A stretch of 64,000 nucleotides of DNA, from positions 93,340 through 157,339 of the forward strand of contig CBDEGW010000004.1 of NCBI GenBank assembly GCA_965237935.1, in the 5' to 3' direction. This stretch comes from Dehalococcoidia bacterium. Its GTDB lineage: Bacteria > Chloroflexota > Dehalococcoidia > Lucifugimonadales > CBDEGW01. Positions 1-64,000 of this stretch are shown here, piece after piece. The notes under the pieces were generated by a model. The model had not been told where the DNA came from. It searched no databases and worked only from the letters and a program-made list of their open reading frames with translations. Each line of letters begins with the position of its first letter. The first letter of the stretch is position 1. Made by a program: the position numbers and the translations under genes.

Positions 1-1
1 G

Positions 2-577
2 CTCGACAACTCCGCAGAGGGTGCCGTGGACGCCCTCGATCACCCAACCGGCGAAGGCTTTGGCCCAGCGCGCCGGGCTGAGGGCGGACAGAATCTTGTC
101 CCAGATGCGGCCCGGCTGGTGGATGGGGACGACGGCGTAGAAGTCGCCCCTCCTGCCGTCCCCGGCCTCGGCCAGCATGACCAGCAGGTAGGCCCGGTCC
201 CGGTCGAGCTCGGGGTGCTCGTCCAGGGCCGGGTACTCCCAGGAGTACTCCCAGCCGTCGCTTCGGTCCTTCTCGCCGCCCTTGACCCGGTACATGGCGG
301 TTATCCAGTCGCCGGTGTCGGCGTCGCGGACGGCGTAGAAGAGGTTTGCGATCTCCCGGTCGAAGGCGGGGCGGGCGACGAACTCGCCGCCGCCCTTGCG
401 CTCCACGAACTCCCGGTCGGCGTTGACGAGGGTTAGCTCGTTACCGGGCGGGGCTTGGGCTTGGGCGATGTTGCTTGCGGGGATTGCCAGAAGCGCTGCC
501 AGCAGCAGCGCGGCGGCCAGGGGCATCAGCCTCCTGGCTCTGCCAAGGGACCTTCGGACCGTCGATTGCGCTCCCAC
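2..577 (-). CDS. Secreted/exported hypothetical protein, 3' end runs off the window
   Basis: Absent from the ORF track. GAGGAGG RBS then GTG at 577. Reads MGAQSTVRRSLGRARRLMPLAAALLLAALLAIPASNIAQAQAPPGNELTLVNADREF..., a basic and hydrophobic signal peptide with AQA cleavage motif. Open to the window edge. Confidence 0.75.
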   Translation of the reverse strand, partial: MGAQSTVRRSLGRARRLMPLAAALLLAALLAIPASNIAQAQAPPGNELTLVNADREFVERKGGGEFVARPAFDREIANLFYAVRDADTGDWITAMYRVKGGEKDRSDGWEYSWEYPALDEHPELDRDRAYLLVMLAEAGDGRRGDFYAVVPIHQPGRIWDKILSALSPARWAKAFAGWVIEGVHGTLCGVVE

Positions 578-932
578 GATTCGCCTCCTCTTCGCTGATG
601 GGGCCGTCTGTTCTGCCATCGAGTCTGGGAAGTCGCGGGGCCGGACACCATGCCTTATATGGGAGGACTCGCGCGTCCTCCCTTTTAGGGCATGGGAAGG
701 AATGGGCCGGATGTGGTGTCATACCCGTGTACAGGGATTTGCTTCGGTGCCCAGAAGGGAAGTTTTGGGCTGTGGGCAACGTGAAACGGGCGTGAAGGAA
801 GGGAAGTGAGGCCGAGCCTGCGAGCACTTTGGTGAAAGGGGTGGTTCCGACAGCGGCCCAAAAGGGAAGTCGGGGGTGGCGTGACATCGGAGCGAGCAAT
901 TGGACGGGGAGGTTGGAATCGGGGGTCGAACC

Positions 933-960
933 CCCCTACAGGACAGCCCCCTACAGGACA
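933..960 (+). repeat. Tandem direct repeat CCCCTACAGGACA x2 (15-bp period) upstream of HTH gene
   Basis: Copies at 933-945 and 948-960, just before the GAGGAGG RBS of 982. Confidence 0.8.
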
Positions 961-981
961 TGACTGCGAGGAGGTGCGACC

Positions 982-1386
982 ATGAATGAGCGGGATGTGG
1001 ACGGCAACGGGAGCGTGGACGCGGAGAGGCTTCGGCGGCTCAGGCTGAGCGAGTTCCTGCGGGACCTGGTTCGGCAGGAGGGCAAGATGGAGGCCGCCGA
1101 GCTGCTGGGGGTCAACCACAAGACCCTGACGCGGGCCGAGGAGTCGGGTGAGATCACGGGGCGCATGGGCGATGCGCTGGAGCGTCTGCTCGTGCTGGAG
1201 CTGGCTATGCTGGAGGAGCACGGGCTGACCCTGCCCCCGGAGACCCAGGCCCTGCGGGGCTTCGGACGCAAGGGTCAGATCAACCATCGCTGGAAGGCGC
1301 TGGCCGACACTCGGGTGGCGCTGAGGAAGCGGAAGCTGCTGCGCTGGGTGCGGACGGTCCTCACCCTGTGGCTGTGGCGGAAGTAG
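982..1386 (+). CDS. Hypothetical protein with N-terminal HTH-like segment (putative regulator)
   Basis: GAGGAGG RBS; EAAELLGVNHKTLTRAE resembles a helix-turn-helix. Confidence 0.65.
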   Translation: MNERDVDGNGSVDAERLRRLRLSEFLRDLVRQEGKMEAAELLGVNHKTLTRAEESGEITGRMGDALERLLVLELAMLEEHGLTLPPETQALRGFGRKGQINHRWKALADTRVALRKRKLLRWVRTVLTLWLWRK

Positions 1387-1409
1387 GCCCCGGAGCCGTC
1401 TCCGGGGCC
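1386..1409 (+). terminator. GC hairpin after the HTH gene, probable terminator
   Basis: GGCCCCGGAG-CCGT-CTCCGGGGCC followed by GGTTTT. Confidence 0.55.
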
Positions 1410-2143
1410 GGTTTTCGGCGGTTGCTACATCGGAGCGAAGTGGGCGCTAAATCGGTGCGAGCAATTTAGGTTGCGTTGGGCCGAAACAGGGTTTTGGGCC
1501 TTCCATTCGCTCGGTTGTTCGGGCGATAATTGACGCAGTTTCTGGCTTTTTCCAGTGTTTCCTGCCTAGAAACCTGGAGGATTCCCGTCCCCCGAATCCG
1601 GGACCGGCTGCATAGGATCGAGCCTTGCTCTCCGAACAGCCACCCAGGGGTCAAACCGGAAGGATTGAGCCTCGCTCTCCCGAAGGCCGCCCCGGAGGAC
1701 ACATTCGCAGCGGTTGGAGCGTCTCTCGCTTCGGCCCCTCGGACACCCTGGTCGGAGTGCGCCCTGCACACTGGCCGGTTCCTCGCGTCTGCGGCATGGT
1801 TCCTGTGGAACTGGTCGCAGCTTCACCACGCGCCGGTCTGCCATTGCAAGCTGGCTGGCCGCTTCCCTCGCGCAGCATCCCAGGACGTTACCGACGTAGC
1901 TCCCGGGTCTCGCTGCGTCTCTCACCGGGCCGTTCTGTGGTTGATCCGCAGGCCGGTCGGTTCTCCCCCACTTCATAGCAGCTCCCCCTGAGTCCGTTCC
2001 TCTGAGTTGACTCTGGGCCGAGCTGCGTCTTCTTTCAACACGGCGTCTCCCTCGTTCGGCTCACTGTCGGACTGCTGGCGTCGTCGGCACGGCAACACGG
2101 ATTCAACGGCAACGGCATGAGATTCAGCAAGGAGGTAGCACAC

Positions 2144-2665
2144 ATGGACAGGCAAGTTGGTCGGTATCAGAAGGGCGAACGGCAGGTGATCGGCGACCGC
2201 GTGGTCCTCAACCCACGGACCCGCCTCTGCTCCCTGCGAGACGCCGAGGGCAACGTCTTCGACACGTTCAGGTTGTCTCTCGAGGTCTGCGGCTGCGGGT
2301 ATTCCTTCGCGCGGGCGGGGGTGGGCTACAGAGGCTCGGACGGCTGGTACTGCAAGAGATGCGGGCAGCTGCACACATTGGACGCGAAGCAATCCGCGAG
2401 CGACCCGACCCGCCTGAAGCCCGATTCATCGCGGGTAAGAGAGTTCGACGTGGGCATCCGGGTATCCCCCGACTGGTCCACGCCCAGCGACCTGGAGGCC
2501 GGCATGGGTCAACAACGGAAAGGAGGCGTCAATGCACGTCAAGGAACTGGTTCCAAAGGTCAAGGGACTCGCGGTCAAGGCGGGCGGATTCATGCGGCGG
2601 CGCAAGCGGTTGACGATAGCGGTCGTGGTCGCGGCGCTGCTGCTCGGGCCGCTCGTGACGACTGA
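2144..2665 (+). CDS. Hypothetical Cys-containing (Zn-finger-like) protein
   Basis: AAGGAGG RBS before ATG 2144; CGC and CKRC motifs; 3' end overlaps the next gene so the true end is uncertain. Confidence 0.55.
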   Translation: MDRQVGRYQKGERQVIGDRVVLNPRTRLCSLRDAEGNVFDTFRLSLEVCGCGYSFARAGVGYRGSDGWYCKRCGQLHTLDAKQSASDPTRLKPDSSRVREFDVGIRVSPDWSTPSDLEAGMGQQRKGGVNARQGTGSKGQGTRGQGGRIHAAAQAVDDSGRGRGAAARAARDD

Positions 2666-2921
2666 CGGCGAGCTGGTCTTCCTGAACGCGGTCGGCCTCG
2701 GCCTCGGTGCGCTGCTGCTCAGGCGGTTCATCAAGCCCGGAGGCAGGCGGCGAACGGGACGGACGCAACAGGCACAACGGCAACCGAAGGCAAAGGCAAC
2801 ACAACACGAAGGAGGACACGATGACGACGCAAGCAACGACGATTGGTGGGACTGGGACAAGGCCACGGCCAAGCCTCGAAGAGCTGGTCGACCGGCTGAT
2901 GGCGGCGCTGTTCAGGGCTGA
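2532..2921 (+). CDS. Hypothetical membrane protein (2 TM)
   Basis: AAAGGAGG RBS; hydrophobic LTIAVVVAALLLGPLV and VFLNAVGLGLGALLL. Confidence 0.6.
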   Translation: MHVKELVPKVKGLAVKAGGFMRRRKRLTIAVVVAALLLGPLVTTDGELVFLNAVGLGLGALLLRRFIKPGGRRRTGRTQQAQRQPKAKATQHEGGHDDDASNDDWWDWDKATAKPRRAGRPADGGAVQG

Positions 2922-3285
2922 GCCGGAGACGGCGCCGAAGACGGAAACCCCCAGCGTGGCCCGCAGCGTCCACGAGGCGCGGCGGCTGCGGCAGGCGGGA
3001 GACCTCGACGGGGCGCTGGCGGTCTTCGCCGGCGTGGACACGGCAAGGGCGGAGACCAGGGAGGCTCGGTGGGCCTACGCCGAGTGGACGGACCTGGCGC
3101 GGAGGCGCTTCGGCGACCGGGACGCGCTGGTCTACAGCCAGGGCGCGGGACGGGCCGCCGCCCTGGTTCCCAGGGGCGACGGGACGCTTGAGGTCGCGGC
3201 GGCGCTGGGGATGCGCTGGGAGCCGGGCAAGGCCGTCTCGCGGCGAAGCCTGCGGGGTCTGCGGCCCCTGAGCGGGGGTGCGTGA
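2821..3285 (+). CDS. Hypothetical protein
   Basis: AAGGAGG RBS before ATG 2821; stop overlaps the primase start (GTGA). Confidence 0.7.
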   Translation: MTTQATTIGGTGTRPRPSLEELVDRLMAALFRAEPETAPKTETPSVARSVHEARRLRQAGDLDGALAVFAGVDTARAETREARWAYAEWTDLARRRFGDRDALVYSQGAGRAAALVPRGDGTLEVAAALGMRWEPGKAVSRRSLRGLRPLSGGA

Positions 3286-4334
3286 TGGTCGTAGCCAACG
3301 CCTCCGTTGACATCCCGGCGCTGAAGGCCCGTCACCCCCTGGGGGACACGGTTGAGGCGTCGGGGGTGCGGCTCAGGGGAAGGGGCAGGGTCCGCCAGGG
3401 CGGCTGTCCCTTCCACGACGAGATTGAGGGCAGCTTCACGGTGTACGCCGATTCTGAACGCTGGTACTGCTTCGGCTGCGGCTTGGGCGGCGACGTGCTG
3501 GACTTCATCCGGCGGGTCGAGAACCTGAGCCTGCCCGATGCGATCAAGCGGCTGGACGGCGGCCCAGGGCTTGCTGCCGGGGCCGCCCCTCGTCCGGTTT
3601 CGGCCAGGCGTCCCGGGGCAAGCCCGTTGCCCCCACGGGACCCGGCCCTGCTGACGGCGGCGGTCCGGTTCTACGCCGGGCAGCTCCGGCGCAGCCCGGC
3701 GGCAAGGGAGTACCTGGCCTCGCGGGGCGTCGCTCTTGACGCCTCCTTGCATCTCGGCCTCGGCTACTCGCCGGGGAGCGGGCTGCGGGAGGCCCTTGTG
3801 TCGGACGGCTTCAATGCCGGACGGCTCAGGGACTGCGGGCTGTTCACCGAGCGCGGTGAGCGGTTCGCAGGGATGGTGGTCATTCCCGACGCCTCCGGCG
3901 GTCTTGTCCGCTGGCTTGTCGGGCGGGCCATAGACCCCGACCGGACGCCCCGGTTCCAGGCGCTTCCCGGCTCCAAGCCGGTGCTTGGGCTTGGGCGTCT
4001 CGGCCCCGCGCCGCCCTTCGCGGTCGTGGCCGAGGGCGTCTTCGACTGGCTTGCCCTTGCGCAGTGGGGCGTCCCCGGCGTCGCTGCCCTGGGCACCCAG
4101 GGGGTCGAGAAGGTGGCGGAGGGCTTGCGGGGCTGCCCCCGGGTCTTCCTCGCCTTCGACTCGGACGACGCTGGACTTGAGGCCACGGAGCGGCTTGCGG
4201 GCTTGCTTGGACGCAGGGCCGCCGCCGTCACCCTTCCCCAGGGCGTCGGCGACGTGGCCGACCTTGCGGCCCTTCCCCACGGCCGCGCCGTCTTCCTCCG
4301 CCTGCTGGCTCAGGCGGCACGCTCCGCCCGCTAG
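3282..4334 (+). CDS. DnaG-like primase (CHC2 zinc finger + TOPRIM)
   Basis: CPFH...WYCFGC zinc finger; VAEGVFD and AFDSDDAG TOPRIM motifs. Confidence 0.9.
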   Translation: MMVVANASVDIPALKARHPLGDTVEASGVRLRGRGRVRQGGCPFHDEIEGSFTVYADSERWYCFGCGLGGDVLDFIRRVENLSLPDAIKRLDGGPGLAAGAAPRPVSARRPGASPLPPRDPALLTAAVRFYAGQLRRSPAAREYLASRGVALDASLHLGLGYSPGSGLREALVSDGFNAGRLRDCGLFTERGERFAGMVVIPDASGGLVRWLVGRAIDPDRTPRFQALPGSKPVLGLGRLGPAPPFAVVAEGVFDWLALAQWGVPGVAALGTQGVEKVAEGLRGCPRVFLAFDSDDAGLEATERLAGLLGRRAAAVTLPQGVGDVADLAALPHGRAVFLRLLAQAARSAR

Positions 4335-4562
4335 CGGCTTCTTCCCAGCTTCCCACTCCCCCGGACCACTTCCCCTCTACCGGAGCTTGACCCGCTCTGG
4401 CCTTGCTTGCGGGACTCCCTCCCGCTCCACCCCATCCCCACTCTCACCGCCCAGGAGGACCTATGCCCAATTCACGACGGGCCTTGCCCGCGCACGGCCT
4501 CCCGTAGGGGAGTCCGCACCGGCCATTCGCTACAGGAACGACACCACAAGAAGGAGACAGAC

Positions 4563-5366
4563 ATGGTGAACAGGAACGGAAGCAACAACGGCGTCCACAA
4601 GGACACCGCCATAGTCGCCAGGAACGGCAACGGGGCGCACAACGACCCCGCCATCATCGACGGGCACGAGCTGCTCTGGGACGGGCTGCCGCCCGCAGTC
4701 ACCAACGCCCTGGGGCAGCCCATCGACCCCGCGCTGGTCTCCCAGCGCAAGGGGCGCGGAGGCAGGGTCTTCGACTACCTCGAAGGCCACGCCGTCATTG
4801 ACCAGGCAAACCGCATCTTCGGCTACGGCGGGTGGGGCTATGAGTTGGTTGGGGACGTGACGCTGCGCCAGATCGAGACCGTCGATCCCCAGACCGGCGA
4901 GATCAAGACGACCTGCGCCTACAGCGCGCCGGTGCGAGTCACCGTTGCGGGCGCTCTGCCCCGCACCGACACCGGCGTTCACCCGGTGGCTGAAGACACC
5001 CTGGACGGCCACGACACGGCCATCAAGGGCGCGGTGACGGACGGCATGAAGCGGGCCTTCAGGAGCTTCGGTGTTCAGTTTGGCAACGGATTCTATGGAG
5101 ACCATGCCCCGGCCAGCGGCCCGCCCCGACCGGACCGGGCGCCCGTCCAGCCCAGGGCGGTGTCCGCCCCGGCGAACGTGGCGACGCTGCGCAAGCGGCT
5201 CGTCGAGCTGGCCGCCGAGCAGGGCTTCGACGAGGACCAGGTGCGGACCGCCGTGGTGGACCGGCTGGGCAAGAGCCTGGACGACCTGACGGCGGCGGAG
5301 CTGACGCCCCTCATCGAGGGGGCGACCGAGAAGCTCCAGCAGATGCGGCAGGCGCAGGCGGCCTAG
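4563..5366 (+). CDS. Rad52/Rad22-family single-strand annealing protein
   Basis: AAGGAG RBS at ATG 4563; YLEGHAVIDQANRIFGYGGWGY and AIKGAVTDGMKRAFRSFG are Rad52 signatures. Confidence 0.85.
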   Translation: MVNRNGSNNGVHKDTAIVARNGNGAHNDPAIIDGHELLWDGLPPAVTNALGQPIDPALVSQRKGRGGRVFDYLEGHAVIDQANRIFGYGGWGYELVGDVTLRQIETVDPQTGEIKTTCAYSAPVRVTVAGALPRTDTGVHPVAEDTLDGHDTAIKGAVTDGMKRAFRSFGVQFGNGFYGDHAPASGPPRPDRAPVQPRAVSAPANVATLRKRLVELAAEQGFDEDQVRTAVVDRLGKSLDDLTAAELTPLIEGATEKLQQMRQAQAA

Positions 5367-5458
5367 CCCGTCCTGCCCATCGGGACACGCAATCGAGCGG
5401 GGTCGTCTCTTCGAGGGCGGCCCCGCTTCTCATCTACAGGAAAAGGAGGACACGACCG

Positions 5459-5797
5459 ATGACGACGATGCACACACCCTGGGGGCCTCCCCAGGACATC
5501 GAGGAGCTGGCCGAGGGCGTCCTGCGGGTGTCCACCGCCAGCCACGGCGGGCTGAAGCTCAGCCGGGAGCGGTGGGCCGAAATCCCCGCCGCCGTCCGGC
5601 GGACCATGTTCACACCGACGTTCGCCGAAGAGGACTGCGAGGAACCCATCGTGAGTACGCTGCTGGGCCTGGGCGACGACCGGGAGAGGGAGATGGCGGT
5701 CAGGGTGGCGGAATACTTCGAGCGGTACGCTCCCGCGCTGCCCTATCTCCAGGGAAAGGGGGTGGGCCATGAGCATGAGCACGACCACGCGGCCTAG
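5459..5797 (+). CDS. Conserved mobile-element hypothetical protein (DUF7007-like)
   Basis: TPWG...STASHGGLKLS motif; strong RBS. Confidence 0.6.
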   Translation: MTTMHTPWGPPQDIEELAEGVLRVSTASHGGLKLSRERWAEIPAAVRRTMFTPTFAEEDCEEPIVSTLLGLGDDREREMAVRVAEYFERYAPALPYLQGKGVGHEHEHDHAA

Positions 5798-6188
5798 ACC
5801 CCGCAGCCTTCCCAGCACCACCACCAAGCTCCAGACGGAGTACGGGAACCTCTACGTCACCGTCTCTACGGACGAGGACGGAGAGCCGTTCGAGGTCTTC
5901 GGCTGGCTGGGCAAGGGCGGCTCATTCCAGCACGGGGTAACCGAGCTGGCTTGCCGCCTCATCTCGCTGCACATGCGGCGGGGTACGCCTCTCGAAGAAG
6001 TGATTGACCAGTGCCAGGGCATCCAGGAGATGCAGCCGTTCTTCAACACCATGCCCGACGGCAGGAGCGTGGCCGTCCTGGGACTCGGCGACGGGATAGC
6101 CCACATCCTCAAGGCCCACGTGAAGGCCGGGGAGGAGAGGGAGGCGGCGGAGACGGCGGAAGCGGTGGAAGCGAAGGCCGCTGCATGA
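5769..6188 (+). CDS. Stand-alone TSCPD-domain protein (class II RNR C-terminal/NrdJb-like)
   Basis: TEYGNLYVTV...PFEVF..GKGG...RLISLHMRRG.PLEEVIDQCQGI matches the NrdJ C-terminal domain pattern. Confidence 0.7.
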   Translation: MSMSTTTRPRPRSLPSTTTKLQTEYGNLYVTVSTDEDGEPFEVFGWLGKGGSFQHGVTELACRLISLHMRRGTPLEEVIDQCQGIQEMQPFFNTMPDGRSVAVLGLGDGIAHILKAHVKAGEEREAAETAEAVEAKAAA

Positions 6189-6281
6189 GCGGTCTGAACA
6201 ATCGAGAGCTTGGAATCCAGGCGGGGCCGTCTCCAACAGGGGCCGCCCCGCTTCCCATTACAGGACAAAGGAGGAATCGAC

Positions 6282-7406
6282 ATGACGACAGACATTGACC
6301 GGGCGGAGGTCTTCTCCCGCCCCGCTGCGCGGTTCGACGAGGACGGGCAGCTTGAGATACGGGCCTCGTCGGCCCTGGGCTGCCGCCGCGCCCTGTGGTA
6401 CGCGGCTACCGGATACGAATCGACGAATCCCCCCAGCGAGGACTCGCTGACGGCGATGGAGGCGGGCAACGCCCTCGAACCCGTCGTCCTGCGGGCGATG
6501 GAGCGGGCGGGCTGGCGGGTCGATCCCGCCGACCCCCGTAACCCCGAATCGGTGTCCATGCGGCTCCGCCCCTCCCTGGTCGTGACGGGACACCCCGACG
6601 CTACCGGGCGGATGCCCCCCGTATCAAGTACGGGGCAGGCTCTGGACGGAGACGAAGCGGTCTCCGAGGTCCAGACGTTCCTGTTCGGGGACGGGCCGCA
6701 GGCTCCCCGCTACGGCGACGAGATGGTCGTCGAGGTCAAGACCAGGGGGCCGGAGGCGTTCAAACGCTGGCGCACCCTAGGAGCGGAGCGCAGCCACCCG
6801 GCGTCGGTTGCCCAAGCCGCCTTCTACACCTATGGGAAGTTCGGAGGATGGCCCCGCGATGCGGTGATTGCCACGATGGACACGGGCGGCAGAACGTGGG
6901 ACTACGAAATCATCCCCGCCGACCGGCTGGAACGGGCCTTGGACGACGCCTGCAAATGGCTGGGCGAGCTTGCCGCCCACCATGTCCAGAACGGGCCTGA
7001 CCCCGACGCGCTGCCCGACCGGGATTTTTCCGCAGGTAGCTGGCAATGCCGGTCCTGCCCCTTCCTGGCGGTCTGCCTGCCGGGTGCGGCGGAAGCGGAC
7101 GACGAGACGGAGATGGAGGGAGAGGAGGTTAGCGACCAGGAGGCGCGGGACGCGGTGGCGGCCTACGCGGAAGCCCAGGAGTCAATCAAGGAGCCTGAAA
7201 AGGTCAAGCGCACTGCGCTGGACACACTCAAGGCGTGGATGCGCCGCCAGGGGGACTCCAAGGCGACCGTGAACGGAAAGACGGTCAGCCTAGTGCAGTC
7301 CACGAGGTACTCGGTCAACTACCGCAAGCTCAACGCCGTCCTCGACCCGGAAGTCCGGGCCGAGATCGTAACGGAGAGCGAGTCGGAGTACGTCCGGGTC
7401 AGCTAG
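6282..7406 (+). CDS. PD-(D/E)XK exonuclease, Cas4/AddB-like with 4-Cys Fe-S motif
   Basis: LGCRRALWY, GHPDA, VVEVKT, QAAFY, CRSCPFLAVC; AAAGGAGG RBS at ATG 6282. Confidence 0.8.
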   Translation: MTTDIDRAEVFSRPAARFDEDGQLEIRASSALGCRRALWYAATGYESTNPPSEDSLTAMEAGNALEPVVLRAMERAGWRVDPADPRNPESVSMRLRPSLVVTGHPDATGRMPPVSSTGQALDGDEAVSEVQTFLFGDGPQAPRYGDEMVVEVKTRGPEAFKRWRTLGAERSHPASVAQAAFYTYGKFGGWPRDAVIATMDTGGRTWDYEIIPADRLERALDDACKWLGELAAHHVQNGPDPDALPDRDFSAGSWQCRSCPFLAVCLPGAAEADDETEMEGEEVSDQEARDAVAAYAEAQESIKEPEKVKRTALDTLKAWMRRQGDSKATVNGKTVSLVQSTRYSVNYRKLNAVLDPEVRAEIVTESESEYVRVS

Positions 7407-7497
7407 ACGCTCCTGGCGGAGCGCACAACGGGGCCTGTTCCTCATCTACCGGTACGGCCCCGCCGAGTCCCATCAACCGAGCATGAAAGGAGACACC

Positions 7498-7869
7498 ATG
7501 CCCAACGCAACAGGGACCACGACGACCTGGCAGGACAACCACAGCGGACTGCGCAGGCACAAGCTCATGACCAAGGAGCTGGGGGACACCATCCCCGCGC
7601 TCGGAGCCAACGAGAACGTCGAGGACTACGACGACGTTCTCGCTCCAGCCAAACTTTTCAGCCCCTACAGCAACTGGACCTGGTACGTCACCGAGTGGGA
7701 CGCCGAGACCGGGGTGTGCTTCGGCCTCGTCGAGGGGTTCGAGACGGAGCTTGGCTACTTCTCCCTCGACGAGCTGGCGGAGGCGACCGTGTTCGGCAGC
7801 GTCCCCGCCGTGGAGCGCGACCTGTACTGGAAGCCGATGACCATCGGCGAGATCAGGAGGGGAGGATAG
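7498..7869 (+). CDS. DUF2958-like protein
   Basis: KLFSPYSNWTWYVTEWD...FGLVEGFETELGYFSLDEL. Confidence 0.75.
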   Translation: MPNATGTTTTWQDNHSGLRRHKLMTKELGDTIPALGANENVEDYDDVLAPAKLFSPYSNWTWYVTEWDAETGVCFGLVEGFETELGYFSLDELAEATVFGSVPAVERDLYWKPMTIGEIRRGG

Positions 7870-7923
7870 CGCCCTGGTACTCGGCGGTCACAAACGCAAT
7901 CAGAGAGGAAAAAAGGAGGACAG

Positions 7924-8283
7924 ATGAGCAGATTCGCGCCGAAGACGCTGCGGAGGATGCCGCCCGCCGCCCGCGAGATCGCGCGGCTGGCCAACGAGCT
8001 GGCCTCAGTGCAGACCCGCCTGGGCAACCGCATCGGGGGGCTGGTAAGCACGGAGATGATGGCGAGGGCGTCGGAGCGGGTGTTCTGTAGCAACGCCGCG
8101 CACGCCGAGGTGGTGGACGCCGCCCTGGGCTACTTCAGGGCGGTGGACAACCCGAAGGCCCACGCGGGCGAAGCCGTGGACGCCCTGGCAAGGCTCAGGC
8201 GCTCGGTCGAAGCCTTCGACCCCGACCGGCTCTTCGACGACGACGAGCCGGGGCCTGAGCCGCAGCACATCGAGTTCAGCTAG
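7924..8283 (+). CDS. Hypothetical protein
   Basis: AAAGGAGG RBS; lies between repeat-flanked genes. Confidence 0.7.
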   Translation: MSRFAPKTLRRMPPAAREIARLANELASVQTRLGNRIGGLVSTEMMARASERVFCSNAAHAEVVDAALGYFRAVDNPKAHAGEAVDALARLRRSVEAFDPDRLFDDDEPGPEPQHIEFS

Positions 8284-8399
8284 ACGCTCCGAAGCGGGAG
8301 CGCCGGACGGGGCCGCTTCCCTCTACAGGGATTCGCGGCCCCGCTCTCATTCAACCGGGCGCGGCAACGTCCGCGCCACACCATTCAGGAGGAATCGAA

Positions 8400-8801
8400 A
8401 TGGCACGCACCATCAACAAGGTAGAGCTCTTGGGACGGGTCGGTACCGAGCCGGAGATGCAGTACACCCCGAACGGCACAGCCGTCACCAAGCTGCGGCT
8501 GGCGACGGACCGCCGCAGCCAGGACGGGGAGGTCGAGGCCGACTGGCACAACGTCGTGATCTGGAGCAAGACCGCCGAAGCCGTCAACGAATACATCGGC
8601 AAGGGCGACCGCATCTACGTCGCCGGACGCCTGGTGAACAACACCTGGGAGGGCGACGACGGGCAGCGGCGCTACCGCACCGAGATTCACGCCTCCGAGG
8701 TCGTCTTCCTCGACTCTCGCAACGGCAACGGGAACGGCGGGCAGGTCAACGACGGCGACGCCTCGGACGTCGAGCAGACGGTCGCCGCTTCTCCCTTCTA
8801 G
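8400..8801 (+). CDS. ssb: Single-stranded DNA-binding protein
   Basis: INKVELLGRVGTEPE, WHNVVIW, IYVAGRL, TEIHA; C-terminal PF. Confidence 0.95.
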   Translation: MARTINKVELLGRVGTEPEMQYTPNGTAVTKLRLATDRRSQDGEVEADWHNVVIWSKTAEAVNEYIGKGDRIYVAGRLVNNTWEGDDGQRRYRTEIHASEVVFLDSRNGNGNGGQVNDGDASDVEQTVAASPF

Positions 8802-8917
8802 CCCGCTCAGTCCACAACCGCATAGCGACGCCTCACTGAAGGCGCACCACGGGGCCGCTCCCAACCTACAGGGGGCGGCCCCGCTCCTGTTTCTAACCGA
8901 AAACGAAGGAGGCCGAC

Positions 8918-9424
8918 ATGACCAGGAAGAAGACCCTCACCAAGGACGCCGCGCTGCTTGAGGCGCTGCGCAGCAACCTGCACCTGCTGGGCGAGATAGC
9001 CATGCGCTACGAGGTCGAGACCCAGCCGAAACGCCCGGAGGATCCGCCCTCCATCAACTGCCCCGACGACGTGTGCAGGCTGCTGGGGCCGGAGATGGCG
9101 CAACTGGCCCAAGAGCAGCTTCGGGTGCTGCTATTGGACACCAAGAACAACGTCGTGGGCCAGAGGGTGGTCTACCAAGGGAACGTATCGTCGGCCATCG
9201 TCAGGCCCGCCGAGGTGCTGCGCCCCGCCGTCATCGAAGCCGTCCCCAGCATCATCATCAGCCACAACCACCCCAGCGGCGACCCGACGCCCAGCCCGGA
9301 GGACGTGGCCATCACGAGGGAGCTGACGCAGGCGGCCAAGCTGCTGGGCATCGAGCTGCTCGATCACGTCGTCATCGGCGGGGAGAAGTTCGTCAGCCTC
9401 AAGGAGCGGGGCCTCATGGCCTGA
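8918..9424 (+). CDS. radC: RadC-like JAB/MPN domain protein
   Basis: EQLRVLLLD, HNHPSGDPTPSPED, LLDHVVI. Confidence 0.9.
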   Translation: MTRKKTLTKDAALLEALRSNLHLLGEIAMRYEVETQPKRPEDPPSINCPDDVCRLLGPEMAQLAQEQLRVLLLDTKNNVVGQRVVYQGNVSSAIVRPAEVLRPAVIEAVPSIIISHNHPSGDPTPSPEDVAITRELTQAAKLLGIELLDHVVIGGEKFVSLKERGLMA

Positions 9425-9522
9425 TGCTCCACAAGTCCTGACGGCCCTCGCCGTCCGGCTCTCACGCAGGGGCAACCGTCCCTGCGCATCTCCTCGACAC
9501 ATACACCGAAAGGAGACATGAC

Positions 9523-10152
9523 ATGCTCGCAACTCACACCATCGACCCCGAAGACCTCTACACCATCACGTCAGGCGGCTTCAGCGCCACCGCCGACGCC
9601 TTCGCCCGCGACGACAACACCGACGGCCTCTGGTTCGTCTCGATGGTCGGCTCCCAGACGGCGCTCAAGGCGATCTGGGCCTCGCTCCTCAAGCAGCCCC
9701 CCGACACCGCCCACATCATCCGTGGCGCGGACGGCATGGCGCTCTCGGGCGGCTACCAGCGGTGCCAGATTCCCTACGAGACCATCGGGACGTGGACGAC
9801 CAAGATCGCCCGCCTGCCGGTGTCGGGAGGCTGGCACGCCCTCGTGTACACCAAAACCGCCGAGTACGGATTCGAAAAGGGCAGCTTCCTCCTGCTGGCG
9901 CAGGCCGAGGATGAGGCCCCCGCGCTGCACCACCGCTTCCTGGACAAGCGCAGCCCGCTCCCCCTGCACGGCTCCTGGGCGGACTGGCTCTGGCGGCGGG
10001 GCCTGGACAACGGGGAGATAGTCCCCCTCCAGTCCGTCGGCGTCTCCGCCTACAGGTGCTCCCCCAAGGCCGACAAGCTCCGGGAAGACCTCTCCGACGC
10101 CGTGGCGTCGGGCTGGCTCACCCTGCCCACTGAGGAGGTTTCCGATGGATAG
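9523..10152 (+). CDS. Hypothetical protein
   Basis: AAAGGAG RBS; 209-aa globular-looking ORF coupled to the next gene. Confidence 0.75.
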   Translation: MLATHTIDPEDLYTITSGGFSATADAFARDDNTDGLWFVSMVGSQTALKAIWASLLKQPPDTAHIIRGADGMALSGGYQRCQIPYETIGTWTTKIARLPVSGGWHALVYTKTAEYGFEKGSFLLLAQAEDEAPALHHRFLDKRSPLPLHGSWADWLWRRGLDNGEIVPLQSVGVSAYRCSPKADKLREDLSDAVASGWLTLPTEEVSDG

Positions 10153-10552
10153 GACGCTGAAGACGGCCAAGCGCAAGAACAAGCGCAGGCAGAACCGGAA
10201 CGGGAGCGCCTGGCGGCGCTTCTCCCCGGACGGGACGACCTGCCGCTACTGCAAGCACGACCACACCACGCACCTGACAAGCTCAGGCCAACCCCACTTC
10301 TACCGGCCCGCCACGGAAGCGGAGAAGCGCGACCCCTCGGTCATGTTCTACCGCCACACCCTGGCCCAGGGCGGCTCCGTGCTGGTGCGGCGGATGGTCG
10401 TCGCCAACCACGCCGAGCTCGTCACCGCCTTCTGCACCGCCTGCGCGGAGAGCATCGGGACTCACCAAGTCCTCTGCTACCAGCGCAACGTGGGCGTCGG
10501 AGAGGTGGTCGGGGTGCAGACCGGCCACAGGGACATGGCAATCGCCGCCTGA
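10145..10552 (+). CDS. Hypothetical Cys/His-rich protein
   Basis: GAGGAGG RBS; CRYCKH and CTAC motifs. Confidence 0.7.
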   Translation: MDRTLKTAKRKNKRRQNRNGSAWRRFSPDGTTCRYCKHDHTTHLTSSGQPHFYRPATEAEKRDPSVMFYRHTLAQGGSVLVRRMVVANHAELVTAFCTACAESIGTHQVLCYQRNVGVGEVVGVQTGHRDMAIAA

Positions 10553-10585
10553 CGCGGCGCAAGACACAGGAAAGGAGAGGAGACC

Positions 10586-10855
10586 ATGCCAACGGAACAG
10601 ACGCTGTTCTTCACCTGCCCCCACTGCGACGAGCGGTTCGCGCAGGTCGAGGAGCCTGACAGGGACATCCACACCGGGGAGACCTACCACTGCGGCTCGT
10701 GCGGCATCCAGGTGGTCTTCCAGGCGGTGACCGTCGAGGACTACGTGCCGCCCCCCAGGGCGAGAAGGGACTGCCACTTCTGCAACCCCGAACCCTGCCG
10801 GTTCGGGCCGTCAACGGACACAATAGACGACACAGAGAAAGGAGAGACGACATGA
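10586..10855 (+). CDS. Small zinc-ribbon protein
   Basis: CPHC, CGSC, CHFC; strong RBS; ATGA overlap with the methyltransferase. Confidence 0.7.
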   Translation: MPTEQTLFFTCPHCDERFAQVEEPDRDIHTGETYHCGSCGIQVVFQAVTVEDYVPPPRARRDCHFCNPEPCRFGPSTDTIDDTEKGETT

Positions 10856-13800
10856 GACTTGCAGCACAGGCAAAAGGCGGGTTTTACCCCACGCCGGAGC
10901 GGGTCGTCGACCTGCTCGCGGAGCTGATTCACACCCCCACCGGCTACTACCACAGGGACCGGGAGACGCTGCGCATCCTCGACCCCTGCTGCGGGGCTGG
11001 GGAGGCGCTGGCGCAGCTGGCCGAGCGCATGGACGCGCCCAACGCCATCCCCATCGAGACCTACGGCGTCGAGCTGCACCGGGACCGGGCGGAGGAGGCG
11101 GAGAAGCGGCTCGGGCGCGCCCTGGCCTCGGACCTGTTCGCCACGTCCGTAGCGAACGGGGCCTTCGGGCTGCTCCTTTTGAATCCGCCGTATGACCATG
11201 ACTCGGAAGACAAGCGGACGGAGCACGCCTTCCTGACCCAGACCACGCGCTACCTGGCCGAGGGCGGGCTGCTGGTGTTCATCGTCCCCAGACAGCGCCT
11301 CGCGGTCTCGGCCCGCTACCTCTCCACCCACTACGGGCGGATGCGCTGCTGGGCGTGCGCCGCTTAACGCGGTATAGAATCCCCGACTCAATCGGGAGAA
11401 ACTCGGAGTACGTTTCTGGGTCAACCAACCTACCTCAAGGCGAAAGCCAAGGGGGAAAACAGCATGTTGGTAAAGCGGCTACGGTCTGAAAGCGTTGTAA
11501 GACCGGTTCCGCAAGACCCGCGCTATATGGTGAAAGCTACACTGCCTGAACCTCAGTATCCGATCGGAGATTAGCGCCTCCCTCTGGTATAACGCTTGAA
11601 ACCCAGAGCCACTCATTACCTCAAGTTGGGTCCAGCCTTGCTGTAACTCCGATGAGTGGGCGTTGGCCAATGAGGCCAGTTAAGGGTACGAACGAGGCAC
11701 CTAAGTAGCGCTATCACGTTCTATACCGACGGAATGCGGGATTCCCTAATGGGGGCGACCCCTATGGGAACGGAGCCACCGTAGTAGTCCGAGGACGGGA
11801 AAGCCGTCCACATGGCGAAGGGTGGCAGGTGTCAATCGAGACTCAGAAAAGGAGGTGCGCGAGATGCGCAACGCCGAAACCATACTGGGAATCATTCGCA
11901 ACAGAGGTACACGGGGACTGCCCGTGAACGACCTTTACCGCCAACTCTGGAACCCGAACCCGTACCTGATGGCCTACGGGCGCATCGCCAAGAACGACGG
12001 CGCGCTCACCCCAGGCGCAACACCGGAAACCGCAGACGGGACGAAGATGGACGACATCCACGCGATCATCGAGGCCCTCCGCTTCGAGCGCCACCGATGG
12101 ACTCCGGCCCGCCGCGTATACATCCCGAAAGCCAACGGGAAGCGGCGGCCACTCGGACTCCCCGCGTGGTCGGACAAGCTGCTGCAAGAAGTGATGCGTC
12201 TCCTATTGGAGGCGTACTACGAACCGCAGTTCAGCGACCGGTCGCACGGCTTCCGGCCCAACCGTGGATGCCACACGGCCTTCACGGAGATAACCCGCAC
12301 CTGGACGGGCACAACATGGTTCATCGAAGGAGATATCGCCGGTTGCTTCGACAACATCGACCATAAGGTGTTGATGGAAATACTTGGTGAGAACATCCAG
12401 GACAACCGCTTCCTGCGGCTCGTCTCCAATCTCCTCCGGGCTGGCTACCTTGAGGACTGGAAGCTCAACGCCACCTACAGTGGCACCCCGCAGGGGGGTG
12501 TGGTGAGTCCCATACTCGCCAACGTCTACCTAGACCGGTTGGACAGGTTCGTGGAGGGAGTGCTTTTGCCCGATTACAACCGTGGCATGAAGCGGAAGCG
12601 CAACCAAGAGTACCAAAGGTTGGAAAGCAGGGCCAGATACTTTCTGAGTGCTGGACGTGGCAAAGAGGCGGCGGCTCTCCGCCCCCTCATGCGGTCGTTG
12701 CCTGCCAACGACACCCACGACCCTGCCTACCGCCGCCTGCGGTACATACGGTACCCCGACGACTTCCTGCTCGGCTTTGCGGGGCCAAAGGATGAGGCCG
12801 ATGAGATCAAGGCTAGGATAGGTATGTTCCTGCGAGATAATCTCAAGCTGGAGCTATCCGACGCCAAAACCCTGGTCACCCACGGCCGAACCCAAGCAGC
12901 ACGGTTCCTCGGCTATGAGGTCGTCGTTCAAGGGAACGACACCAAGCTCGACGCCAGTGGCCGTCGGTCGGTCAACGGCATCATCGGGCTGCGCGTTCCA
13001 CAAGACGTAGTACGCGCCAAGAGCGCCGCATACATGCGAGACGGCAAACCGCAGCAACGCGGGGAACGGCTTCACGACTCGCCATACAGCATCGTGGAGC
13101 AATACCAGGCGGAGTTCCGGGGCGTCGTCAACTACTACCGGCGTGCAACCAACCTGAGCGCACTGAACCATCTACGCTGGGTCATGGAAATGTCTCTCGC
13201 CAAGACGCTTGCAAGCAAGCTGAAGATCAGCGTCTCGCAGGTGTTCAAGCGGTACAAGACCACGATTCAGACGGACAACGGGCCTCGCAAGGTCTTGATG
13301 GTGAAGGTGGACGAGCCGGGCAAAAAGCCGCTGGTGACGTACTGGGGCGGCGTTTCGCTTGCGCGGGACAACACGGCAACCCTGATCGACAAACACCCCC
13401 CGATACTCAACGGTCGGACGGAACTCGTGCAGCGCCTGCTGGCCGACACCTGCGAGCTTTGCGGCTCAACGGTCAAGGTACAGGTGCACCACATACGAGC
13501 AATGAAAGACCTGCGAAAGAAAGGGCGGGCCGAACGGCCCGCTTGGGTGGAGATGATGGCACAGCGGCGTCGAAAGACGCTCGTGGTCTGTGCGCCATGC
13601 CATGCGGACATCCATGCCGGACGACCGCTGAAGCAGATTGCACAGGCAGCCTAAGTATCCACGTTGCAAAGGTCGGTAGTGTCTCAACAGTGTTACACTA
13701 GGGATGACAGGCAAGACATGCATCGTATAAGCCGGAAACTGGTCAAGATCGGCATCATCCTTGTGGCCATCGGTGTCACAATGGCGCTGCTGTGTGGCCT

Positions 13801-14664
13801 GTCCGGTGGTGTGCTCTGGGCGGTAGGTGGACGTGACCACGTAAGCGACAGCGGTGTCAGATACATGCTGGTGGTCGCCTACATATCGTTTTACGCCTGC
13901 CTTGTTGCCAGTCTTGTCACCCTCGCCGGAGGCGTCGGCGCCGGTGCGCTTGGTTTGACGCTGAAGGGTGTTGTCCTAGGTACGGCATACTTCCATAGGC
14001 CCTAGACACTATCCACCACTTACGACACTAGAGAGCCGGATGCGGTGAAAGCCGCACGTCCGGTTCGGAAGGGGGCCGACGGAAAAGTGCTCCGGTAACA
14101 CGGGGTAACTCGCCGGCGGCCTACCTTACCTTCCCGCACCCGGAGCGCGAGGTCTTCGACCAGGTGGTGTTGATGGGCTACCGGAAGGCCGACCCCGTTC
14201 CCGACGCCCACGGCGAGAGCATGGTGCTGGAGTGGGCGGTGGGTGAGCCGGAGCCGATGCGCCCCGAACAGTACCCGCCGTTCACCCCGAAGACCACGCC
14301 GAGCGGCGACATCCTGTTCACCACCCGCACCGTCGATCCCGTCGCGGCTGCTGCTGAGGCGCGGCGGTCGGGGCTGTGGACGAGCACGGAGATAACCGAC
14401 ACCCTCTGGCCCGCCAGGGACACCCGCACCCGCCCGCTGATGCCCCTGCGAAGGGGACACATGGCGATGCTGGTGGCGGCGGGCTTCCTCGACAACCTCT
14501 GCCTGGAGGCGGAGGGGCGGCGCATCCTGGTCAAGGGCCGCACCAGCAAGGAGATGGTCATGGTGGAGGACAGCCCCGAGAAGGAGGTCCACCGGGAGAA
14601 GCTCAAGACCACGGTGGTCGCCCTGGACCTCAACGGCGGAGAGATCACCGACATCGCAGCATAG
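10852..14664 (+). CDS. SAM-dependent DNA methyltransferase (DUF6094-like), split by a group II intron; exons 10852-11354 and 14130-14664, 345 aa spliced
   Basis: FYPTP, LDPCCGAGE, NPPY motifs; joining the exons (503+535 nt) gives in-frame RCWA-FPHPEREVFDQVVL. Confidence 0.9.
11864..13654 (+). CDS. ltrA: Intron-encoded reverse transcriptase/maturase with C-terminal HNH endonuclease
   Basis: KRRPLG, GTPQGGVVSPILANVYL, YIRYPDD (variant of YADD), CELC..VHH...CAPCHADIH; AGGAGG RBS at 11864. Confidence 0.92.
   Translation: MRNAETILGIIRNRGTRGLPVNDLYRQLWNPNPYLMAYGRIAKNDGALTPGATPETADGTKMDDIHAIIEALRFERHRWTPARRVYIPKANGKRRPLGLPAWSDKLLQEVMRLLLEAYYEPQFSDRSHGFRPNRGCHTAFTEITRTWTGTTWFIEGDIAGCFDNIDHKVLMEILGENIQDNRFLRLVSNLLRAGYLEDWKLNATYSGTPQGGVVSPILANVYLDRLDRFVEGVLLPDYNRGMKRKRNQEYQRLESRARYFLSAGRGKEAAALRPLMRSLPANDTHDPAYRRLRYIRYPDDFLLGFAGPKDEADEIKARIGMFLRDNLKLELSDAKTLVTHGRTQAARFLGYEVVVQGNDTKLDASGRRSVNGIIGLRVPQDVVRAKSAAYMRDGKPQQRGERLHDSPYSIVEQYQAEFRGVVNYYRRATNLSALNHLRWVMEMSLAKTLASKLKISVSQVFKRYKTTIQTDNGPRKVLMVKVDEPGKKPLVTYWGGVSLARDNTATLIDKHPPILNGRTELVQRLLADTCELCGSTVKVQVHHIRAMKDLRKKGRAERPAWVEMMAQRRRKTLVVCAPCHADIHAGRPLKQIAQAA
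13718..14005 (+). CDS. Passenger small membrane protein inside intron domain IV
   Basis: 95-aa ORF with 2-3 hydrophobic helices between the IEP stop and domain V. Confidence 0.55.
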   Translation: MHRISRKLVKIGIILVAIGVTMALLCGLSGGVLWAVGGRDHVSDSGVRYMLVVAYISFYACLVASLVTLAGGVGAGALGLTLKGVVLGTAYFHRP

Positions 14665-14767
14665 ACGGCTCGCCCCAAGAGCCGCGCCACAAGGCCCCGC
14701 CATCCCTCTACCGGGAAACGGCGGGGCCTCGCTTCGTCTGGACGCAACACCATTATAAAGGAAGGTC

Positions 14768-14968
14768 GTGAAGATGCAGATAACCATGACGCTGGAAGCC
14801 TGCGCCCGGTGCGGGCAGCCCATCGCCCCCGGCGAACCCGCCATGCAGACCGCCTCAGTGGACATCATCGGCGGAAGGGCGGTCTCCTCCCCGGTGAAGT
14901 CCTACCACCTGAAGGGCCGCTGCTACAACGACGTGCACCGGCGGGAGTCCCTTCCGAACGCAGCATAG
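14768..14968 (+). CDS. Small Zn-binding hypothetical protein
   Basis: AAAGGAAGG RBS, GTG start, CARC and YHLKGRC; flanked by repeat units. Confidence 0.6.
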   Translation: MKMQITMTLEACARCGQPIAPGEPAMQTASVDIIGGRAVSSPVKSYHLKGRCYNDVHRRESLPNAA

Positions 14969-15070
14969 ACGGCTCACACGAGCCGCTCACGAGGCCCCGT
15001 CGGTCCCATCGACTGGCGGGACTCGCTTATCGCCCAACCCCAAGCACTCTCATAAAGGAAGGAGAAAGAC

Positions 15071-16441
15071 ATGAACCTCGGACAGTTCATCGACACATTC
15101 AAGGACGCCATCGCCCAGCGGGTGGTGGCGTCCTACCCGCCCCTCTACAGGCCCTCGGAGAACGGCCACAGGCTCCCCCGCCTGCTCCGCAAGCCCCTGG
15201 GGGCGCAGGCCGACGCCATACGGGGCGCGGCCCTCTCCCTCGAAGCCCACCGGGGCACCACCGTCGTCGGCGAGATGGGCACCGGCAAGACCTTCATCGC
15301 CGCCGCCGCCGCACATGGCGGGCTTCAAGCGGGTCCTGGTCCTCTGCCCGCCCCACCTGGTGCCCAAGTGGAAGCGGGAGGTGGAGATGACGGTGCCCGG
15401 CGCCCGCGCCGTCATCGTCAAGTCCATCACCGACCTGGAGCGGCTGCGCATCTCCGCCGGCTCCGGCCCCCTCTTCGCGGTGATGAGCCGTGAGAAGGCC
15501 AAGCTGTCCTACCGCTGGATGCCCGCCGTGATACAGCGGTGGGCTGTGTCCAAGGGCAGTTTGTTGCGGGACGAGGAGACGGGCGAGCCGTTCCGGGTTC
15601 CCTGATGCCCCGACTGCACGGCTCAGATCGTGGACAAGGACGGCGTTCCCCTCACCGACGAGGACCTGAACCGCAGGAAGCACACTTGCGCCAACTGCGG
15701 CTCCCCCCTCTGGCAGGCCGACAAGTCCGGCCCCGCCCGCTACCCTCTGGCCGACTACGTGAAGCACCACATGAAGGGGTTCTTCGACCTGCTGGTCGGG
15801 GACGAGGTGCACGAGTACAAGGGAAGAGGCTCGGCCCAGGGCATCGCCGCCGGAGTCCTAGCCGACGTCTGCGGCAAGTCCCTCAGCCTGAGTGGAACCC
15901 TCATGGGAGGGTATAGCTCGACGCTCTTCCACCTGCTCTACCGGTTCTCGCCTGAGATCAGGACGGAGTTCGGGCGCTCCGACGAGCACCGCTGGATTCA
16001 GCGATACGGCTTCGAGGAGCACACCGTCGGCAAGACGGACGACGAGGCGGTGGAGGACGGGCGCAACAGCAGACGGCGCAAGTACCGCAAGGTGGTCAGG
16101 GAGCGGCCGGGACTGGTGCCCAGCGCCCTCTTCCACATCATCGGCAACACCGTCTTCCTGCGCCTCGCCGACGTGGCCTCGGGCCTGCCCCCCTACGAGG
16201 AGCAGGTGATGCTCTCCTCGATGGACTCGGAGGAGGATGCGACGGGCTACTCCCAGCGCAGCGCCTACAACACCGTGTACGAGGAGCTGCGGCTGAAGCT
16301 GGCTGAGGCTCTCAAGGCTGGCTCGAAGCGGCTGCTGGCGACCTACCTGCAAACCCTGTTGGCCTACCCTGACGGCTGCACCAGGGGGGAGACGGTCTTC
16401 GACCCCAGGAGCGGGGACGTGATCGTGCAGGTGCCGCCCCT
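15071..16441 (+). pseudogene. SF2 (SNF2/DEAD-like) helicase pseudogene
   Basis: GEMGTGKT and DEVHE motifs; 2-bp deletion near 15314, in-frame TGA at 15603-05, 3' end cut by IS3. Confidence 0.85.
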
Positions 16442-16458
16442 TAAGGTGGACCCCATTA

Positions 16459-17394
16459 TTAAGACAGCACGAGGGCTAAATTAAGAGAGTCTCCCACCCC
16501 TGCGCTAGGTTTCACCAAGCCCGATGGCAGCCCTGCTTCTTCAGCTGCTGCTCCCCTTTCTTCCTGGCCATGTTGGTACACCTCTGCTGGGGTCCGGTAG
16601 CCCAAAGCCTGGTGAGGCCTCTGCCGGTTGTAGAACTCCAGGTAGGCATTGATCCCAGTTCGGGCCTCGGCGACGGTCTGGTAAGCTTTCAGATACACCT
16701 CCTCGTACTTGATGCTCCGCCACAGCCGCTCCACGAAGATGTTGTCCAGGTACCTACCCTTACCATCCATGCTGACCTGGACCCTCTGCTCCTGCAACGT
16801 CTGGGTAAAGGCCTCACTGGTGAACTGACTCCCTTGGTCGGTGTTGAATATCTCCGGTCGTCCCTTACCCAGGGCTTCCTCCAACGCCGCCACGCAGAAG
16901 CTGGTGTCCATGGTGTTGGAGAGCTTCCAGGCCAGCACGTGCCGGCTGTGCCAGTCCATGATGGCCACCAGGTACAGGAAGCCCTTCGCCATGGGGATGT
17001 AGGTGATGTCCGCGGCCCAGACCTGGTCGACCCGATTAACCTCCACTCCCTTCAGCAGATAGGGAAAGATCCGGTGTCCCGGCGCTGGTTTGCTGGTGTT
17101 GGGACGCCGGTAGATCGCTTCCAGACCCATCAACCGCATCAGCCTTCGAACCCTTTTTCGGCTCACCAGATAGCCCTGTTGCAGCAGCCAGGCCTTCATC
17201 TTCCTGGAGCCGTAGAAGGGGGTCTTCAAATACTGACGGTCCATCAGGGCCATCAACTCCAGGTCTTCTGCCCTGGTCGGTACCGGCCGGTAGTACACCG
17301 AGGCCCGGCTGACGTCCAGCAGGATACATTGACGCACCAAAGACAGCTGCTGGTGGTCTCGGTCTATCATGGCTCGCCGTATGCTGCGACTCAT
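16459..17394 (-). CDS. IS3 transposase OrfB (DDE integrase core)
   Basis: [32 protein letters not shown]. Confidence 0.95.
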
Positions 17395-17675
17395 AGACCG
17401 GACCTTTCCGACAAAAAATCGCGTTCCACCTTCAGCTGGCCGATGTGCCGGTAGAGGTGGTTAATCTGAGCTTCCTTGGCTTTCTCCTGGGATTTCTGAT
17501 TGGTGGCAAATAGCTCCGGGGCTCCTTCCACCAGGGCCCTTTTCCAGGCGTGAATCTGACTGGGATGGACCTCAAATCGGCTGGCCAGCTGGGCGATGGT
17601 CTCTTCCCCCGCAAGGGCGGCCAGGGCCACCTTGGCCTTGAACGCCGGACTGTGCTTATTCCTCGTCTGCTTCAT
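17391..17675 (-). CDS. IS3 transposase OrfA (HTH)
   Basis: [15 protein letters not shown]...[11 protein letters not shown]. Confidence 0.92.
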
Positions 17676-17711
17676 GTCCTGCTCCTCCACGTCGGTTAGT
17701 TGCCGGTTATT

Positions 17712-18629
17712 TTAGGAGCTGGACTCTCTCTTAGCCAGTTGTCTAGTTTTTGGGTACCACCTCAATGCCTTCTTAAGAAATGTCAGGTCCACCATTTCCT
17801 CAAAGGCTGGCATCCTGAGGCTTCCCGTCCCCGCCCCCAGCACCTCCGCCATGTACCTGGCCCCGGGAGGTTCTATCTCGCAAGTAAGCTGCTCCCTCAT
17901 GGCGTCGTACTCAGACTGGATACCGTCCCTGTCTATGTAGGGTATCCACTTCTGGCCGATGCGGATGGCTGCCTCTCGGTCCGTCTTGACGAACTCCATG
18001 GCCTTCACTATTGCGTTGACCACCCTCTGCGCCACGTCGGGGTTCCTGCCGATGTAGTCGTCGGTAGCGCATATACCGCCACTGTAAAAGGCTATGCCCT
18101 TGGGATAGGGCAACGGCTTGAAGCCTTCCTGCTGTCCCCATGCCATGAACTGGGCCCTGGCGAAGACGGCAGTGATGGATGGGTCCCTGAAAGCTTTGAT
18201 GCGGTCCTCGGCGTCGCCCTGCACCACCTCGACATCCACCCCTGGCTGCCAGCTATTCTGCCGGCAAATGTACATCATCTCATCCTTGGAGCGTCCTCCT
18301 CCCACCATCACCTTCCCACCCTTCAGGTCGGCCACCGACCGAATATGAGGCCGGGCGATACCACCGTGAACTGCCGCAACAGAGCCACATAGGGCCTTGG
18401 CCTTTCCCCAACCTCTTACCGCGGCTTCCACAGCCAGGTAGGCCGCCGTGAAGAAGGTCACATCGCCGTCCTGGGCCAGCCGGAACATCCTCTCCTTGCC
18501 GTCAGTTGCATGAATACAGTGGACTTTGACCCCTTCCTTCTCGAAGAAACCCTCCTCTTCTGCCGCATACAAGGGTAAAAAGGTCATCGTAGGATAAGCC
18601 ACGGTCACAAGCATTTTTCGCTCCTCCAA
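17712..18629 (-). CDS. NMT1/THI5-like ABC substrate-binding-fold protein; last ~14 residues come from the IS3
   Basis: FLPLYAAEEEGFFEKEGV, DLKGGKV; reads into the IS IR at KKAL|RWYPK. Confidence 0.8.
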   Translation of the reverse strand: MEERKMLVTVAYPTMTFLPLYAAEEEGFFEKEGVKVHCIHATDGKERMFRLAQDGDVTFFTAAYLAVEAAVRGWGKAKALCGSVAAVHGGIARPHIRSVADLKGGKVMVGGGRSKDEMMYICRQNSWQPGVDVEVVQGDAEDRIKAFRDPSITAVFARAQFMAWGQQEGFKPLPYPKGIAFYSGGICATDDYIGRNPDVAQRVVNAIVKAMEFVKTDREAAIRIGQKWIPYIDRDGIQSEYDAMREQLTCEIEPPGARYMAEVLGAGTGSLRMPAFEEMVDLTFLKKALRWYPKTRQLAKRESSS

Positions 18630-18724
18630 TATCGTTGCTAGAGAAGAGTCCCTTACAGTTTTAGGTAGCCTTAGTTTGTGCTAATGCACTTGTCACGGGA
18701 AACGCGGGACCAGGAGGGGTATCG

Positions 18725-19050
18725 ATGTTTGCGAGGCTTTACACTGGAGAGGATGGACAGTCCCACTTCGAGGACCTTGAGCCGTCCATGGGGCCGGTAG
18801 ACCAGTTGCCCGGCGCGACTGTTGCCCTCCGTCGTGCTGAGCCGGGCTTCCATCTCGACTGGCACAACGCGCCGTGCCGGGAGTACCTGGTCACGCTGGG
18901 CGGCAAGTTAGACATAAGCACCGGAGATGGTACGATAATGCGCTTCAGCCCTGGAGATGTGATGCTGTCTGAAGACTGACGGGCCAGGGGCATACCACAC
19001 TGGTCGTGGGCAGCGAAGCAAGGGTGGCCCTGGTCATACCGCTGGCTTGA
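18725..19050 (+). pseudogene. Small cupin-like protein with a -1 frameshift near 18977
   Basis: LDWHNAP...GDVMLSED, then the shifted frame gives LTGQGHTT...VIPLA*. Confidence 0.75.
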
Positions 19051-20185
19051 CGGGCTTCTCCTCCCCCAGCTCACGGATGGCCGGATAGACCTCCTCTGCA
19101 AACAGCTTCAAACTCTTGCGGGTGTGCTCAGGGGGCATGAAGCCCGCCTGCATCATCATCATTAGATGGCCGACCTGGCAACGCTCGTGCAGATAGCGGA
19201 TCTTCTTGATTACGGTGTCGGGGCTGCCCCAGATAGCGATGCCAGTCTCGTTTAGCTCCTCCCAGTTCCCCAGGGCCGGCCGTATGGTCCCGCTCATATT
19301 AATGCGGGCAGCCACTTCTGGTGGATTGTAGCCCGGCGGATTCATGAAGCCTGGATGTCGCACCGATTCCAGGTACCACATCAAGGCTCGGCCTTCTTCC
19401 TCGGCCTGCTCGTCCGTCTCGGCCACATACAACAGACAGAGGAAGGCGAATTTGTCTGATCCCGGCTCTGGGAGGCCCTTCTCGGCGCAGCGATCCCGAT
19501 AGATCTGGTGCTGCTTCTCCTGGCTCTCGTAGGACTGGAGGAAGTTTGCGTGTACATACTGATGGTCCGCAATCCAATTGAGGTTGAAGTTGCTGGTCCC
19601 TGTGATCCAGATGGGCGGGTGCGGCTGCTGGTAGGGCCTGGGCCAGGGGTTGACATAACGGTAGTGCCAAAACTTTCCCTCCCAGTTGAAGGGCTCATGA
19701 GTCGACCATGCCTTCATTATGAGGTCATGGGACTCCTCAAAGCGCTCGCGGGTCAGAGCAGGGTTGGTGTTGGCCGGGTGGATCTCGGTCGGCACGCCCC
19801 GCACAAACCCGCTGATGATCCGTCCGTGAGACAGGCAGTCCAGGAAGGCCAACTCCTCAGACACCCGGATCGGGTTGTCCCGGTGCGCCAGAGGGGAGCC
19901 CAACATCAGGAGCTTGGCCTCTTTAGTGCGCCGGGCCAGGGTCGCTGCGGTCAGGGGCATCACGGAGTCTATGCAGGTAACGGTCTGGTGATGCTCGTTC
20001 AGCATTAGGTCCAGGCCGAGGTCAGCGGCGTATTCATGGTCGTCCAGATACCGGTTGTACAGATCGCCTGCGACCTGGGGATCGCAGTGGGCGCTGGGCA
20101 CAATGACTCGCTGGGAACCGAGCTGTTCAGCCACCTCCGGCGGATAATAGGGGTAGGGCATCTCCGTGAAGAAGTAAGCGCGCAT
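19034..20185 (-). CDS. Luciferase-like (LLM) flavin-dependent monooxygenase
   Basis: NEHHQT, NPIRVSEELAFLDCLSHGRIISGFVRG, PYQQPHPPIWI. Confidence 0.92.
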   Translation of the reverse strand: MRAYFFTEMPYPYYPPEVAEQLGSQRVIVPSAHCDPQVAGDLYNRYLDDHEYAADLGLDLMLNEHHQTVTCIDSVMPLTAATLARRTKEAKLLMLGSPLAHRDNPIRVSEELAFLDCLSHGRIISGFVRGVPTEIHPANTNPALTRERFEESHDLIMKAWSTHEPFNWEGKFWHYRYVNPWPRPYQQPHPPIWITGTSNFNLNWIADHQYVHANFLQSYESQEKQHQIYRDRCAEKGLPEPGSDKFAFLCLLYVAETDEQAEEEGRALMWYLESVRHPGFMNPPGYNPPEVAARINMSGTIRPALGNWEELNETGIAIWGSPDTVIKKIRYLHERCQVGHLMMMMQAGFMPPEHTRKSLKLFAEEVYPAIRELGEEKPVKPAV

Positions 20186-20206
20186 CTATTCCCTCCTCCT
20201 CTGGTG

Positions 20207-21007
20207 TTAGCTCAAAAAAGCGGTTACGGCGTCGACGAACTCCTCGGGCCGCTCCAGGTACGGGTAGTGGCCTGCTTCTGGGATGGCCTGGAATTTGGCT
20301 CCTGGGATAGCCTGCTGAAAGGCGCGCCCGTAGTCGGGACGCACAATACGGTCGTTTTCTCCCCAGAGCACAAGAGTTGGGACGGTGATGCGGTGTAGCC
20401 ACTGCCGTAGCTTGGGATTGTGCATAAAGGGCTTCCAGCCAAAGCGTATCGCCGATTCCCGATTTCGGGCCATCGGGACCACCTCTTCATAGGTCAGGTC
20501 GGGCGTGTAGGCAAGCTTCATGCGTTGGGCGCCCAGGGCTTGGTCATGCCAGCTGGCCTCTAATAGCTGCTTGCCGGTTAGAATGAAGGTGTCCAGGATA
20601 TCTACTTCCGTGGGACCGGAGATTTTAATGCCTACTGCGTCAGCCAGGACCAGTCGCCGGATTGAGTGGCTAGAGCGAATTGCCACCTCGGCGGCAATCC
20701 ATCCGCCCATGCCCATACCGAGTATATCGACGGGCTCTGCCCCCAGTCCCTCCAGGTAGTCCAGGTAGAGGTAGGCCAGGTCATCGATGTTTTCGATGTT
20801 CTCGGGACGCTCAGAGGCACCAAATCCAGGATGAGAGGGGGCTATCACCGAGAATCTTTGTGCTAAGGCTGCGTGGTACGGTAGCCATTCGGTTACCACC
20901 TCGTAATCATGGAGCACCAGTAGGGTTGGGCCTTGGCCCCCACGAAACACCTGGAGCGGCACCCCTTGAATAGTAATGTGCTCCTCTTGAGGAGTAACGG
21001 ACGTCAT
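20207..21007 (-). CDS. Alpha/beta hydrolase
   Basis: PSHPGFGAS, GMGMGG nucleophile elbow without Ser, LVLWGENDRIV, AGHYPYLE. Confidence 0.88.
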   Translation of the reverse strand: MTSVTPQEEHITIQGVPLQVFRGGQGPTLLVLHDYEVVTEWLPYHAALAQRFSVIAPSHPGFGASERPENIENIDDLAYLYLDYLEGLGAEPVDILGMGMGGWIAAEVAIRSSHSIRRLVLADAVGIKISGPTEVDILDTFILTGKQLLEASWHDQALGAQRMKLAYTPDLTYEEVVPMARNRESAIRFGWKPFMHNPKLRQWLHRITVPTLVLWGENDRIVRPDYGRAFQQAIPGAKFQAIPEAGHYPYLERPEEFVDAVTAFLS

Positions 21008-21032
21008 CTCAGGCCGTTTCCCTTTCTGTCTC

Positions 21033-22445
21033 CTACAGGTGGAAGACCACCATCTTCGTGTCTAGCATTTCCTGGACGGCATAGCGAGGCCCCTCCTTCC
21101 CCATGCCGCTCTCCTTCAGCCCTCCGTAGGGCATCATGTCGGCGCGCCACTGGGGGCCCCAGTTGATCATCAAATTGCCCGAGTGTACCTCTCGAGCGAA
21201 CCCGCATGGCCCAGTCGATGTTCTCGGTGAAGATGCCGGCGCTGAGGCCGTAATTGGAGTCATTGCCAAGGCAATGGCCTCGTCGATGGAGTCGAAGCGG
21301 GTTACAGCGACGGCTGGTCCAAACAGCTCGTCGCGGGAGATACGCATATCGGGGTCCACGTCGGCCACGATGGTTGTAGCGTACATCGCACCGTTACGAT
21401 CGCCGCCCGTGACGATCCGGGCGCCGCCGGCCACTGCCTCCTGTATCCACTCACCCACGCGAACCGCATCTGCCTCACGGACCATTGGACCCATGGCTAT
21501 GCCATCCTGCAAGGGGTTGCCAGAGACAATCGCCTCCACCTTGGGTTTGAGGACCTCCAAAAAGTCTCCGTAGACCTTGTTCGACGTCAGGACCCGCTGG
21601 GCGGAGATACAGGTTTGGCCCGCGTTGGAGTAGCCGCTTGCTACTGTGGCGGCCACCACTTTCTCCAGGTCGGCATCTGGCATGACGATGAGGGGGGCGT
21701 TGGAGCCCAGCTCCATTGTCACTTTCTTCAGTCCGGCGACCTTGGTGATGTGCTCGCCAACGTCACGGCTTCCGGTGAAGGTGATCTTACGCACGCGCGG
21801 GTCCGAGCAGAGGGCGTTGCCCACCGCGCTGCCGGGTCCCGTGATGCACTGTACGCCCTCAGGCGGTACACCGGCCTCCAGCAAGAGCCCCGTCAGCTTT
21901 AGGGCCGAGAGGGGCGTGTCGGTAGCGGGCTTGATGATCACGGCGTTGCCCGCCGCAAGTGCGGGGCCTACCTTGTGCATGACCAGGTTTAGCGGGAAGT
22001 TGAAGGGGCTAATGGCCACGACAACGCCGCAGGGCACTTTTATGGTAAATCCAAACTGCCGAGTCGTGCCTGGAGCCGCGTCCAGGGGCACCGTCTCGCC
22101 GTAGATGCGCTTGGCCTCTTCAGCCGAGAGGGTCAGCGTTTCGACGGCCCGCATCACCTCAGCTCGCCCTTCAGTGATGGGCTTGCCCTCCTCCTGGGTA
22201 ATGGTGCGGGCGAAGTCCTCGGCCTGGGCCTCCAACAGATCGGCGGCCTTGCGAAGGAGGGTGTAACGTTTATGGGCCGGCATCGCACCCATGACCTTGG
22301 CGCCGCGCACAGCCGTGGCAAGTGCCATCTCCACATCTTCGGCGTTGGCCTTGGGCACCGTGTCCAACGTGGAACCATCGTAAGGGTTCAGCACAGGGAT
22401 CTTTTCGGCTTTGTCCACCCACTCGCCACCTACAAACATCCGCAT
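21033..22445 (-). CDS. Aldehyde dehydrogenase with an internal compensated frameshift segment
   Basis: ISPFNFP, FTGS, MELGSN, GQTCIS, ELFGP, PYGGLKESG. Confidence 0.92.
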   Translation of the reverse strand: MRMFVGGEWVDKAEKIPVLNPYDGSTLDTVPKANAEDVEMALATAVRGAKVMGAMPAHKRYTLLRKAADLLEAQAEDFARTITQEEGKPITEGRAEVMRAVETLTLSAEEAKRIYGETVPLDAAPGTTRQFGFTIKVPCGVVVAISPFNFPLNLVMHKVGPALAAGNAVIIKPATDTPLSALKLTGLLLEAGVPPEGVQCITGPGSAVGNALCSDPRVRKITFTGSRDVGEHITKVAGLKKVTMELGSNAPLIVMPDADLEKVVAATVASGYSNAGQTCISAQRVLTSNKVYGDFLEVLKPKVEAIVSGNPLQDGIAMGPMVREADAVRVGEWIQEAVAGGARIVTGGDRNGAMYATTIVADVDPDMRISRDELFGPAVAVTRFDSIDEAIALAMTPITASAPASSPRTSTGPCGFAREVHSGNLMINWGPQWRADMMPYGGLKESGMGKEGPRYAVQEMLDTKMVVFHL

Positions 22446-22658
22446 GATTTACCCCCTAGTTAATTTCCCGGGGCCAACCGTTGAGCCACCTACTGTTGGA
22501 CGCATGGATTTCTTTACGCCCCAAAGAATTGCACTCGCCTCTTATAAAGTCAAGCAACACCCTGGATTTGGCTATCTCCCTACCACAACTGGTTAGTTGA
22601 AACCAAGCCATGTTAATATCCCCATGTCTCCATTCCGTGCACGATGAGGAGGTAGGAC

Positions 22659-23885
22659 ATGCAAGCGTTTATCGGAGCGACCCTCATAGACGGCACGGGC
22701 GCAACCCCAATCGAAAACGCAACCGTCCTGGTTAGCGACGATCGCATTCAGGCCGTGGGAACTAACCAGACGGTTTCACTACCTTCAGATGCGGAGGTGG
22801 TTGATGTCTCCGGCATGACCCTGCTTCCGGGCCTGATTGATTGCCACGACCACCTGGCCTCCTTCGGTTATGACCTCGCCAGTCGCTGGGGGTTGAACGA
22901 GCCAAGGAGCCTGCGCCATATGCGGATAGCTGCCGTTCTCAAGCAGACCCTGGAGTCGGGTTATACAACGGTTCGTGATGCTGGAGGACTGGATGCCGGG
23001 TTCAGACAGGCAGTGGAGGAGGGGCTGATCCCCGGACCTCGGCTCCTGGTGTCCTTGGGCATAATCACGCCTACTGGTGGCATTGGAGAGCGTACCAGCC
23101 CCTCGGGCTACGGCCACCCGGCGCCCCCAGACCCCAGCCTCCCTAGCAGTGTGGCCAATGGCCCCGAGGCGATGAGGGCCAAGGTGAGGGAAATGGTGCT
23201 AGCTGGTGCGGACTTCGTTAAGTTTGCTACCACGGGAGGAGCCAGCTCCAGGCCGGGGCTCGGCACCAAGGACATGCTCATCACCCGTGAAGAGGTAGAG
23301 GCGCTGGTTGACGAGGCCCACAGTCTTGGTAAACGTGTCATGTGTCACGCCCTGGGAGGGCCAGGGCTGCGAGCAGGCGTCGAGGCGGGGGTCGACTCCA
23401 TCGAGCACGGGACCTATGTGGACGAAGCCCCGGACCTCATCCAGCTAATGGCGGAGAGGAACATCTACTACGTACCCACCTTTAGCGTATATGTCTATCA
23501 CGCCGAAAGAGGGACCCCTCATGGCAGGGCTCGCGCGGCCGACCTCAAGCCGCACCATACCGAGAGTTTGCGGCTGGCGCTGCAGGCGGGCGTAAAGGTG
23601 GTGGCTGGCACCGATGCCGGCGGATGGGTCCACGGCAATAACGCTCAGGAGCTCAGCTGCCTGGTCGATAACGGCATGACCGCCATGCAGGCCATACAGG
23701 CGGCCACGGGCCACGCCGCGGAATGCCTGGGCCTTGAGGCCGACATTGGGACCATAACGCCCGGGAAGAAGGCCGACCTTTTACTGGTGGACGGAGACCC
23801 ATTGAGGGATATAGGCATCCTGGAGTATGGGAAAAGCGTTAAGCTGGTTATGAAGGACGGCCAGGTTATCCTGGACCGGCGTTAG
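22659..23885 (+). CDS. Metal-dependent amidohydrolase (prolidase-like subtype)
   Basis: PGLIDCHDH, TTVRDAGG, DSIEHG, AGTDAG, GKKADLL. Confidence 0.92.
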   Translation: MQAFIGATLIDGTGATPIENATVLVSDDRIQAVGTNQTVSLPSDAEVVDVSGMTLLPGLIDCHDHLASFGYDLASRWGLNEPRSLRHMRIAAVLKQTLESGYTTVRDAGGLDAGFRQAVEEGLIPGPRLLVSLGIITPTGGIGERTSPSGYGHPAPPDPSLPSSVANGPEAMRAKVREMVLAGADFVKFATTGGASSRPGLGTKDMLITREEVEALVDEAHSLGKRVMCHALGGPGLRAGVEAGVDSIEHGTYVDEAPDLIQLMAERNIYYVPTFSVYVYHAERGTPHGRARAADLKPHHTESLRLALQAGVKVVAGTDAGGWVHGNNAQELSCLVDNGMTAMQAIQAATGHAAECLGLEADIGTITPGKKADLLLVDGDPLRDIGILEYGKSVKLVMKDGQVILDRR

Positions 23886-24130
23886 CCCCGGTTCTCAGCC
23901 CCCTGGGCTAGGTATGTCGTCGTAGCTGCGGCGAGTTTGACAGGCGCAGGGGCGGTTCATTCTCTATCACCACCCCCCGCCGATTTTGCCTAACGAGCCC
24001 ATTTGGAAAGTTCGATGAGATGCTAATATGTTAACCGTGATCGCCTGAGGCCGAGTCCTACACGGGGAACGAAGGGATACGTTCTACTACGGTGTCCTTC
24101 GCGATGAATGGCAGGGGTGATACCGATCAA

Positions 24131-24724
24131 ATGATTACCTATTGGCAACCCGGAGAACAGATCGTAGTTCGCTCGGTGTGGGACCGGAGGATCCGAGGCG
24201 CGTGGCCGGACATTGTGGTAAGTGATTCTGAACAACTCTTAGCCATGTATCTCTCGGGAGGCACCCGATTCAAGATGACGAAAAGGCGACTGCCACTGGG
24301 ATCCTGGTCTTTGATAGACGAGACATGGAACGCAGACTTGTTAATACTCATGGTCCCGGGTGAGGCCCACTCGCTACTATTGTTCTGGGAAGGCCCCGAT
24401 CGGGCCTTTGATCGTTGGTACGTTAACCTTCAGACGCCCTTTACACGGACCCCCTTGGGTATTGACTTCACCGACCACTTTCTAGACATAGTGGCGAGTC
24501 CTGATCTGTCTTCTTGGAAGTGGAAGGACGAAGATGAATTGAAGGAGGCAATATCCCTCGGCCTGGTCACGTCGGCCATGGAACGGGAGATTCGGGCGGA
24601 AGGGGAAAGTGTCGTTCGACAAATGGCCGCTCGTGCTTCTCCATTCAGCGATGGCTGGGAAAGGTGGCGGCCAGATCCTGCATGGCCCATTCCGGAGCTG
24701 CCGCCTGGGTGGGACGATATCTAA
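24131..24724 (+). CDS. DUF402-family protein
   Basis: WYVNLQTP, DHFLDIV, WKDEDE. Confidence 0.8.
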   Translation: MITYWQPGEQIVVRSVWDRRIRGAWPDIVVSDSEQLLAMYLSGGTRFKMTKRRLPLGSWSLIDETWNADLLILMVPGEAHSLLLFWEGPDRAFDRWYVNLQTPFTRTPLGIDFTDHFLDIVASPDLSSWKWKDEDELKEAISLGLVTSAMEREIRAEGESVVRQMAARASPFSDGWERWRPDPAWPIPELPPGWDDI

Positions 24725-24853
24725 GTTGACGTCGCCGACCGCCTGCTCTTCTTCCGTAACCACGACGGCTCACTCGAGGAGCGCTCTGGCTTCCAGCATA
24801 GGAGTGCACAAAAACTTTTCGAAATAACTTAATCAGTTTGCGGGAGGACTTCC

Positions 24854-25369
24854 ATGAGCACGCAAGAGAAAACAGAGCCGGTAAAGACCTGGGAGCACAG
24901 GGGATACATAGCCCTGTACCGCGATCGGACACCTGACTGGCACGCCTTCGCCGATGCTCAGACCGAAGGCTTCCGGCGGGCGCAGCACCGGTTCATCGGC
25001 TCCGGCGCCTCGGGCAAAGGGGACCCCATGGCCATTCCCCCAGGCAACTTCACTCTGAGCATCATGTACGTGCCTGTAGGCCAGGGGAACGCTCCCCACT
25101 CCCACGAAGTCGAGGAGGTGTTTTTCGTCCTCCGGGGACACCTCCGGGTATTCTGGGATGACGCCGAGGGTCAACACCACGAAACCCGGTTGGGGCCCTG
25201 GGACTGCGCCCTTGCTCCTCCCGACGTGGTCCACGGATTTCATAACGACGGCCTGGAGCCGTGTTACCTTCAGGTGATGCTGGGGAAGGCGGCTCCTGAC
25301 CTGATGACCTATGCGGATGCCTCCCTACAGCAGCAACGTGACGCCCATCTGAAGCCTACTGGAGGCTGA
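24854..25369 (+). CDS. Cupin-domain protein
   Basis: PHSHEVEEVFFVLRG, PPDVVHGFHN. Confidence 0.9.
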   Translation: MSTQEKTEPVKTWEHRGYIALYRDRTPDWHAFADAQTEGFRRAQHRFIGSGASGKGDPMAIPPGNFTLSIMYVPVGQGNAPHSHEVEEVFFVLRGHLRVFWDDAEGQHHETRLGPWDCALAPPDVVHGFHNDGLEPCYLQVMLGKAAPDLMTYADASLQQQRDAHLKPTGG

Positions 25370-25396
25370 GAGGATAGCTTTTGCCACCTGTATGAC

Positions 25397-27742
25397 CTAC
25401 CGCTGCCGGGACCCTCGCCTCACCAGATCCCTCACCCGGTTGGGGCTCAGGGGCAGCTCCCTGACCTCGACTCCCAGGGAGCTCAGGGCATTGGAAACCG
25501 CATTGGCTAGGACCGCGCCCGTCGCCACTATACCCACCTCGCCCGCTCCTTTGACCCCCAGCGGGTTGCGAGGCGATGGGGCCTCCTCCAGGATTATGCT
25601 ATCTATGGGAGGGATATCCGTGCTGGTGGGAAGAAGATAGTCCATAAGTGTAGTCGCCAGTAGCTGCCCGTTCTCATCGTAGGCCAGGTCTTCCAGGATG
25701 GTCCCGCCGATCCCCTGGGCGACGGCTCCTATGGTCTGCCCCTTCACCAGTAGCGGATTAATGCATCGCCCCACGTCAACGGCTGCGACATAGCGGATAA
25801 TATCCACCTTGCCCGTCTCCGGGTCCACCGCCACGTGAGCTACGTGGGTGCCGTAGGGGTAAACATAGTCGTCGCACTCAAAGTAGGCGGTCTCTTCGAT
25901 GCTCGGCTCTCCGGTTCCACGGTCGCCCTCTTGTGCCAGCTCCACAAGGTCGCTGAGGTCTAGCAGCGGCTGCTCCATAGCGCCCTTTCGGTAAATCCGC
26001 CCATTCTGCATCTCCAGGTCCGCCTCCGCGATCCCCAGGTGCGCTCCAGCTATAGAGAGGACCTTCCTTTTGAGGTTTTGGGAGGTCAGATGGACGGCAT
26101 TGCCCCCCATTACGGTGCCCCGGCTGGCGTAGGTGCCGCCACCGGTAGGCATCAGGTCGGTGCTGCCGTGTAACACCCGTATGCTCTCCATGGGCACTCC
26201 CAGGGCGTCGGCGCAGATCTGGGCCAGAATGGTCTCGTGACCCTGCCCCAGGGAGGCGATACCTACGTAGACGGAGACTCTGTTGCCGGCGGTAATCGTC
26301 ACCCTGGCTCCCTCGGTGGGGAACTCGCCGGGGCCGAAGCCGGTGTGCTTGATGAAGCATGCCAGACCGATGCCGTGATACCTGCCGTCCTGGTACTTGC
26401 CCTGGAGAGATTTCAGGTTTTCGTAGTCTATCTTCTCCAGGGCCTGGCTCAGTGCCGACGGATAGTCGCCGCTATCGTAGACCGTGGGTGGGCTCCCAGC
26501 CAGGGCCTTGCCCACATCATAGGGCATTTCCCAGGGCTGGACGAGGTTCTTCAAGCGTATCTCCACCGGACTCAGACCCAGGTCCAAGGCGATCATGTCG
26601 AGGAGCCTCTCCCAGGCGAAGGTTGCCTCATAGGCCCCTGGCGCCCGGAAGGTCCCCATGCCGGTCTTGTTGGTGATCACGCAACGTATCTGGCACTGGT
26701 AGTTGGGTATACGATAGGGGCCCAGTAGGGCCTTCGCTGCGTTCACGGGAACGATGCCGCCGTGGGTGCGGATATAGGCTCCCATGTTGCCGTAGACTTG
26801 CGCTTTAACGCCCAGCAGCGTCCCGTCTCGCTTGGCGGCAACCTCTACCTCCCACAGGATCTCTCGGGAGTGATTGGCCGCCATGAGGTGCTCGCGGCGG
26901 TCTTCGATCCACTTTACCGGTCGCCCCAGCTTGATGGCAGCAAAGGGCAGTAGATAGTCCTCCGGGTAGAACTCGCCGCGTATCCCGAAGCCGCCGCCGA
27001 CGTCGGGCTCGATGAAGTGTATCTTCTCCTCGGGCAAATCCAGGAGGGAAGCTGTCAGGCCGCGATTGACGTGGGGGATCTTGGTAGCGCCCCAGACGGT
27101 GAGCTCCTCCGTATCGGCGTCATAGGAGGCCACTATGCCACGGGTCTCCAGGGGGTTGCCCGTGTGACGATGGATCTTGAGCTCCTCCTTGCGCGTGTAC
27201 TCGGCGCTGCGAAAGGCCTCCTCCACGTCCCCGATGGATACGCCCTGATTGGCGGCCAGGTTTGTGCCGGCATCCTCGTGGATAATCACTTCGTCCCGCA
27301 TTGCCTCCCTGGTATCAACTACAGCCTGCAAGGGTTCATACGTCACCTGGATAGCGTCCAGGGCATCCTCCGCAAGATACCGGCTCTCAGCTATGGCTAT
27401 CGCGATGGGCTCTCCCACATAGCGCACCTTATCCCTGGCCAGGGGGTACTGAAGGAAGCGCTCCAGACCGGGCAGCCGGTGCATCCTCATGGGGATGGGC
27501 TTGGCGTTGGAAGCGATGTCCTCAAATGTGTATACCGCCACGACGCCGGGAATCTCCAGCGCTCCGGCGATATCTATAGACGTGATGCGAGCATGAGCGT
27601 GGGGACTGCGCAAGATGGCCGCATGTAGCAGCCCTTGGGGTTTGATATCGTCCACGAAGGTCCCAGTCCCCGTGAGGAGTCGCTGGTCCTCCGTTCGTCT
27701 GATGGGCGCACCTACATTAGCTTGTTGCATCTTTCTCTCCAC
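25397..27742 (-). CDS. Xanthine dehydrogenase/CoxL-family molybdopterin-binding subunit
   Basis: RTEDQRLLTG, GGGFG, GQGHET, GTYASR, KGAGE; active-site loop TFRAPG. Confidence 0.95.
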   Translation of the reverse strand: MERKMQQANVGAPIRRTEDQRLLTGTGTFVDDIKPQGLLHAAILRSPHAHARITSIDIAGALEIPGVVAVYTFEDIASNAKPIPMRMHRLPGLERFLQYPLARDKVRYVGEPIAIAIAESRYLAEDALDAIQVTYEPLQAVVDTREAMRDEVIIHEDAGTNLAANQGVSIGDVEEAFRSAEYTRKEELKIHRHTGNPLETRGIVASYDADTEELTVWGATKIPHVNRGLTASLLDLPEEKIHFIEPDVGGGFGIRGEFYPEDYLLPFAAIKLGRPVKWIEDRREHLMAANHSREILWEVEVAAKRDGTLLGVKAQVYGNMGAYIRTHGGIVPVNAAKALLGPYRIPNYQCQIRCVITNKTGMGTFRAPGAYEATFAWERLLDMIALDLGLSPVEIRLKNLVQPWEMPYDVGKALAGSPPTVYDSGDYPSALSQALEKIDYENLKSLQGKYQDGRYHGIGLACFIKHTGFGPGEFPTEGARVTITAGNRVSVYVGIASLGQGHETILAQICADALGVPMESIRVLHGSTDLMPTGGGTYASRGTVMGGNAVHLTSQNLKRKVLSIAGAHLGIAEADLEMQNGRIYRKGAMEQPLLDLSDLVELAQEGDRGTGEPSIEETAYFECDDYVYPYGTHVAHVAVDPETGKVDIIRYVAAVDVGRCINPLLVKGQTIGAVAQGIGGTILEDLAYDENGQLLATTLMDYLLPTSTDIPPIDSIILEEAPSPRNPLGVKGAGEVGIVATGAVLANAVSNALSSLGVEVRELPLSPNRVRDLVRRGSRQR

Positions 27743-27756
27743 CCTGGGCCTAAACC

Positions 27757-28251
27757 CTAGCTCTCCCTTAGCTTTTGCGCCGCCTCCATGATGGCTTCAA
27801 TGATGGGCAAGTATCCGGTGCACCGGCATATGTTCCCAGAGATGGCCTTTCGCACCTGCTCTTCCGAAGGGTTGGGGGTCTCTTTCAGGAAAGAGTAAGC
27901 AGTTATGAGGAATCCTGGCGTGCAGAACCCGCACTGAAGGGCGTGCTTCTCATTGAACGCCCGCTGCAGAGGGTGCAGGCTATCGCCTGTCACACCTGTG
28001 TCCGGAGCGATTCCCTCTACGGTCATTAGACTGCCGCCATCGGCCTGAACGGCCAGCATCAGGCAGGAGCGCACGGCGGCACCGTTGAAAATGATTGTGC
28101 ACGCTCCACAAACGCCGTGCTCGCATCCCAGGTGGGTGCCGGTGAGGTCCAACTCGTTCCGAAGGAAGTCGGCCAGAGTCATCCTCACCTCAACGGAGCG
28201 CTCCTGTTTTACACCGTTCACCGTCAAGCTAATGTCCCGCTTGGCGCTCAT
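27757..28251 (-). CDS. [2Fe-2S] subunit (CoxS-like)
   Basis: [26 protein letters not shown]. Confidence 0.95.
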   Translation of the reverse strand: MSAKRDISLTVNGVKQERSVEVRMTLADFLRNELDLTGTHLGCEHGVCGACTIIFNGAAVRSCLMLAVQADGGSLMTVEGIAPDTGVTGDSLHPLQRAFNEKHALQCGFCTPGFLITAYSFLKETPNPSEEQVRKAISGNICRCTGYLPIIEAIMEAAQKLRES

Positions 28252-29132
28252 GGCCGGCTCCCCTCTCGGGCTTTGGCAGAAGCTGCCTCCAGGGTCCTCC
28301 GAGCCAGCACCCCGGCTACCTCCTTTCGATACTCGTCGGAGGCGTGTAGGTCGGACGGAGGGTCTATTTCTTCCGCTACCAGTTTGCCGACCTCTTCCAG
28401 GGCTTCCTGGTCCATTCTTCTACCCATCAGCATCTCTTCGACGGCGGTCATACGGACGGGAGCCCCATCCACGCCAAAGAGGACGATACGGGACCCATCG
28501 CAAGCCTGGTTTTCGTCCAGATGCAGCATTGTGATGGCGCCCACAAGGGCGAAATCTCCATCGCGTCGGCACACCTCCTCAAATCCCCACTCCCAACCCT
28601 CTGGCCAGGCTGGCAACCTGACCTCTGTGAGGACCTCTGTTGGCTCTATGGCCGTAGTGAAGTAGGTCATGAAGAAATCTTCGGCCTGCACCAGCCTCTG
28701 CGATTGACTGCTCTTTAGGACAAGTTCCGCCTGAAGTGCCAGGCTCAGGGCAGGCAGCTCCGCCGCCGGGTCTGCGTGAGCAATGCTGCCCCCGATGGTG
28801 CCTCGATTGCGAATCTGGAAGTGCCCAATGAAGGGCATGGCGGCGCTCAGTAAGGGAGTCCGCTCCTGGACCAGATCCGACAGTTCCACAGCACGCTCGC
28901 GGGTGAGGGCCCCGATGCTCAGGCCACCATCGTCGGATAGTGAGATGTGCTCAAGCTCCGAGACGCGGTTGATATCGATGACCACGGAGGGACGGGCGAG
29001 CCGCATGTTCATAAGGGGCATCAGGCTCTGGCCGCCAGCCAGGATCTTGGCATCGTCCCCGTACTGCTGGAGCAGGTTTAGGGCTTCTTCCAGGCTGGAT
29101 GGGGCATAGTAGTCGAAGTTCGCGGGCTTCAC
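28248..29132 (-). CDS. FAD-binding subunit (CoxM-like)
   Basis: LAGGQSL, QIRNRGTIGGSIAHADPAAE. Confidence 0.95.
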   Translation of the reverse strand: MKPANFDYYAPSSLEEALNLLQQYGDDAKILAGGQSLMPLMNMRLARPSVVIDINRVSELEHISLSDDGGLSIGALTRERAVELSDLVQERTPLLSAAMPFIGHFQIRNRGTIGGSIAHADPAAELPALSLALQAELVLKSSQSQRLVQAEDFFMTYFTTAIEPTEVLTEVRLPAWPEGWEWGFEEVCRRDGDFALVGAITMLHLDENQACDGSRIVLFGVDGAPVRMTAVEEMLMGRRMDQEALEEVGKLVAEEIDPPSDLHASDEYRKEVAGVLARRTLEAASAKAREGSRP

Positions 29133-29599
29133 CGGGCCTCACCCTTGAGGCTTTCACCCTGGAGGGAGTTGGCCTCTCGCTCTATTGCATCGAAGAACCT
29201 CTTCAATAGCAACTTGGTGATCCCTCCTATGACTCTCTGGCCTATGCCGGCGATCTTTCCGCCTATTTGAGCATCAATGCTGTAGGACAAACGCGTTTTC
29301 TCTTCCACGGGCTGAAGGGATACAAGGCCTTCCGCCTGAACGAAGCCGGTCAAGCCATCGCCCGTAAACCTCATCCTATATGAGGTGTTGGGCACCTTGT
29401 CGTATAACGCGACTTTCCCCTCGTACCGTCCTTTTACGGCGGCGATGTCCATTTCCAGGATCACCCGGTACTCCGACTCCCCAATGGGCTCGAAGAGACG
29501 GCAGCCCGGGGCGCACTTGGCCAACACACTGGGGTCATTAAGCGCAAGCCACACCTGCTCTGGTGGGCTATTCAGAAGAATATCGCTCTTAATATCCAT
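29129..29599 (-). CDS. coxG: CoxG/SRPBCC-family protein
   Basis: VWLALNDPSVLAKCAPGC, IGGKIAGIGQR. Confidence 0.88.
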   Translation of the reverse strand: MDIKSDILLNSPPEQVWLALNDPSVLAKCAPGCRLFEPIGESEYRVILEMDIAAVKGRYEGKVALYDKVPNTSYRMRFTGDGLTGFVQAEGLVSLQPVEEKTRLSYSIDAQIGGKIAGIGQRVIGGITKLLLKRFFDAIEREANSLQGESLKGEAR

Positions 29600-29646
29600 C
29601 GTTTGCCTGGGGTTTCTCCACAAACAACTTCGAGGACAAGGCTGGC

Positions 29647-31428
29647 TTATGAGTTCTGGGTGACCACGTCCACCAGGGCGCAACGCTTATCCTCAACTAC
29701 CACCCGAAGGGCCCGCTCCAGGGCAGGCCGTAGCTCCTCAGGGTGCTCAACGGGGCCTTCGCCATGGACGCCGAAGGAGCGGGCCATGGAAGCGAAGTCC
29801 ACCTCCGGGTTCTCGATGCGAATGCCCACCACCCTGTTCTCTACGGAGCGCCCCCTATGGGCTGCTACGTCTGCCTGGTGCTCCTCGTCGTTGTAGTAGG
29901 AGCGATTGTTGTACATGACCGCCAGGAAGGGGATCTGGTGGTGCGCCGCCGTCCACAGAGCACTGGGAGTGAATAGAAGGTCGCCGTCGGCCTGGAAAGC
30001 GACGGAGAGGCGGCCTCTGGCGCGGTTGGCCAGAGCTATCCCCATGGAGCGGCCGAAGGCTCTGCCGAGGCCGCCCCCACCGCGACTGGCCAGGTACTGG
30101 TAGGGCTGCTTAATGTCCCAGAGACGCCGGGCCCATCCCCTGACGTCGCTGGACAGCACCCAGTCATGGCCCTGGACAACCTCCCAGACCTGCTGGGCTA
30201 GGAATGAAAGGGCGACGGGACTCTCGGTGGCCGCTCCATAGGCTTTCTCCTTTGACGCCTGGGACAGGGCATCATGTCGGCCTCTTAGACGGTCCGCTCT
30301 CTGCTGAATTTTAGACGCTGCATCAGGCCGCCCCGCCAGCCTGCGCTGGCAGAGGTCGGCCAGGGCCGGCACTGCTAGGGCGGTATCGGCGGCGATGGGG
30401 AGGTCTACGGGTTGCAGTCTTCCAAAGTCGCTTACCCAGCTCCTCACGGAGTACTGACGCAGGGATACGTCGATGATCCGGGCCTCATCTGGAATACGCT
30501 CTATGGCTCGCCGGGTCACCCGGTCCACGGTGGTGATGGCCTGTTGGAGGTCGTAGACGTCCAGGGCCAGGATTACATCCGCCTCGTCCAGGAGCTCGCC
30601 GGCGGCTTCTGTCAGGTTCAATGGATGTCGGCTGGGGAAGTTGAACAGGTCTCCCATGTCGATTACCGGCAGAGCCAGGGTCTCCGCCAGGCGGACCAGC
30701 CCATCGACGGCCAGAGGGGCCTTGCCCAGGTAGGAGGCCAGAACGACTGGGCGCTCGGCATCCAGAAGCAACTCTGCGGCGTGGATCAAGGCTTCGGGGT
30801 CGGCCTGAACGCGGCTGGGCTTGTTATAACGAGACATGTCCGGCAGGGACACGGGTTCATCCAGCTTTTGCTCCTGCAGGGCGGCGTCGAAGCAGACGTA
30901 CACTGGGCCCTGGGGCTCTGACGTCGCGATCTGATAGGCCCGCAGGAGGGAGTCCACGAAGCCCTGGATGCTTGCTGGCTGGTCGTCCCACTTGACGAAG
31001 TCACGTACCACTTCTCCCTGGACCAGGGCCGTGTGAATCCAGTCGATCCAGGGCCGCCGCTGCTCTACGGCCATGGGGCCCGTGCCGCCAAGAATCAGCG
31101 GGCCGGACCGGTCCGCCCAGGCGTTGAAAATGGCCATGGAGCTGTGAAGAAGCCCGACGATGTTGTGGACGGCGGCGGCCATGGGCTTACCGGCGGCTCT
31201 GCCGTAACCATCGGCCAATGCCACGGCCACCTCTTCGTGAGGACAGAGGATGGTCTCTGGGCCACTGTTTTCGCCGTAGTTGACCAGAGAGTCGTGAAGG
31301 CCCCGAAAGGTGGCTCCCGGATTGAGGGAGACGTACTCAATACCCAGGGCCCTGAGCATATCGACAATGACATCGGAGCCGTATTCCGCCTTGGTGGTGC
31401 GGGCTACCGCTTCTCGTGCGACGGCCAT
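29647..31428 (-). CDS. Thiamine pyrophosphate-binding enzyme
   Basis: LNPGATFRGLHDS, HEEVAV, GDGD-like ADGDLLF...NN. Confidence 0.92.
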   Translation of the reverse strand: MAVAREAVARTTKAEYGSDVIVDMLRALGIEYVSLNPGATFRGLHDSLVNYGENSGPETILCPHEEVAVALADGYGRAAGKPMAAAVHNIVGLLHSSMAIFNAWADRSGPLILGGTGPMAVEQRRPWIDWIHTALVQGEVVRDFVKWDDQPASIQGFVDSLLRAYQIATSEPQGPVYVCFDAALQEQKLDEPVSLPDMSRYNKPSRVQADPEALIHAAELLLDAERPVVLASYLGKAPLAVDGLVRLAETLALPVIDMGDLFNFPSRHPLNLTEAAGELLDEADVILALDVYDLQQAITTVDRVTRRAIERIPDEARIIDVSLRQYSVRSWVSDFGRLQPVDLPIAADTALAVPALADLCQRRLAGRPDAASKIQQRADRLRGRHDALSQASKEKAYGAATESPVALSFLAQQVWEVVQGHDWVLSSDVRGWARRLWDIKQPYQYLASRGGGGLGRAFGRSMGIALANRARGRLSVAFQADGDLLFTPSALWTAAHHQIPFLAVMYNNRSYYNDEEHQADVAAHRGRSVENRVVGIRIENPEVDFASMARSFGVHGEGPVEHPEELRPALERALRVVVEDKRCALVDVVTQNS

Positions 31429-31464
31429 AACCCTCCTCCTTGACCAGCGATGGTTTTAAGAATT

Positions 31465-32727
31465 CTACTCTTTAGCTTTCAGTGCTCCCAGACGGTGCAG
31501 CTCCTCCCGGCTCTTGGTGCAGATGTCCAGGGCGGCCAGGGCGTACACCTTGGTACAGGTTAGCAGGTTCTGGATGCCCACGCCTCGCCGCGTTCCTCCG
31601 GCGGTGTCCCAGGCCTCTGCCACCTCCTTCTTTGGCTCCGTTGGGTCCGTGAGGTGGGTGCCGAAACCTGGGCCATAGGTGATGGTGGGCACGCCATAAG
31701 GGGCGATGCGCGCGCCATCGCTGGTGATGCTGTAGCGGATCGGCGCTGGCCAGGGCACATCCTGCCCGGTGACCTCCTGGTGGGCCTTAGCCATGGTCTG
31801 AACCACGTATTCCTCTTTGCTTATCTCATAGCCCGGGGTGGACATATACAGCTCCACCTCGTAGGAGAAGGTGGGGTCCTCCCCACGCACCTGGGCGCAG
31901 ACCGATTCCAGCATGCGCCTGATCTCCAGAGGGGGTGTATCAGGAATGGTCCGAGCGACCACAAACAGCTTTCCCACGGGCCAGATGCCGGGCTTGAAGG
32001 GATAGCCCCCTTCCAGGGCCCCTATACGGAGCAGGGGAAGCATCAGATGGTGTGGGTAGCGCTCCTGGTAGCGGGGCTCGTAGTCGGCGATGGCCTTCGC
32101 CGTCTGGAAGGTCTTCTCCACCCAGTTCGTGCTGCTGGCGCTTACGGTAATCTGGGCCAGGACGTAGCCCGCATTGCCAACCTGGAGCTGTAGGCCCGTA
32201 GGCTCCCCGATGATGCACATGTCGGCGGTGACACCATGGTCCATCATGTATGCGGCGCCCACGCCGCCTCCGCGGTAGGTCTTACCATGGTAGCCGCTCA
32301 CCTGGGCCTTCTCTATCTCCCCAACAACGCCCGAAATAATGATGGTGCCCTCCAGAGGTACCTGGGCCTTCTGCAGGGCCTCAACGGCTCCAAGATATAC
32401 CGGGAAGGCCGCCTTCATGTTGACCAGTCCCCGTCCGTAGATGCGGTCGCCGACTACCTGGGTGGGCTCCGGCGTATCAAAGTGGTCCAGGTGGCCGCAG
32501 AACATGAGGGTGGCGCCTTTGCCCGATCCCCTCAGCTCCCCGATGACGTTGGGCCGACCCTCCTCCACCTCCTGATACCTGACCCTCATCCCCAGGGCCT
32601 CAAGCTGACGGCCCAGGTACTCGGCCAGGGGCTGCTCCTCGCCGGTCATGCTGACGATGTTGGCCAGATCCACGGCCCACTGTACCAGGTGGTCTCGGTC
32701 TACGGCGGCTAGGACGGCGTCCTTCAT
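31465..32727 (-). CDS. M20/ArgE-like peptidase/deacylase
   Basis: FCGHLDH, YGRGLVNMK, VVGEIE, IIGEPT. Confidence 0.88.
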   Translation of the reverse strand: MKDAVLAAVDRDHLVQWAVDLANIVSMTGEEQPLAEYLGRQLEALGMRVRYQEVEEGRPNVIGELRGSGKGATLMFCGHLDHFDTPEPTQVVGDRIYGRGLVNMKAAFPVYLGAVEALQKAQVPLEGTIIISGVVGEIEKAQVSGYHGKTYRGGGVGAAYMMDHGVTADMCIIGEPTGLQLQVGNAGYVLAQITVSASSTNWVEKTFQTAKAIADYEPRYQERYPHHLMLPLLRIGALEGGYPFKPGIWPVGKLFVVARTIPDTPPLEIRRMLESVCAQVRGEDPTFSYEVELYMSTPGYEISKEEYVVQTMAKAHQEVTGQDVPWPAPIRYSITSDGARIAPYGVPTITYGPGFGTHLTDPTEPKKEVAEAWDTAGGTRRGVGIQNLLTCTKVYALAALDICTKSREELHRLGALKAKE

Positions 32728-32760
32728 GGCGAAACTTCTCCTACCACTATGGTTCGCTCC

Positions 32761-33783
32761 TCAGCTAAGATCGCCGTAGAGCCGCTTGGCGTTCTCGAAG
32801 AGGATCTTCTGCTTCAACTCAGGAGACACGTCTTCCCGAGCCTCCAGCGTGCGTATGTTGTCGGGATACGCATGGTCCCAGTGGGGCCAGTCGGAGGCGT
32901 ACAACAGAACATCCTCACCCAGAAAGGCCGCTGCCTGTGGCAGCAGCTCCTCCTCGGTCTCGACGCTGATGAATACACGTCCGCTCTTTACGTGGTCGCT
33001 GGGCTTCTGCTTGCATAGGGGGGCCTCCACCGGGCCGCGGTGCTCCCACTCTTCGTCCATGCGACCTACCCAGTAGGGTACCCAGGTACAACCCGCCTCC
33101 ATAAAGGCGATCTTCAGTTTGGGGAACCTGTCCAATACCCCACGGAAGATGATGTTGGTTATCTGCATCATCTGGGCAAAGGAGTGGGAGAGGGTGTGGA
33201 CGTCGATGAAGTGGTCGAACAGGTCTGCGGCGAAATAGTGGGGGCCCCGGACCGTAGCGTGGACCGCTAGCACGGTGCCCAGGCGCTCCGCCTCCTCGTA
33301 CACGGGCCAGTAGTCAGGATGGCCCAGAGGCTTCCGCAACCCCACCGCCGGAAGCATGGCGCCCACGAGCTTGAGCTCGGTGACGGCGCGGCGCAGCTCC
33401 TTGACCGCCTCCGGGACGTCCTGGAGGGGCACCAGGGCGACGCCGTTGAGGCGTGGGCTGGCCTTGAGGAACTTCTCCGACAGGAAGTTATTGTAAGCCT
33501 GTGCCGTCGCTACGGCAAAGTCGGGCTCCCGGATCCAGCCATGAGCCAGGCCGCTGGTGGGATACAGGATGGCCTTCTCCAGACCACCGGCATCCATGGT
33601 GTTCAACCAGCTCTCGGCATCTGGCCCCTTGGTCCCAAGGGTCCCGTACAACGAACGGTCCCACGCATCGCTGACGTAAATATCTACCTGGCGGTTGCGG
33701 TAGGGGGCCTCCATGTACTCTCGTATCTGGGCGTCGCTCTCGGTAATGTGGCCGTCGGCGTCTATTACTCTTGTCTGGCTCAT
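32761..33783 (-). CDS. Amidohydrolase_2-family protein
   Basis: IDADGHITE, FMEAGCTW, YASDWPHWD. Confidence 0.92.
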   Translation of the reverse strand: MSQTRVIDADGHITESDAQIREYMEAPYRNRQVDIYVSDAWDRSLYGTLGTKGPDAESWLNTMDAGGLEKAILYPTSGLAHGWIREPDFAVATAQAYNNFLSEKFLKASPRLNGVALVPLQDVPEAVKELRRAVTELKLVGAMLPAVGLRKPLGHPDYWPVYEEAERLGTVLAVHATVRGPHYFAADLFDHFIDVHTLSHSFAQMMQITNIIFRGVLDRFPKLKIAFMEAGCTWVPYWVGRMDEEWEHRGPVEAPLCKQKPSDHVKSGRVFISVETEEELLPQAAAFLGEDVLLYASDWPHWDHAYPDNIRTLEAREDVSPELKQKILFENAKRLYGDLS

Positions 33784-33859
33784 ACTGAATCCTCCTGTAT
33801 TTTTAGCCAACCGCTTCTTTCCCGCCCCTGGCGTTTATGTTTGAGGAGTGTCCCCGGTC

Positions 33860-33984
33860 TTGCACAAAAAGTCCAACGCTTCTTTCCCACCCACCCGCCC
33901 AGAGGCTTTATCCAAGGGGGTCACCCCCTTGAACCCCCGACAGGGAACCCAAGTTCCCTGTACCCTCCTAGGGTTTTTGTGCAA
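33860..33984. repeat. MITE-like structured repeat, copy 1
   Basis: 11-bp TIR TTGCACAAAAA...TTTTTGTGCAA enclosing two hairpins; homologous to 40237-40370. Confidence 0.8.
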
Positions 33985-34080
33985 AGCTATGTATCCCTTC
34001 AAGCTCCTTGGCAGGGGGCGATGCCTCCGGCACCCCTATGTCGTCAGGTAGAGGACTACCGCTATATCTAAATAGTTAAG

Positions 34081-35142
34081 TCACAAATTCCTGGGGAAGC
34101 GTTCCACCCAGATCGGTATGGCTTCCTTATTGAAGACGTTGTCGGGCACCTCGCCCCTGAGAGCCTTGAGCACAGACTCGGTTGCCCATCTGATGCCTGG
34201 GCCCAGCCCGCTTCCCACGTTGCTGGACACCATGTGAGGCGAGAGCAACACCTTACTTCCAAGCTGTCTCAGAGGGCTTTCCTGGAGCAGTGGCTCATCT
34301 TCAAAGACGTCCAGGGCTGCGCTGGCGATGGCCCCCTCTTTGAGGGCCGAGGCCAGGGTCTTCTCGTCCACCACGGGGCCTCTCGATGTGTTTAGCAGAA
34401 TGGCCGAAGGCTTCATCATCGACAGCTCGGCCTCTCCCAGCATGTGGCGTGTCTCTCTGTTCAGGACCACGTGAAGGCTCACCACGTCCGAGTCTCGGAG
34501 GAGGGTGTGAAAGTCCACGGACTCGGCTCCGTGCTCATCAAACTGGGAAGACGGGATGTACGGGTCACAGGCCAGAACCTTGACCCGCCACGGCCTCAAC
34601 AGGTCGGCGAAACGGCCACCGACTCTCCCCAGGCCCACAATTCCAATGGTGATACCCTGGTAACCGTCGGCCCTGGCGCCAACATAGGTGCCCTGGAGGC
34701 TGTCGTCCCTCCAGCCGCCCTCTTTGACGTGGGCATCCCTTTCTCGCAGCTTCTTCAGTAGAGAGAGCATCGATGCCATGCAGCCTTCTGCCACTCCGCC
34801 CCAGTTCGACTCTGTCGGTGAGTGGGTCACCAGGATTCCAAGCTCCGTAGCGGCCTCCACGTCCACATCATCGACGCCAATGGTGTACTTGGCGATGATA
34901 CGCAGCCTGTCCGAGCTCTCCATGATCTTCCTGCTGATTGGCGAGCTTCTGATGGATGTTCCAGTCAGGGCATCACAGTCCTTGGCCAAGGCGCACATCT
35001 CTTCTTCATTGTTCCCTTGGGGGGTTGCCCACGACGCATTGCCAAGAACCAGCTCGCAGCCGGCATTCTCAAGAATGCGGTGAGTCTCTCCTTCCCTGTC
35101 GGCGGGAGCAAAGATAAAGACTTTATTTTGCGGCGTTGTCAT
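34081..35142 (-). CDS. D-2-hydroxyacid/phosphoglycerate dehydrogenase-like NAD oxidoreductase
   Basis: GIVGLGRVG, LNTSRGPVVD, LDVFEDEP, LSPH. Confidence 0.92.
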   Translation of the reverse strand: MTTPQNKVFIFAPADREGETHRILENAGCELVLGNASWATPQGNNEEEMCALAKDCDALTGTSIRSSPISRKIMESSDRLRIIAKYTIGVDDVDVEAATELGILVTHSPTESNWGGVAEGCMASMLSLLKKLRERDAHVKEGGWRDDSLQGTYVGARADGYQGITIGIVGLGRVGGRFADLLRPWRVKVLACDPYIPSSQFDEHGAESVDFHTLLRDSDVVSLHVVLNRETRHMLGEAELSMMKPSAILLNTSRGPVVDEKTLASALKEGAIASAALDVFEDEPLLQESPLRQLGSKVLLSPHMVSSNVGSGLGPGIRWATESVLKALRGEVPDNVFNKEAIPIWVERFPRNL

Positions 35143-35191
35143 GTCGTACCTCACTGGCGGCGATGTATTTTCCCATTTCAGGCCAACGCGG

Positions 35192-35518
35192 TTAAAAGTC
35201 CTCCCTGGGGAAGACCGGCGGCACCGGGTCGAGCGTTTCCAGCTGGGGGCCCAGCTCCTGATCGATCTCCTCTATGGCGCTGAGGAGAGCCGAGAGGCGG
35301 TTCACCACGTCGTTGATGTCCGGCTCCGGGATGTACAGGCTTACGGCCTGGGCCACGGAGTGCTCGGCGCACACGGTGATGTAGGCGTTCAGAGCGGGAT
35401 TCCAGCGCTCGATGCGCTCCAGGTATGCCCGCACCAGCTCCACCGGGGACAGCTCTCGCCTGGCAATGAGACGCCCTTGCTGGGCGACGCTCATGTACGT
35501 AAGCTCCTGGCTGCTCAT
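35192..35518 (-). pseudogene. Deletion chimera: amidase N-terminus fused to a GatC-like C-terminus
   Basis: First ~58 aa are a typical amidase start (SPVELVRAYLERIERWNPALNAYITV); the remainder is an unrelated small helical protein. Confidence 0.7.
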
Positions 35519-35553
35519 TACCCTCCTCCTGGGATGGCGCTAGGCCAGGCCCT

Positions 35554-37331
35554 TTAGCGAGAGATGCGCATGTCCAAAACCACGGACTGGCCCGCCCGTA
35601 CTCGCTCCAACCCTCGCCTGATGGCGGGCATGACCTCCCCGGGGTCTTCCACCTTCTCCCCGTACCCTCTACATACTTGGACGAGGAGGTGATAGTCGGG
35701 GGAGGGGTCTATGTCCACCCCAACGTAGTTGCCTGTGCGCTTGGCGGCGCTGTCCGGGATGTTGTTATTCCAGTTATTCACCGTGGCCCGGTGCTGGGAG
35801 TTGTTGAAGATGACGGTCAGGACCGGCGCATCGTACTTCTCTGCGGCCCAGAACACCGAGGTTGGCCGCCCAAAGACGAAGGCGCCATCGCCCTGCAGGG
35901 CGACCGCGTCTCTGGCGGGGTTGGCCAGCTTGGCCCCGAAGGCCGCACCCAGGGCCCAGCCCAGGCTGGCGCCGCCGCTGCCGAAGAAGGTGTTGGGCAG
36001 GGTCCGCCTCAGCAGCGACGTTACTGCTTCTGCGTTGGTCACCGTCTCGTTCATAACTATGGCATCCTCAGGCAAAACCTGAGACAGACAGTGGGCGACC
36101 CATGCGGGACTTATGGGCTTCTCCTTAGCGGTGGCTTCAGCCGCTGCCACGGCTCGTTGCCGTCTCGCCTCCGATTCTTCTGCGATCTGGGCGGCCCGCT
36201 CCTCGATGCTTTTACTGTCTCGCTGCGCTCCCTCACCGCTTCGACCAGAGCAGGTAGGGCCTGCTGTGAGGCGGCGTGAATCAGGAGGTCTGCCGGGAAG
36301 GTCCACAAGGGAATGGTGTCCTTGGTGGGGTCAATATCTATCCAGGCGATTTTCGCTTTGGGCTCCAGAGTATCCTCGTCCGGCACCCACGGAACGTCAT
36401 GGTCGATGACCAGGATGACATCTGCCTCTTTGATCATAGCGGCATCGGCCCCCCCAGCGTTCATCGGGTGGTCGGTTGGCAGGTTGAGGCGGGTGCTCAG
36501 GCCACCGAGGACTCGAGCGCCCACGGCCTCCGCCAGAGCCGCCAGGTGGGGCACCGTTTCAGGATGTCGGCCTGGCGTCCCAGCTATAATTAGGGGATAC
36601 CTGGCCCCGATCAGCCAGTCTGCCAGAGTGCGTAAAGCCTCGGCGTCGGCTGCGGGGGCGATGGGTGGGGAGTGGCGGCTGACGGGCGGCACCTCCAGGC
36701 GGTCTATCTTCTCCAGCAGGTTGGCCAGCAGGTTCTCCCTGGGCAAGGTCAGGTAGACTAGGCCGGCGGGTTCTGATGTAGCCACTTGGAAGGCCTTCTG
36801 CACCACCCAGTTCAGACTCTCGTTGCGTCGCAGCTCATAGTCCCACTTGGTAAAGGTGCGGACGATGCCGTTCTGGTCGGGCTGCTCCTGAATCCAGTGG
36901 ATAGACCTGTCCTTGGCGCCGGGGAGGGCGCCGCCGATAGTCATGGGAGCGCGGCCCGCGCAGACCACCACCGCGGAATGGTCGCGCTGGACGTTGTGGT
37001 ACGCTCCACCAAGCTGGGCCGTGCCGGCATCTACGTGGACTAGGACCACCTGGGGGCGTCCGGTTAGCTGGTAGAAGCCGTGGGCCGCGAATATGCCGGT
37101 GGCCTCGTCTATGCAGAGGATGGCCTTGGGGGTCTTCCGGCCCTGCTCCATCATCCGAGACATTGCTTCCAGGATGGGGAAGGTATCGGTGCCCGAGTTC
37201 AGGAAAAGGTACTCCACTTCATTGCTATTGAGCATTTCGACAAGGCCCTCGGCGCCGTCTTGGACGGATATTGTGACAAGCCCAGGCGAGGGTTGCGCCG
37301 TCTCCACTGGTGAGCTAACTCGGATGGCCAT
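35554..37331 (-). pseudogene. TPP-binding enzyme with a -1 frameshift in an A4 run near 36210
   Basis: N part FLNSGTD...DEATG, C part GDGAF...NN; adding one A joins them (ETVKSIEERAA). Confidence 0.85.
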
Positions 37332-37417
37332 GGCTTCCTCCTAGCTGTCACTGGGGTTGAGGTCCATAAGCGCGCTTCTGCGTCCCAAAGTGTCAGAACT
37401 AAGAAGTTGGGAGTGAG

Positions 37418-38500
37418 TCACTTCAGGTTATAGAACCGAACCGCGGCGCCTCGTAGGATATTGTACTTCTGCTGATCGGACAGGTCAGTGCGGCTCTGCA
37501 TCTCGTGAAGGGATTCGGGGTAGTCGCCGTCCCAATGGGGCCAGTCAGTGGCGTACATGATTAAGTCGTCGCCTATGAGGCTCATGGTCTGGCTTAGCAT
37601 ACGCTCCTCGGCCTCGCAGCCGAAGAAGAGGTTGCCCCCTTGGTGGACGTACTCGCTGGGCCTTTTGCTCAGCAGAGGCGCCTCTACTTTGCCCCGATGC
37701 TCGTACTCTTCATCCATTCGGTCCAGGTACCAGGGCACCCAGGTGGCGCCGGCCTCCAGGAACCCAAAGCGGACGGTGGGGAACTTCTCGAACATCCCTT
37801 CGAACATCATGCTGGTGAACTGGCGCAGTATGCCGAAGGGATGAGAGGTGGTGTGGGCCTGGATAAACTTGGGGAACATCTCTATGCCGGCGCCGCCCAT
37901 GTGGGAGCCGGAGGCATGTATGCCTATGGCGACGTCTAGCTCCGCCGCTGCCCTGAACACGGGGTCGTAGCTCTTGTGGCCCAGTAGGTGGGAGCCGTCT
38001 GCGCACAACATGGCCGCAGAAAAGCCCATCTCCGTCTTGGCGCGGCGTAGCTCCTTGGTGGCCTCCTCCGGGTCCTGTATCGGCAGCAGGGCTGCTCCTA
38101 AGATACGGCCGCCGCTGGGCTTGCACACCTCTAGAGCCAGCCAGTTGTTGTATGCCCTGCTGTAGGCTGCGGCGTAGTCAGGGTCCTTGATGAAGCCGGC
38201 GAACAGCCCTCCCGTTGGGTAAAGCACTGCCATCTCCAAGTCGCCCCACTCCAGGGCCTCCAGCCAGTCCTCAATCTTGTCGCCGCGGCTCCCGTGTCGC
38301 GGGCGATCGAAGCGGCTGCGGTTCCAACCGTCGTGAGGGGCCAGGCCGCCCAGACCGGAGCCGGTATTGTAATGCTCCTGGTAGGGCATCTCAAGGTACT
38401 CAAGGAGCTTGGCCTTGGGTTCAACGATATGGCCGTCGCCGTCAATTGGCCTGAAGTCGACCTCCCGCCTCTCCCTCCCTGCCCTCTGCGTCTGAACCAT
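37418..38500 (-). CDS. Amidohydrolase_2-family protein
   Basis: IDGDGHIVE, FLEAGATW, YATDWPHWD. Confidence 0.92.
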   Translation of the reverse strand: MVQTQRAGRERREVDFRPIDGDGHIVEPKAKLLEYLEMPYQEHYNTGSGLGGLAPHDGWNRSRFDRPRHGSRGDKIEDWLEALEWGDLEMAVLYPTGGLFAGFIKDPDYAAAYSRAYNNWLALEVCKPSGGRILGAALLPIQDPEEATKELRRAKTEMGFSAAMLCADGSHLLGHKSYDPVFRAAAELDVAIGIHASGSHMGGAGIEMFPKFIQAHTTSHPFGILRQFTSMMFEGMFEKFPTVRFGFLEAGATWVPWYLDRMDEEYEHRGKVEAPLLSKRPSEYVHQGGNLFFGCEAEERMLSQTMSLIGDDLIMYATDWPHWDGDYPESLHEMQSRTDLSDQQKYNILRGAAVRFYNLK

Positions 38501-38616
38501 AGGCGGCCTCCTTCGAATCTGCAGCGTGGCATCACACTACCATAGTGCAGGTGATTTGGGAATACGAGCCTTCCAGTCTCCCATATCTCTGAGCGGCCCA
38601 CGCATAACGTAAGAGT

Positions 38617-39915
38617 CTAAGGTGGAGCCGGCTCCTTTTGGGGCTTGGGAGTTACCGCAAAAATCACTGCTCCTAAAATCAGCAGCGCTATACCTACCGA
38701 CCAGATGGAGGTATAGCTGCCGGTGGCGTCTTGAACGTATCCCGCTAACGGAGCCCCTAAGGCGCCAACAATCAGGGTCAACGGCATCACGATACCTCGG
38801 ATGCTGCCAAGATACTGGCGACCAAAGTAGTCGGCCCAAAGAAAGCTCTGGAGCAGGATCAGCCCTCCAATGGCCGTACCGAAGGTGGCCATCGCCAGAA
38901 ACAGCATTAGAGGCGTGTCCGCGTTGATGGTAAGGAGGACTGCTACAGCGGCCAGCAGGTAGGAGGCGGCTCCAACAAAACGCACTTGGACCCTCTCTAT
39001 AAGGAGGCCCATGGCGAAGGCGCTGGCAGCAGCGACTGCCGACTCCACACCTACAGCAAAGGCCACTAGCCGGGCGTCAAGCCCCTGATCTATGAAATGG
39101 GGAATGCGATGCAGCCCCGTGCTTGTCATCACCAGCATTACTATGGTGAAAGCGAGCACCAGCCGCCAGAAGGCGGAAGACCGGATGGCCTCTTCTAGAG
39201 TCCATGAGATCTCCAACATACCAGGCGACACCTCTGCTCTACGGGTCTCAGGCGTGGTCGTAGTAGAAGCGGTATCAGCTTGGGAGGCGCCATCGGGGGC
39301 CAGCCCCATATCCTCTGGCTGCCTTCGGACCAGCACCAGGGAGAGGGGGATGATGATGCCTGCCCCTATGCCTGCCAGGATCATCCACGCGTTTCTCCAC
39401 CCGTTGGTATCTATCAGTACCTGTGTCAGGGGCAGGAAAATCAGGCCGCCCAAGGAGTTTCCCATAACCACAAAGGCCAGGGCCCTCCCACGCCGGCGGA
39501 CAAACCATTTGGCAACAGGGACCGTCGTTAGGAGGGTAGCGGGGCCTCCAATGGCTATGACACCCATTAGGGCAAAGAGGCCCACTAGTTGCCAGGCCTG
39601 GGACACGTGGGCCACGCCGACAAGGGCGGCGCCGGTTATCGCAGCGGCCAACGCCAGAAGGACCCTGGACCCAAAGCGGTCTATCCAGCTGCCGACCAGC
39701 GGGCTTGTTACGGCGCTGGTCACGAACCGCGCAGTCAAGGCCCACCCAAAATTGGCCCGGCCTATGCCCAACTGATTCTCCATGGGCTTGATAAACAGGC
39801 CAAAGTTAAGGGTGCCCAAGGCCATGCTAAGGGCGCCTGCCGCCGCCATGACCCCTACTATGACCCAGCCATAGTAGAGATGCTTCTGGCGGCCTGTCGC
39901 TGTTTCCTCTGTCAA
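38617..39915 (-). CDS. MFS transporter (OFA-like)
   Basis: YYGWVIV, DRFGSR, ~12 TM, ADYFGRQYLG; likely TTG start after GGAGG. Confidence 0.9.
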   Translation of the reverse strand: MTEETATGRQKHLYYGWVIVGVMAAAGALSMALGTLNFGLFIKPMENQLGIGRANFGWALTARFVTSAVTSPLVGSWIDRFGSRVLLALAAAITGAALVGVAHVSQAWQLVGLFALMGVIAIGGPATLLTTVPVAKWFVRRRGRALAFVVMGNSLGGLIFLPLTQVLIDTNGWRNAWMILAGIGAGIIIPLSLVLVRRQPEDMGLAPDGASQADTASTTTTPETRRAEVSPGMLEISWTLEEAIRSSAFWRLVLAFTIVMLVMTSTGLHRIPHFIDQGLDARLVAFAVGVESAVAAASAFAMGLLIERVQVRFVGAASYLLAAVAVLLTINADTPLMLFLAMATFGTAIGGLILLQSFLWADYFGRQYLGSIRGIVMPLTLIVGALGAPLAGYVQDATGSYTSIWSVGIALLILGAVIFAVTPKPQKEPAPP

Positions 39916-40010
39916 GCTCCTCCCTCGCTGTAGCTGTGGGAGACAACGTAACTCACAACCCCCTAGTTGAGCAACTGGGGTTCGCCTGCTTATCGCCCTA
40001 TCGTGCAGTT

Positions 40011-40039
40011 TTGCGCCTTGAAATCCATGCACGTATAAT
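40011..40039 (+). promoter_or_regulatory. Sigma70-like promoter
   Basis: TTGCGC-17 bp-TATAAT upstream of a GAGGAGG RBS. Confidence 0.55.
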
Positions 40040-40078
40040 CGGCCTCCAACCGACTGTACATAACTAGAGGAGGCCGTC

Positions 40079-40199
40079 ATTACCCGCAAGCAACGAGTCC
40101 TTGGGCTTCGTGCAGTCCATCACCTGGGTGCTGCTGGGAGGGGTGATTCTGGCGGGCCTGTTTATCGGTCTGCGCCTGAGTAGCGCTTCGAGGAGGTAG
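40079..40199 (+). pseudogene. Degraded ~39-aa single-TM peptide gene (ATT start, +1 frameshift)
   Basis: RBS, ATT ACC CGC AAG CAA CGA GTC CTT GGG C, then frame FVQSITWVLLGGVILAGLFIGLRLSSASRR*. Confidence 0.4.
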
Positions 40200-40236
40200 A
40201 CATACTGCCAGGCCCCCTCCCCGACTCTCCCAGGCC

Positions 40237-40370
40237 TTGCACAAAAAGTCCAACAGCAGACGTTTTCTTTCCCGCCCACCCACCCGATATGTCTAATTCC
40301 TGAGGGGACACCCCTCAGACTCCCTGGCAGAGAACCTGGGTTCTCTGCACTCTCCTGGGTTTTTGTGCAA
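40237..40370. repeat. MITE-like structured repeat, copy 2
   Basis: Same TIRs and two internal hairpins as 33860-33984. Confidence 0.8.
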
Positions 40371-40609
40371 AGCTGACTCTCCCCAGCAAGGGGGAGAGGG
40401 GAACCCCCCTCCCCCTTCAATGTGGGAGGGTAAGGGTGGTGGCGTGCCCTGTCGGCCCAGATCGACGCTACCTGTGACCTCTCCCGGCACGCCATTGACG
40501 CCTAGGCGGTAAGAAGAGAGCTGACCTATGTAGGGATATTTGTAGGGATAATGGGGGTATAATCTATAGGAGCCCCTCAAGGCCTCCAACCAGTTCTAAG
40601 AGGAGGGTC

Positions 40610-41191
40610 ATGACTGCCAGGAGCTACCGAATCGAAGATTTTGTCCAGGACATGACGGCCTTGCTGGAGCGGGTGCCCGACCAGCAGGAGCTCTTCGACC
40701 GGGGGTCGTCGTACCTGGAGCGGCTGGTCCGGAATCCCGACTGCATTCCACCCCAGTACCTGAAGCCTATCGATAGAGGCGGTGGCAGATACCACGGCAC
40801 CTACCTTCTGCATCGCGGCGAGGATGGCCTATCGGTGACCGCCGTGGTCTGGGGGCCCGGCGACCACGCGGCGCCCCACGACCATCACACCTGGGGCATG
40901 ATCGGTGTGCTGGAGAACTCCCTGGCCGAGACGCGGTTCCGTCGCCTGGACGACCGCTCCAACCCGGAGTACGCCCGTCTGGAGAAGGACAGGGTGATGG
41001 ACAACAGGCCGGGAGAAGTTACGTTGCTTATCCCGGATGTGGACGAGATACACCAGATGGACAACTTGACGGACCGCCCCACGGTGGAGATTCACGTCTA
41101 CGGCAGAGACCTGTTGGGCCTGGAGCGGTGCCGGTTTGACCCTGAGACGGGAAGGGTGAGCTCCTTCGTTACCGCCAAGTACGATAACTAG
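40610..41191 (+). CDS. Cysteine dioxygenase-family cupin
   Basis: VWGPGDHAAPHDHHTWG, IHQMDN, VEIHVYG. Confidence 0.85.
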   Translation: MTARSYRIEDFVQDMTALLERVPDQQELFDRGSSYLERLVRNPDCIPPQYLKPIDRGGGRYHGTYLLHRGEDGLSVTAVVWGPGDHAAPHDHHTWGMIGVLENSLAETRFRRLDDRSNPEYARLEKDRVMDNRPGEVTLLIPDVDEIHQMDNLTDRPTVEIHVYGRDLLGLERCRFDPETGRVSSFVTAKYDN

Positions 41192-41234
41192 ACCTTGATG
41201 CTCGCCTCCAGGGCCACCGTCAGATCTACTTTAG

Positions 41235-42938
41235 CCCGAATCCACCGAAGGACGTCCTTGGGGACAGCCCTTGAAGAAGGCAGAGGGTGCTCCTCTGAAT
41301 CTGGGATAATGGTTTTGGAACAGAAACCCGCCCGGAAACAAGGAGCACCCAATAGATGCTGCCACAGAACAAACCCGACCGTATCCGCATCCTCTTTGAC
41401 GACCATCGCCTGGTGGCCAATGCCGGCCTGCTCCTGCCGGCCACCCTAGCCCGGCACCTGGGCCTGCGGGAACTCGTCGACCATCACCTTGACCTCGGCG
41501 GAGCGCCGGGACGGGCGAACACTGGGGACAAGATGCTGACGCTGGTCGCTTCCGCGCTGGCAGGCGGCGACTGCATCGACGACGCCGATGCGCTGCGCGC
41601 TGGTGGGACGGTCGGTGTTCTAGGCTGCGTGGTCAAGGCGCCATCCACCCTGGGGACCTTCCTGCGCAGCTTCCGGTGGGGGCATGTCCGTCAACTCGAC
41701 CGCGTGAGCCGCCAGTTGTTGGCCCGGGCCTGGGCCGCTGGGGCCGGACCCGGCGACTCGCCCCTGACCATCGACCTGGACTCGACCATCTGCGAGACCT
41801 ATGGACTGGCCAAGGAGGGAGCGCGCCACCACGGCTATACCGGCGCCCGCGGCTATCACCCACTGCTGGCCATTGCCGCCGGCACCGGCGAAGTGCTGAT
41901 GTCCCGGCTGCGCGAGGGCCGGGCCAACACCGCCCGTGGCGCCGCCCACTTCCTGCGTGAGACGGTGGGGCGGGTGCGCTACGGCGGGGCCAGGGGACAA
42001 CTCACGGTGCGGGCCGACAGCGGCTTCTACGCCCACACTGTCGTTGCCGCCTGCCGGGAAATGGATGTCCGCTTCTCTATCACCATCCGCCAGCGCGCCA
42101 GCCTGCGGGACCTGATCGAGGCGATACCAGAGGAGGACTGGACTCCCATTCCCTACTGGATGGACGGTGCCGCCGATGTCGCCGAGACGACTTACACCCC
42201 GTTCCAGACCAAGCCGGACGCCGCGCCGGTGCGGCTCATTGTCCGGCGGGTGAAGCCGACGCCCGGTTCCCAGCTCGCCCTCTTCGCCAGATACAGCTAT
42301 CACGCCTTCATCACCGACCGCGATGGGGAGACGCTGGAACTGGAGGCCGATCATCGCCGCCACACCGAGGTCGAGAACGCCATACGCGACCTCAAGTACG
42401 GCGTCGGGCTGAACCACATGCCGTCGGCGCGCTTCGCCGCCAACGGCGCCTGGCTGGCGGTCCAGGTGATGGCGCATAACCTGGCCCGCTGGACGGCGCG
42501 GATTGGTCTGGGCGAGCGGACCGTGATCACCAAGACCCTCAGGCGGCGGGTCTTCGCTCTGGTGGGACGGATCACCCGCTCGGCGCGCCGCCTCACTTTG
42601 CATCTCCCCCGGCGCTGGCCTTGGGAAACCCAGTTCAGTCGCGCCTTGGCCCGGCTGCAAGCCATTCCGTTCCCGGCCTGACGGCCAGCCTGCAACTGAC
42701 CCAACGTCCCCGCAATCTCGCGCCACCCCGGTCGCGAGAGTCCCCTGCTGCGTATCCTCTCGCCATCCCGCGCATCGCAACTCCCGCATAGGGCCTTAGG
42801 GGCCCTGTGCGGCGACTGAAGACCGTCCGCCGGCCTCCCATCTACCCCAAGACCCCAGGCCATCTCCCCTGTAGCTCCCTCACCCACCCCCTTCCGCTGT
42901 CCTCACGCCGTCCATCGGTGTCCTTCGGTGGATTCGGG
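41235..42938 (+). mobile_element. IS1380-family element (1704 bp)
   Basis: Perfect 19-bp IRs CCCGAATCCACCGAAGGAC (41235-53 / 42920-38); 5-bp TSD TTTAG (41230-34 / 42939-43). Confidence 0.92.
41356..42681 (+). CDS. IS1380 DDE transposase
   Basis: LTIDLDST, GYHPLL, VRADSGF, ENAIRDLK. Confidence 0.95.
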   Translation: MLPQNKPDRIRILFDDHRLVANAGLLLPATLARHLGLRELVDHHLDLGGAPGRANTGDKMLTLVASALAGGDCIDDADALRAGGTVGVLGCVVKAPSTLGTFLRSFRWGHVRQLDRVSRQLLARAWAAGAGPGDSPLTIDLDSTICETYGLAKEGARHHGYTGARGYHPLLAIAAGTGEVLMSRLREGRANTARGAAHFLRETVGRVRYGGARGQLTVRADSGFYAHTVVAACREMDVRFSITIRQRASLRDLIEAIPEEDWTPIPYWMDGAADVAETTYTPFQTKPDAAPVRLIVRRVKPTPGSQLALFARYSYHAFITDRDGETLELEADHRRHTEVENAIRDLKYGVGLNHMPSARFAANGAWLAVQVMAHNLARWTARIGLGERTVITKTLRRRVFALVGRITRSARRLTLHLPRRWPWETQFSRALARLQAIPFPA

Positions 42939-43007
42939 TTTAGCCATAGTCCGCCTCTGCTTCCAGGACTACTACTCAGTTGCGTAAGTTCGCTCGGACA
43001 AGGTTAG

Positions 43008-43064
43008 CCCTTCCTGTACAGGAAGGGCCGCTCGTGGTTCGAGCAGGCTCGAACCACGAGCGGC
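43008..43064. repeat. Back-to-back palindromes (REP-like/terminator)
   Basis: 20-bp perfect palindrome CCCTTCCTGTACAGGAAGGG and an 18-bp-stem hairpin GCCGCTCGTGGTTCGAGC-AG-GCTCGAACCACGAGCGGC. Confidence 0.75.
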
Positions 43065-43095
43065 TTTTCATGCCACGCTTTTTCGCAAGGAAATA

Positions 43096-44088
43096 CTAGA
43101 CCCCCAACCGGGGGAAAACAACTCGCCGAAAGGCATCTATCTCCCGCTCCGGCATCTGGTATCCTCCCGCTATCGTGTGAGAGGGGAAGATGAAGACGTG
43201 GTCTACCCCCGCCTCCTCTGCTGCTCTCTGCAGGCGCTCCGCACACTCCTCAGGGGAGCCGAAGAGGCCAAAGGCGTCACAGATTTGCCTGGCCAGGGTG
43301 TCCGAGACCTGCTCTGGAAGGACATCGTCCGGCAGGTCTATCCCGGCCTCCCGCAGCCAGATGAGGTTGGAGTTGCTGGGGTAGGTGAGGAAGGGGAGGC
43401 CCGGCCCCAGCCATCGCTGGGGCCATCGCCAGGCCTCTTCGCCCTCATCGTTAAGGCCCAGGGGGGTGATGAAGATAACGGGGAAATCCCTCAGGTCACG
43501 TCCGGCTCGGCGAGCTCCAACCTCAAGTCGCTGGCGGGCTGCGGCCACAGCCTTGGCGTCCAGCCCAACCAGCAGCATGGCGCCGTCGGCAACCTCCCCC
43601 GCCAGCTCAATCATCCGAGGCCCGGCGGCGGTTATGAACACCGGAGTGGGAGGGTTTGTAAGATTGTGCAAGCGCGACTCGATGCGGTCAAAGGTAAGGC
43701 TTTCGCCTGCCAGCAGCCGCCGGATCGTGGTGATGGCCTCTCGCATGGCCTCGACTGTGGCCCTGGGGCGACCGATGTTGCCCACCGAGAGGAATCCTGG
43801 ACCCACGGAGATGCGTATTCGTCCGGGGGCGATCTCCTCCAGGGTATGTGCCAGAGAGGCCAATACCATGGGGTGTCTGGTCACGGGATTGGTAGTGACT
43901 GGGTAAAGCTCCAGGCGGGAGGTCCGCTCTGCCGCCAGCGCCAGAGTGACGTACACGTCCCGGCCGCTATGTTGATGGTCGTGGACGCCCACGCCGGAGA
44001 AACCCGCCTCCTCGCATCGCTGAATGAAGGCCGCCGTCTCGGGCACCGGCAGGCCCACGGGCACTCGGATGTCCACCTTAAGGGGCAT
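43096..44088 (-). CDS. LLM-class (probably F420-dependent) oxidoreductase
   Basis: TTNPVTRHPMVLAS, AAGPRMIELAGEVADG. Confidence 0.9.
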   Translation of the reverse strand: MPLKVDIRVPVGLPVPETAAFIQRCEEAGFSGVGVHDHQHSGRDVYVTLALAAERTSRLELYPVTTNPVTRHPMVLASLAHTLEEIAPGRIRISVGPGFLSVGNIGRPRATVEAMREAITTIRRLLAGESLTFDRIESRLHNLTNPPTPVFITAAGPRMIELAGEVADGAMLLVGLDAKAVAAARQRLEVGARRAGRDLRDFPVIFITPLGLNDEGEEAWRWPQRWLGPGLPFLTYPSNSNLIWLREAGIDLPDDVLPEQVSDTLARQICDAFGLFGSPEECAERLQRAAEEAGVDHVFIFPSHTIAGGYQMPEREIDAFRRVVFPRLGV

Positions 44089-44239
44089 GCTTTATTATTC
44101 TCCTACCTCAGTCTATCTCCGGGAAACGCGATGCCCGCCAATTCTAGCACAAGGCTGCTGTACCCCCTATCATATGTATATATCAAATCTGTAAAATAGA
44201 CTGGTAACTCAGGTCACCGTGCGAAGGAGAGGATAGGAG

Positions 44240-44659
44240 ATGCTTTCAGGGGAAGTCCAATCGTTCCTTAAGGAAAACCATCGAGGGGTGCTAACCACCT
44301 TTCGCAAGAACGGCGCCGGTCAGATGAGCGTCGTTAGCTGTGGCCTGCACGGGGATGGCGTCGCTTTCACCACTCCAGGCAACAGGGCTAAGCTGATGAA
44401 TCTGAAGAGGGACCCGCGCTGTACGTTGCTGGTGTCCCAGCCGGACTGGTGGGGCTACGTGGTACTGGAGGGCTCCGCGCGGTTGATGTCCCCTGAGAGC
44501 ACGGATGCCGAGGAGCTACGGCTGGCCCTTCGCGACGTATATAAGGCCGCCGGCGGCGGAGAGCACCCTGACTGGGAGGAGTACGACCAGGCCATGCGGG
44601 ACGATCGCCGCTCTGCGGTCACGGTAGTGCCGGAACGCGTCTACGGCACAAGAGTATAA
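44240..44659 (+). CDS. PPOX-class F420-dependent oxidoreductase
   Basis: GVLTTFRKNG, AKLMNLKRDPRCTL, YVVLEG. Confidence 0.88.
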   Translation: MLSGEVQSFLKENHRGVLTTFRKNGAGQMSVVSCGLHGDGVAFTTPGNRAKLMNLKRDPRCTLLVSQPDWWGYVVLEGSARLMSPESTDAEELRLALRDVYKAAGGGEHPDWEEYDQAMRDDRRSAVTVVPERVYGTRV

Positions 44660-44740
44660 TTGAAAGCGTATAACCCCGCTATGACTGGCTAGGTCGCTAA
44701 TCCTTGCGCATCTAGCTAGCGTACGAAGTTTGGAGGATAC

Positions 44741-46576
44741 GTGGGATATCAACCTATAGAAGACTACGGAATCATAGGAGATATGCACACGGCGGCCCTG
44801 GTGGGAAAGAACGGCTCCATCGACTGGCTGTGCTTCCCCCACTTTAACTCTCCCAGCGTATTTGGGGCCATTCTGGACGAGAATAAAGGTGGCCACTTTA
44901 AGATCGCTCCCGTCGGAAGTGGGATCAATCACAAGCAGCTCTACTGGCCCGAGACCAACGTCCTGGTCACTCGTTTCCTCTCACCGGATGGTGTGGGGGA
45001 GGTCACGGACTTTATGCCCGTGGGCGCTCCTGCAGGGGGGCATGGATATCATCAGCTCCTCCGTCGAGTGAACGTGGTCCGGGGGGCCATGGCCTTTCGC
45101 ATGGAGTGTCATCCAGCCTTCAACTACGCCCAGGACCCCCATGAGACGAATATCACCCCCAATGGGGCGTGCTTCTATTCCAAGGACCTGAGTCTGGGGC
45201 TGGAGTCGAGCATCCCGCTGGAGCCCTCCGACAACGGAGCCGTCGCGGAGTTCACCCTGAACGAAGGGCAAGCCGCAGTCTTCGTGGTGGGAGAAATCGA
45301 GCGAGGCGCCGCCTGCGGTGTGCCCCCTTCCGAGAAGGAGGCCAGGGACCTCTTTGAGAAGACCGTGGACTTCTGGCGTCGCTGGCTCTCCAAGTGTACC
45401 TACCGGGGTAGGTGGCGAGAGATGGTCCAGCGCTCGGCCCTGGTGCTGAAGCTTCTCACGTATGAGCCGACGGGCGCCATTGTGGCGTCTCCGACCTGTA
45501 GCCTGCCGGAGCACATGGGAGGCCAGCGCAACTGGGACTACCGGCACACCTGGATCCGGGACGCCGCCTTCACTCTGTACGCCCTTCTGCGAATCGGCTT
45601 CACTGACGAGGCGGCCCACTTCATGAACTGGATTGAGGCTCGCAGCCACGAGCCCCGGCCCGACGGGTCCCTTCAGATAATGTACGGTATAGACGGCCGA
45701 CATGACCTCACTGAGACTGTCCTGGAACATCTGGAGGGCTATAGGGGCTCCCGCCCCGTTCGCATCGGCAATGGCGCCGCCGACCAGATGCAGCTTGACA
45801 TCTACGGCGAGCTGATGGACTCAGTGTACCTCTACAACAAGTACGGCACGCCCATCTCTTACGAGCTCTGGACCCACCTGCGAAGGCTGGTTGACTGGGT
45901 CTGCGAAAATTGGCGACAGAAGGACCACGGAATCTGGGAGATCCGCGGCGGACCGCAACAGTTTGTGTACTCAAAAGTCATGTGTTGGGTCGCGGTAGAC
46001 CGCGCCCTTCGACTGGCCGAGAAGCGGTCCTTCCCAGCCGACCGCGATAAGTGGCTTAAGGTCCGCGACCAGATATACGAAGAGATAATGGCACAGGGGT
46101 GGAATTCCACGCGACAGGCCTTCGTTCAGGCCTTCGGTAGCGATACTCTGGATGCCTCTAGCCTGATTATGCCCCTGGTGTTCTTCCTTTCGCCCACGGA
46201 TCCACGTATGCTCAAGACCCTGGATGCCATCATGCAGTCTCCCAAAGATGGAGGCCTGCTCTCCAACAGCCTGGTATACCGCTATAACCTGCGAGAGTAT
46301 GAGGACGGCCTGGAGGGAAGCGAGGGCACCTTTAACATCTGTACCTTCTGGCTGGTGGAGGCGATGACCCGGGCTGGCCGGGTCCATCGGGAGCGCCTGG
46401 ATGAGGCCAGGCTCATCTTTGAGCAGATGCTGGGCTACGCCAACCACCTGGGTTTGTACGCGGAGCAGACGGGCCACAGCGGCGAAGCCCTGGGCAACTT
46501 CCCTCTAGCGCTAACCCACCTGGCGCTGATCAGCGCCGCCTTTAACCTGGACAGGGCCCTTGGAACTGGTAACTAA
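44741..46576 (+). CDS. Glycoside hydrolase family 15 (glucoamylase/trehalase-like)
   Basis: [47 protein letters not shown]. Confidence 0.93.
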
Positions 46577-46586
46577 CGGGAGGCCC

Positions 46587-47963
46587 TTAGGAAGCGTCAT
46601 CATCCATGCCCATTGATAGCTGTTTGGGTTCCGAGGCTTCCTTCAGGGACACATATATCCGGTACGAGGCTTCATCTTTGGAGGGATCGTCACGCTTCTC
46701 CAGCCTAGCCTCAGCGACCTCGGGAATCTCCTCCAGGATCTCAATCATGGGGAAAGGTCTGCGCAAGGCCAGTGATATAGACGCTCCCTCTTCCCAGGAG
46801 CCAATGCTCTGAGTGACCTCCCCCCCGACAACTTGCTCCAGCCGTCGGTAAAAAGCTATCAATCGGCCGGCCTCCACGGGAGGGGCAATGAATAGCTCTA
46901 GCTCTGTCCGCTCGCTTAGGTCTGCCGCGCCGCCAAGGGCTCCCGATTCCTGTGGTAGGCCCATGAGGGAGTCGTCCAGGGGAACAGCTTGCGTCTCCTC
47001 CTGGGGCATCACCTCACCTACCTCAAGCTCTTGTGGCTGAGCGCTCCAGGTTTCGATGTCCGCAGCCGGCAGCGAGCCGGATGCGGCAGGCCACGACTGA
47101 CTTTGGACCAATATCTCTGGCCTTCCCTCCTGCTCTTGGTAGTCCTGGTTTGACTGCCCAGGGGCTTCATCAAGTGCTGGGGTAGAGCCGGGGGTAATAT
47201 CTGGCGGCTGGCCAGGCAGCGGGTAGACGCCGTTGGCCCCTATAGCGGAATGCCCTGTGCGGGGTGTATAGCCGTTGGGCTGAATATTCCCCCGCTGTTC
47301 GATGATATTCACCGACGCCTGGGGTGTAACGGGAGGAGTTGGCAAAGGACCCGGAGGTTCCAGGGATTCTGCCTCCAGCATTCCAACCTCCCCCACGATA
47401 GGGGTGGTGGAGAGGTCTGGTTCATCCTGAGTGGCTCGGGGCTGGGTATTCTCTGCTGGTTCGCCAGTGGAGGCCTTCGGCTCATCGGAGGGCTCTGGGT
47501 TCTCCGAGGGTGTGACTCTTATCATTTTCCTGAGCTGGGCCAGGGCCTGTTCGACAACGTAGGGGGTTTGCAGCAACCCGCCGCCCACCACCGTTTCGCC
47601 CTGGAAGACTCGTCGTATGGCGCTCACCAGTTCAGGCTGCTTCACATCCTTGATCAAGTAACCGGATGCCCCCATCTCCAGGGCCTGGCCCATATACTCC
47701 TCATACAGGCTAAGCATTATGACCTCGCCTGGGATCTGGCGCTCTTTTAGCCGGCGAGTGGCCTCCAGCCCGTTGATGTTGGGCATCTTGATATCCATCA
47801 GGATGATGTCTGGGGAGAACTGAGGCACCTGGGCGAGGGCCTCCTCAGCGTCGGAGGCCTCGCCAACCACCTCCAGGCCTGGGTCCAGCTCCAACATGCG
47901 CCGAAGGCCATGGCGAGCCATTTCATGATCATCCACCAAAAACACTCGGATTGCTCGTGGCAT
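46587..47963 (-). CDS. NarL-type receiver domain + long disordered linker + small C-terminal domain
   Basis: LVDDH, LMDIKMP, GYLIKD; residues ~150-370 are P/E/Q-rich; no LuxR HTH. Confidence 0.8.
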   Translation of the reverse strand: MPRAIRVFLVDDHEMARHGLRRMLELDPGLEVVGEASDAEEALAQVPQFSPDIILMDIKMPNINGLEATRRLKERQIPGEVIMLSLYEEYMGQALEMGASGYLIKDVKQPELVSAIRRVFQGETVVGGGLLQTPYVVEQALAQLRKMIRVTPSENPEPSDEPKASTGEPAENTQPRATQDEPDLSTTPIVGEVGMLEAESLEPPGPLPTPPVTPQASVNIIEQRGNIQPNGYTPRTGHSAIGANGVYPLPGQPPDITPGSTPALDEAPGQSNQDYQEQEGRPEILVQSQSWPAASGSLPAADIETWSAQPQELEVGEVMPQEETQAVPLDDSLMGLPQESGALGGAADLSERTELELFIAPPVEAGRLIAFYRRLEQVVGGEVTQSIGSWEEGASISLALRRPFPMIEILEEIPEVAEARLEKRDDPSKDEASYRIYVSLKEASEPKQLSMGMDDDAS

Positions 47964-48162
47964 TCCCTTACCCTCTTATGATGAACTGGTAGTGGCTAAC
48001 TTCTCCTGATAAGGACCCCGGTTAACCATACCGTTTGCGACCTACCATACAGATTTTGGGCAATTGCTTAAACTGGTAAAGAGGCCAATACAGAGGCACA
48101 AAGAGACCAGGATGTGGCCTTAAGGGGCAATTCCCACAGGAGGATGGAGCGGCTGGACCTGG

Positions 48163-48780
48163 CTAGATCAGGTTTCTTCGGATGGCTTCTGCCACCGCTT
48201 CAGAGCGATTGTGCACGCCCATCTTCTCCAGGACGTCTCGAATGGTCCTCTTAACCGTGGTTTCGCTGAAGGAGAGCTGTCGGGCGATCTCATGGGTGGT
48301 GACCCCTTTGGCTACCAGGCGCAGGGTGTCCTGTTCTCGCTCGGAAAGGGAGGAAGCGCCGCCCGATGCCAAAGACTCCAGACGGTCTCGCTGCATCGAG
48401 AGGTGTAATGGAGAGCGCCCCTCGCGGATTGAGTGAATGGCGCTTACCAGCTCCTCTCGCCGGATGTCTTTAAGGAGATAGCCCACGGCTCCTGCCTGGA
48501 GGGCGGGCGCAAAATACTCATCGTACATAGTCAGTACCAGGACCTCGCATCCGGGCTGCTCCTGCTTCACCCGGCGGGTAAACTCGATGCCATCCATTGT
48601 CGGCATCTGAATGTCGGTAATGACTATATCAGGAGTCAACTCCTCTAGCTGTTCAAGGGCCTCCTGTCCATTGGAGGCCTCGCCCACTACTCGCAGATCG
48701 GGTTCCAGCTCCAGCATTCGCCGGAGCCCGGCCCTGACGATCTGGTGGTCCTCTACTAGAAAGATGCGAATGGTGTCCAT
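48163..48780 (-). CDS. NarL/LuxR-family response regulator
   Basis: LVEDH, ITDIQMP, LSEREQDTL...FSETTVK. Confidence 0.95.
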   Translation of the reverse strand: MDTIRIFLVEDHQIVRAGLRRMLELEPDLRVVGEASNGQEALEQLEELTPDIVITDIQMPTMDGIEFTRRVKQEQPGCEVLVLTMYDEYFAPALQAGAVGYLLKDIRREELVSAIHSIREGRSPLHLSMQRDRLESLASGGASSLSEREQDTLRLVAKGVTTHEIARQLSFSETTVKRTIRDVLEKMGVHNRSEAVAEAIRRNLI

Positions 48781-50283
48781 GGCGCTCTCACCCTAGAGTT
48801 GTTCGGATGGAATGGGCACGCGTATCTTTAGGCTGGTTCCCTCTCCCTCTCGCGTATCTAGCTGAAGGGAGCCTCCCAGCCATTCAGCCCGCTGCTGCAT
48901 ACTCATTAACCCCATGTGGCCAACCGAGACGGCACTGGCCATGGTTTGAGACGCATTGAACCCCTTACCATTATCGGTCACTTCGATGAACAGATCGCTC
49001 TCCTGATAATGCAGTCGTAGATCTACCCTAGTTGCCTTGGCGTGCCTGCGTACATTATTAAGGGCTTCCTGGACTATGCGAAAGACAGTGATCTCCATGG
49101 AGGGGTCCAGGCGTATTTGGGAGCCCTCGGTTTCAAAGAAGCATTCGATGTTCTCTTTTTCCAAGGTCTCTGCGGCTTTAGAGAGGGCGTGGTTCAGCCC
49201 CAGCTCATCAAGAGACGGAGGCCGAAGTCCAGCCATGACCATTCTGAGCTCTCGCAGGCTTTCATCAACGGCGTCTTCCAGGGCCTCCAGGTCTTCGCGG
49301 AGATTGGCATAGTTCCTCTGGGCTAGCAGGGCGTTGCAGATTTGAGCCTGGTAGGAAGCCCTCACCAGCCACTGGGCCACGCTGTCGTGGAGCTCCACTG
49401 TCATCCGCTCTCGCTCCTGCTCCTGGGCCTGTACTACCTGAGCCAGCAACTGCTCGGCTCGCTGCTGCTGCTGACGCAGACTATCCAGCATGCGGGCATT
49501 GTCTACGGCCAGGGCGGCGCCACTGGCCATAGTTAGAAGGAGGTCCACCTCCTCCTCGGTGTAATCTGTTCCCCGGCGCTTCTCTCCCAGGGCCAGGATT
49601 CCGGTGAAAGTGCCCCGGCTCAGCATGGGACAGAGAAGATTCACCCCTAGAGCTCTAAGGGAATTCATCTCCGACTCCCAGAGCCCCGCTCCTTCCGGAA
49701 AGGTGTCCAGGTATTGCACCCGCAGCGCCTGCTTCTCCTCCACCATTAGCGTAACCAGGGGGCTGTCGCGGTGCAGCATCAGGTCTAAGGAGGTTTCGCC
49801 CCAAATTTCCCCGGCCGAGAAGCGCGCTTGGAACTCGCCCGTCGTCCCGTCGAGTATGAGGAGCGTTGCCCATTGGGCGTGGAGCCCTTGCAGTAGGACA
49901 TCCAGCATATCCCGGGAAAGCCGCTCCAGGTCCAGGGCATTGCTTAAGCTGGCACGGAAGTCGGCCAGTCTCTGGCGGAACTCATAGGTGCTGCGGAAGA
50001 AGAGCCTGTCCATGCGTTCCTGAGTAAGGTTTCGCAGGGGGGTAAACGTTATCGCCATCATCAGCGCCAGGGCGGCGGCGACTACCGGTCCGGAATACCC
50101 GCTGGATACAGGGAAGATGTTTTGGAGCCCATAGAGGACCATGAGGAATGCAGCGGTCAGCACCACTGTCAGGGCGGAGTAGGGCAAGCTCCGCTGGATC
50201 ACCACGCGTATATCCATCAGATTGTACTTGAGGATGGCGTAGCTAATTATTGGGAATTATATACCAGTTTACCCCAGGCCCCA

Positions 50284-50445
50284 TTATGAGGCGGCTTGGT
50301 CTGCCCGCTTGCGCAGCGTATCCCGTTCTGGCTTGGGGCGAGTCTTTAGCAGCGACTTGATGGCATTCTCAGCCGTGTCTGGGATTGGCTCCGGCGGCTT
50401 GCGCTCCACAGGACGGCCCCGCTTGGGATTAGCTTTGTCTGACAT
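50284..50445 (-). CDS. Small basic protein at the IS1595 3' end (53 aa)
   Basis: AGGAG RBS; MSDKANPKRGRPVERKPPEPIPDTAENAIKSLL... Confidence 0.6.
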   Translation of the reverse strand: MSDKANPKRGRPVERKPPEPIPDTAENAIKSLLKTRPKPERDTLRKRADQAAS

Positions 50446-50507
50446 ACCTATCCTCCTTTTTCTCCGAGTCCTAGGTCATGCGCAGTGCTACTACTGCTGT
50501 TTCTCCA

Positions 50508-51623
50508 TTATCTACTGGATGCAGCAGCATCCGGCGACTCAGGTCTGGCGTTGATGCAATTCCCTGAGACGAACTGTCGCAAGGCATCCGTGTGGGCGTA
50601 AAGATCGTATATCTGCTCGACGTGTATGGGCGTCATGCCGGTCGCTACCAAACGGACAGATTCGGGCCGCCTCGCGTACAACTGGAACAGGACACCCCCA
50701 TAATCTTCTCTTTCGGGACTGTCATACAACACCACCGAGCAGTAGCGTTTGGTTTGTCGCAAATCGAGACGGCGTACGTCCACCAGACCGCCCAGTATCG
50801 CCTTTATTACGTTTAGGGCTTCGATCTCCGTCGCGACGAACGGAGGCTCGTCTTTTTCCGCTTGTTCTTCAGCGACGTGTGATGATGGTGCATCGCCCTC
50901 CTGTTTTAGCGCATTCGTCAAGCGGTCTTGTATTTTGCCACTGATGAACTGGTTGAATGCAGAATAGGTCAAGCCTTGGAACATTCGACGCGCCCCGATG
51001 GAATTTGTTCCTTCATAAACTTGGCGAGTGACAAATCGCACAAAGTCATCAGAAGGTTTTGCTAACTCTCTGGCGAGCAGACGTTTGATCTCCGCCGTGT
51101 ATCTTAATTCCCTTGCCGCGTCTATGATCGTCGTTTGGTCGAACGCCTCCTTGGTAAACCTCTTTAACTCCTGTACCTCCTGCTCCGTAAAGTTGAGCAT
51201 GTCGAATGTGAAAAATGGCCGGGGGTCCATGACATTCGACTGATCGAGGTCGGAAAAGAAAAGATAACGGATGCCGTCCGTCAATATACCGACGCGTGAT
51301 GCGGTAACGCCAAAATACCGGAGCAACTGTGACACGACATGGTCATCGAGTTTAGTTCCTAATTTTTTGCACTCGACAAGAATCGCGGGCATCCCTGACT
51401 GGATTAGTGCGTAATCTACCTTCTCGCCTTTCTTGGAACCGATGTCGGCGGTAAATTCGGGAACTACTTCAACCGGATCGAATATGTCATAGCCCAGCAT
51501 CTGAATGAACGGTAAAACCAGCGAAGTCTTTGTTGCCTCCTCCGTGGACTCCGAATTGTCCATTTGAGCGATCCGCTTGGCGAAGCGACTAGACCGGCTG
51601 CGAACTTCGTCAATAAAATCCAT
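50508..51623 (-). CDS. HsdR N-terminal-like PD-(D/E)XK nuclease protein (IS passenger)
   Basis: TEEATKTSLVLPF, EKVDYAL, ILVECK, ILTDG; no helicase motifs. Confidence 0.82.
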   Translation of the reverse strand: MDFIDEVRSRSSRFAKRIAQMDNSESTEEATKTSLVLPFIQMLGYDIFDPVEVVPEFTADIGSKKGEKVDYALIQSGMPAILVECKKLGTKLDDHVVSQLLRYFGVTASRVGILTDGIRYLFFSDLDQSNVMDPRPFFTFDMLNFTEQEVQELKRFTKEAFDQTTIIDAARELRYTAEIKRLLARELAKPSDDFVRFVTRQVYEGTNSIGARRMFQGLTYSAFNQFISGKIQDRLTNALKQEGDAPSSHVAEEQAEKDEPPFVATEIEALNVIKAILGGLVDVRRLDLRQTKRYCSVVLYDSPEREDYGGVLFQLYARRPESVRLVATGMTPIHVEQIYDLYAHTDALRQFVSGNCINARPESPDAAASSR

Positions 51624-51647
51624 GCTGCCTCCTTGTATCCAAACCCC

Positions 51648-52586
51648 CTATGTTCTTACCAAATCCGCGTACCGCAAACGCTTCCCACCCATGTTCTGAG
51701 CCATAGCCGCCATCTGTGCCTCAGTGTCCATCGGGCGGTCGTTGTGGCGTCCAGAAAACTCCGTTACGTACCGGCCCAGGTGCTTGACGCTCATGTGGTG
51801 GTATACCCCGACGTATCCACGTTTCAGCATCGCCCAATGGCTCTCTATCCCGTTGGTATGGGCCATCCCGTGCACGTATTCGCGGGCGGAGTGCTTGACC
51901 GTCTCGTGTGGCCGCCTAAGCCCGCCATAGGCTAATGCGTCATCGGTGTAGACCTGAGCGTCCTTCTCGGTGTGCTGGTAGACAAAGCCCTGCAACGTGG
52001 GAGCATCAGTTGAGTGAGCGACCTGGGCAGTGACTTGGCCGGTCTCCCGGTCCTTTGCGCCCACAACCGCCGTCTTGCCCACAGGCCCTCGACCGGCATG
52101 GAGCCGCTTGGCCTCGTGCTTGTTGCGCTCCTTCCCGCCGATGTACGTCTCGTCTACTTCGACCGGGCCTGCGAACGGAGCGTTATCGTGTGCCCACGCT
52201 TGGCGGATGCGGTGACCCAAGTGCCAGGCCGTCTTTTGGGTGACGCCAAGGTCGCGGTGTAGCTTCATGCTCGACACTCCCTTAAGGTTCGTAACCAGGA
52301 GATAGAGGGCCATGCCCCACGCCTTCAACGGCAGCTTCGAGGCGCGCATGATGGAGTCGGACTTGATGCTGAAGTCCTTGCGGCAGCCGTTGCACCGGAA
52401 GGGCTGGGGCTTGCGGGTGGTGCGGTGCTGGATGTCTTGGGAGTTGCAAGCCGGGCACTCTACGCCATCGGGCCAGCGTTGCTCTACAAACCACGCCTCG
52501 GTGAAGTCGGGGTCTGAGAACATCTCCACAGCCTCTATGAGGCTGATTCCCTTGCGGTAGTGCTTCCCTGGTGCGTTGCTAGCCAT
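51648..52586 (-). CDS. IS1595 (ISXO2-like) transposase
   Basis: Zn ribbon CPAC/CNGC; VEVDETYIGG, YTDD, HTNGIESHW. Confidence 0.95.
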   Translation of the reverse strand: MASNAPGKHYRKGISLIEAVEMFSDPDFTEAWFVEQRWPDGVECPACNSQDIQHRTTRKPQPFRCNGCRKDFSIKSDSIMRASKLPLKAWGMALYLLVTNLKGVSSMKLHRDLGVTQKTAWHLGHRIRQAWAHDNAPFAGPVEVDETYIGGKERNKHEAKRLHAGRGPVGKTAVVGAKDRETGQVTAQVAHSTDAPTLQGFVYQHTEKDAQVYTDDALAYGGLRRPHETVKHSAREYVHGMAHTNGIESHWAMLKRGYVGVYHHMSVKHLGRYVTEFSGRHNDRPMDTEAQMAAMAQNMGGKRLRYADLVRT

Positions 52587-52616
52587 CTGTCTAAACCCCT
52601 CTTGCTTTATAAGAGA

Positions 52617-52645
52617 AGTTTACCCCAAGCGGCTGCGGTTGTCAA
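52617..52645 (-). promoter_or_regulatory. Probable transposase promoter
   Basis: TTGACA-17 bp-TAAACT on the minus strand. Confidence 0.6.
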
Positions 52646-52872
52646 GGACCTCCGTTGCCTGTTTCTAGGGCGCGCACCAATATCACGACAACGGGCGTTA
52701 ACGACGTGCCGATGGTCAGTGCTGGGGCAACGACCAGGGCGATCAAAGGTAGTGCTTCCTGCGTAGTCTTGTCCTTCGACAGTGATAATCCCGTGCGCAA
52801 CGCCAGAAATGCCAGCAAAGCTTGCACACCTACAACTAAGACCGTCAGCACCAGAACAATGTAGGTGCTCAA
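52642..52872 (-). CDS. Small 2-TM passenger protein
   Basis: Hydrophobic 76 aa; TTG start overlaps the stop of a 33-aa hydrophobic ORF (52869-52970). Confidence 0.5.
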   Translation of the reverse strand: MSTYIVLVLTVLVVGVQALLAFLALRTGLSLSKDKTTQEALPLIALVVAPALTIGTSLTPVVVILVRALETGNGGP

Positions 52873-53778
52873 GCAAACACCACCATAGCCGTCACCGCAA
52901 GGGTGATGATAGCGGAGGCTATGAGGGGGCCTGCGATTGCAACAATTGTAACCTTGGAGTCCATGTCCATATTATACTGCCTCCGGGGTAATTTGGTATA
53001 TAATTCCCTAATTATTAGGGCGTTGAACAGGTTGCCCAGGTGGTCAATGGGGTATTTGGACAGGTCTTGACTGATGTTGGTCAGGAGGTAAGGGGTCACT
53101 ATTAAGAGGCCAATCAGCAGGTAAGTGATCCTGGAGCTGGCCAGGGGAGTGGTCACCTCCTTTCGATACTGCACCAGCGAAAAGGCGATGGCTCCCACCA
53201 GGGCTAAGCCAAAGGGCACCATGAGATAGAGGGAGAAGCCGAATTCTACGTAGAGGAAGCCGTCCTATACACGAGAGTTCTGGGGTACGTGGCCCAGGGC
53301 GGCCAGTATGGCCATTACCAACAGGAAGGCGGATCCCAGATATACTCCTACACCCGAAGGCTTGCGGACAAAGACGCGCACAAAGTGGTAGTAGGTGATT
53401 GCCATCCATATAGTGGCCAGAATTATGAGGCGATTAATGGCCAGGGTGTTCTCTTGAAGGAAGGAGGTCTCCAAGCGAATGAGGAAGGAGAAGAAGCTCC
53501 AGAGGCCCGCAGCCACCAGGTATAGTATGAAAGCCCTGCGCTCCAGCATCCGAGGATGACGCTGAGCCAGGACTATCAGCGTGCCGTAGGCGAAAAAGCC
53601 TAGTAGGGGGATTAGCGCTAAGACACTCAAGACAGCCTCAGCCGAAGTTTGAGTCAACTTGTTGCCAGATAGACCTTGGTCAGTATGGCGCGGTTATGTC
53701 AAAGCTGTCAAGTTGACCCTTGCGTGCCGAAGCCGGCCCAGCATTGATAAGGCTTGCAAAGAAGCGACAGGCGATGGA

Positions 53779-55497
53779 TTACTCGGCTTTAGTGGGTAAA
53801 CTGCCATTCATGTGGAAGCCGTTTCCATTGACGTGGGGGTAGTTTCCATTCATCAGGAGACGGACCTCCTGGTCGGAGGGGTTGATGCGGCGGGGCGCCA
53901 GGCGCGAGAGCTCAGCCCCGTTCGCCCGTTGTTCCCCAGCGTATCTATGGAAAGCGCCACAGGGCAGGATGGTAACCCTCAAGGGTTCCAGGTGCAGCAT
54001 CTCCTCCAGGTCGGCATAGGGGGCGTCCAGGCGCTTGAGATGATAGTGAATTGCCTCCCTGGCTGCCTTGGGACCCTTGTCATCTGGAGTCGACCCATTC
54101 TCTTTTAGCTCCAGATACAGGTGCAGTACGGGGTTATCCTGACCCTCTTTCCTGGGGACCCATTCCTGACAGGCCACTCCCGAGCGCTGAATGGCCTCGC
54201 CTATGACCCTCTCAGTTAGACGTGTAAAGCCAGCCAGGTCAAGAAAGCCATCGGACCGGGAGTGGAAGACCATCTGGGGGAGGTCTATGTCCAGCTTCTC
54301 GTTCCGCACAGCGGTGAACCTGACCAGGTCTCCCATGCGGTACCGTACAAAGGCGCCCCCCAGCAGATTTGTGATCACCACCTCGTAGCTCTGGCCGGGG
54401 GTCACCTCGTTCAGTAGGCAGGTCTTGGGTTGATAGCCGGGACTGAGGGAGGCTTTCAAGCGCTCCTCCTCCGGGATAAACTCCAGGAAGTTCAGGTTCG
54501 GTAGGAAGGTCATCCCTTCTCGGTCCCAAGTTTGCACTGCGATCAGTAATCCTTCGGTGGAGCCATACCCATCCAGAGGGTCCTTACCCCACATCTCCTT
54601 GATCTTCTGACGGTAGATGGAGGATTCTGCGCCACCTATGGCCACGCCTCGCAGGTTCCACAGGTCCTTGGGCAGCAGAGAACGCCGGGCCAGCTTGCTC
54701 TTCAGCAGCCCCTTGGCCAGACGCATAAAGAGTCGAGGCTGGCCCAGCATCGAGAGCAAGCTGAGCCCCTTGCCTCCCTGGCTTAACTGCTCTCCCAGGG
54801 CCACCAACACACTGGGCAGTCCGAAGACAAAGTCCAGCCCATCGGTAAGGGCCTGCTGTAAGCCCCGCTGAATACGCTCTTCGAAGGACATCTCCTCGGC
54901 ATCCTCCAGGGGAGGCAGAAACCGCAGTGGCAGCTCCTCATTGGCGCGTCGTGCCCAGCAACCGGTGGCATAGGGCGGAGGCGCGAGGGCGTAGAGGATC
55001 TTCTCCTCATCGCCCAGGCTGATGTCGTACTTGCGTTTGCAGGTGGCCAGAATCAGTGCCGCGAAGAGGGCCGAGCCCATCTCCTGGTACATGCGCTCCG
55101 ACATAGGGGCCCACTTGCATTCGTGCTCTCCCCAAATGCCGGAGGTACGCTGCCACAGCAGAGGCTTGGCTGGAAGGGCCTCCTCCCGTTGCTCCTGCAG
55201 GTAGGGAGCATAATCGCTATAGGTGGTCAGGGGCACCTGTTCCCTGAATTCTGCTAAAGTCTTGGGCTGGGCGCCTGCCATGACTTTTCGCCCCATCTCG
55301 CAATTGGCCAGAAGCTCCAGTTGTTCCAAGAGCAGGTGCCGCTGAATGTTCATAAACCTCGGTAGGCTGAGGTCCAGAAAGCCGCAGTACTTTCTCCATA
55401 GCTCCTTATACCGATGCTCTCTGAGAAGGTCTTTTCCGGTGGTTCTCTCCACAACATCGGAGCGGCGCTCCAACAGCTCTTCTAGTTTAATAGTCAT
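53779..55497 (-). CDS. GH3-family acyl-adenylate/amido synthetase
   Basis: VPLTTYSDY, RTSG...KWAP, YGSTEG, YRMGDLV motifs. Confidence 0.9.
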   Translation of the reverse strand: MTIKLEELLERRSDVVERTTGKDLLREHRYKELWRKYCGFLDLSLPRFMNIQRHLLLEQLELLANCEMGRKVMAGAQPKTLAEFREQVPLTTYSDYAPYLQEQREEALPAKPLLWQRTSGIWGEHECKWAPMSERMYQEMGSALFAALILATCKRKYDISLGDEEKILYALAPPPYATGCWARRANEELPLRFLPPLEDAEEMSFEERIQRGLQQALTDGLDFVFGLPSVLVALGEQLSQGGKGLSLLSMLGQPRLFMRLAKGLLKSKLARRSLLPKDLWNLRGVAIGGAESSIYRQKIKEMWGKDPLDGYGSTEGLLIAVQTWDREGMTFLPNLNFLEFIPEEERLKASLSPGYQPKTCLLNEVTPGQSYEVVITNLLGGAFVRYRMGDLVRFTAVRNEKLDIDLPQMVFHSRSDGFLDLAGFTRLTERVIGEAIQRSGVACQEWVPRKEGQDNPVLHLYLELKENGSTPDDKGPKAAREAIHYHLKRLDAPYADLEEMLHLEPLRVTILPCGAFHRYAGEQRANGAELSRLAPRRINPSDQEVRLLMNGNYPHVNGNGFHMNGSLPTKAE

Positions 55498-55502
55498 ATC
55501 GC

Positions 55503-56120
55503 TTACCTCTCTTGGAGACTCCGCTCCAGGGCTCTCGGCAAGTGGAGGCCTTTTAGGAAGACAGCCACGCTTCGCCGATTGGGAATCAGCATAGGGGTGG
55601 CCTGCCGATACTGCTCATATCCCGGCAGAACCTTGCCCAGCACAAGTCTCTCCTGCAGGACTACCCACAGGACGTCCAAGGCGATCCAAAGGGGTAGCGC
55701 AAGTAGCAGAGGCTTGGCCTGGAAGGCCAGAAGAAGAGAGACTATGAAGAGGGCGTACCAGGCAACTGTGGGGTGTCTTACCAGGGCGTAAGTCCCCGTG
55801 GTCACCAGGTGCGGTGTGTCGTGGGAGTTTCGATAGGTCGCTGAAAAGGGGAGCTCTACAAACAGGGAGTAGAAAAGCAACAGGGCCGATCCAGGCAGTA
55901 GGATCCATCCCACTCCCTGAAGCCAGCCTGGCAGCCAGAACCGCTCCGACGTAAGGCAGACCATTGTCGTGGCGTAGAGCAGAAGACCGCCCGCCAATAT
56001 CCACATCATCGTCTTGGCTCCTGGGAACCTCTTTACGAAAGGCAGCTCGAAAGCGTACCCCGCTATGAACCCCAGGATGCCTATTAGGGCATAGTACAGG
56101 CAGTATGGCCTGACCAGCAC
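55503..56120 (-). CDS. ICMT/PEMT-like integral membrane methyltransferase
   Basis: LVTTGTYALVRHP, ERLVLGKVLPGYEQYRQATPMLIP. Confidence 0.75.
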   Translation of the reverse strand: MLVRPYCLYYALIGILGFIAGYAFELPFVKRFPGAKTMMWILAGGLLLYATTMVCLTSERFWLPGWLQGVGWILLPGSALLLFYSLFVELPFSATYRNSHDTPHLVTTGTYALVRHPTVAWYALFIVSLLLAFQAKPLLLALPLWIALDVLWVVLQERLVLGKVLPGYEQYRQATPMLIPNRRSVAVFLKGLHLPRALERSLQER

Positions 56121-56181
56121 TAAGCGGGAAGTGACTTAGTTCTAGAACAAAGTTCTATCAGCGCAGGGCGATAGCTAAATT

Positions 56182-56210
56182 AGAAGGGGCTCCAAAAAGG
56201 AGCCCCTTCT
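56182..56210. terminator. Hairpin terminator
   Basis: AGAAGGGGCTCC-AAAAA-GGAGCCCCTTCT with AT-rich flanks. Confidence 0.7.
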
Positions 56211-56247
56211 TTAAACTAACGAGAAGACCTGTTTTCGAGCTGGGGAG

Positions 56248-56598
56248 TTACTTCGCAGGCGTCTTCTTGAGCTGTCGAGAGGATTCCTTGGCGACGCCCA
56301 GCTCATCCAGCTTTTTCGTAAGGCTTGCTAAATCGTTGTTGCCCCTGCGGGGCCCCAGCTCCAGACCATAGCTGACGACAAAGTCCAGGACACTTCTCAG
56401 GAGGCCCTTGATGTCCTCTTCCACCTCGGTCAGGGCCTCCTGGGTGGCGTATCGCTCATCGGCGGTTTTCTGCTCCAGGCGACTATCAATAAGAAACTCT
56501 ATGAATTCCGCTATGCTAAGGTCCCCACGGTTCTCGTCGATCTTTTGCAGCAGGTTGCCGGGGATAATGAGCATTCTTTTATCGGCCACAGTCAACAC
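56248..56598 (-). CDS. Hypothetical protein (possible ribbon-helix-helix N-terminus)
   Basis: AAGGAG RBS; LLQKIDENRGDLSIAEFIEFLIDSRL. Confidence 0.7.
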   Translation of the reverse strand: MLTVADKRMLIIPGNLLQKIDENRGDLSIAEFIEFLIDSRLEQKTADERYATQEALTEVEEDIKGLLRSVLDFVVSYGLELGPRRGNNDLASLTKKLDELGVAKESSRQLKKTPAK

Positions 56599-56656
56599 TC
56601 CTTAGCCAGCCATGGCGGGGAGGTCCATTGGCGGACTAACTTTTTAAGGCACACCT

Positions 56657-56932
56657 TTACTGAGACGCACCCAAAGCCGATAGCACGGCGTCTATGCTAT
56701 TGAGTAGCTGTGCCCCTCGCGGAGTGACCAGGTATTTTACGCCTGGATTGGGCACTATTTTCGCCTCCAGAAAACCCTCTTGAACCAGATAGCTCAGGTA
56801 CTTCTGGAGCTGGCGGAAGCTCAAGTTGGCGCTGTACATTATCTCCGTTTTCCCGGCCTCGCCCAAGCGCAGGATGTCGGCGATAACCTCCATGCTGGAC
56901 CTTCGGCTGTTCACTCCATTCTTCATCCCCAC
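56657..56932 (-). CDS. Winged-helix regulator (HTH_45/COG3432-like)
   Basis: RRSSMEVIADIL...KTEIMYSANLSFRQLQKYL...VTPRG. Confidence 0.82.
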   Translation of the reverse strand: MGMKNGVNSRRSSMEVIADILRLGEAGKTEIMYSANLSFRQLQKYLSYLVQEGFLEAKIVPNPGVKYLVTPRGAQLLNSIDAVLSALGASQ

Positions 56933-57152
56933 CCCCAGTCCATTGGGCTACACCATGCCTTAGAGCTTTCCACAACATAACATTATGGTGCATTTTCTAG
57001 ATTCGTCAAGGCCAGGGGCAGATTTGAGCCGTAGCCTGGCTCTTGTCTAGCCAGCATTTAGCACACCACGGTGTCTTGACGAAAGCGGGGCAGGAGGGAA
57101 CAGGGAAGAGGGCAGCGTCTGATAGGCTTACTAGAGGGATGCCAGCGCGCTG

Positions 57153-57563
57153 TCAAATCAGGGTCAAGGTGAAATTATTGACCACGGCGGCGAAAGCCGT
57201 TAAAGCATATGGCACCAGCACGGCGACGTAGGCCGCCCGAGCGAAGGCTGTGAGGCCAACCCTGTCGTAGAATAGGCGGGTGGCACCGGCTATCACGCAC
57301 AGGAGACCCACGGCCACCACGTCCATAATGTACAGTCCGTTCCAACCGCCTCTCTTTAACGCCCAGCTTGCCAGGGGGCCGCTTTCATACACCTCCGCCT
57401 TTCCGCTGATCTCCAGGAGGACGAAGGTGCTGATATGGTCTAACGCTCCGAGAAGGCAGACGAGAGGTAACAGCCAGCCAAGATGATATGGCCAGATGGC
57501 CCTTGATAGCGTCCATACATGGCGTTCTAGGGACTTGTGGCGTTGAAGGACCTCCTCTGTCAT
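57153..57563 (-). CDS. Membrane protein (DUF5658-like)
   Basis: LDHIST...YESGPLA motif, 3-4 TM helices. Confidence 0.6.
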   Translation of the reverse strand: MTEEVLQRHKSLERHVWTLSRAIWPYHLGWLLPLVCLLGALDHISTFVLLEISGKAEVYESGPLASWALKRGGWNGLYIMDVVAVGLLCVIAGATRLFYDRVGLTAFARAAYVAVLVPYALTAFAAVVNNFTLTLI

Positions 57564-58032
57564 TGGCTCTGCCCTGGGAAGTATACGGCGAATCCCTGAT
57601 ACCGCTACGTTTGTGGCACTCCCCTTCTGGATTAGCATAGAGATGCAGTACTCCTTTGCGTCTTGCGTGAGGTCTGATAAGAGAAGGATAAACGGACGGA
57701 ACGTCCACGACATCACCCTTAAAGGTGAACTGGGGGCACTCATACAGGCGACTAGTGGATTAATCGCACCATGAGTCCATGTCGGAACGGCCCCTTTGGC
57801 TCTAGGCAATACTTAAGAATTGGAGGAGCTCACACTGGACCGATGATGGTTGACGGAGTCAGTAGCCTGGGGGTAACCTAAGCGCTGTCAGAAGCTCCTG
57901 ACACGGGATCCGCCTCATGAGAAGCCCGCCTGTTCTGACGTTCAAGGCGAAGAGGCCCTGCTCTAGATGGGGCCCTGGGGTTGGATGACGAGATTGGGCC
58001 GGTGGTCCACCCTTTACCAAGGAGATGTAGCC

Positions 58033-58509
58033 ATGGGACATGCTATTGAGGTCACCATTAACGGCGCTCGCTACACCCACGATGTGGAGTCTCGCCTGCT
58101 GTTGGTCCACTACATTCGCGATGTAGCGGGGCTCACCGGCACTCACATAGGTTGCGACACCAGCCAGTGTGGGGCCTGCACTATTCTGGTGGACGGCCTG
58201 GCGGTAAAGTCCTGTACCCTCTTCGCCGTGCAGGCCAACGGCTCTGACATCCTCACCATCGAGGGCCTGGCCAAGGATGGCAACCTTCACCCGTTGCAGG
58301 AAGGGTTCTGGGAGGAGCACGGCCTGCAATGCGGGTACTGCACTCCCGGAATGATCATGACTCTGCACCAGGTGCTGGAGCGGAACCCCAATCCCACTGA
58401 AGAGGAGATACGCCACGGCTTGGCCGGCAACATCTGCCGCTGCACCGGCTACCAGAACATCGTCAAGGCTGCCCAGTACGCCGCCCGCAAGTTGAGGGGA
58501 GAGGGGTAG
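58033..58509 (+). CDS. coxS: CoxS-like [2Fe-2S] subunit
   Basis: [26 protein letters not shown]. Confidence 0.95.
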
Positions 58510-58511
58510 TC

Positions 58512-58663
58512 ATGGTCACTGGCCAGGTATCTAAGATGATTGGGGCTGGCGTCAAGCGGAAGGAGGACCCTCGCCTCATCACCGGCGAGGGCAAGTACAC
58601 CGACGACGTGCATCTTCGGAGAGGGTGTGGCGCATTCTCAAGGAGAAGGGAGTGACGAGATGA
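58512..58663 (+). pseudogene. coxL: coxL remnant, about 2.2 kb deleted internally
   Basis: MVTGQVSKMIGAGVKRKEDPRLITGEGKYTDDVHL joined out of frame to ERVWRILKEKGVTR*. Confidence 0.88.
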
Positions 58664-59529
58664 TACCAGCCGCTTTCGAATATCACGCGCCTACCAGCTT
58701 GAAGGAGGTGCTTGCCCTGCTGCGTCGCTACCCGGACGAGGCCAAAGTGCTGGCCGGGGGCCACAGCCTGGTACCCATGATGAAGCTGCGGCTGGCCCAG
58801 CCGGCCCACGTGGTGGACCTGAGGCGAATCTCGGATTTAGCCTACGTTAAAGAGCAGGACGGTGGCCTGGCCATCGGCCCCATGACCAGCTACTACACCC
58901 TGATGACCTCTCCCCTTGTGCAGAGGCGTCTTCCCACGCTGGCGGAGGCTGCGGCTCAAGTTGCCGACGTCCAGGTGCGGAACAAGGGCACAATAGGCGG
59001 CTCTATTGCTCACGCAGACCCCGCCGGAGACCTGCCGGCCGTGGTCGTGGCGGTGGAGGCTCGCATCCAGACCGCCGGCGGCGGAAGGGCAAGAAATATC
59101 GCCGCCGACCGCTTCTTCGTGGATGCCTTCACCACTGCCCTCAAGGAGACGGAGGTCATCACGGAGATACGCATCCCTGCGCTACCTCCAGGCACTGGCA
59201 GCTCCTACCAGAAGTTCGCCAACAAGGCCTCCCACTTTGCCGTAGTGGGAGTGGCCGCCTTCGTCACCCTGGACCGCCAGGGCCTCTGTCAGAGGGTGCG
59301 CATCGGCGTAACGGGTGCGGGGCCGGTGGCAAAGCGGGCCAAGGTCGCCGAGCGATACCTGGAGGGCAGAGAGCCCTCAGAGGGCAACATGGAGCAGGCG
59401 GCCAGCCGAGCCGCCCGGGGTATCGAATTCCTGGCGGACCTGCATGGGTCGGCAGAGTACCGGGAGCACTTGACCAGGGTCTTCGCTCGCAGGGCGCTGG
59501 CTGAGGCTGTGCTAAGGGCGCGGGGCTGA
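58660..59529 (+). CDS. coxM: CoxM-like FAD subunit
   Basis: MIPAAFEY, LAGGHSL, QVRNKGTIGGSIAHADP; ATGA overlap with the coxL stop. Confidence 0.93.
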   Translation: MIPAAFEYHAPTSLKEVLALLRRYPDEAKVLAGGHSLVPMMKLRLAQPAHVVDLRRISDLAYVKEQDGGLAIGPMTSYYTLMTSPLVQRRLPTLAEAAAQVADVQVRNKGTIGGSIAHADPAGDLPAVVVAVEARIQTAGGGRARNIAADRFFVDAFTTALKETEVITEIRIPALPPGTGSSYQKFANKASHFAVVGVAAFVTLDRQGLCQRVRIGVTGAGPVAKRAKVAERYLEGREPSEGNMEQAASRAARGIEFLADLHGSAEYREHLTRVFARRALAEAVLRARG

Positions 59530-59774
59530 CTTCGGGACGCTAGAAACTCCAAACCCTTTATAAAGCGTGCATTACATCATCCGCTTGGAGACGTAGCGCC
59601 CCCGACCTTCCTCCTAGGTCTGCCTGTAGCGATAGATCCCTACGATGAGTAGTACGATCGGCGGGCCGATTAGGGAGAGGAAGAGGGTTAGACCAAATCC
59701 CGCCCCCAGCAACTGAGCTACTATAGCGATAGCGCTGCTAGCCACAAAGTAGAAGATCAGACGACCCATTATTT

Positions 59775-60818
59775 TTAGCCCCGCAGTTTCTCCGCAACCG
59801 GCACCACCCTACCCGTTCGGGCGGACTCGTAGATGGCCTCAGTGATGGCAATGTTGATCAGCCCCTCCTGCCCTGAGGTCATGGGCTCACCGTCACCCTG
59901 GATACAGCGATTGAACTGCTCGATCTCCTCCTTGTATGTTTGCACCTTTTCAAATATGCGGGTTGTCCTGCCGTCGGGGCTGATGCTCTCTAGCCGTGAC
60001 TCGCCCGTAAGGCCCTGATTTGCGGTGCGAAAGGTGTTGGCGCACACCAGGGTCCCTCTGGTGCCGTGCACGACAATATCCTCCTGGGCGAAGGGGGTGC
60101 GGCGACTAGCGAAGATGTAGGCGTAGCCGCCGCCTTCCAGCTTCATCATTGCCAGCGCCATCCTCTCGTTGGGGGAAATCTCCCGGGTGCTGTCCGTAAA
60201 GGCCACCACCTCTACGACCTCCTGGGCCGTGAAGTACCGCAATGTATCGTAGCAGTGGTCCCCGGAACCCATCATGGAGCCGCCGGGCCTCATGAGGGGG
60301 TCCCCCCTCCAGCTGGAGTCCCTCTGCTCCTGGGTCCCTCCACCCTGAAACGGCCAGGCCAGCTGCACACGAGTAAGCATTACCTCCCCGATCTCCCCGG
60401 ACTGCACCATGCGCCTCACTTCCTGGTGGGCCGGCTGATGCCTCTCCTGGAACACTGCTCCCAGCTTCACGCCATTGCGCTGGCACGCCTCGATGGATTG
60501 ACGGCACTCCTCAACGGAGATGGCCAGGGGCTTCTCCACCAGCACGTGCTTCCCTGCCGCGGCCGCCTGGAGGGTGTTGCTTATATGGAGCCCATCGGGG
60601 GTGGAGTCGTAGAGGGCGTCAACTTCAGGGTCTTTCAGCAGCTCCTCCAGAGAGTCGTAGGCTCTCAGGAAGCCGTGCTTCTCCGCGTAGGCCTCTCCCC
60701 TCTGGCGGTCGCGGCTCAGGACGGCCACCAGCCTGGTGTCGGCGGCCTCCTTCATCTCCGGGACCACATCTCGATCGGCGTGTCTGCCAGGGCCCAGCAG
60801 GGCCCATCCTATGGCCAT
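59775..60818 (-). CDS. Gfo/Idh/MocA oxidoreductase
   Basis: STPDGLH, GKHVLVEKP, GDHCYD. Confidence 0.92.
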   Translation of the reverse strand: MAIGWALLGPGRHADRDVVPEMKEAADTRLVAVLSRDRQRGEAYAEKHGFLRAYDSLEELLKDPEVDALYDSTPDGLHISNTLQAAAAGKHVLVEKPLAISVEECRQSIEACQRNGVKLGAVFQERHQPAHQEVRRMVQSGEIGEVMLTRVQLAWPFQGGGTQEQRDSSWRGDPLMRPGGSMMGSGDHCYDTLRYFTAQEVVEVVAFTDSTREISPNERMALAMMKLEGGGYAYIFASRRTPFAQEDIVVHGTRGTLVCANTFRTANQGLTGESRLESISPDGRTTRIFEKVQTYKEEIEQFNRCIQGDGEPMTSGQEGLINIAITEAIYESARTGRVVPVAEKLRG

Positions 60819-60875
60819 TTCGTCACTCCCTTTTATCCGAGGTTTAGCCTAATACGCTTCTGCCACGTCCGAGGG

Positions 60876-61265
60876 CTATTGAAGAGCTAAGGCGCTGGGC
60901 TCCAGGAGCACATGGGTATTGCCGTACAGGTCCTCGAAGACGGCCTGGATGCCCCAGGGAACCTCCTCTGGGCCCTGCGTAATGTTCACGCCGCGCTCCT
61001 TGAAGGTATCGACATCCTTACGGCAGTCGTCGGAGAAGAAGACGAAGCCGTGGATGTTGCTGCGCGCCTCTGAGTACCCTTCGAAGGGCTTGTGGAGCAC
61101 GATGTCGACGTCCTTTTGGCCTTTGACGCCTACCGTAAGAAAGCGGTAGTCGTCGCCCATGCTTCCGTCCATGCGTAGCTCCAGGCCCAGCTTTTCCGTG
61201 AACCAGTTAAGCGCCTCATCATAGTCCCTAACGACTAGGGAGACGTGGGCGAGGCTAGTGAGCAT
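60876..61265 (-). CDS. VOC/glyoxalase-family protein
   Basis: HVSLVVRDYDEAL, PWGIQAVFEDLYGN. Confidence 0.92.
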   Translation of the reverse strand: MLTSLAHVSLVVRDYDEALNWFTEKLGLELRMDGSMGDDYRFLTVGVKGQKDVDIVLHKPFEGYSEARSNIHGFVFFSDDCRKDVDTFKERGVNITQGPEEVPWGIQAVFEDLYGNTHVLLEPSALALQ

Positions 61266-61463
61266 ATCCTGTCCTCCAATGCTGGGAAGGTTATGAGGCT
61301 AAGGTGATACCCCCACACGCAATGATAGCCTCATATTGCGGCTTTTGCATCATCTTCCTAAGTTGAGGCGTTTAGGGGTGCCTTCATATCTCACTAGCGT
61401 GTATACTCTGTCAGTAAAAGCCGACCGGGTAATCGAATACCATCTGGACCAAGTAGGTGAATC

Positions 61464-62666
61464 ATGAAGTGGGCATCCGCAGTCTCCGATCTTCCGTCCC
61501 TGGACCAGGCCATCGACGAGTGTGTCTCAAGCATCCGTCATGAGCTAGACGAGGGAAGGCCTGACATAGCCATAGTCTTCGTCTCGGAGCATCATGCGTC
61601 CAGGTATGCCGAGGTCCCAGCATTATTGGAAGGGCATTTGAGCCCCAAGGTGTTGGTGGGCTGCTCGGCGGGAGGAGTCATCGGCAACGGGCGCGAGGTG
61701 GAGCACAGGCCGGGGGTGTCTCTGACGGCGGCTTACCTGCCGGGGGTCAGCCTGAACCCCTTTCACATTGATAGCGACGCCCTGCCGGACTTGGATTCCG
61801 GGCCCGATAAGTGGGAGGAGCTGGTCCGGGTCTCCGCCGACGAGCACCCTCACTTCCTTCTGCTGGCGGACCCCTTCTCCACTAGAGCAGACGACCTGCT
61901 AATGGGGCTGGACTTCGCCTTTGGCGGAAGCGTGAAAATAGGCGGGCTGGCCAGCGGCGCCCAGGGGCCAGGTGGCAACGTCCTCTACCTGGAGGGGCGA
62001 GCCTACTGGTCAGGAGCGGTGGGAGTCGCCATGCATGGAAACATCGTCGTAGACACCGTTGTAGCGCAGGGGTGCAGGCCCATCGGGACCCCCCTCCAAG
62101 TGACCAGTTGCCGCGAGAATCTGCTACTGGCTCTAGACGATGAGCCACCCGTGGAGTTGTTGCAGAGTATGATTGCAGGTCTGAACGAGAGGGACCAGGA
62201 GCTGGCCCGCCACTCCCTGCTTCTGGGCGTGGTCATGGACCCATTGAAGGAGGACGTGCAGCAGGGTGACTTCCTGATTCGCAACATCGTTGGGATGGAC
62301 CCCAGGAGCGGAGCCCTGGCCATTGGAGAGCGGCTGCGAGAGGGACAGACGGTCCAGTTCCATCTGCGGGACGCCCAAACCTCGGCGGAGGACCTGGATA
62401 CGCTGCTTAGCCGGTACGCCTCACAGATAGAGCCCGCCCCAGGATGGGGGGCCCTGCTCTTCTCCTGTTTGGGTAGAGGAGAGTCCCTCTTCGGCCGCCC
62501 GGACCACGACACTGGCCTCTTTCTGGACATCGTTGGGCAGTTACCCCTGGCAGGCTTCTTTTGCAACGGGGAGATCGGCCCCGTGGGAGGCAGCACCTTC
62601 CTCCACGGCTACACCAGCTCCTTCGGTATCTTCCGGCCCCTTCACGACGGTGAGCCCAGGGATTAG
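61464..62666 (+). CDS. FIST N/C domain protein
   Basis: GCSAGG, LLADPF, GGLASG, AQGCRPIG, FSCLGRG, GFFCNGEIGP. Confidence 0.92.
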   Translation: MKWASAVSDLPSLDQAIDECVSSIRHELDEGRPDIAIVFVSEHHASRYAEVPALLEGHLSPKVLVGCSAGGVIGNGREVEHRPGVSLTAAYLPGVSLNPFHIDSDALPDLDSGPDKWEELVRVSADEHPHFLLLADPFSTRADDLLMGLDFAFGGSVKIGGLASGAQGPGGNVLYLEGRAYWSGAVGVAMHGNIVVDTVVAQGCRPIGTPLQVTSCRENLLLALDDEPPVELLQSMIAGLNERDQELARHSLLLGVVMDPLKEDVQQGDFLIRNIVGMDPRSGALAIGERLREGQTVQFHLRDAQTSAEDLDTLLSRYASQIEPAPGWGALLFSCLGRGESLFGRPDHDTGLFLDIVGQLPLAGFFCNGEIGPVGGSTFLHGYTSSFGIFRPLHDGEPRD

Positions 62667-62682
62667 CGCAACGTTCGAAACT

Positions 62683-63102
62683 CTAGAGGGAGTCGGCGCC
62701 CGCCTTCGCGGCCTCCTCGTCTTTTTCCTCTCCACCGCCGTGGCAGCCCACTCCGCCAATGACCTCCTCGTCGCGCCAGATGGGCACTCCACCGGGGCTG
62801 AAGGTCATCTGGCCGCCCTCCTGCAGCATTAGGCCGCGCAGTAGGGGTCTGTCCTCTCCCGCCTGAAGCTCAGCGCTGGTCTCATGCTGTACCGCGGCGG
62901 CGAAAGCCTTCCCTCGGGCTAGATCCCCCGCCTCCCATCGAGAACCGTTCATCCGCAGGACGGTCATCGGGTCGCCTCGCTGATCAACCACGCATATGGA
63001 GCATGCTATGCCCAGGTCCTGGGCCTTCTTTTTGGCCGCTTGGAGGATTCGCTGGGCGTCTGCCAGTTTCATAAGAGGTACGTCGGTATTCAATGGGTCC
63101 AT
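62683..63102 (-). CDS. GlcG/HbpS-like heme-binding protein
   Basis: SICVVDQRG, ARGKAFAA, GGVPI, GGVGCHG. Confidence 0.88.
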   Translation of the reverse strand: MDPLNTDVPLMKLADAQRILQAAKKKAQDLGIACSICVVDQRGDPMTVLRMNGSRWEAGDLARGKAFAAAVQHETSAELQAGEDRPLLRGLMLQEGGQMTFSPGGVPIWRDEEVIGGVGCHGGGEEKDEEAAKAGADSL

Positions 63103-63149
63103 GATGTTACCTCCGTTGTGGGCTCATATAATGGTTTATAAGAATTGGC

Positions 63150-63587
63150 TTAGGGGGTGATGGAGCAGCCAATGGCTTCCACGCCAGCTTGGCTGGACCC
63201 CTCGTCCTCAAAAGCTCTGCCGCCGCTGCCACCTGCGCCTCCGATGAGTACGCCGTTGCGGAATACTGGAACGCCACCTTGGCTGGTGATTATGCGTCCT
63301 CCCTGTAGCACAACGAGACTGCGCACCAGGGCAGGGTTCTCTTCCTTTGATATCTCGGCGCTCTTTTTCTGGAAGGTGGCCGCAGCCCAGGCCTTGCCCC
63401 GGGACACGTCTATGGTGTTCCACCGGGCCCCGTCCATGCGGACCATCCCCAGCAGGTCGCCTCTGGCATCCACCACGGACAGGGAGCAGGCTGCGCCTAT
63501 CTCTGTCGCCTTTGCGTGGGCCACCTCCAGCATCTTCTCAACCTCCTCCATTGTCAGGGGTTGAACGTTGGTCTGACCGCTAGTCAT
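63150..63587 (-). CDS. GlcG/HbpS-like heme-binding protein (tandem paralog)
   Basis: SLSVVDARG, SRGKAWAA, GGVPV, GGAGGSG. Confidence 0.88.
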   Translation of the reverse strand: MTSGQTNVQPLTMEEVEKMLEVAHAKATEIGAACSLSVVDARGDLLGMVRMDGARWNTIDVSRGKAWAAATFQKKSAEISKEENPALVRSLVVLQGGRIITSQGGVPVFRNGVLIGGAGGSGGRAFEDEGSSQAGVEAIGCSITP

Positions 63588-63680
63588 GTTTCACCTCCGC
63601 CGAGTTTTTACCGATGTCGATAATGGCCTGGAGTCAGATTATACCCCAATTACGCGACGCTGCAACCCACTCCTTCGCCT

Positions 63681-63998
63681 CTAGCGCTGGTAGTGTTCCC
63701 TTGCCTCTATCTCCGCCTGATAGCAGGGTGCCTCTTCTGGGGTCTCTTTGGCGTAGAGGTTCCGCGATCTGACCCGGGCCCATAGCTGTCTGGGCATGTA
63801 CTTCAGCGACCCCCATTCCAGTATCTGCCTGACATGGCAGAACTCGTGGCGCAACAGGGCGATAGAAGGCCCGTCTTCAAGCTGGGACTCACCTCCATCC
63901 ACAGGCGGTTCGAACACCAGGTACTTCTTCTTGATGAAGATGGTGGGCCCAAGCAGGGGGATGGGCAGGGTGATGGCGGCGCCAAACTGCTGGTTAAA
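63681..63998 (-). CDS. HExxH (zincin/DUF4157-like) protein, 5' end outside the window
   Basis: Open frame to the edge: AITLPIPLLGPTIFI...LLRHEFCHVRQ...EEAPCY. Confidence 0.7.
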   Translation of the reverse strand, partial: FNQQFGAAITLPIPLLGPTIFIKKKYLVFEPPVDGGESQLEDGPSIALLRHEFCHVRQILEWGSLKYMPRQLWARVRSRNLYAKETPEEAPCYQAEIEAREHYQR

Positions 63999-64000
63999 GA

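What the first reader, a model, noticed from the sequence alone, without database searches (positions are those of the whole stretch)
4335..15070. Family of covarying two-hairpin intergenic elements with a CTAC(A/C)GG core in front of the element's genes
Seen: most intergenic gaps follow the order stop codon, short hairpin, second GC hairpin, A/C-rich spacer, strong RBS. Hairpin 2 lies at 5396-5427, 6221-6251, 7429-7462, 8308-8343, 8850-8883, 14692-14729 and 14991-15024. Its stem covaries (CGGGGCCGC..GCGGCCCCG vs AGGCCCCGCC..GGCGGGGCCT). A (C/T)TAC(A/C)GG core sits in the loop (7446, 8323, 8866, 14708) or just 3' of it (4377, 4530, 5434, 6258). Known: conjugative leading regions use repeated hairpin ssDNA promoters (Frpo/ssi) or conserved-upstream (CUP) repeats to co-express establishment genes. 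No sigma70 boxes are evident here. Inference: an undescribed Chloroflexota-type ssDNA/RNA regulatory element coordinating a gene array.
Basis: partly seen in the sequence, partly recalled or inferred. Interest (0 to 1): 0.85.

Follow-up and report, generated by a model that had tools for sequence, protein, structure and literature searches.

The report
Repeated intergenic hairpins in an ICE
The DNA-processing gene array of a decayed conjugative element in a Dehalococcoidia genome is punctuated by a conserved, covarying two-hairpin unit plus a short one-way CTACAGG box; this undescribed cis-element family occurs in hundreds of related elements, and its mechanism is still unproven.

Summary
Seven gaps between + strand genes (5367-15070) carry a terminator-like GC hairpin (H2) at the stated coordinates. 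Five also have a short hairpin (H1) that starts at the stop codon. A covariance model built from orthologues finds 279 full-length copies in 80 syntenic Dehalococcoidia loci. All lie on the gene strand. None occur in the host part of the window or in 1.24 Mb of control DNA. Nine of 13 modelled pairs show compensatory changes. Stems are 93% identical between orthologues, against 62% at neighbouring third codon positions.

The CTACAGG box is separable from the hairpins. It sits in the H2 loop, just 5' of the next ribosome-binding site, or in tandem in front of the array's first gene. It is kept where the hairpins are absent. In intergenic DNA the strand counts are 251 to 4.

Rfam has no match. 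The Frpo-type ssDNA-promoter reading fails: the hairpins are about four times too weak, and no -35/-10 boxes are found.

Best reading (about 0.45): hairpins act in the sense transcript as module insulators or 3'-end stabilisers, and the box is a shared expression signal for an element-encoded factor. Priming sites on transferred ssDNA remain a live rival.

The parts
921..957 (+). Small hairpin GGGGG-TCGAA-CCCCC (921-935) followed by tandem boxes CCCCCTACAGGAC (CTACAGG at 936-942 and 951-957), 31 nt before the ATG of the first + strand gene (982-1386, HTH protein)
   Evidence: The tandem arrangement is conserved in front of the orthologous 300-aa gene in many loci. The gene product is weakly Xre/Cro-like by fold.
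4377..4425 (+). Start of the primase-Rad52 leader: box CTACCGG (4377-4383) overlapping the 5' arm of hairpin CCGGAGC..GCTCTGG (4380-4400), then hairpin GCGGGA..TCCCGC (4409-4425)
   Evidence: Read. Conserved with CTAC/CTAA/CTAT variants in relatives.
4451..4536 (+). Conserved leader: SD AGGAGG, 14-codon ORF 4463-4507 whose stop TAG lies in a hairpin loop, then box CTACAGG (4530-4536) 33 nt before the Rad52 ATG (4563)
   Evidence: The sequence is nearly invariant in 38 diverse loci. The reading frame is broken in 2 of the 38, so the peptide is doubtful.
5395..5440 (+). Rad52/DUF7007 junction: H2-type hairpin 5395-5428 (14 pairs, no box in the loop), tail CTCAT, box CTACAGG 5434-5440, then SD
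   Evidence: z -4.65. Weak model hit, E 0.04.
6177..6264 (+). TSCPD/nuclease junction: H1 6177-6193 with stop TGA in its loop, H2 6221-6251, box TTACAGG 6258-6264, then SD
   Evidence: E 0.08; z -1.2 alone. Orthologues often have UUCG/UCCG loops. In about 15 loci the hairpins are absent and only the box and SD remain.
7404..7462 (+). Full unit after the PD-(D/E)XK-like gene: stop TAG 7404-7406, H1 7408-7423, H2 7429-7462 with box CTACCGG 7446-7452 in the apical loop
   Evidence: (72 bits, E 4e-20). An orthologous unit is present in all 80 loci.
8281..8377 (+). Full unit before ssb: stop TAG 8281-8283, H1 8285-8302, H2 8308-8343 with box CTACAGG 8323-8329, and a third hairpin 8358-8377
   Evidence: 77 bits; z -4.1. 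The third hairpin is conserved in front of ssb in relatives.
8829..8883 (+). Unit between ssb and radC: H1 8829-8844, H2 8850-8883 with box CTACAGG 8866-8872. It is the only unit here that passes a simple terminator scan.
   Evidence: 40 bits; z -5.2.
14662..14729 (+). Unit after the methyltransferase gene: stop TAG 14662-14664, H1 14666-14684, H2 14692-14729 (arms swapped relative to 8308-8343) with box CTACCGG 14708-14714
   Evidence: 30.5 bits, E 3e-7; z -5.5.
14966..15025 (+). Unit before the helicase gene: stop TAG 14966-14968, H1 14970-14985, H2 14990-15025, no box in the loop
   Evidence: 18.9 bits, E 1e-3; z -4.4.
9440..9486 (+). Two hairpins after radC (9440-9455 and 9465-9486) in the same kind of position, but not members of the family by the model
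   Evidence: No hit.

Best explanation
Window 900-16480 is a decayed copy of an integrative conjugative element (ICE). Its + strand array runs primase, Rad52, DUF7007-TSCPD, PD-(D/E)XK nuclease, DUF2958, SSB, RadC, DUF6094 methylase, helicase. The array is divided into modules of 1-4 genes by a composite cis-element.

Inferred model:
1. The array is read as sense RNA from upstream.
2. H1 (6-8 bp, at or just after the stop codon) and H2 (12-16 bp, GC-rich, followed by C and a U/C-rich tail) fold in that RNA.
3. They act as leaky terminators and/or 3'-end stabilisers that insulate one module from the next.
4. The separate 7-13 nt box (CC[C/A]TCTACAGG[G/A]) is a shared signal for expression of the next module, read by an element-specific factor.
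5. The best candidate factor is the Xre/Cro-like HTH protein encoded directly behind the tandem boxes. This is the same logic as ArdK/CUP or Reg576 operators in conjugative plasmids.
6. Together they make the modules one regulon.

Shown: the structures, their covariation, strand specificity, element specificity and positions. Inferred: every functional step, including whether the box is read as DNA or as RNA.
For: Structure is real and selected:
- z-scores are -2.4 to -5.5 for six of seven units.
- There are 279 full-length model hits in 80 loci, all on the gene strand.
- There are no hits in the 47 kb host part of the window or in 1.24 Mb of control contigs.
- Nine of 13 pairs carry compensatory changes, with 0 of 500 shuffles as high.
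- Stems are 93.5% identical, against 62.5% at third codon positions and 41% in the H1 loop.

Hints for sense-strand RNA:
- In conserved pairs, G-T wobbles outnumber A-C by 45 to 17.
- After H2 comes an invariant C, then 35-61% T at positions 2-8.
- UUCG/UCCG loops are frequent in one orthologous H2.
- A syntenic but divergent element (L167) has unrelated hairpins with C/U-rich tails in the same kind of gaps.

Box is independent of the hairpins and tied to gene starts:
- Intergenic CTACAGG is 251 on the gene strand and 4 on the other.
- It is kept where the hairpins are lost.
- Distances to the next ATG cluster at 25-35, 45-50 and 70-95 nt.
- 75% of long H2 loops carry the box with at most one mismatch.
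- Tandem copies are conserved in front of the HTH gene.

Other points:
- The array has no sigma70-like promoter.
- The same upstream gene is followed by at least four different genes across loci, with the junction in the unit.
Against: - No transcript data exist.
- Only 1 of the 7 H2 tails passes a simple U-tract test. A host terminator in the window has a clean TTTT tail.
- Minimum free energies do not favour the + strand. With RNA parameters the mean is -34.7 (+) against -36.1 (-); with DNA parameters the two are equal.
- The wobble count is inflated by shared ancestry.
- Tail-to-SD complementarity is no better than with shuffled tails.
- Terminators inside an array without internal promoters need read-through or antitermination, and nothing shows that.
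- The HTH assignment is weak: pLDDT 57, Foldseek E about 1.
- A box at the exact apex of a hairpin is not explained if the box is a duplex operator.
Confidence: 0.45

Rival explanations
1. The units are single-strand initiation (priming) sites. They fold on the transferred or displaced + strand DNA, stand out of SSB-coated DNA, and are recognised by the element's own DnaG-type primase (3282-4334). The primase starts primers at the CTA of the box. One site behind each gene would let each gene become double-stranded soon after entry.
For: - All 279 copies are on one strand.
- Stem bases are conserved in sequence, not only in pairing, as expected for a sequence-specific protein.
- Genes for a CHC2 zinc-ribbon/Toprim primase and an SSB lie in the same array.
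- CTA is the best-kept part of the box: C 97%, T 86%, A 94%.
- From memory, not tested: CTA and CTG are DnaG start trinucleotides, and plasmid primases such as RepB' use small hairpin ssi sites.
- Folding as DNA is significant, z -3.2 to -4.3.
Against: - The transferred strand and oriT are unknown.
- The box persists without any hairpin, at a fixed place before ribosome-binding sites. A priming site has no reason to do that.
- UNCG loops and the U/C-rich tail are unexplained.
- Units stop at the helicase gene, although the element continues.
- L167 has the same primase family but no units.
- Known elements need only one to three such sites (general knowledge).
Confidence: 0.2
2. Everything acts on duplex DNA. 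The box is an operator or 'stoperator' for an element repressor, and the inverted repeats are further protein-binding half-sites, as proposed for the ESAS repeats of cluster K mycobacteriophages. No hairpin ever forms.
For: - Tandem boxes lie in front of an HTH gene.
- There are many one-way copies in short gaps, and the motif is absent from the host. Stoperators and SAS behave the same way (PMC9283540; PMC3203893).
- The ArdK/CUP system shows the same logic in IncN leading regions (PMC6289460).
Against: - Different copies in one element have different, mutually compensating arm sequences, including a complete swap of arms (8308-8343 against 14692-14729). One protein would not read all of these.
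- H1 loops vary freely while the pairs are kept.
- In ESAS, by contrast, departures do not preserve pairing.
Confidence: 0.12
3. The units are recombination sites or cassette boundaries, attC-like or simply homology patches. Their role is to shuffle gene modules between elements.
For: - The same upstream gene is joined to DUF2958, ssb, the 119-aa gene or a fourth gene across loci, with the junction inside the unit.
- Unit homology includes the last two or three codons and the TAG of unrelated upstream genes: TCAGCTAG twice, GCAGCATAG twice.
- The stem base is conserved and the top is variable.
Against: - Only about 10-12 gene families occur next to units, unlike integron diversity.
- No GTTRRRY/RYYYAAC cores are seen in the sequences.
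- No recombinase gene is seen in the 21 kb loci.
- Ordinary homologous recombination between repeats explains the shuffling as a by-product.
Confidence: 0.08
4. The units are Frpo/ssi-type ssDNA promoters that let host RNA polymerase transcribe the entering single strand.
For: Context only: a conjugative element, with SSB and methylase genes typical of leading regions.
Against: - Folding energy as DNA is -17 to -25 kcal/mol, against a screen of below -75 kcal/mol.
- Stems are 6-16 bp, too short to hold -35 and -10.
- No -35/-10 pair is found on either strand.
- The wobble pattern favours the sense strand, which cannot be the template for these genes.
Confidence: 0.03
5. The hairpins are ordinary, unrelated intrinsic terminators, and the box is a chance motif.
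For: The hairpins are GC-rich and lie after stop codons. One passes the terminator scan.
Against: - They are one sequence family by covariance model.
- The loop box is shared.
- The strand bias of the box is extreme.
- The host part has neither.
- Six of the seven tails fail the U-tract test.
Confidence: 0.03

Closest known systems
Start-associated sequences (SAS) and extended SAS (ESAS) of cluster K mycobacteriophages (PMC3203893)
   Same: Both have a short asymmetric motif in 11-19 copies, in one orientation only. Both are confined to the non-structural gene part, lie in front of start codons and are absent from the host. About half the copies are accompanied by inverted repeats with a variable spacer just upstream. 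Function is unknown in both.
   Different: SAS lies 3-7 bp from the start codon and contains the SD. The box here lies 15-95 nt upstream and usually precedes the SD. ESAS arms do not keep base pairing, whereas these arms covary. The host here is a conjugative element of Chloroflexota, and there is no sequence similarity.
Stoperators of cluster A mycobacteriophages (PMC9283540)
   Same: Both have many copies of a 13-14 bp asymmetric site in short gaps near stop and start codons, one orientation relative to transcription, and copies at the early promoter.
   Different: Stoperators have no hairpins. Binding of a repressor is proven there and untested here. Here the box sits in hairpin loops.
CUP elements / ArdK of IncN plasmids, and Reg576 operators of p576 (PMC6289460, PMC6294495)
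   Same: Both have repeated operators in front of several establishment genes of a conjugative element, including the regulator's own gene. This gives one regulon.
   Different: Those sites overlap recognisable promoters and are read as duplex DNA. No hairpin pair is described for them. Here no promoter is recognisable.
Frpo / ssi ssDNA promoters of F-like and IncI plasmids (PMC12672017)
   Same: Both are hairpins in gaps between genes of a conjugative element.
   Different: Size, energy and the lack of -35/-10 boxes differ.
RNase III sites between T7 early genes, REP/BIME elements, and PeSL cassettes of T4-type phages (from memory, not checked here)
   Same: All are repeated structured elements between co-transcribed genes. 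They set transcript ends or stability, and in PeSL they also mark shuffling junctions.
   Different: There is no sequence relation. REP elements are genome-wide, while these are confined to one array. PeSL carries a sigma70 promoter, and none is found here.
Rfam families, including ICE-associated motifs
   Same: Context: structured motifs near ssb or anti-restriction genes of conjugative elements.
   Different: No Rfam 15 model matches even at E up to 5. Only the group II intron does.

Membership tests
Frpo/ssi-type ssDNA promoter | Large stem-loop in ssDNA (screen: folding energy below -75 kcal/mol) | tested here: not met
   Units fold at -17.3 to -25.3 kcal/mol as DNA; the mean of 105 units is -19.6. 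The threshold is from PMC12672017.
Frpo/ssi-type ssDNA promoter | -35 and -10 boxes rebuilt in the stem | tested here: not met
   0 sigma70-like sites on either strand of 800-16600. Stems are 6-16 bp.
Frpo/ssi-type ssDNA promoter | Lies on the transferred strand, which is the template of the genes | tested here: inconclusive
   oriT and the transferred strand are unknown. Wobble pairs favour the sense strand 45:17, but folding energies do not.
Intrinsic (factor-independent) terminator | GC-rich hairpin directly followed by a U-tract | tested here: inconclusive
   The hairpin criterion is met. Only 1 of 7 tails has at least 5 T in 8. Tails are T-enriched (35-61% at positions 2-8) but interrupted.
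Intrinsic (factor-independent) terminator | RNA 3' ends map to the tail | not testable with these tools
   No transcript data are available.
Stoperator-type operator | Many copies of one asymmetric site, in one orientation relative to transcription, in short gaps | tested here: met
   About 10 copies in the window. Intergenic copies are 251 against 4 by strand in 80 loci.
Stoperator-type operator | Bound by the element's repressor, blocking elongation | not testable with these tools
   The candidate HTH protein is only weakly Xre/Cro-like.
SAS/ESAS (cluster K phages) | Motif 3-7 bp from the start codon and containing the SD core | tested here: not met
   Distances to the ATG are 15-95 nt, and the box usually precedes a separate SD.
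SAS/ESAS (cluster K phages) | Inverted repeats upstream whose differences do not keep pairing | tested here: not met
   Pairing is kept through compensatory changes in 9 of 13 pairs.
Integron attC site | R''/R' core sites (RYYYAAC ... GTTRRRY) and a nearby integron integrase | tested here: not met
   Stem feet read ACG(G/A)GGCC ... GGCC(C/T)CGC. No integrase domain appears among the proteins scanned.
REP/BIME elements | Dispersed through the host chromosome | tested here: not met
   There are no model hits in the 47 kb of host sequence in the window. In relatives, hits are confined to the array.
Any Rfam 15 family | Score at or near the family's gathering threshold | tested here: not met
   only Intron_gpII matches.

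The most novel reading that the evidence does not exclude
The units are dedicated priming sites for the element's own DnaG-type primase on the transferred single strand. One sits behind every establishment gene, with synthesis starting at the CTA shown in the hairpin loop, so each gene is converted to duplex as soon as it has entered the recipient. A second unexcluded novel reading: the box is a promoter for a dedicated transcription factor or polymerase, placed inside the loop of the previous module's terminator. Transcripts that start there would lack the 5' arm and escape termination.
Probability: 0.2. Interest if true: 0.85.

Novelty: new variant of a known kind. Interest (0 to 1): 0.6.

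Why it matters
Little is known about how conjugative elements outside Proteobacteria and Firmicutes time their establishment and recombination genes. This work defines a compact, testable cis-code: stop codon, H1, H2, box, ribosome-binding site.

The code is very abundant. The flanking nuclease gene has 294 relatives in GTDB species genomes, with several copies per genome, and more than 1,500 protein clusters in metagenomes. The hosts are uncultured Dehalococcoidia.

It also gives:
- a covariance model for annotating these elements;
- a natural system for asking whether repeated hairpins in mobile elements act as RNA or as ssDNA;
- a second, covarying counterpart to the unexplained SAS/ESAS repeats of mycobacteriophages.

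Tried and rejected
- Rfam at gathering and at permissive thresholds gave nothing except the group II intron.
- RNAalifold on the raw MAFFT alignment gave a poor structure, because indels in the H2 loop misalign it. I used a hand-set structure and a covariance model instead.
- Viral contigs: the radC neighbourhoods (1.24 Mb) have no units, so they served as a negative control. The nuclease has no viral relatives.
- The protein search for distant nuclease relatives returned only relatives of at least 75% identity, so it gave no deep comparison.
- The strand-of-folding test by free energy and by G-U counts in predicted folds was uninformative or contradictory.
- The anti-SD idea for the pyrimidine tail failed: it is no better than shuffled tails.
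- Group II introns do not target the hairpins. They sit inside the methylase and ssb coding sequences.
- TAG stop-codon excess is mild: 60% in the element against 36% in the host.
- The exact-sequence look-up for the ssb product found nothing, and one for a nuclease relative (P0002) returned a single ordinary metagenome contig, so neither gave transcript-like contigs.
- Searches for a trans-acting factor found no family or PDB hit for the small proteins. The HTH protein model has low confidence.
- The TGTACAGG palindrome in the host part (43008-43027) is not a repeated family.
- The ECF-like reading GGAAAC-N15-CGTCT fits only the 14692 class.
- The resemblance of the box to T7/T3 promoter initiation regions is from memory, and no phage-type polymerase gene was seen.

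Full report
**Context**

The window has 61% G+C. Positions 900-16480 stand out by third-position G+C of about 0.9, against about 0.7 elsewhere. The + strand genes are, in order:
- an HTH protein (982-1386);
- a CHC2/Toprim DnaG-type primase (3282-4334);
- Rad52/22 (4563-5366);
- DUF7007 and TSCPD (5459-6188);
- a 374-aa protein (6282-7406) that I call PD-(D/E)XK-like from its motifs only;
- DUF2958 (7498-7869);
- a 119-aa protein;
- SSB (8400-8801);
- RadC (8918-9424);
- three small proteins;
- a DUF6094 methyltransferase split by a group II intron (10852-11367 and 14131-14664);
- a 64-aa zinc-ribbon protein;
- a helicase (15071 onward).

In relatives, a TrbL/VirB6 gene lies upstream on the other strand. 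Prok-E2, JAB and ThiF genes follow the helicase. The region is therefore part of an integrative conjugative element (ICE).

The copy in the window is decayed. The helicase has a frameshift near 15312 and stops at about residue 470 of 794. The HTH gene has an internal deletion.

**Check of the observation**

Six of the seven units beat dinucleotide shuffles (z -2.4 to -5.5). The 6177-6255 unit does not on its own.

Five units share this order:
- stop codon TAG;
- H1 (6-8 bp);
- a 3-8 nt spacer;
- H2 (12-16 bp);
- one C, then a T/C-rich tail;
- an A/C-rich stretch;
- a strong SD.

All stated YTACMGG positions are right. The 4377 copy sits at the 5' foot of another hairpin. Two tandem copies at 936 and 951 were missed. 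No sigma70-like promoter is found in 800-16600.

**Relatives**

The nuclease gene has 294 relatives in GTDB species genomes. The best 80 (73-97% identical) are nearly all Dehalococcoidia MAGs, often with several copies per genome. The protein database holds more than 1,500 clusters of relatives.

The unit after this gene is present in all 80 loci. Between orthologues:
- the 26 stem columns are 93.5% identical;
- the H1 loop is 41% identical;
- third codon positions of the preceding gene are 62.5% identical.

The stems are therefore under far stronger constraint than the coding sequence, or they are homogenised by gene conversion.

**Family census**

I built covariance model R1 from 66 copies with only the two outer helices specified.
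- In the window it finds 8278, 7401, 8824, 14659 and 14963 (E 1e-21 to 1e-3), and weakly 5361 and 6201. All are on the + strand. Nothing significant appears in the host part.
- In the 80 loci it finds 288 hits. All 279 full-length hits are on the gene strand. The nine minus-strand hits are partial re-readings of the palindromic H2.
- It finds nothing in 1.24 Mb of control contigs that carry radC.
- It finds nothing downstream of the helicase in metagenome relatives.

**Covariation**

Orthologues alone show none, because the stems do not vary.

Across the paralogous classes, 9 of 13 pairs have changes on both sides. In H1 these are CG/GC/UA exchanges; in H2 they are GC/AU and GC/CG exchanges. 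The count is 145 cells, no shuffle out of 500 reaches the observed values, and sliding the partner by 1-3 columns drops the count to 5-16 cells. Two caveats apply: the alignment is model-fitted, and the copies are related by descent.

H2 at 14692-14729 has its arms swapped relative to 8308-8343, while the loop keeps its orientation.

**The box is a separate part**

In 189 long, distinct H2 sequences, 75% carry CTACAGG with at most one mismatch at the apex. The consensus is CC[C/A]TCTACAGGG[G/A]. Another 25 short H2 variants lack it.

The same box also occurs outside loops:
- 2-12 nt before the SD of Rad52, DUF7007 and the nuclease gene;
- in tandem, 31 nt before the first gene of the array.

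At the TSCPD-nuclease junction, about 15 loci have no hairpin at all. They retain only CATCTACAGGA and the SD.

Intergenic CTACAGG counts are 251 on the gene strand against 4 on the other. Distances to the next start codon cluster at 25-35, 45-50 and 70-95 nt.

**RNA, ssDNA or duplex?**

Duplex-only reading is unlikely. Different copies in one element have different, mutually compensating arms.

Hints for the sense strand as RNA:
- G-T against A-C is 45:17 at conserved pairs;
- the tail is T-enriched;
- UNCG loops are frequent in one orthologue group;
- the syntenic but divergent element L167 has unrelated hairpins with C/U-rich tails in the same kind of gaps.

Points against a firm call:
- free energies of the two strands are equal or slightly favour the minus strand;
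- only one tail passes a U-tract test;
- a host terminator in the window has a clean T run.

The ssDNA priming-site model stays possible. The array encodes its own DnaG-type primase and SSB, all copies are on one strand, and CTA is the most conserved part of the box.

The Frpo-type promoter model fails on size, energy and promoter boxes.

**Module junctions**

Across loci, the nuclease gene is followed by DUF2958, ssb, the 119-aa gene or a fourth gene. ssb is followed by radC or by another gene. The junctions fall inside the unit.

Unit homology includes the last codons and the TAG of unrelated upstream genes. Only about a dozen gene families are involved. I therefore read the shuffling as a consequence of repeated homology rather than as the purpose of the unit.

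**Candidate factor**

The 300-aa protein encoded behind the tandem boxes has a confident helical segment at residues 40-100. Its best structural matches are Xre, Cro and C-protein regulators, though none is significant. This fits the ArdK/CUP and Reg576 logic of repeated operators in establishment regions, but it is weak evidence.

**Verdict**

This is a new, abundant, element-specific family of composite cis-elements.

My preferred model has a confidence of about 0.45: hairpins as transcript punctuation, and the box as a shared expression signal. The priming-site model is at about 0.2.

The closest described analogue is the unexplained SAS/ESAS system of cluster K mycobacteriophages. The family differs from it in that pairing is kept here and in the placement of the box.

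Noticed in passing
window 11368-14130 (RT ORF 11864-13654; domains V-VI 14031-14129); second RT ORF 44741-46576: A group II intron with an RT/maturase ORF splits the DUF6094 methyltransferase gene. A second intron-type RT ORF lies in the host part. Related introns sit inside ssb (L008) and elsewhere (L066, L170) in relatives.
   Followed up: partly
window 982-1386, 1387-2116 and 15071-16484: The element copy is decayed. The HTH gene has an internal deletion relative to 300-aa homologues and is followed by 730 nt without clear coding. The helicase has a frameshift near 15312 and is cut off at about residue 470 of 794, where G+C at third positions drops to host level.
   Followed up: partly
window 4451-4507: A strong SD is followed by a 14-codon ORF (MPNSRRALPAHGLP) whose stop codon sits in a hairpin loop (GTAG). 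It is nearly invariant in 38 diverse loci, but the frame is broken in two of them (L003, L027). It may be a leader peptide or a purely structural leader.
   Followed up: partly
window 884-903 and 1427-1470: The direct repeat ACATCGGAGCGA(G/A)..GCGAGCAATT flanks the truncated HTH gene. The same block is conserved upstream of the tandem boxes in relatives. It could be a promoter, an oriT part or a scar of rearrangement.
   Followed up: no
window 8358-8377: A third conserved hairpin (GGCGCGG-loop-CCGCGCC) lies specifically in front of ssb in the window and in most relatives.
   Followed up: no
window 43008-43080: The host gap between convergent genes holds a perfect palindrome CCTTCCTGTACAGGAAGG, followed by a canonical terminator with a TTTT tail. 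The palindrome contains TACAGGA, the core of the box, but it is not repeated elsewhere in the window.
   Followed up: partly
window 10145-10552: This 135-aa protein has an arginine/lysine-rich N-terminus (KTAKRKNKRRQNRNGSAWRR) and cysteine/histidine motifs. It has no family or PDB match. It is a possible nucleic-acid binder and candidate partner of the hairpins.
   Followed up: partly
L167 (MKWU01000431.1), 2000-12400: This syntenic element has the same gene order (primase, Rad52, TSCPD, SSB, DUF6094, helicase) but none of the units or boxes. Its gaps carry unrelated hairpins. An NYN-domain/Trans_reg_C protein is encoded upstream.
   Followed up: partly
L167 14434-16005; L170 4471-6631: Prok-E2_D, Prok-JAB and ThiF (E1-like) genes follow the helicase in relatives. 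This is a ubiquitin-like conjugation module carried by the element.
   Followed up: no
L020 14514-15512: An IS110-family transposase is inserted in the array of one relative.
   Followed up: no
window 16594-18794, minus strand: Five CTACCGG matches lie on the minus strand within 2.2 kb of minus-strand host genes. They are probably Tyr-Arg codon pairs and not the box.
   Followed up: no

Follow-up and report, generated by a model that had tools for sequence, protein, structure and literature searches.

The group II introns of bacteria are seen as selfish retroelements, which carry only their own reverse transcriptase. The locus described here raises the question of what a second gene is doing inside such an intron. 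It lies in a 64,000 nt stretch of a Dehalococcoidia genome assembly (the window), between the gene for the intron-encoded protein (IEP) and domain V of the ribozyme. According to the original prediction, about 380 nt separate the IEP stop codon from domain V. The exact distance is 378 nt, and the predicted coordinates are correct. We consider it quite probable that this stretch is a cargo module, occupying a stem-loop of its own in domain IV, immediately downstream of the IEP gene in an intact mobile intron. At this position the relatives have more than a dozen other genes, and the introns would therefore act as natural gene-delivery vehicles. A full-text literature search turned up no description of bacterial group II introns with natural cargo other than the IEP.

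The intron and its host gene

The intron, its exons and the parts of the ribozyme are located as follows:

11349-11354, plus strand: IBS1, CTGGGC, the final 6 nt of the 5' exon (DUF6094/N6-methyltransferase gene)
11355-14129, plus strand: complete group II intron, LtrA-type, 2775 nt, from 5' GTGCG to 3' ...CCTACCTTAC
11630-11635, plus strand: EBS1, GTCCAG, in domain I, complementary to IBS1 with one G-U pair
11828-11833, plus strand: 5' strand of the domain IV basal helix, GGTGTC, pairing with GACACT at 14024-14029
11864-13654, plus strand: IEP gene, 596 aa, reverse transcriptase, maturase and HNH endonuclease, with a TAA stop codon ending at 13654
14018-14032, plus strand: trailer, 3' strand of the domain IV basal helix (14024-14029) and domain V junction
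14033-14129, plus strand: domain V (14033-14066) and domain VI, from the Rfam alignment
14130-14664, plus strand: 3' exon, methyltransferase-family gene, in frame with the 5' exon once 11355-14129 is removed
Intron target sequence: ...GCGCTGCTGGGC/CTTCCCGCAC

The intron ends were set by alignment with its siblings, which are introns in Dehalococcoidia genomes, mostly metagenome-assembled. The window copy and its siblings share the same boundaries, which follow the consensus (5' GUGYG, 3' AY), with GTGCG at 11355 and ...TTAC up to 14129. The 3' end is supported by a match to the Rfam Intron_gpII model (RF00029, domains V/VI) at 14031-14129 (65.7 bits; gathering score 40). The helix of domain V begins at 14033, and its apical stem has compensatory variants among the siblings. 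All siblings have the sequence GACACYRGA immediately 5' of domain V, which was used as a DNA pattern to search for them. The domain IV basal helix shows a compensatory change in an outgroup intron (GGTGGT/ACCACT in L017).

The EBS1 position covaries with the exon in six other lineages, seven including the window. Examples of exon/EBS1 pairs in siblings are CCTGTC/GACAGG, GTAGAC/GTCTAC, CGTGGC/GCCACG and ACTTCA/TGAAGT. The product of the 5' exon matches Pfam DUF6094 (6e-22). When 11354 is joined to 14130 a single reading frame is obtained (...RMRCWAFPHPEREVFDQVVLMGY), and the sequence across the junction reads ...RMRCWAFPHPEREV....

The IEP contains the expected Pfam domains: RVT_1 (3.7e-29), Intron_maturas2 (2.1e-14) and an AI2M-like HNH (9.3e-13). 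Its nearest solved structure is LtrA of Ll.LtrB, which matches over its full length (E 9.8e-114). A scan of JGI metagenomes with the IEP, which gives no information about cargo, found no match above 66% identity. A distant blastn search of PLSDB with the whole intron found only Streptomyces and Rhodococcus introns, about 65% identical, and no sibling.

Domains V and VI, the IEP domains, the EBS1-IBS1 covariation and the in-frame exons all indicate an intact intron, located in its cognate homing site within a methyltransferase gene. This host gene is predicted to belong to an integrated mobile element of a Dehalococcoidia-like genome. Several related introns are crowded in the same element.

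The insert and its hairpin

The 378-nt spacer contains, in addition to the trailer, the following features:

13655-13670, plus strand: leader GTATCCACGTTGCAAA, putatively what is left of the ancestral short spacer that followed the IEP stop codon
13671-13684, plus strand: 5' arm of the cargo hairpin, GGTCGGTAGTGTCT, 14 nt, 86% complementary to the 3' arm
13685-13717, plus strand: cargo 5' untranslated region, with a Shine-Dalgarno-like AGG 6 nt before the ATG
13718-14005, plus strand: cargo A gene, 95-aa putative membrane protein, from the family alignment and an AlphaFold2 model
14004-14017, plus strand: 3' arm of the cargo hairpin, AGACACTATCCACC, overlapping the cargo stop codon

An 8-bp inverted repeat had been proposed to loop the insert out of the ribozyme, and it does exist: TAGTGTCT at 13677-13684 is complementary to AGACACTA at 14004-14011. 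The pairing extends to the 14 nt arms listed above. It is the longest inverted repeat of the region, and it recurs in every cargo-bearing sibling, either as sequence or as pairing. Such a stem is predicted to shut each module off from the ribozyme core. When the insert is removed a normal short spacer is left, as anticipated: 24 nt remain, compared with 29–31 nt in siblings without cargo. The leader resembles the beginning of these short spacers, and also the leaders of other cargo types.

A direct repeat, TATCCAC, was also predicted to bracket the insert. It is present at 13656-13662 and 14010-14016, but it is not above chance by itself: There are six direct repeats of at least 7 nt within these 406 nt. 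The right copy is accounted for as part of the right arm of the inverted repeat. We have rejected TATCCAC as a target-site duplication: The left copy lies 8 nt from the left arm, while the right copy is inside the right arm.

The core of the arms, GGTAGTGTC...GACACTACC, flanks most cargo types, and other types have other complementary sequences; the arms of cargo types C and F are different. The GGTAGTGTC core is kept in both IEP clades and with the cargo on either strand. Leaders form about as many cross pairs with their own trailers as with mismatched ones (17.25 vs 17.0). This comparison is uninformative on covariation since the arms share one sequence: They are conserved as sequence. The arms also resemble the domain IV basal helix of the intron itself.

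A slot for alternative genes

In 21 siblings the spacer between the IEP gene and domain V has either 29–31 nt or 374–790 nt, and the long spacers contain six unrelated inserts. A wider census with the DNA pattern gave 73 introns with an upstream IEP gene: 25 have spacers of at most 31 nt, and 48 have spacers of 275–931 nt. No spacer in the census falls between 31 and 275 nt, and no hairpin is found without cargo. Siblings with and without the insert do exist, as the original prediction required. Outgroup introns have spacers of 7–16 nt. Apparent spacers of 0.6–1.5 kb in cyanobacterial relatives were rejected, as the domain V of a neighbouring intron had been picked; the true spacers have 7–9 nt.

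Several of the inserts are Pfam-verified genes: DUF3224 (7e-41), DUF6174 (1.6e-29), DUF805 (5.7e-14), DUF4377 (1.2e-11) and an HNH nuclease (1.2e-13). Others code for proteins with collagen repeats (also detected by Pfam), lipoproteins and small membrane proteins. All modules are shorter than 1 kb. The cargo may lie on either strand; a collagen-repeat lipoprotein, DUF805 and type F are on the minus strand, so they would not be expressed from the intron RNA. Promoter scans of the minus-strand modules gave none or one weak match, with no convincing promoter.

The slot is thus, to all appearances, either empty (about 30 nt) or occupied by one of many unrelated single-gene modules of 275–931 nt. 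The notion of a passenger gene in domain IV is upheld, but not that of a bracketed one-off insert: The window has one of many alternative modules in a conserved slot.

The cargo gene of the window

The predicted 95-aa hydrophobic reading frame is confirmed, with an ATG at 13718, 95 codons and a stop codon ending at 14005. Siblings have GAGGGG or AGGT at the same distance from the ATG as the AGG of the window. No sigma-70-like promoter was found in 13500-14200. The protein has two long hydrophobic helices with basic ends and a variable connecting loop. AlphaFold2 gives a plausible helical hairpin (helices 3-38 and 45-92), but with pLDDT 67 and a pTM of only 0.36.

We have found 14 intact clusters of this family, with 46–99% identity, as well as more distant members (about 35–45% identity) which have the same architecture and keep the motifs LCGL and LAGGxG...GLxLK. 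In every copy frame 1 is free of stop codons, while the other sense frames contain 1–7 of them; an antisense frame, too, is almost open. The DNA alignment, which takes no account of codons, has 16 gap runs, and the length of each is a multiple of three. Conservation of the reading frame had been set beforehand as one of the tests which could refute a cargo gene: The frame stays open down to about 40% identity, with indels only in frame. The cargo A family is, on this evidence, a coding one whose frame is kept open.

On the other hand, pairwise dN/dS over the whole reading frame is 0.6–1.25, and variable columns are equally distributed among codon positions (40/40/43). These values suggest that constraint at the protein level is weak, or overlaid by constraint on RNA structure or by diversifying selection. 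Whole-frame dN/dS is not decisive as a coding test, and it was replaced by region-wise pN/pS and by the in-frame indel test. The two helices have pN/pS ratios of 0.51 and 0.66, and the loop has a ratio of 1.17.

Cargo A has no match in PADLOC or PHROGs at E ≤ 0.01, and only Prominin (E 0.81) in Pfam. The original prediction had raised exclusion, toxin or defence functions as a possibility; no defence or phage family was matched in these collections. Only 7 related sequences turned up among 1.84 billion representatives. Every genomic context examined for this gene adjoins the 3' end of an intron.

Movement, exchange and persistence of the modules

A 3.1-kb cargo-bearing intron is found at unrelated sites: The L007 and L040 copies share 99.9% identity over 3119 nt, their flanks are unrelated, and L040 has a non-cognate IBS1. 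This indicates that the intron moves as a unit. In other pairs the introns are also more similar than the surrounding DNA. L007 and L008 are 99.94% identical with flanks at 85–88%, and the window intron and L001 are 99.6% identical with flanks at 84–89%. Intron and cargo apparently travel together as one retroelement. The proposal of a retroelement acting as a cargo vector is therefore sustained by siblings with and without the insert, by a reading frame kept open and by near-identical cargo-bearing introns at different sites.

The cargo does not always follow the IEP. The window (cargo A) and L002 (DUF3224) have IEP genes 99.6% identical and different cargo, while cargo types A, C and D are each found in two or three site-specific lineages. 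Identity falls within the final 150 nt of the IEP gene, the types of domain V are not distributed according to IEP lineage, and L016 is a chimera of two introns. These patterns indicate that different intron lineages exchange modules through recombination within their 3' portions.

The genes may also outlive their vehicle. DUF3224 is found at 67 loci, only one of them with a full IEP gene and many with remnants; L232, L238 and L353 are similar cases. Remnants of 5'-truncated introns keep cargo genes beside domains V/VI. Cargo genes seem to remain intact after decay of the intron, or after a 5'-truncated insertion.

Alternative explanations

The module might be an independent small mobile DNA cassette, similar to a MITE or to an integron cassette, with GGTAGTGTC/GACACTACC as recombination sites. 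The intron would then be a passive landing pad with a permissive spot, not a vector. The conservation of the arms across many cargo types, two IEP clades and both cargo orientations agrees with this idea, as does the lack of cargo-free hairpins and of spacers between 31 and 275 nt. Integron cassettes are likewise single, small and often promoterless genes. Nevertheless, we consider it unlikely. There is no transposase reading frame, there is no integrase among the 10 window reading frames scanned, and no GTTRRRY-type core site is visible by eye at the boundaries. The inverted repeats have no adjoining target-site duplication: The direct repeat is apart from the left arm and overlaps the right one. 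Types C and F have other arms, all cargo A copies and most DUF3224 copies examined adjoin intron sequence or remnants, and the arms are similar to the intron's own domain IV basal helix.

A still less probable alternative is a non-coding expansion of domain IV, whose 95-codon frame would be an untranslated by-product of a G+C-rich structured RNA. The dN/dS values, the lack of excess variation at third codon positions and the nearly open antisense frame are compatible with it, and RNAalifold predicts extensive pairing in the insert, including the Shine-Dalgarno region with the 3' end of the reading frame. The covariation term of the predicted fold is unsupportive, however (+1.43 kcal/mol). The in-frame gap runs, the stop codons in the other sense frames, the hydrophobic pattern with motifs which persist in distant members and the verified genes in the same slot also argue against it.

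Nested introns in domain IV (twintrons) are known from archaea and cyanobacteria, and the crowding of related introns in the host element might suggest a remnant of such an intron, or of another retroelement which has invaded domain IV. This seems extremely improbable, and we have rejected it: RF00029 has a single match in the window, and 13655-14032 contains neither a reverse transcriptase nor a ribozyme-like segment, nor any similarity to introns outside the arms.

Comparison with known systems and possible mechanism

A cargo module in a mobile intron can be compared with several known systems. These introns share with the Ll.LtrB type the ribozyme domains, the 5' GUGCG, an IEP with reverse transcriptase, maturase and HNH domains, target recognition by EBS1-IBS1 and a location in genes of conjugative or integrated elements. 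To our knowledge, the members of that type encode the IEP alone in domain IV. The present clade differs by an additional variable gene, enclosed in a hairpin of its own that lies between the stop codon of the IEP and the 3' strand of domain IV.

Engineered targetrons also carry foreign genes in the domain IV loop of a related intron (domain IVb of Ll.LtrB). They are a laboratory invention limited by cargo size, in which the cargo is delivered by retrohoming and the IEP is usually supplied from outside the intron. The introns studied here are natural, keep their IEP, have many different modules and are maintained in wild populations. PMC8524655, with reference to Plante and Cousineau (2006), states that retrohoming in L. 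lactis is abolished once the cargo exceeds about 1 kb. The natural modules, with 275–931 nt, are below this limit, given there for cargo in domain IVb of engineered Ll.LtrB. The clade appears to have evolved a targetron-like design in nature: a tolerated hairpin slot, cargo below about 1 kb, interchangeable genes, spread between genomes and cargo left behind after decay of the vehicle.

Organellar introns with non-reverse-transcriptase reading frames, such as the LAGLIDADG frames of fungal mitochondrial introns, as well as twintrons, also accept foreign coding sequences in domain IV. Their reading frames either take the place of the IEP or are part of a different mobile element, and their role is in mobility. 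In our case the IEP is kept, and the additional genes have no connection with mobility. Integron cassettes and phage morons share with these modules a fixed slot and small, interchangeable single genes, often promoterless and often coding for envelope proteins; integron cassettes are also bounded by inverted repeats. Here there is one cassette per element in a retroelement vehicle, no integrase or attC core sites are seen, and exchange appears to take place by recombination between introns.

LINE-type non-LTR retrotransposons, whose presumed ancestors are group II introns, offer another parallel. In both cases reverse transcription starts at the 3' end, so sequences close to it are favoured. 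The many 5'-truncated copies which keep cargo and domains V/VI recall the 5' truncation and 3' transduction of LINEs. The cargo is found here inside the element rather than downstream, and the element is a ribozyme predicted to splice out of host genes.

These comparisons suggest how the cargo module might work. Reverse transcription would begin at the 3' end of the intron, which would give a gene beside domains V/VI the best chance of delivery, even when the copy is incomplete. Cargo on the plus strand, including cargo A, may be translated from the precursor or from the excised intron RNA, with its own Shine-Dalgarno-like site. Cargo A would be an envelope protein with a fast-evolving exposed loop, of benefit to the host or to the carrying element, like phage morons or transposon cargo.

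A broader view, which we put forward tentatively, is that the group II introns of these Dehalococcoidia are a natural modular retro-delivery system, the equivalent of the integron among retroelements, with a dedicated route for capturing and swapping cassettes. The conserved hairpin slot would be the cassette site. It might be a domain IV within domain IV, gained by template switching of the intron reverse transcriptase, with arms copied from the basal helix. Genomes would be seeded with envelope-protein genes, both by full copies able to splice and by 5'-truncated insertions.

If confirmed, these introns would add a retroelement route to horizontal gene flow, and they would be a counterpart in bacteria of the gene transduction carried out by eukaryotic non-LTR retrotransposons. 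They would also provide natural answers to the problem of cargo tolerance in targetrons, namely a closing helix and a position next to domain V. The cargo repertoire consists almost entirely of membrane protein and lipoprotein genes from symbiont-type Chloroflexota, which points to a selectable trait of the cell surface.

The window intron and its host locus

The window contains a single group II intron, with 5' GTGCG and 3' ...CCTACCTTAC ends. When it is removed, both halves of the interrupted gene join as one reading frame (...RMRCWAFPHPEREVFDQVVLMGY), whose 5' half is similar to DUF6094/N6 DNA methyltransferases. The best solved-structure match to its intron-encoded protein (IEP) is LtrA of Ll.LtrB, over the full length (E 9.8e-114). 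All testable defining features of mobile group II introns are found, and the element can be assigned to them. On re-reading the sequence, the original prediction was correct about the IEP stop (13654), the start of domain V (14033) and the 95-codon ORF between them.

Features of the window intron
11355–14129, + strand, group II intron
11864–13654, + strand, IEP, 596 aa, with RT, maturase and HNH domains
13718–14005, + strand, 95-aa ORF (cargo A)
14031–14129, + strand, domains V/VI (Rfam, 65.7 bits against a gathering score of 40)

Genes for a DnaG-like primase and a Rad52-family protein are found nearby, with ordinary metabolic genes beyond them, so the host locus looks like an integrated mobile element. 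A helicase-like region 3' of the methyltransferase (15071–17454) is broken into several overlapping frames (15071–15493, 15315–15605, 15630–16484 and 16570–17454). The pieces tested have no Pfam match; frameshifts, assembly errors or a decaying gene could account for them.

Cargo genes in related introns

All our conclusions come from sequence comparison, mostly of MAGs. Co-occurring taxa and isolate names suggest that these have a sponge or coral holobiont origin. The window IEP was compared with one genome per species. About 25 loci have IEPs which are 83–99% identical, all of them in Dehalococcoidia or Chloroflexota MAGs. Siblings with and without an insert between the IEP stop and domain V, as proposed for a check, are both found, with spacers of 374–790 and 29–31 nt.

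Contents of the slot between IEP stop and domain V in close siblings
Empty: spacer 29–31 nt (L003, L014, L016)
A, the window's ORF: 376–382 nt (L001, L005, L011)
B, 129-aa protein, DUF3224 (7e-41): 528 nt (L002)
C, lipoprotein with collagen-like repeats, minus strand: 502–611 nt (L004, L006, L046)
D, lipoprotein, DUF6174 (1.6e-29): 719–790 nt (L007–L010, L015, L040)
E, 107-aa membrane protein: 496 nt (L012)
F, membrane protein, minus strand: 374 nt (L013)

Remoter relatives (L017, Caldilineaceae, cyanobacteria) have spacers of 7–16 nt, which argues that a short spacer is the ancestral state.

Some cargo genes are otherwise near-identical and differ in repeat number. The number of GPQ collagen-like triplets in cargo C varies, giving 118, 142 and 154 aa (L004, L006, L046), and the copy number of a tandem repeat (consensus NADPEAVLARAQ) in cargo D gives 195 aa in L010 and 210 aa in L015. 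A further cargo C intron, L044, has an apparent spacer of 2363 nt (4602–6964): a 468-aa minus-strand ORF, a putative transposase, interrupts the 3' part of its IEP gene. The IEP match in the cyanobacteria Stigonema and Scytonema (L018–L022, L036, L039) extends over about 2530 nt for about 590 residues, so about 750 nt are inserted within the coding region, where they may represent a nested intron. Close downstream, these relatives have another intron.

We have also searched genome contigs for the conserved junction GACACYRGA-GAGCCGGATG. At least 123 matches were found, at least 73 of them with an IEP C-terminus upstream. The IEP-linked introns listed (at least 73) comprise 25 with spacers of 31 nt or less and 48 with spacers of 275–931 nt (median 584); none of those listed falls between 31 and 275 nt. 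A second IEP clade, with about 53% identity in the C-terminal 250 residues, is among the long-spacer matches listed. Long-spacer loci with a listed taxon (L313–L351 left out) are all Dehalococcoidia, except one Caldilineaceae. Short spacers are found in all IEP-linked non-Chloroflexota matches listed, and in three other Chloroflexota ones.

Additional cargo found by the junction search
198-aa lipoprotein, at least 11 loci
150-aa multi-pass membrane protein, at least four loci
155-aa lipoprotein, at least three loci
HNH nuclease (1.2e-13), among the matches listed
DUF805, minus strand (5.7e-14), among the matches listed
DUF4377 lipoprotein (1.2e-11), among the matches listed

At least about 13 cargo families have two or more loci or a Pfam match, and there are at least about ten more singletons. 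A hydrophobic segment is present in 38 of the 48 long spacers listed, an indicative figure since ORF choice was biased to hydrophobic ORFs. In L313 (spacer nt 145–645), the cargo is a stand-alone HNH endonuclease whose C-terminal tail is hydrophobic; the IEP of this intron has its own HNH domain as well.

In function, these natural modules come closest to the engineered Ll.LtrB targetron, whose cargo sits in domain IVb. According to PMC8524655, cargo larger than about 1 kb abolishes its retrohoming in L. lactis; the natural modules, among the matches listed, do not exceed 931 nt. The literature searched (full text, incomplete coverage) does not describe bacterial group II introns that naturally carry genes other than the IEP as cargo.

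Homing and movement with cargo

The domain I stretch EBS1 (GTCCAG, intron position about 276, window 11630–11635) is complementary to the last six bases of the 5' exon, CTGGGC. Exon and intron vary in step in other lineages: CCTGTC/GACAGG, GTAGAC/GTCTAC, CGTGGC/GCCACG and ACTTCA/TGAAGT. Homing site and IEP lineage correspond, and the sites lie within genes that are close neighbours in one host element. The window has three of the sibling sites, all unoccupied (ORFs 9523–10152, 10145–10552 and 15630–16484), with the exact matches GGWHALVY|TKTAEYGF, MDR|TLK and GTLMGG|YSSTLFHLLYRF. The host element is evidently a multi-site target for this intron family.

The proposal that the retroelement acts as a cargo vector is supported by near-identical cargo-bearing introns at unrelated or diverged flanks. 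The 3119-nt introns of L007 and L040, with DUF6174 cargo, have three differences and unrelated flanks, and the L040 exon matches EBS1 only in part, which points to ectopic insertion of a cargo-bearing intron in L040. The introns are 99.94% identical between L007 and L008 (flanks 85–88%) and 99.64% between the window and L001 (flanks 84–89%). Judging from these comparisons, the sibling introns appear to be real homing elements which travel together with their cargo.

Exchange of cargo between introns

Between the window intron (cargo A) and that of L002 (DUF3224), identity is 99.6% in the IEP gene and 97.9% in domains V/VI, but the stretch from the first base past the stop to the last before domain V is wholly different. 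The IEP genes of L011 (cargo A) and L012 (cargo E) are 97.2% identical. Cargo A and cargo D are each found at three homing sites and cargo C at two; the sub-types of A cross lineages too. Over the final 150 nt of the IEP gene identity drops, and variants of the domain V stem are independent of IEP lineage; both observations are consistent with recombination within the intron's 3' portion. DNA-level recombination between introns occurs in these genomes, as indicated by L016 (1369–4505), a chimera: it begins like a site-2 intron (5' exon plus the initial 264 nt) and ends like a site-3 intron (3' part and 3' exon), with about 1.4 kb of unassigned sequence in the middle, and about 6 kb of host element between the sites is gone. 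Cargo may alternatively be exchanged through copy-choice by the RT.

Cargo A as a gene

Among 5.8 billion proteins, homologues of cargo A form 14 intact clusters (46–99% identity), with one frameshifted copy. The family is very narrow: a profile search of 1.84 billion representatives gave just seven proteins. Distant members retain a basic N-terminus, two long hydrophobic helices, LCGL and LAGGxG...GLxLK. The structure and homologue searches proposed earlier did give two helices (3–38 and 45–92 in an AlphaFold2 model), with modest confidence, and a narrow family, but Pfam, PADLOC and PHROGs had no family match for the protein.

The expectation of selection on the ORF is borne out in part. Frame 1 is open in all copies, with 1–7 stops in the other sense frames, and each of the 16 gap runs inside the ORF has a length divisible by three when the DNA is aligned without regard to codons; overall pairwise dN/dS is 0.6–1.25. 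The pN/pS is 0.51 in the first helix, rises to 1.17 across the loop and the beginning of the second helix, and is 0.66 in the C-terminal part. We read this as a real gene, whose helices would be under weak purifying selection and whose exposed loop would undergo fast or diversifying change. Third codon positions are no more variable than first or second ones; RNA-structure constraint is possibly overlaid. An SD-like AGG is found 6 nt from the ATG, and a promoter scan of the window module gave no promoter-like site. Our guess is that it acts in the envelope, varies in its exposed loop and is selectable for host or element.

The cargo hairpin

The predicted 8-nt inverted repeat TAGTGTCT/AGACACTA (13677–13684 and 14004–14011) is present, and is in fact longer: 14 nt, 86% complementary (13671–13684 with 14004–14017). 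Both TATCCAC copies (13656–13662, 14010–14016) exist, but as a bracket of the insert they mean little: the right copy is contained in the inverted repeat's own right arm. Six direct repeats of at least 7 nt are found within the same 406 nt.

The two ends of the slot, 5' and 3' of the cargo, pair in every cargo type. The arms are GGTAGTGTC/GACACTACC in A1, B, D and E, TAGGTGGTGA/TCACCACTTA in A2, ACTTGAC/GTCAAGT plus GGGA/TCCC in C, and GTCGGTA/TACCGAC in F. The second IEP clade shares the GGTAGTGTC/GACACTACC motif, which also flanks the minus-strand DUF805. The arms are similar to the domain IV basal helix, GGTGTC (11828–11833) with GACACT (14024–14029), and GACACTA has two copies 19 nt apart; for A2, the similarity is to the GGTGGT/ACCACT helix of the outgroup L017. 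The likeness to the basal helix suggests that a module may be an additional domain IV, nested next to the original one. RNAalifold recovers the closing helix in six cargo A spacers, with the SD region paired to the 3' end of the ORF, in a fold with weak covariation support.

Cargo without a full intron

Every cargo A context examined adjoins intron sequence (L082 is at a contig end). Full introns are found in the window, L001, L005, L011, L080, L081 and L352. L232 has cargo A, the trailing slot end and domains V/VI at a homing site, with no intron sequence upstream. DUF3224 copies which are 71–96% identical occur at 67 loci across Chloroflexota MAGs, with a full IEP in one of the 67. The others have remnants: the last IEP codons, the arms or domain V/VI. 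In some, just the final 15 nt or so of the intron are left, joined to the cargo stop through CTCGC microhomology. The first 150 nt of the intron are fused to the DUF6174 module in L238, L270 and L309. Cargo evidently persists after its intron vehicle is lost. Reverse transcription that starts at the 3' end and stops early would yield 5'-truncated copies, and the gene adjacent to domain V would then be the likeliest to arrive.

In L169, L171, L173, L176, L177 and L183, CTCGCC-GGCGGCCTACCTTAC, the end of domain VI, directly follows the DUF3224 stop. This looks like recurrent deletion between two CTCGC motifs, which would have removed the trailing slot end, domain V and most of domain VI.

The most distant cargo A homologue (L353/L354, 3345–4371) is located 18 nt past the peptidyl-tRNA hydrolase gene (pth), at the end of a suf/iron-sulfur cluster operon, and directly 5' of AGACACTGGA, domain V and domain VI. 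Read-through from this housekeeping operon could drive its expression.

What the first reader, a model, noticed from the sequence alone, without database searches (positions are those of the whole stretch)
11355..14129. Intron is base-pair matched to its site, so methyltransferase expression depends on splicing
Seen: EBS1 GTCCAG (11630-35) pairs with IBS1 CTGGGC (-6..-1). EBS2 TAGCGC (11572-77) pairs with IBS2 GCGCTG (-12..-7). Delta G11629 pairs with exon +1 C14130. Splicing restores a 345-aa ORF. Inference: the intron retrohomes into a conserved mobile-element methyltransferase and gates a probable anti-restriction function. This parallels Ll.LtrB, which sits in a conjugative relaxase gene.
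Basis: partly seen in the sequence, partly recalled or inferred. Interest (0 to 1): 0.6.

Follow-up and report, generated by a model that had tools for sequence, protein, structure and literature searches.

The report
Mobile intron splits ICE methyltransferase gene
A complete, Ll.LtrB-like self-splicing mobile intron sits in frame inside a conserved DNA-methyltransferase gene of a conjugative element in a Dehalococcoidia genome, so the full enzyme can be made only from spliced RNA; this is a clean new example of a well-known arrangement, in an element copy that is already decaying.

Summary
Each is confirmed by covariation across about 19 homing-site classes of the same intron family: EBS1-IBS1 103/114 pairs, EBS2-IBS2 93/114, 0 of 20,000 permutations as good, and delta-delta' paired in 12/12.

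Joining 11354 to 14130 gives a 345-aa ORF. In 53 intron-free homologues the two halves are collinear with exactly one codon between them, and 46 read CWAFP. The same intron (98-99.6% identical) sits at the same site in two other Dehalococcoidia species whose exons are only 87-90% identical, so it has moved recently.

The intron protein is closest to LtrA, which places the intron in the mitochondrial-like/IIA class. The host gene is a DUF6094 N6-adenine-type methyltransferase in a conserved RadC-methyltransferase-helicase module of a conjugative element.

Limits:
- An anti-restriction role is inference only.
- This intron copy reads YPDD where all relatives read YADD.
- The neighbouring helicase is dead and cut by an IS.

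Sister introns target the helicase Walker A and DExH codons. The stretch between the intron protein gene and domain V carries swappable passenger genes.

The scan has met related Dehalococcoidia ICE introns, one with an extra lipoprotein gene, on other DNA. Verdict: a new member of a known kind.

The parts
10852..11354 (+). Exon 1 of the DUF6094 methyltransferase gene. It holds the SAM-binding motif (DPCCGAG) and NPPY. Start is ATG 10852.
   Evidence: Pfam PF19587 E 6e-22. Homologues start MRLAAQAKGG.
11343..11348 (+). IBS2, GCGCTG
   Evidence: Pairs with EBS2. Position -9 varies among alleles.
11349..11354 (+). IBS1, CTGGGC (codons Cys-Trp-Ala)
   Evidence: Exact in about 47 of 53 intron-free alleles.
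11355..14129 (+). Group II intron, 2775 nt, IIA / mitochondrial-like class
   Evidence: GTGCG 5' end, Rfam D5/D6 hit, LtrA-like intron protein, covarying domain I.
11566..11581 (+). EBS2 hairpin: stem GGAG/CTCC, loop ATTAGCGC, EBS2 = 11572-11577
   Evidence: Loop covaries with each copy's IBS2, and the stem shows compensatory changes.
11629..11635 (+). Delta (G11629) plus EBS1 (GTCCAG, 11630-35), in the terminal loop of the CCACTCAT/ATGAGTGG stem
   Evidence: EBS1 sits at the same loop offset in all family members. 103/114 pairs; delta paired in 12/12.
11864..13654 (+). Intron-encoded protein, 596 aa from ATG 11864 with a GGAGG upstream: RT, maturase (X) and AI2M-like HNH domains
   Evidence: Pfam RVT_1, Intron_maturas2, AI2M-like_HNH. 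LtrA 5g2x E 1e-113.
12752..12763 (+). RT motif reading YPDD (C12755) instead of YADD
   Evidence: The sibling copies in two other genomes and 12 other family proteins read YADD.
13718..14005 (+). Passenger ORF, 95 aa, with 2-3 hydrophobic segments, between the intron protein's stop and domain V
   Evidence: 15 homologues down to 46% identity over the full length. A homologue sits in an 85%-identical intron at another site. No Pfam, PHROG or Atlas assignment.
14033..14066 (+). Domain V
   Evidence: Rfam alignment.
14069..14129 (+). Domain VI, with unpaired A14123 as the likely branch point, 7 nt before the 3' splice site
   Evidence: Rfam structure line. The branch-point assignment is inferred.
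14130..14664 (+). Exon 2 of the methyltransferase. C14130 is delta' and completes the Ala codon. Stop is TAG 14662-64.
15071..16441 (+). Downstream SNF2/DEAD-type helicase gene, here a pseudogene. It has a 1-nt deletion near 15313 and a stop at 15603, and is cut at 16441. The homing site of the sister intron at 15297/15298 is empty.
16442..17764 (.). IS copy that truncates the element. The genome holds 49 full-length copies at 99% identity or more.

Best explanation
Window 11355-14129 is a complete group II intron of the mitochondrial-like (IIA) class, the class of Ll.LtrB. It lies in sense orientation inside the coding sequence of a 345-aa DUF6094 methyltransferase. That protein is a gamma-type enzyme with an NPPY motif, most likely an N6-adenine DNA methyltransferase.

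The gene belongs to a conserved RadC ... methyltransferase-helicase module of an integrative conjugative element that is common, and multi-copy, in Dehalococcoidia.

The intron recognises its site as IIA introns do. EBS2 and EBS1 pair with the last 12 nt of exon 1, and delta pairs with the first base of exon 2. The target is the codons of the invariant C-W-A-F-P strand, which is why the site is conserved at the DNA level.

Unspliced RNA would give only a 167-aa fragment plus 4 residues. In the model this fragment lacks the last strand of the methyltransferase fold and the whole C-terminal half. So the full-length enzyme requires splicing, presumably assisted by the intron's own maturase. This step is inferred from sequence and was not observed.

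The lineage is or was recently mobile: near-identical copies occupy the same site in diverged alleles of other species. This copy may have lost reverse-transcriptase activity (YPDD), and its element is degenerate.

That the methyltransferase protects transferred element DNA from restriction is plausible but untested. I put it at about 0.4.
For: Intron anatomy:
-.

Pairings and covariation:
-.

Exact restoration of the frame:
- In 53 of 54 homologous loci exon 1 ends 3 nt before exon 2 starts. 46 of 53 read CWAFP.
- W167, F169 and P170 are invariant in 41 homologues.

Mobility:
- The copy in OZ244559.1 is 99.64% identical over 2778 nt, at the same site. Its exons are 89.9% identical and its flanks 84-89%.
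- The copy in OZ244718.1 is 99.3% identical over positions 1-2302, at the same site. Its exon 1 is 87% identical.

Conjugative element:
- Serine recombinase, Replic_Relax, TrwB/TraG-D coupling protein and TraC/VirB4-like ATPase lie upstream and are collinear in sibling copies.
- Primase, Rad52 and RadC are also present.
- The methyltransferase-helicase pair is syntenic in 53 of 54 loci.
- The pair is also adjacent on Thermoanaerobacterium plasmid pMU3262.

Methyltransferase type:
- DUF6094 and N6_Mtase hits.
- The AlphaFold model is most like M.BseCI, M.TaqI and HsdM.
- In the model the insertion point lies in strand 161-168, and another strand of the fold (179-186) is encoded by exon 2.
Against: - There is no RNA evidence of splicing.
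- The RT motif is YPDD in this copy only. It could be a sequencing error.
- Three other alleles of the methyltransferase in the same genome are empty. Their sites differ from the occupied one only at -9, a mismatch that the occupied OZ244559.1 site also has. This fits a copy that no longer homes, but also fits simply low homing frequency.
- The element copy is decayed, so the methyltransferase may not matter here.
- TIGR04416 scores 258 bits, below its 300-bit cut-off.
- Fold-search E-values (about 1e-8) do not sharply separate DNA methyltransferases from other class I methyltransferases.
Confidence: 0.82

Rival explanations
1. The locus is a fossil. The element copy is immobilised and decaying, the intron no longer homes because its RT is defective (YPDD), and the split methyltransferase is not expressed or not needed. 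The perfect pairing is only the footprint of a past retrohoming event.
For: The helicase has a frameshift and a stop and is truncated by an IS. The RT motif reads YPDD against YADD in all relatives. Three permissive sites in the same genome are empty.
Against: Both exons are intact and 98% identical to the intact paralogue. All ribozyme domains are identical to those of the copy in OZ244559.1. The 7 substitutions between the two copies all lie in the intron protein gene. The insertion is evolutionarily very recent.
Confidence: 0.35
2. The intron is on its way to being splicing-only (domesticated). The maturase function is kept and reverse transcription is lost, as in organellar introns and O.i.I2.
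For: The A-to-P change sits in the YADD loop, while domain X and the HNH domain are intact. The review PMC4424553 notes that degenerate intron proteins are rare in bacteria, with O.i.I2 the only known example.
Against: It is a single substitution in one copy, at 99.6% identity to a YADD copy. There has been no time for selection to act. It may be a sequencing error, and the effect of Pro at this position was not tested.
Confidence: 0.15
3. The methyltransferase is not an anti-restriction device. It works with the adjacent helicase as part of a defence or restriction-like system, or in the element's own DNA processing. In that case the intron interrupts a different function.
For: There are weak similarities to MADS Mad2 (PADLOC 4e-13; NCBIfam 8e-5). 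The helicase C-terminal domain resembles ZorD/DpdE. The methyltransferase and helicase are always adjacent.
Against: The matches cover only the generic methyltransferase core and helicase C domain. No other component of MADS, Zorya or Dpd was found among the neighbours tested. The module sits in conjugative elements and plasmids next to RadC, Rad52 and primase.
Confidence: 0.25

Closest known systems
Ll.LtrB intron with LtrA, in the relaxase gene ltrB of Lactococcus lactis conjugative elements (pRS01, sex factor)
   Same: - Same protein class: LtrA is the best solved match, over its full length, E 1e-113.
- Same IIA exon recognition by EBS1, EBS2 and delta.
- RT-X-D-HNH protein encoded in domain IV.
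- Sense insertion in a conserved gene of a conjugative element, so the host protein needs splicing (PMC7293003 and PMC1874635 abstracts).
   Different: - The host gene is a methyltransferase, not the relaxase.
- The host phylum is Chloroflexota (Dehalococcoidia).
- The intron carries a passenger ORF after the intron protein gene.
- This copy reads YPDD.
- No experimental evidence of splicing or mobility exists.
Sister introns of the same Dehalococcoidia family
   Same: Same ribozyme architecture (70-85% nt identity), with EBS loops at the same positions. They sit in the same element, in the neighbouring helicase: at Walker A GKTF|I in about 14 copies, at DEVHE|Y, and at IDTFKD|A.
   Different: Different EBS1, EBS2 and delta sequences, and therefore different homing sites. 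Different or no passenger ORFs.
Phage P1 DarB, a fused N6-adenine methyltransferase-helicase with anti-restriction activity (recalled from memory, not tested here)
   Same: A methyltransferase plus a DExH/SNF2-type helicase, carried by a mobile element.
   Different: Here they are two separate genes. No sequence link to DarB was shown: the PHROG hits are unnamed or generic. This is a lead only.
Engineered targetrons carrying cargo genes in domain IV (PMC3898094)
   Same: Extra genes placed in domain IV of an Ll.LtrB-type intron.
   Different: Here the cargo is natural and lies after the intron protein gene. It differs between otherwise 99%-identical introns.

Membership tests
Group II intron, IIA / mitochondrial-like (ML) class | 5' GUGYG and a 3' AY end, with domain V and a domain VI holding a bulged A | tested here: met
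   GTGCG at 11355. RF00029 scores 65.7 bits at 14031-14129. A14123 is unpaired, and the 3' end is AC.
Group II intron, IIA / mitochondrial-like (ML) class | EBS1-IBS1 and EBS2-IBS2 pairings with the 5' exon | tested here: met
   6/6 pairs each, including one G-U. Family covariation gives 103/114 and 93/114 pairs, with 0 of 20,000 permutations as good.
Group II intron, IIA / mitochondrial-like (ML) class | 3' exon recognised by delta-delta', with delta next to EBS1 (not the EBS3 of IIB/IIC introns); definition from PMC4424553, | tested here: met
   G11629 pairs with C14130. The pair is kept in 12 of 12 family combinations as G-C, A-T or T-A. It also switches between two introns that share the same IBS1 (L075 T-A, L078 A-T).
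Group II intron, IIA / mitochondrial-like (ML) class | Intron protein with RT, X, D and En (HNH) domains that falls in the ML clade | tested here: met
   Pfam RVT_1, Intron_maturas2 and AI2M-like_HNH. LtrA scores E 1e-113 over 37-597, against about 1e-33 for IIB and IIC proteins. This rests on best hit only; no tree was built. TIGR04416 scores 258 bits, below its 300-bit cut-off.
Group II intron, IIA / mitochondrial-like (ML) class | Canonical RT active site YADD, needed for mobility | tested here: not met
   This copy reads YPDD (12752-63). The siblings read YADD. This concerns the activity of this copy, not its family membership.
Group II intron, IIA / mitochondrial-like (ML) class | Splicing and retrohoming activity | not testable with these tools
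   The only evidence is indirect: near-identical copies at the same site in diverged alleles.
DUF6094 / gamma-type N6-adenine DNA methyltransferase | Match to the family profile that spans the insertion site | tested here: met
   Exon 1 scores E 6e-22 (profile 128-271). The intact paralogue scores E 2e-28 (profile 128-313), so the match runs across the joint. The Atlas's nearest clusters are DUF6094.
DUF6094 / gamma-type N6-adenine DNA methyltransferase | SAM-binding motif I and catalytic NPPY | tested here: met
   DPCCGAG and NPPY are both in exon 1 and invariant in 41 homologues.
DUF6094 / gamma-type N6-adenine DNA methyltransferase | The substrate is DNA, with a defined target sequence | not testable with these tools
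   The fold is nearest to M.BseCI, M.TaqI and HsdM, but at E about 1e-8, close to other class I methyltransferases. The C-terminal half is poorly modelled (pLDDT below 50 at 230-300).
Anti-restriction (orphan) methyltransferase of a conjugative element | Carried by a conjugative element | tested here: met
   T4CP, VirB4/TraC-like ATPase, Replic_Relax and serine recombinase are present in the same element and collinear in sibling copies. Homologues occur on 328 plasmids, 117 of them typed conjugative.
Anti-restriction (orphan) methyltransferase of a conjugative element | No cognate restriction nuclease | tested here: inconclusive
   Neighbours 9523-10552 and the small ORF at 14771-14965 have no family hits. 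The helicase has only ResIII and Helicase_C matches.
Anti-restriction (orphan) methyltransferase of a conjugative element | Protects incoming DNA from restriction | not testable with these tools
   No data.

The most novel reading that the evidence does not exclude
The intron family acts as a natural carrier of exchangeable passenger genes. At one and the same methyltransferase homing site, introns that are 99% identical in ribozyme and intron protein gene carry different genes between the protein's stop codon and domain V. One carries a 95-aa membrane protein (this window and OZ244559.1). Another carries a complete DUF3224 protein with a strong ribosome-binding site (OZ244718.1). Sister introns carry lipoprotein-like or membrane-anchored ORFs. 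If these passengers are expressed and retromobilised with the intron, these are natural 'cargo targetrons'. They would spread small genes into conserved ICE genes, with expression of the ICE's methyltransferase-helicase module tied to splicing.
Probability: 0.4. Interest if true: 0.65.

Novelty: new member of a known kind. Interest (0 to 1): 0.38.

Why it matters
The finding itself is a textbook arrangement: a group II intron in a conserved gene of a conjugative element, as Ll.LtrB sits in ltrB. It adds a new host gene, a new host lineage and a well-resolved family. I found no paper in the held library on group II introns in Dehalococcoidia or Chloroflexi.

The family view is more useful than the single case. 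A set of closely related IIA introns has re-targeted itself to several invariant motifs of one ICE module: CWAFP in the methyltransferase, and Walker A, DExH and the N-terminus in the helicase. This gives a natural table of EBS/IBS/delta re-targeting.

The same introns show natural cargo exchange in domain IV. That bears on targetron engineering and on how retroelements pick up genes.

Tried and rejected
- **Single-sequence fold.** An MFE fold of 11545-11665 did not give the EBS2 hairpin and had z = -1.0. I rejected it as a test and replaced it with the family alignment and covariation.
- **Selection on passenger ORFs.** dN/dS is near neutral. L099 against L100 gives omega 0.89, with the intron protein at 0.21. 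The window against L110 gives 0.72, with the intron protein at 0.27. Selection therefore gives no proof of coding. Support comes instead from full-length homologues at 46% identity and from a full DUF3224 match in the swapped cassette.
- **Defence-system reading.** PADLOC gives only generic methyltransferase-core and helicase-C matches, so I did not adopt it.
- **DarB-like link.** PHROGs gives unnamed or generic hits only, so no link was shown.
- **Passenger ORF function.** Pfam, NCBIfam, PADLOC, PHROGs and the Atlas give nothing for the 95-aa ORF.
- **Position -9 as a homing barrier.** I considered the IBS2 -9 mismatch as the reason the three paralogous sites are empty. I rejected this because the occupied site in OZ244559.1 has the same mismatch.
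- The contexts of the more distant passenger-ORF homologues (P0015-P0018) could not be checked. Only L110 was checked.
- **Literature.** Searches for Dehalococcoidia or Chloroflexi group II introns, for DUF6094, and for natural cargo in bacterial group II introns found nothing relevant.
Full report
**1. What is in the sequence**

The intron runs from GTGCG at 11355 to ...CCTACCTTAC at 14129. Rfam's group II model matches domains V and VI at 14031-14129 with 65.7 bits against a gathering score of 40. Its structure line leaves A14123 unpaired in domain VI, 7 nt before the 3' end.

A 596-aa ORF runs from ATG 11864, preceded by GGAGG, to 13654. It has RT, maturase and AI2M-type HNH domains.

The flanks are two halves of one gene. 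Exon 1 (10852-11354) matches DUF6094 and N-6 DNA methylase profiles and holds DPCCGAG and NPPY. Exon 2 (14130-14664) has no family hit on its own. Joining them gives 345 codons that read ...R-C-W-A|F-P..., with the Ala codon split GC|C. In the unspliced frame a TAA follows 4 codons into the intron (11365-67).

**2. Are the named pairings real?**

Taken alone, a 6-mer that can pair with a given 6-mer (G-U allowed) is not rare. Even so, in the 506-nt domain I only one 6-mer can pair fully with IBS1, and it is the named EBS1. Two can pair with IBS2.

The strong test is covariation.
- The window's own genome holds related introns. Their EBS loops differ and match their own flanks.
- A scan of one genome per species with the conserved 5' end found 34 more loci, all in Dehalococcoidia or Chloroflexota.
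- Over 33 copies (24 distinct combinations, 19 target classes), the loop positions homologous to 11630-35 and 11572-77 pair with the copy's own -6..-1 and -12..-7. The counts are 103/114 and 93/114 cells, against permuted means of 55 and 53. None of 20,000 permutations reaches either value.
- The base 5' of EBS1 pairs with exon +1 in all 12 combinations where the 3' exon could be read. It uses G-C, A-T and T-A, and it switches between two introns with the same IBS1.
- An RNAalifold consensus of 22 domain I sequences has 108 pairs, 43 with compensatory changes. It puts EBS2 in a terminal loop whose 4-bp stem itself covaries.

According to the review PMC4424553, recognition of the 3' exon by delta-delta' is the mark of IIA introns. 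The intron protein agrees: LtrA of Ll.LtrB is the best solved match over its whole length (E 1e-113), while IIB and IIC proteins score near 1e-33.

**3. Does splicing restore a real gene?**

Yes.
- A scan with exon 2 returned 51 loci in other Dehalococcoidia genomes, and the own genome holds three paralogues.
- In 53 of these 54 loci, exon-1 and exon-2 homology are collinear with exactly one codon between them. 46 read CWAFP.
- W167, F169 and P170 are invariant in a 41-sequence alignment.
- IBS1, CTGGGC, is exact in about 47 of 53 empty sites. In IBS2 only position -9 varies much: C in 21 sites and G in 28.
- An AlphaFold model of the 98%-identical intact paralogue has pLDDT 80-95 over most of residues 11-225. 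It puts the insertion point in strand 161-168 of the Rossmann-like fold and places a further strand (179-186) in exon 2. Its nearest solved folds are M.BseCI, M.TaqI and type I HsdM.

The exon-1 fragment alone therefore lacks part of the catalytic fold and the whole C-terminal half. This is an inference from a model.

**4. Mobility**

- One locus, L025 (OZ244559.1), has the same intron at the same site. It is 2778 nt long and 99.64% identical, while its exons are 89.9% identical and its flanks 84-89%.
- A third genome (OZ244718.1) has it too: 99.3% identical over intron positions 1-2302, with exon 1 at 87%.

The intron is thus far younger than the alleles it sits in. It has spread by homing or transfer between elements.

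The site in OZ244559.1 has G at -9, so that mismatch is tolerated. This removes -9 as the reason why the three paralogous sites in this genome are empty.

The window copy differs from the OZ244559.1 copy by 7 substitutions. All 7 lie in the intron protein gene, and 4 change the protein. One turns YADD into YPDD (C12755). All 13 other family proteins examined read YADD.

The ribozyme domains of the two copies are identical. Whether YPDD abolishes reverse transcription was not tested, and it could be a read error.

**5. Context**

The window's left 16.4 kb and about 18 kb upstream of it form one element. The upstream part encodes:
- a large serine recombinase;
- a Replic_Relax protein;
- a TrwB/TraG-D-type coupling protein;
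- a TraC/VirB4-like ATPase.

The window part encodes primase, Rad52, RadC, the methyltransferase and an SNF2/DEAD-type helicase. Sibling copies in the genome are collinear with it at 80-93% identity.

The RadC ... methyltransferase-helicase order holds in 53 of 54 loci. A DUF6094-helicase pair with Rad52 nearby also occurs on Thermoanaerobacterium plasmid pMU3262. 'Conserved mobile-element methyltransferase' is therefore supported.

This element copy is decayed, however. Its helicase has a 1-nt deletion near 15313 and a stop at 15603. It is also cut at 16441 by an IS that has 49 near-identical copies in the genome.

Nothing tested here speaks to anti-restriction. PADLOC and PHROG matches are generic, and the neighbours have no nuclease hits. 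I keep anti-restriction as the most likely role for an orphan-looking methyltransferase on a conjugative element, at about 0.4.

**6. The family picture**

Sister introns (about 70% identical in nucleotides) occupy other invariant codons of the same module:
- the helicase Walker A (GKTF|I, about 14 copies);
- DEVHE|Y;
- IDTFKD|A near the helicase start;
- an IYQGNV site in an unidentified gene.

In the sibling element at C5:427.5-445 kb, the methyltransferase site is empty and the helicase site is occupied. In the window it is the reverse. In OZ244718.1 both genes are interrupted.

**7. Passenger genes (inside the finding's coordinates)**

Between the intron protein's stop (13654) and domain V (14033) lies a 95-aa hydrophobic ORF, 13718-14005.
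- It has 15 database homologues down to 46% identity over the full length, with conserved ends and in-frame indels.
- One homologue, in L110, sits just before domain V of an 85%-identical intron at a different site.
- dN/dS is not clearly below 1: 0.72, against 0.27 for the intron protein.

In OZ244718.1 the otherwise 99%-identical intron has a different 494-nt insert here. It encodes a complete DUF3224 protein (E 7e-41, full profile) behind an AGGAG.

Other family members carry lipobox or membrane-anchor ORFs of 113-165 aa, or none at all. Compact members end the intron protein gene about 10 nt before domain V.

Engineered targetrons tolerate cargo in domain IV (PMC3898094). I found no paper on natural cargo in bacterial introns, which does not show that none exists.

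**8. Comparison and verdict**

The locus works like Ll.LtrB in ltrB, where splicing is required for the host protein (PMC7293003 and PMC1874635). It meets every sequence-level criterion of the IIA/ML class except the YADD motif in this one copy.

It is a new member of a known kind. Notes from this scan on other genomes describe related cases: a Dehalococcoidia ICE primase split by such an intron that carries a lipoprotein gene, and an intron in helicase Walker A codons. The arrangement is therefore recurrent in this lineage.

Interest is moderate to low for the finding as stated. It is higher for the cargo-exchange reading, which remains to be tested.

Noticed in passing
window 13718-14005; L113:1050-1436 (-); L110:4001-4282: Passenger genes lie between the intron protein's stop and domain V. 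Here it is a 95-aa membrane-like ORF with full-length homologues down to 46% identity. The 99%-identical intron at the same site in OZ244718.1 carries a complete DUF3224 gene instead. Sister introns carry lipoprotein-like ORFs.
   Followed up: partly
window 12752-12763: The RT motif reads YPDD (C12755). The two sibling copies and 12 other family proteins read YADD. All 7 substitutions against the OZ244559.1 copy fall in the intron protein gene, and none in the ribozyme.
   Followed up: partly
window 15071-17764: The helicase downstream of the methyltransferase is a pseudogene, with a 1-nt deletion near 15313 and a stop at 15603. It is truncated at 16441 by a 1.3-kb IS present in 49 near-identical copies. 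Homology to sibling elements ends at the IS.
   Followed up: partly
window 15297/15298; G000 C5:428709-431977 and C1:649104-652372: A sister intron (3269 nt, identical in two diverged elements) splits the helicase Walker A codons (GKTF|I). The same site in the window is intact but empty, so sibling elements show reciprocal occupancy.
   Followed up: yes
G000 C5:978576-979241 (-): A 666-nt ORF-less member of the same intron family. Its EBS1, EBS2 and delta match its own flanks (GGACCA ATGACT|A).
   Followed up: partly
L094:95 (CBDFJV010000007.1): An intron begins immediately after the 3' end of another intron (...CCTATCCTAC|GTGCG). The two are tandem copies at the helicase site.
   Followed up: no
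L074:3433-7576: A 4144-nt family member whose intron protein ORF is split by an insertion of about 1.3 kb, probably an IS inside the intron.
   Followed up: no
L108 (G000 C4:530000-541000) 5589-9357: In the intact sibling element, the helicase is followed by a Prok_Ub (prokaryotic ubiquitin) gene and a ThiF/E1-like gene. This is a ubiquitin-like conjugation cluster on the ICE.
   Followed up: no
window 14771-14965: A small CxxC-containing ORF (about 64 aa) lies between the methyltransferase stop and the helicase start. It was not examined.
   Followed up: no
L110:5028-7936: A second, different family intron lies about 600 bp downstream of the first in OZ252106.1. That genome gave 16 matches to the window intron.
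   Followed up: no
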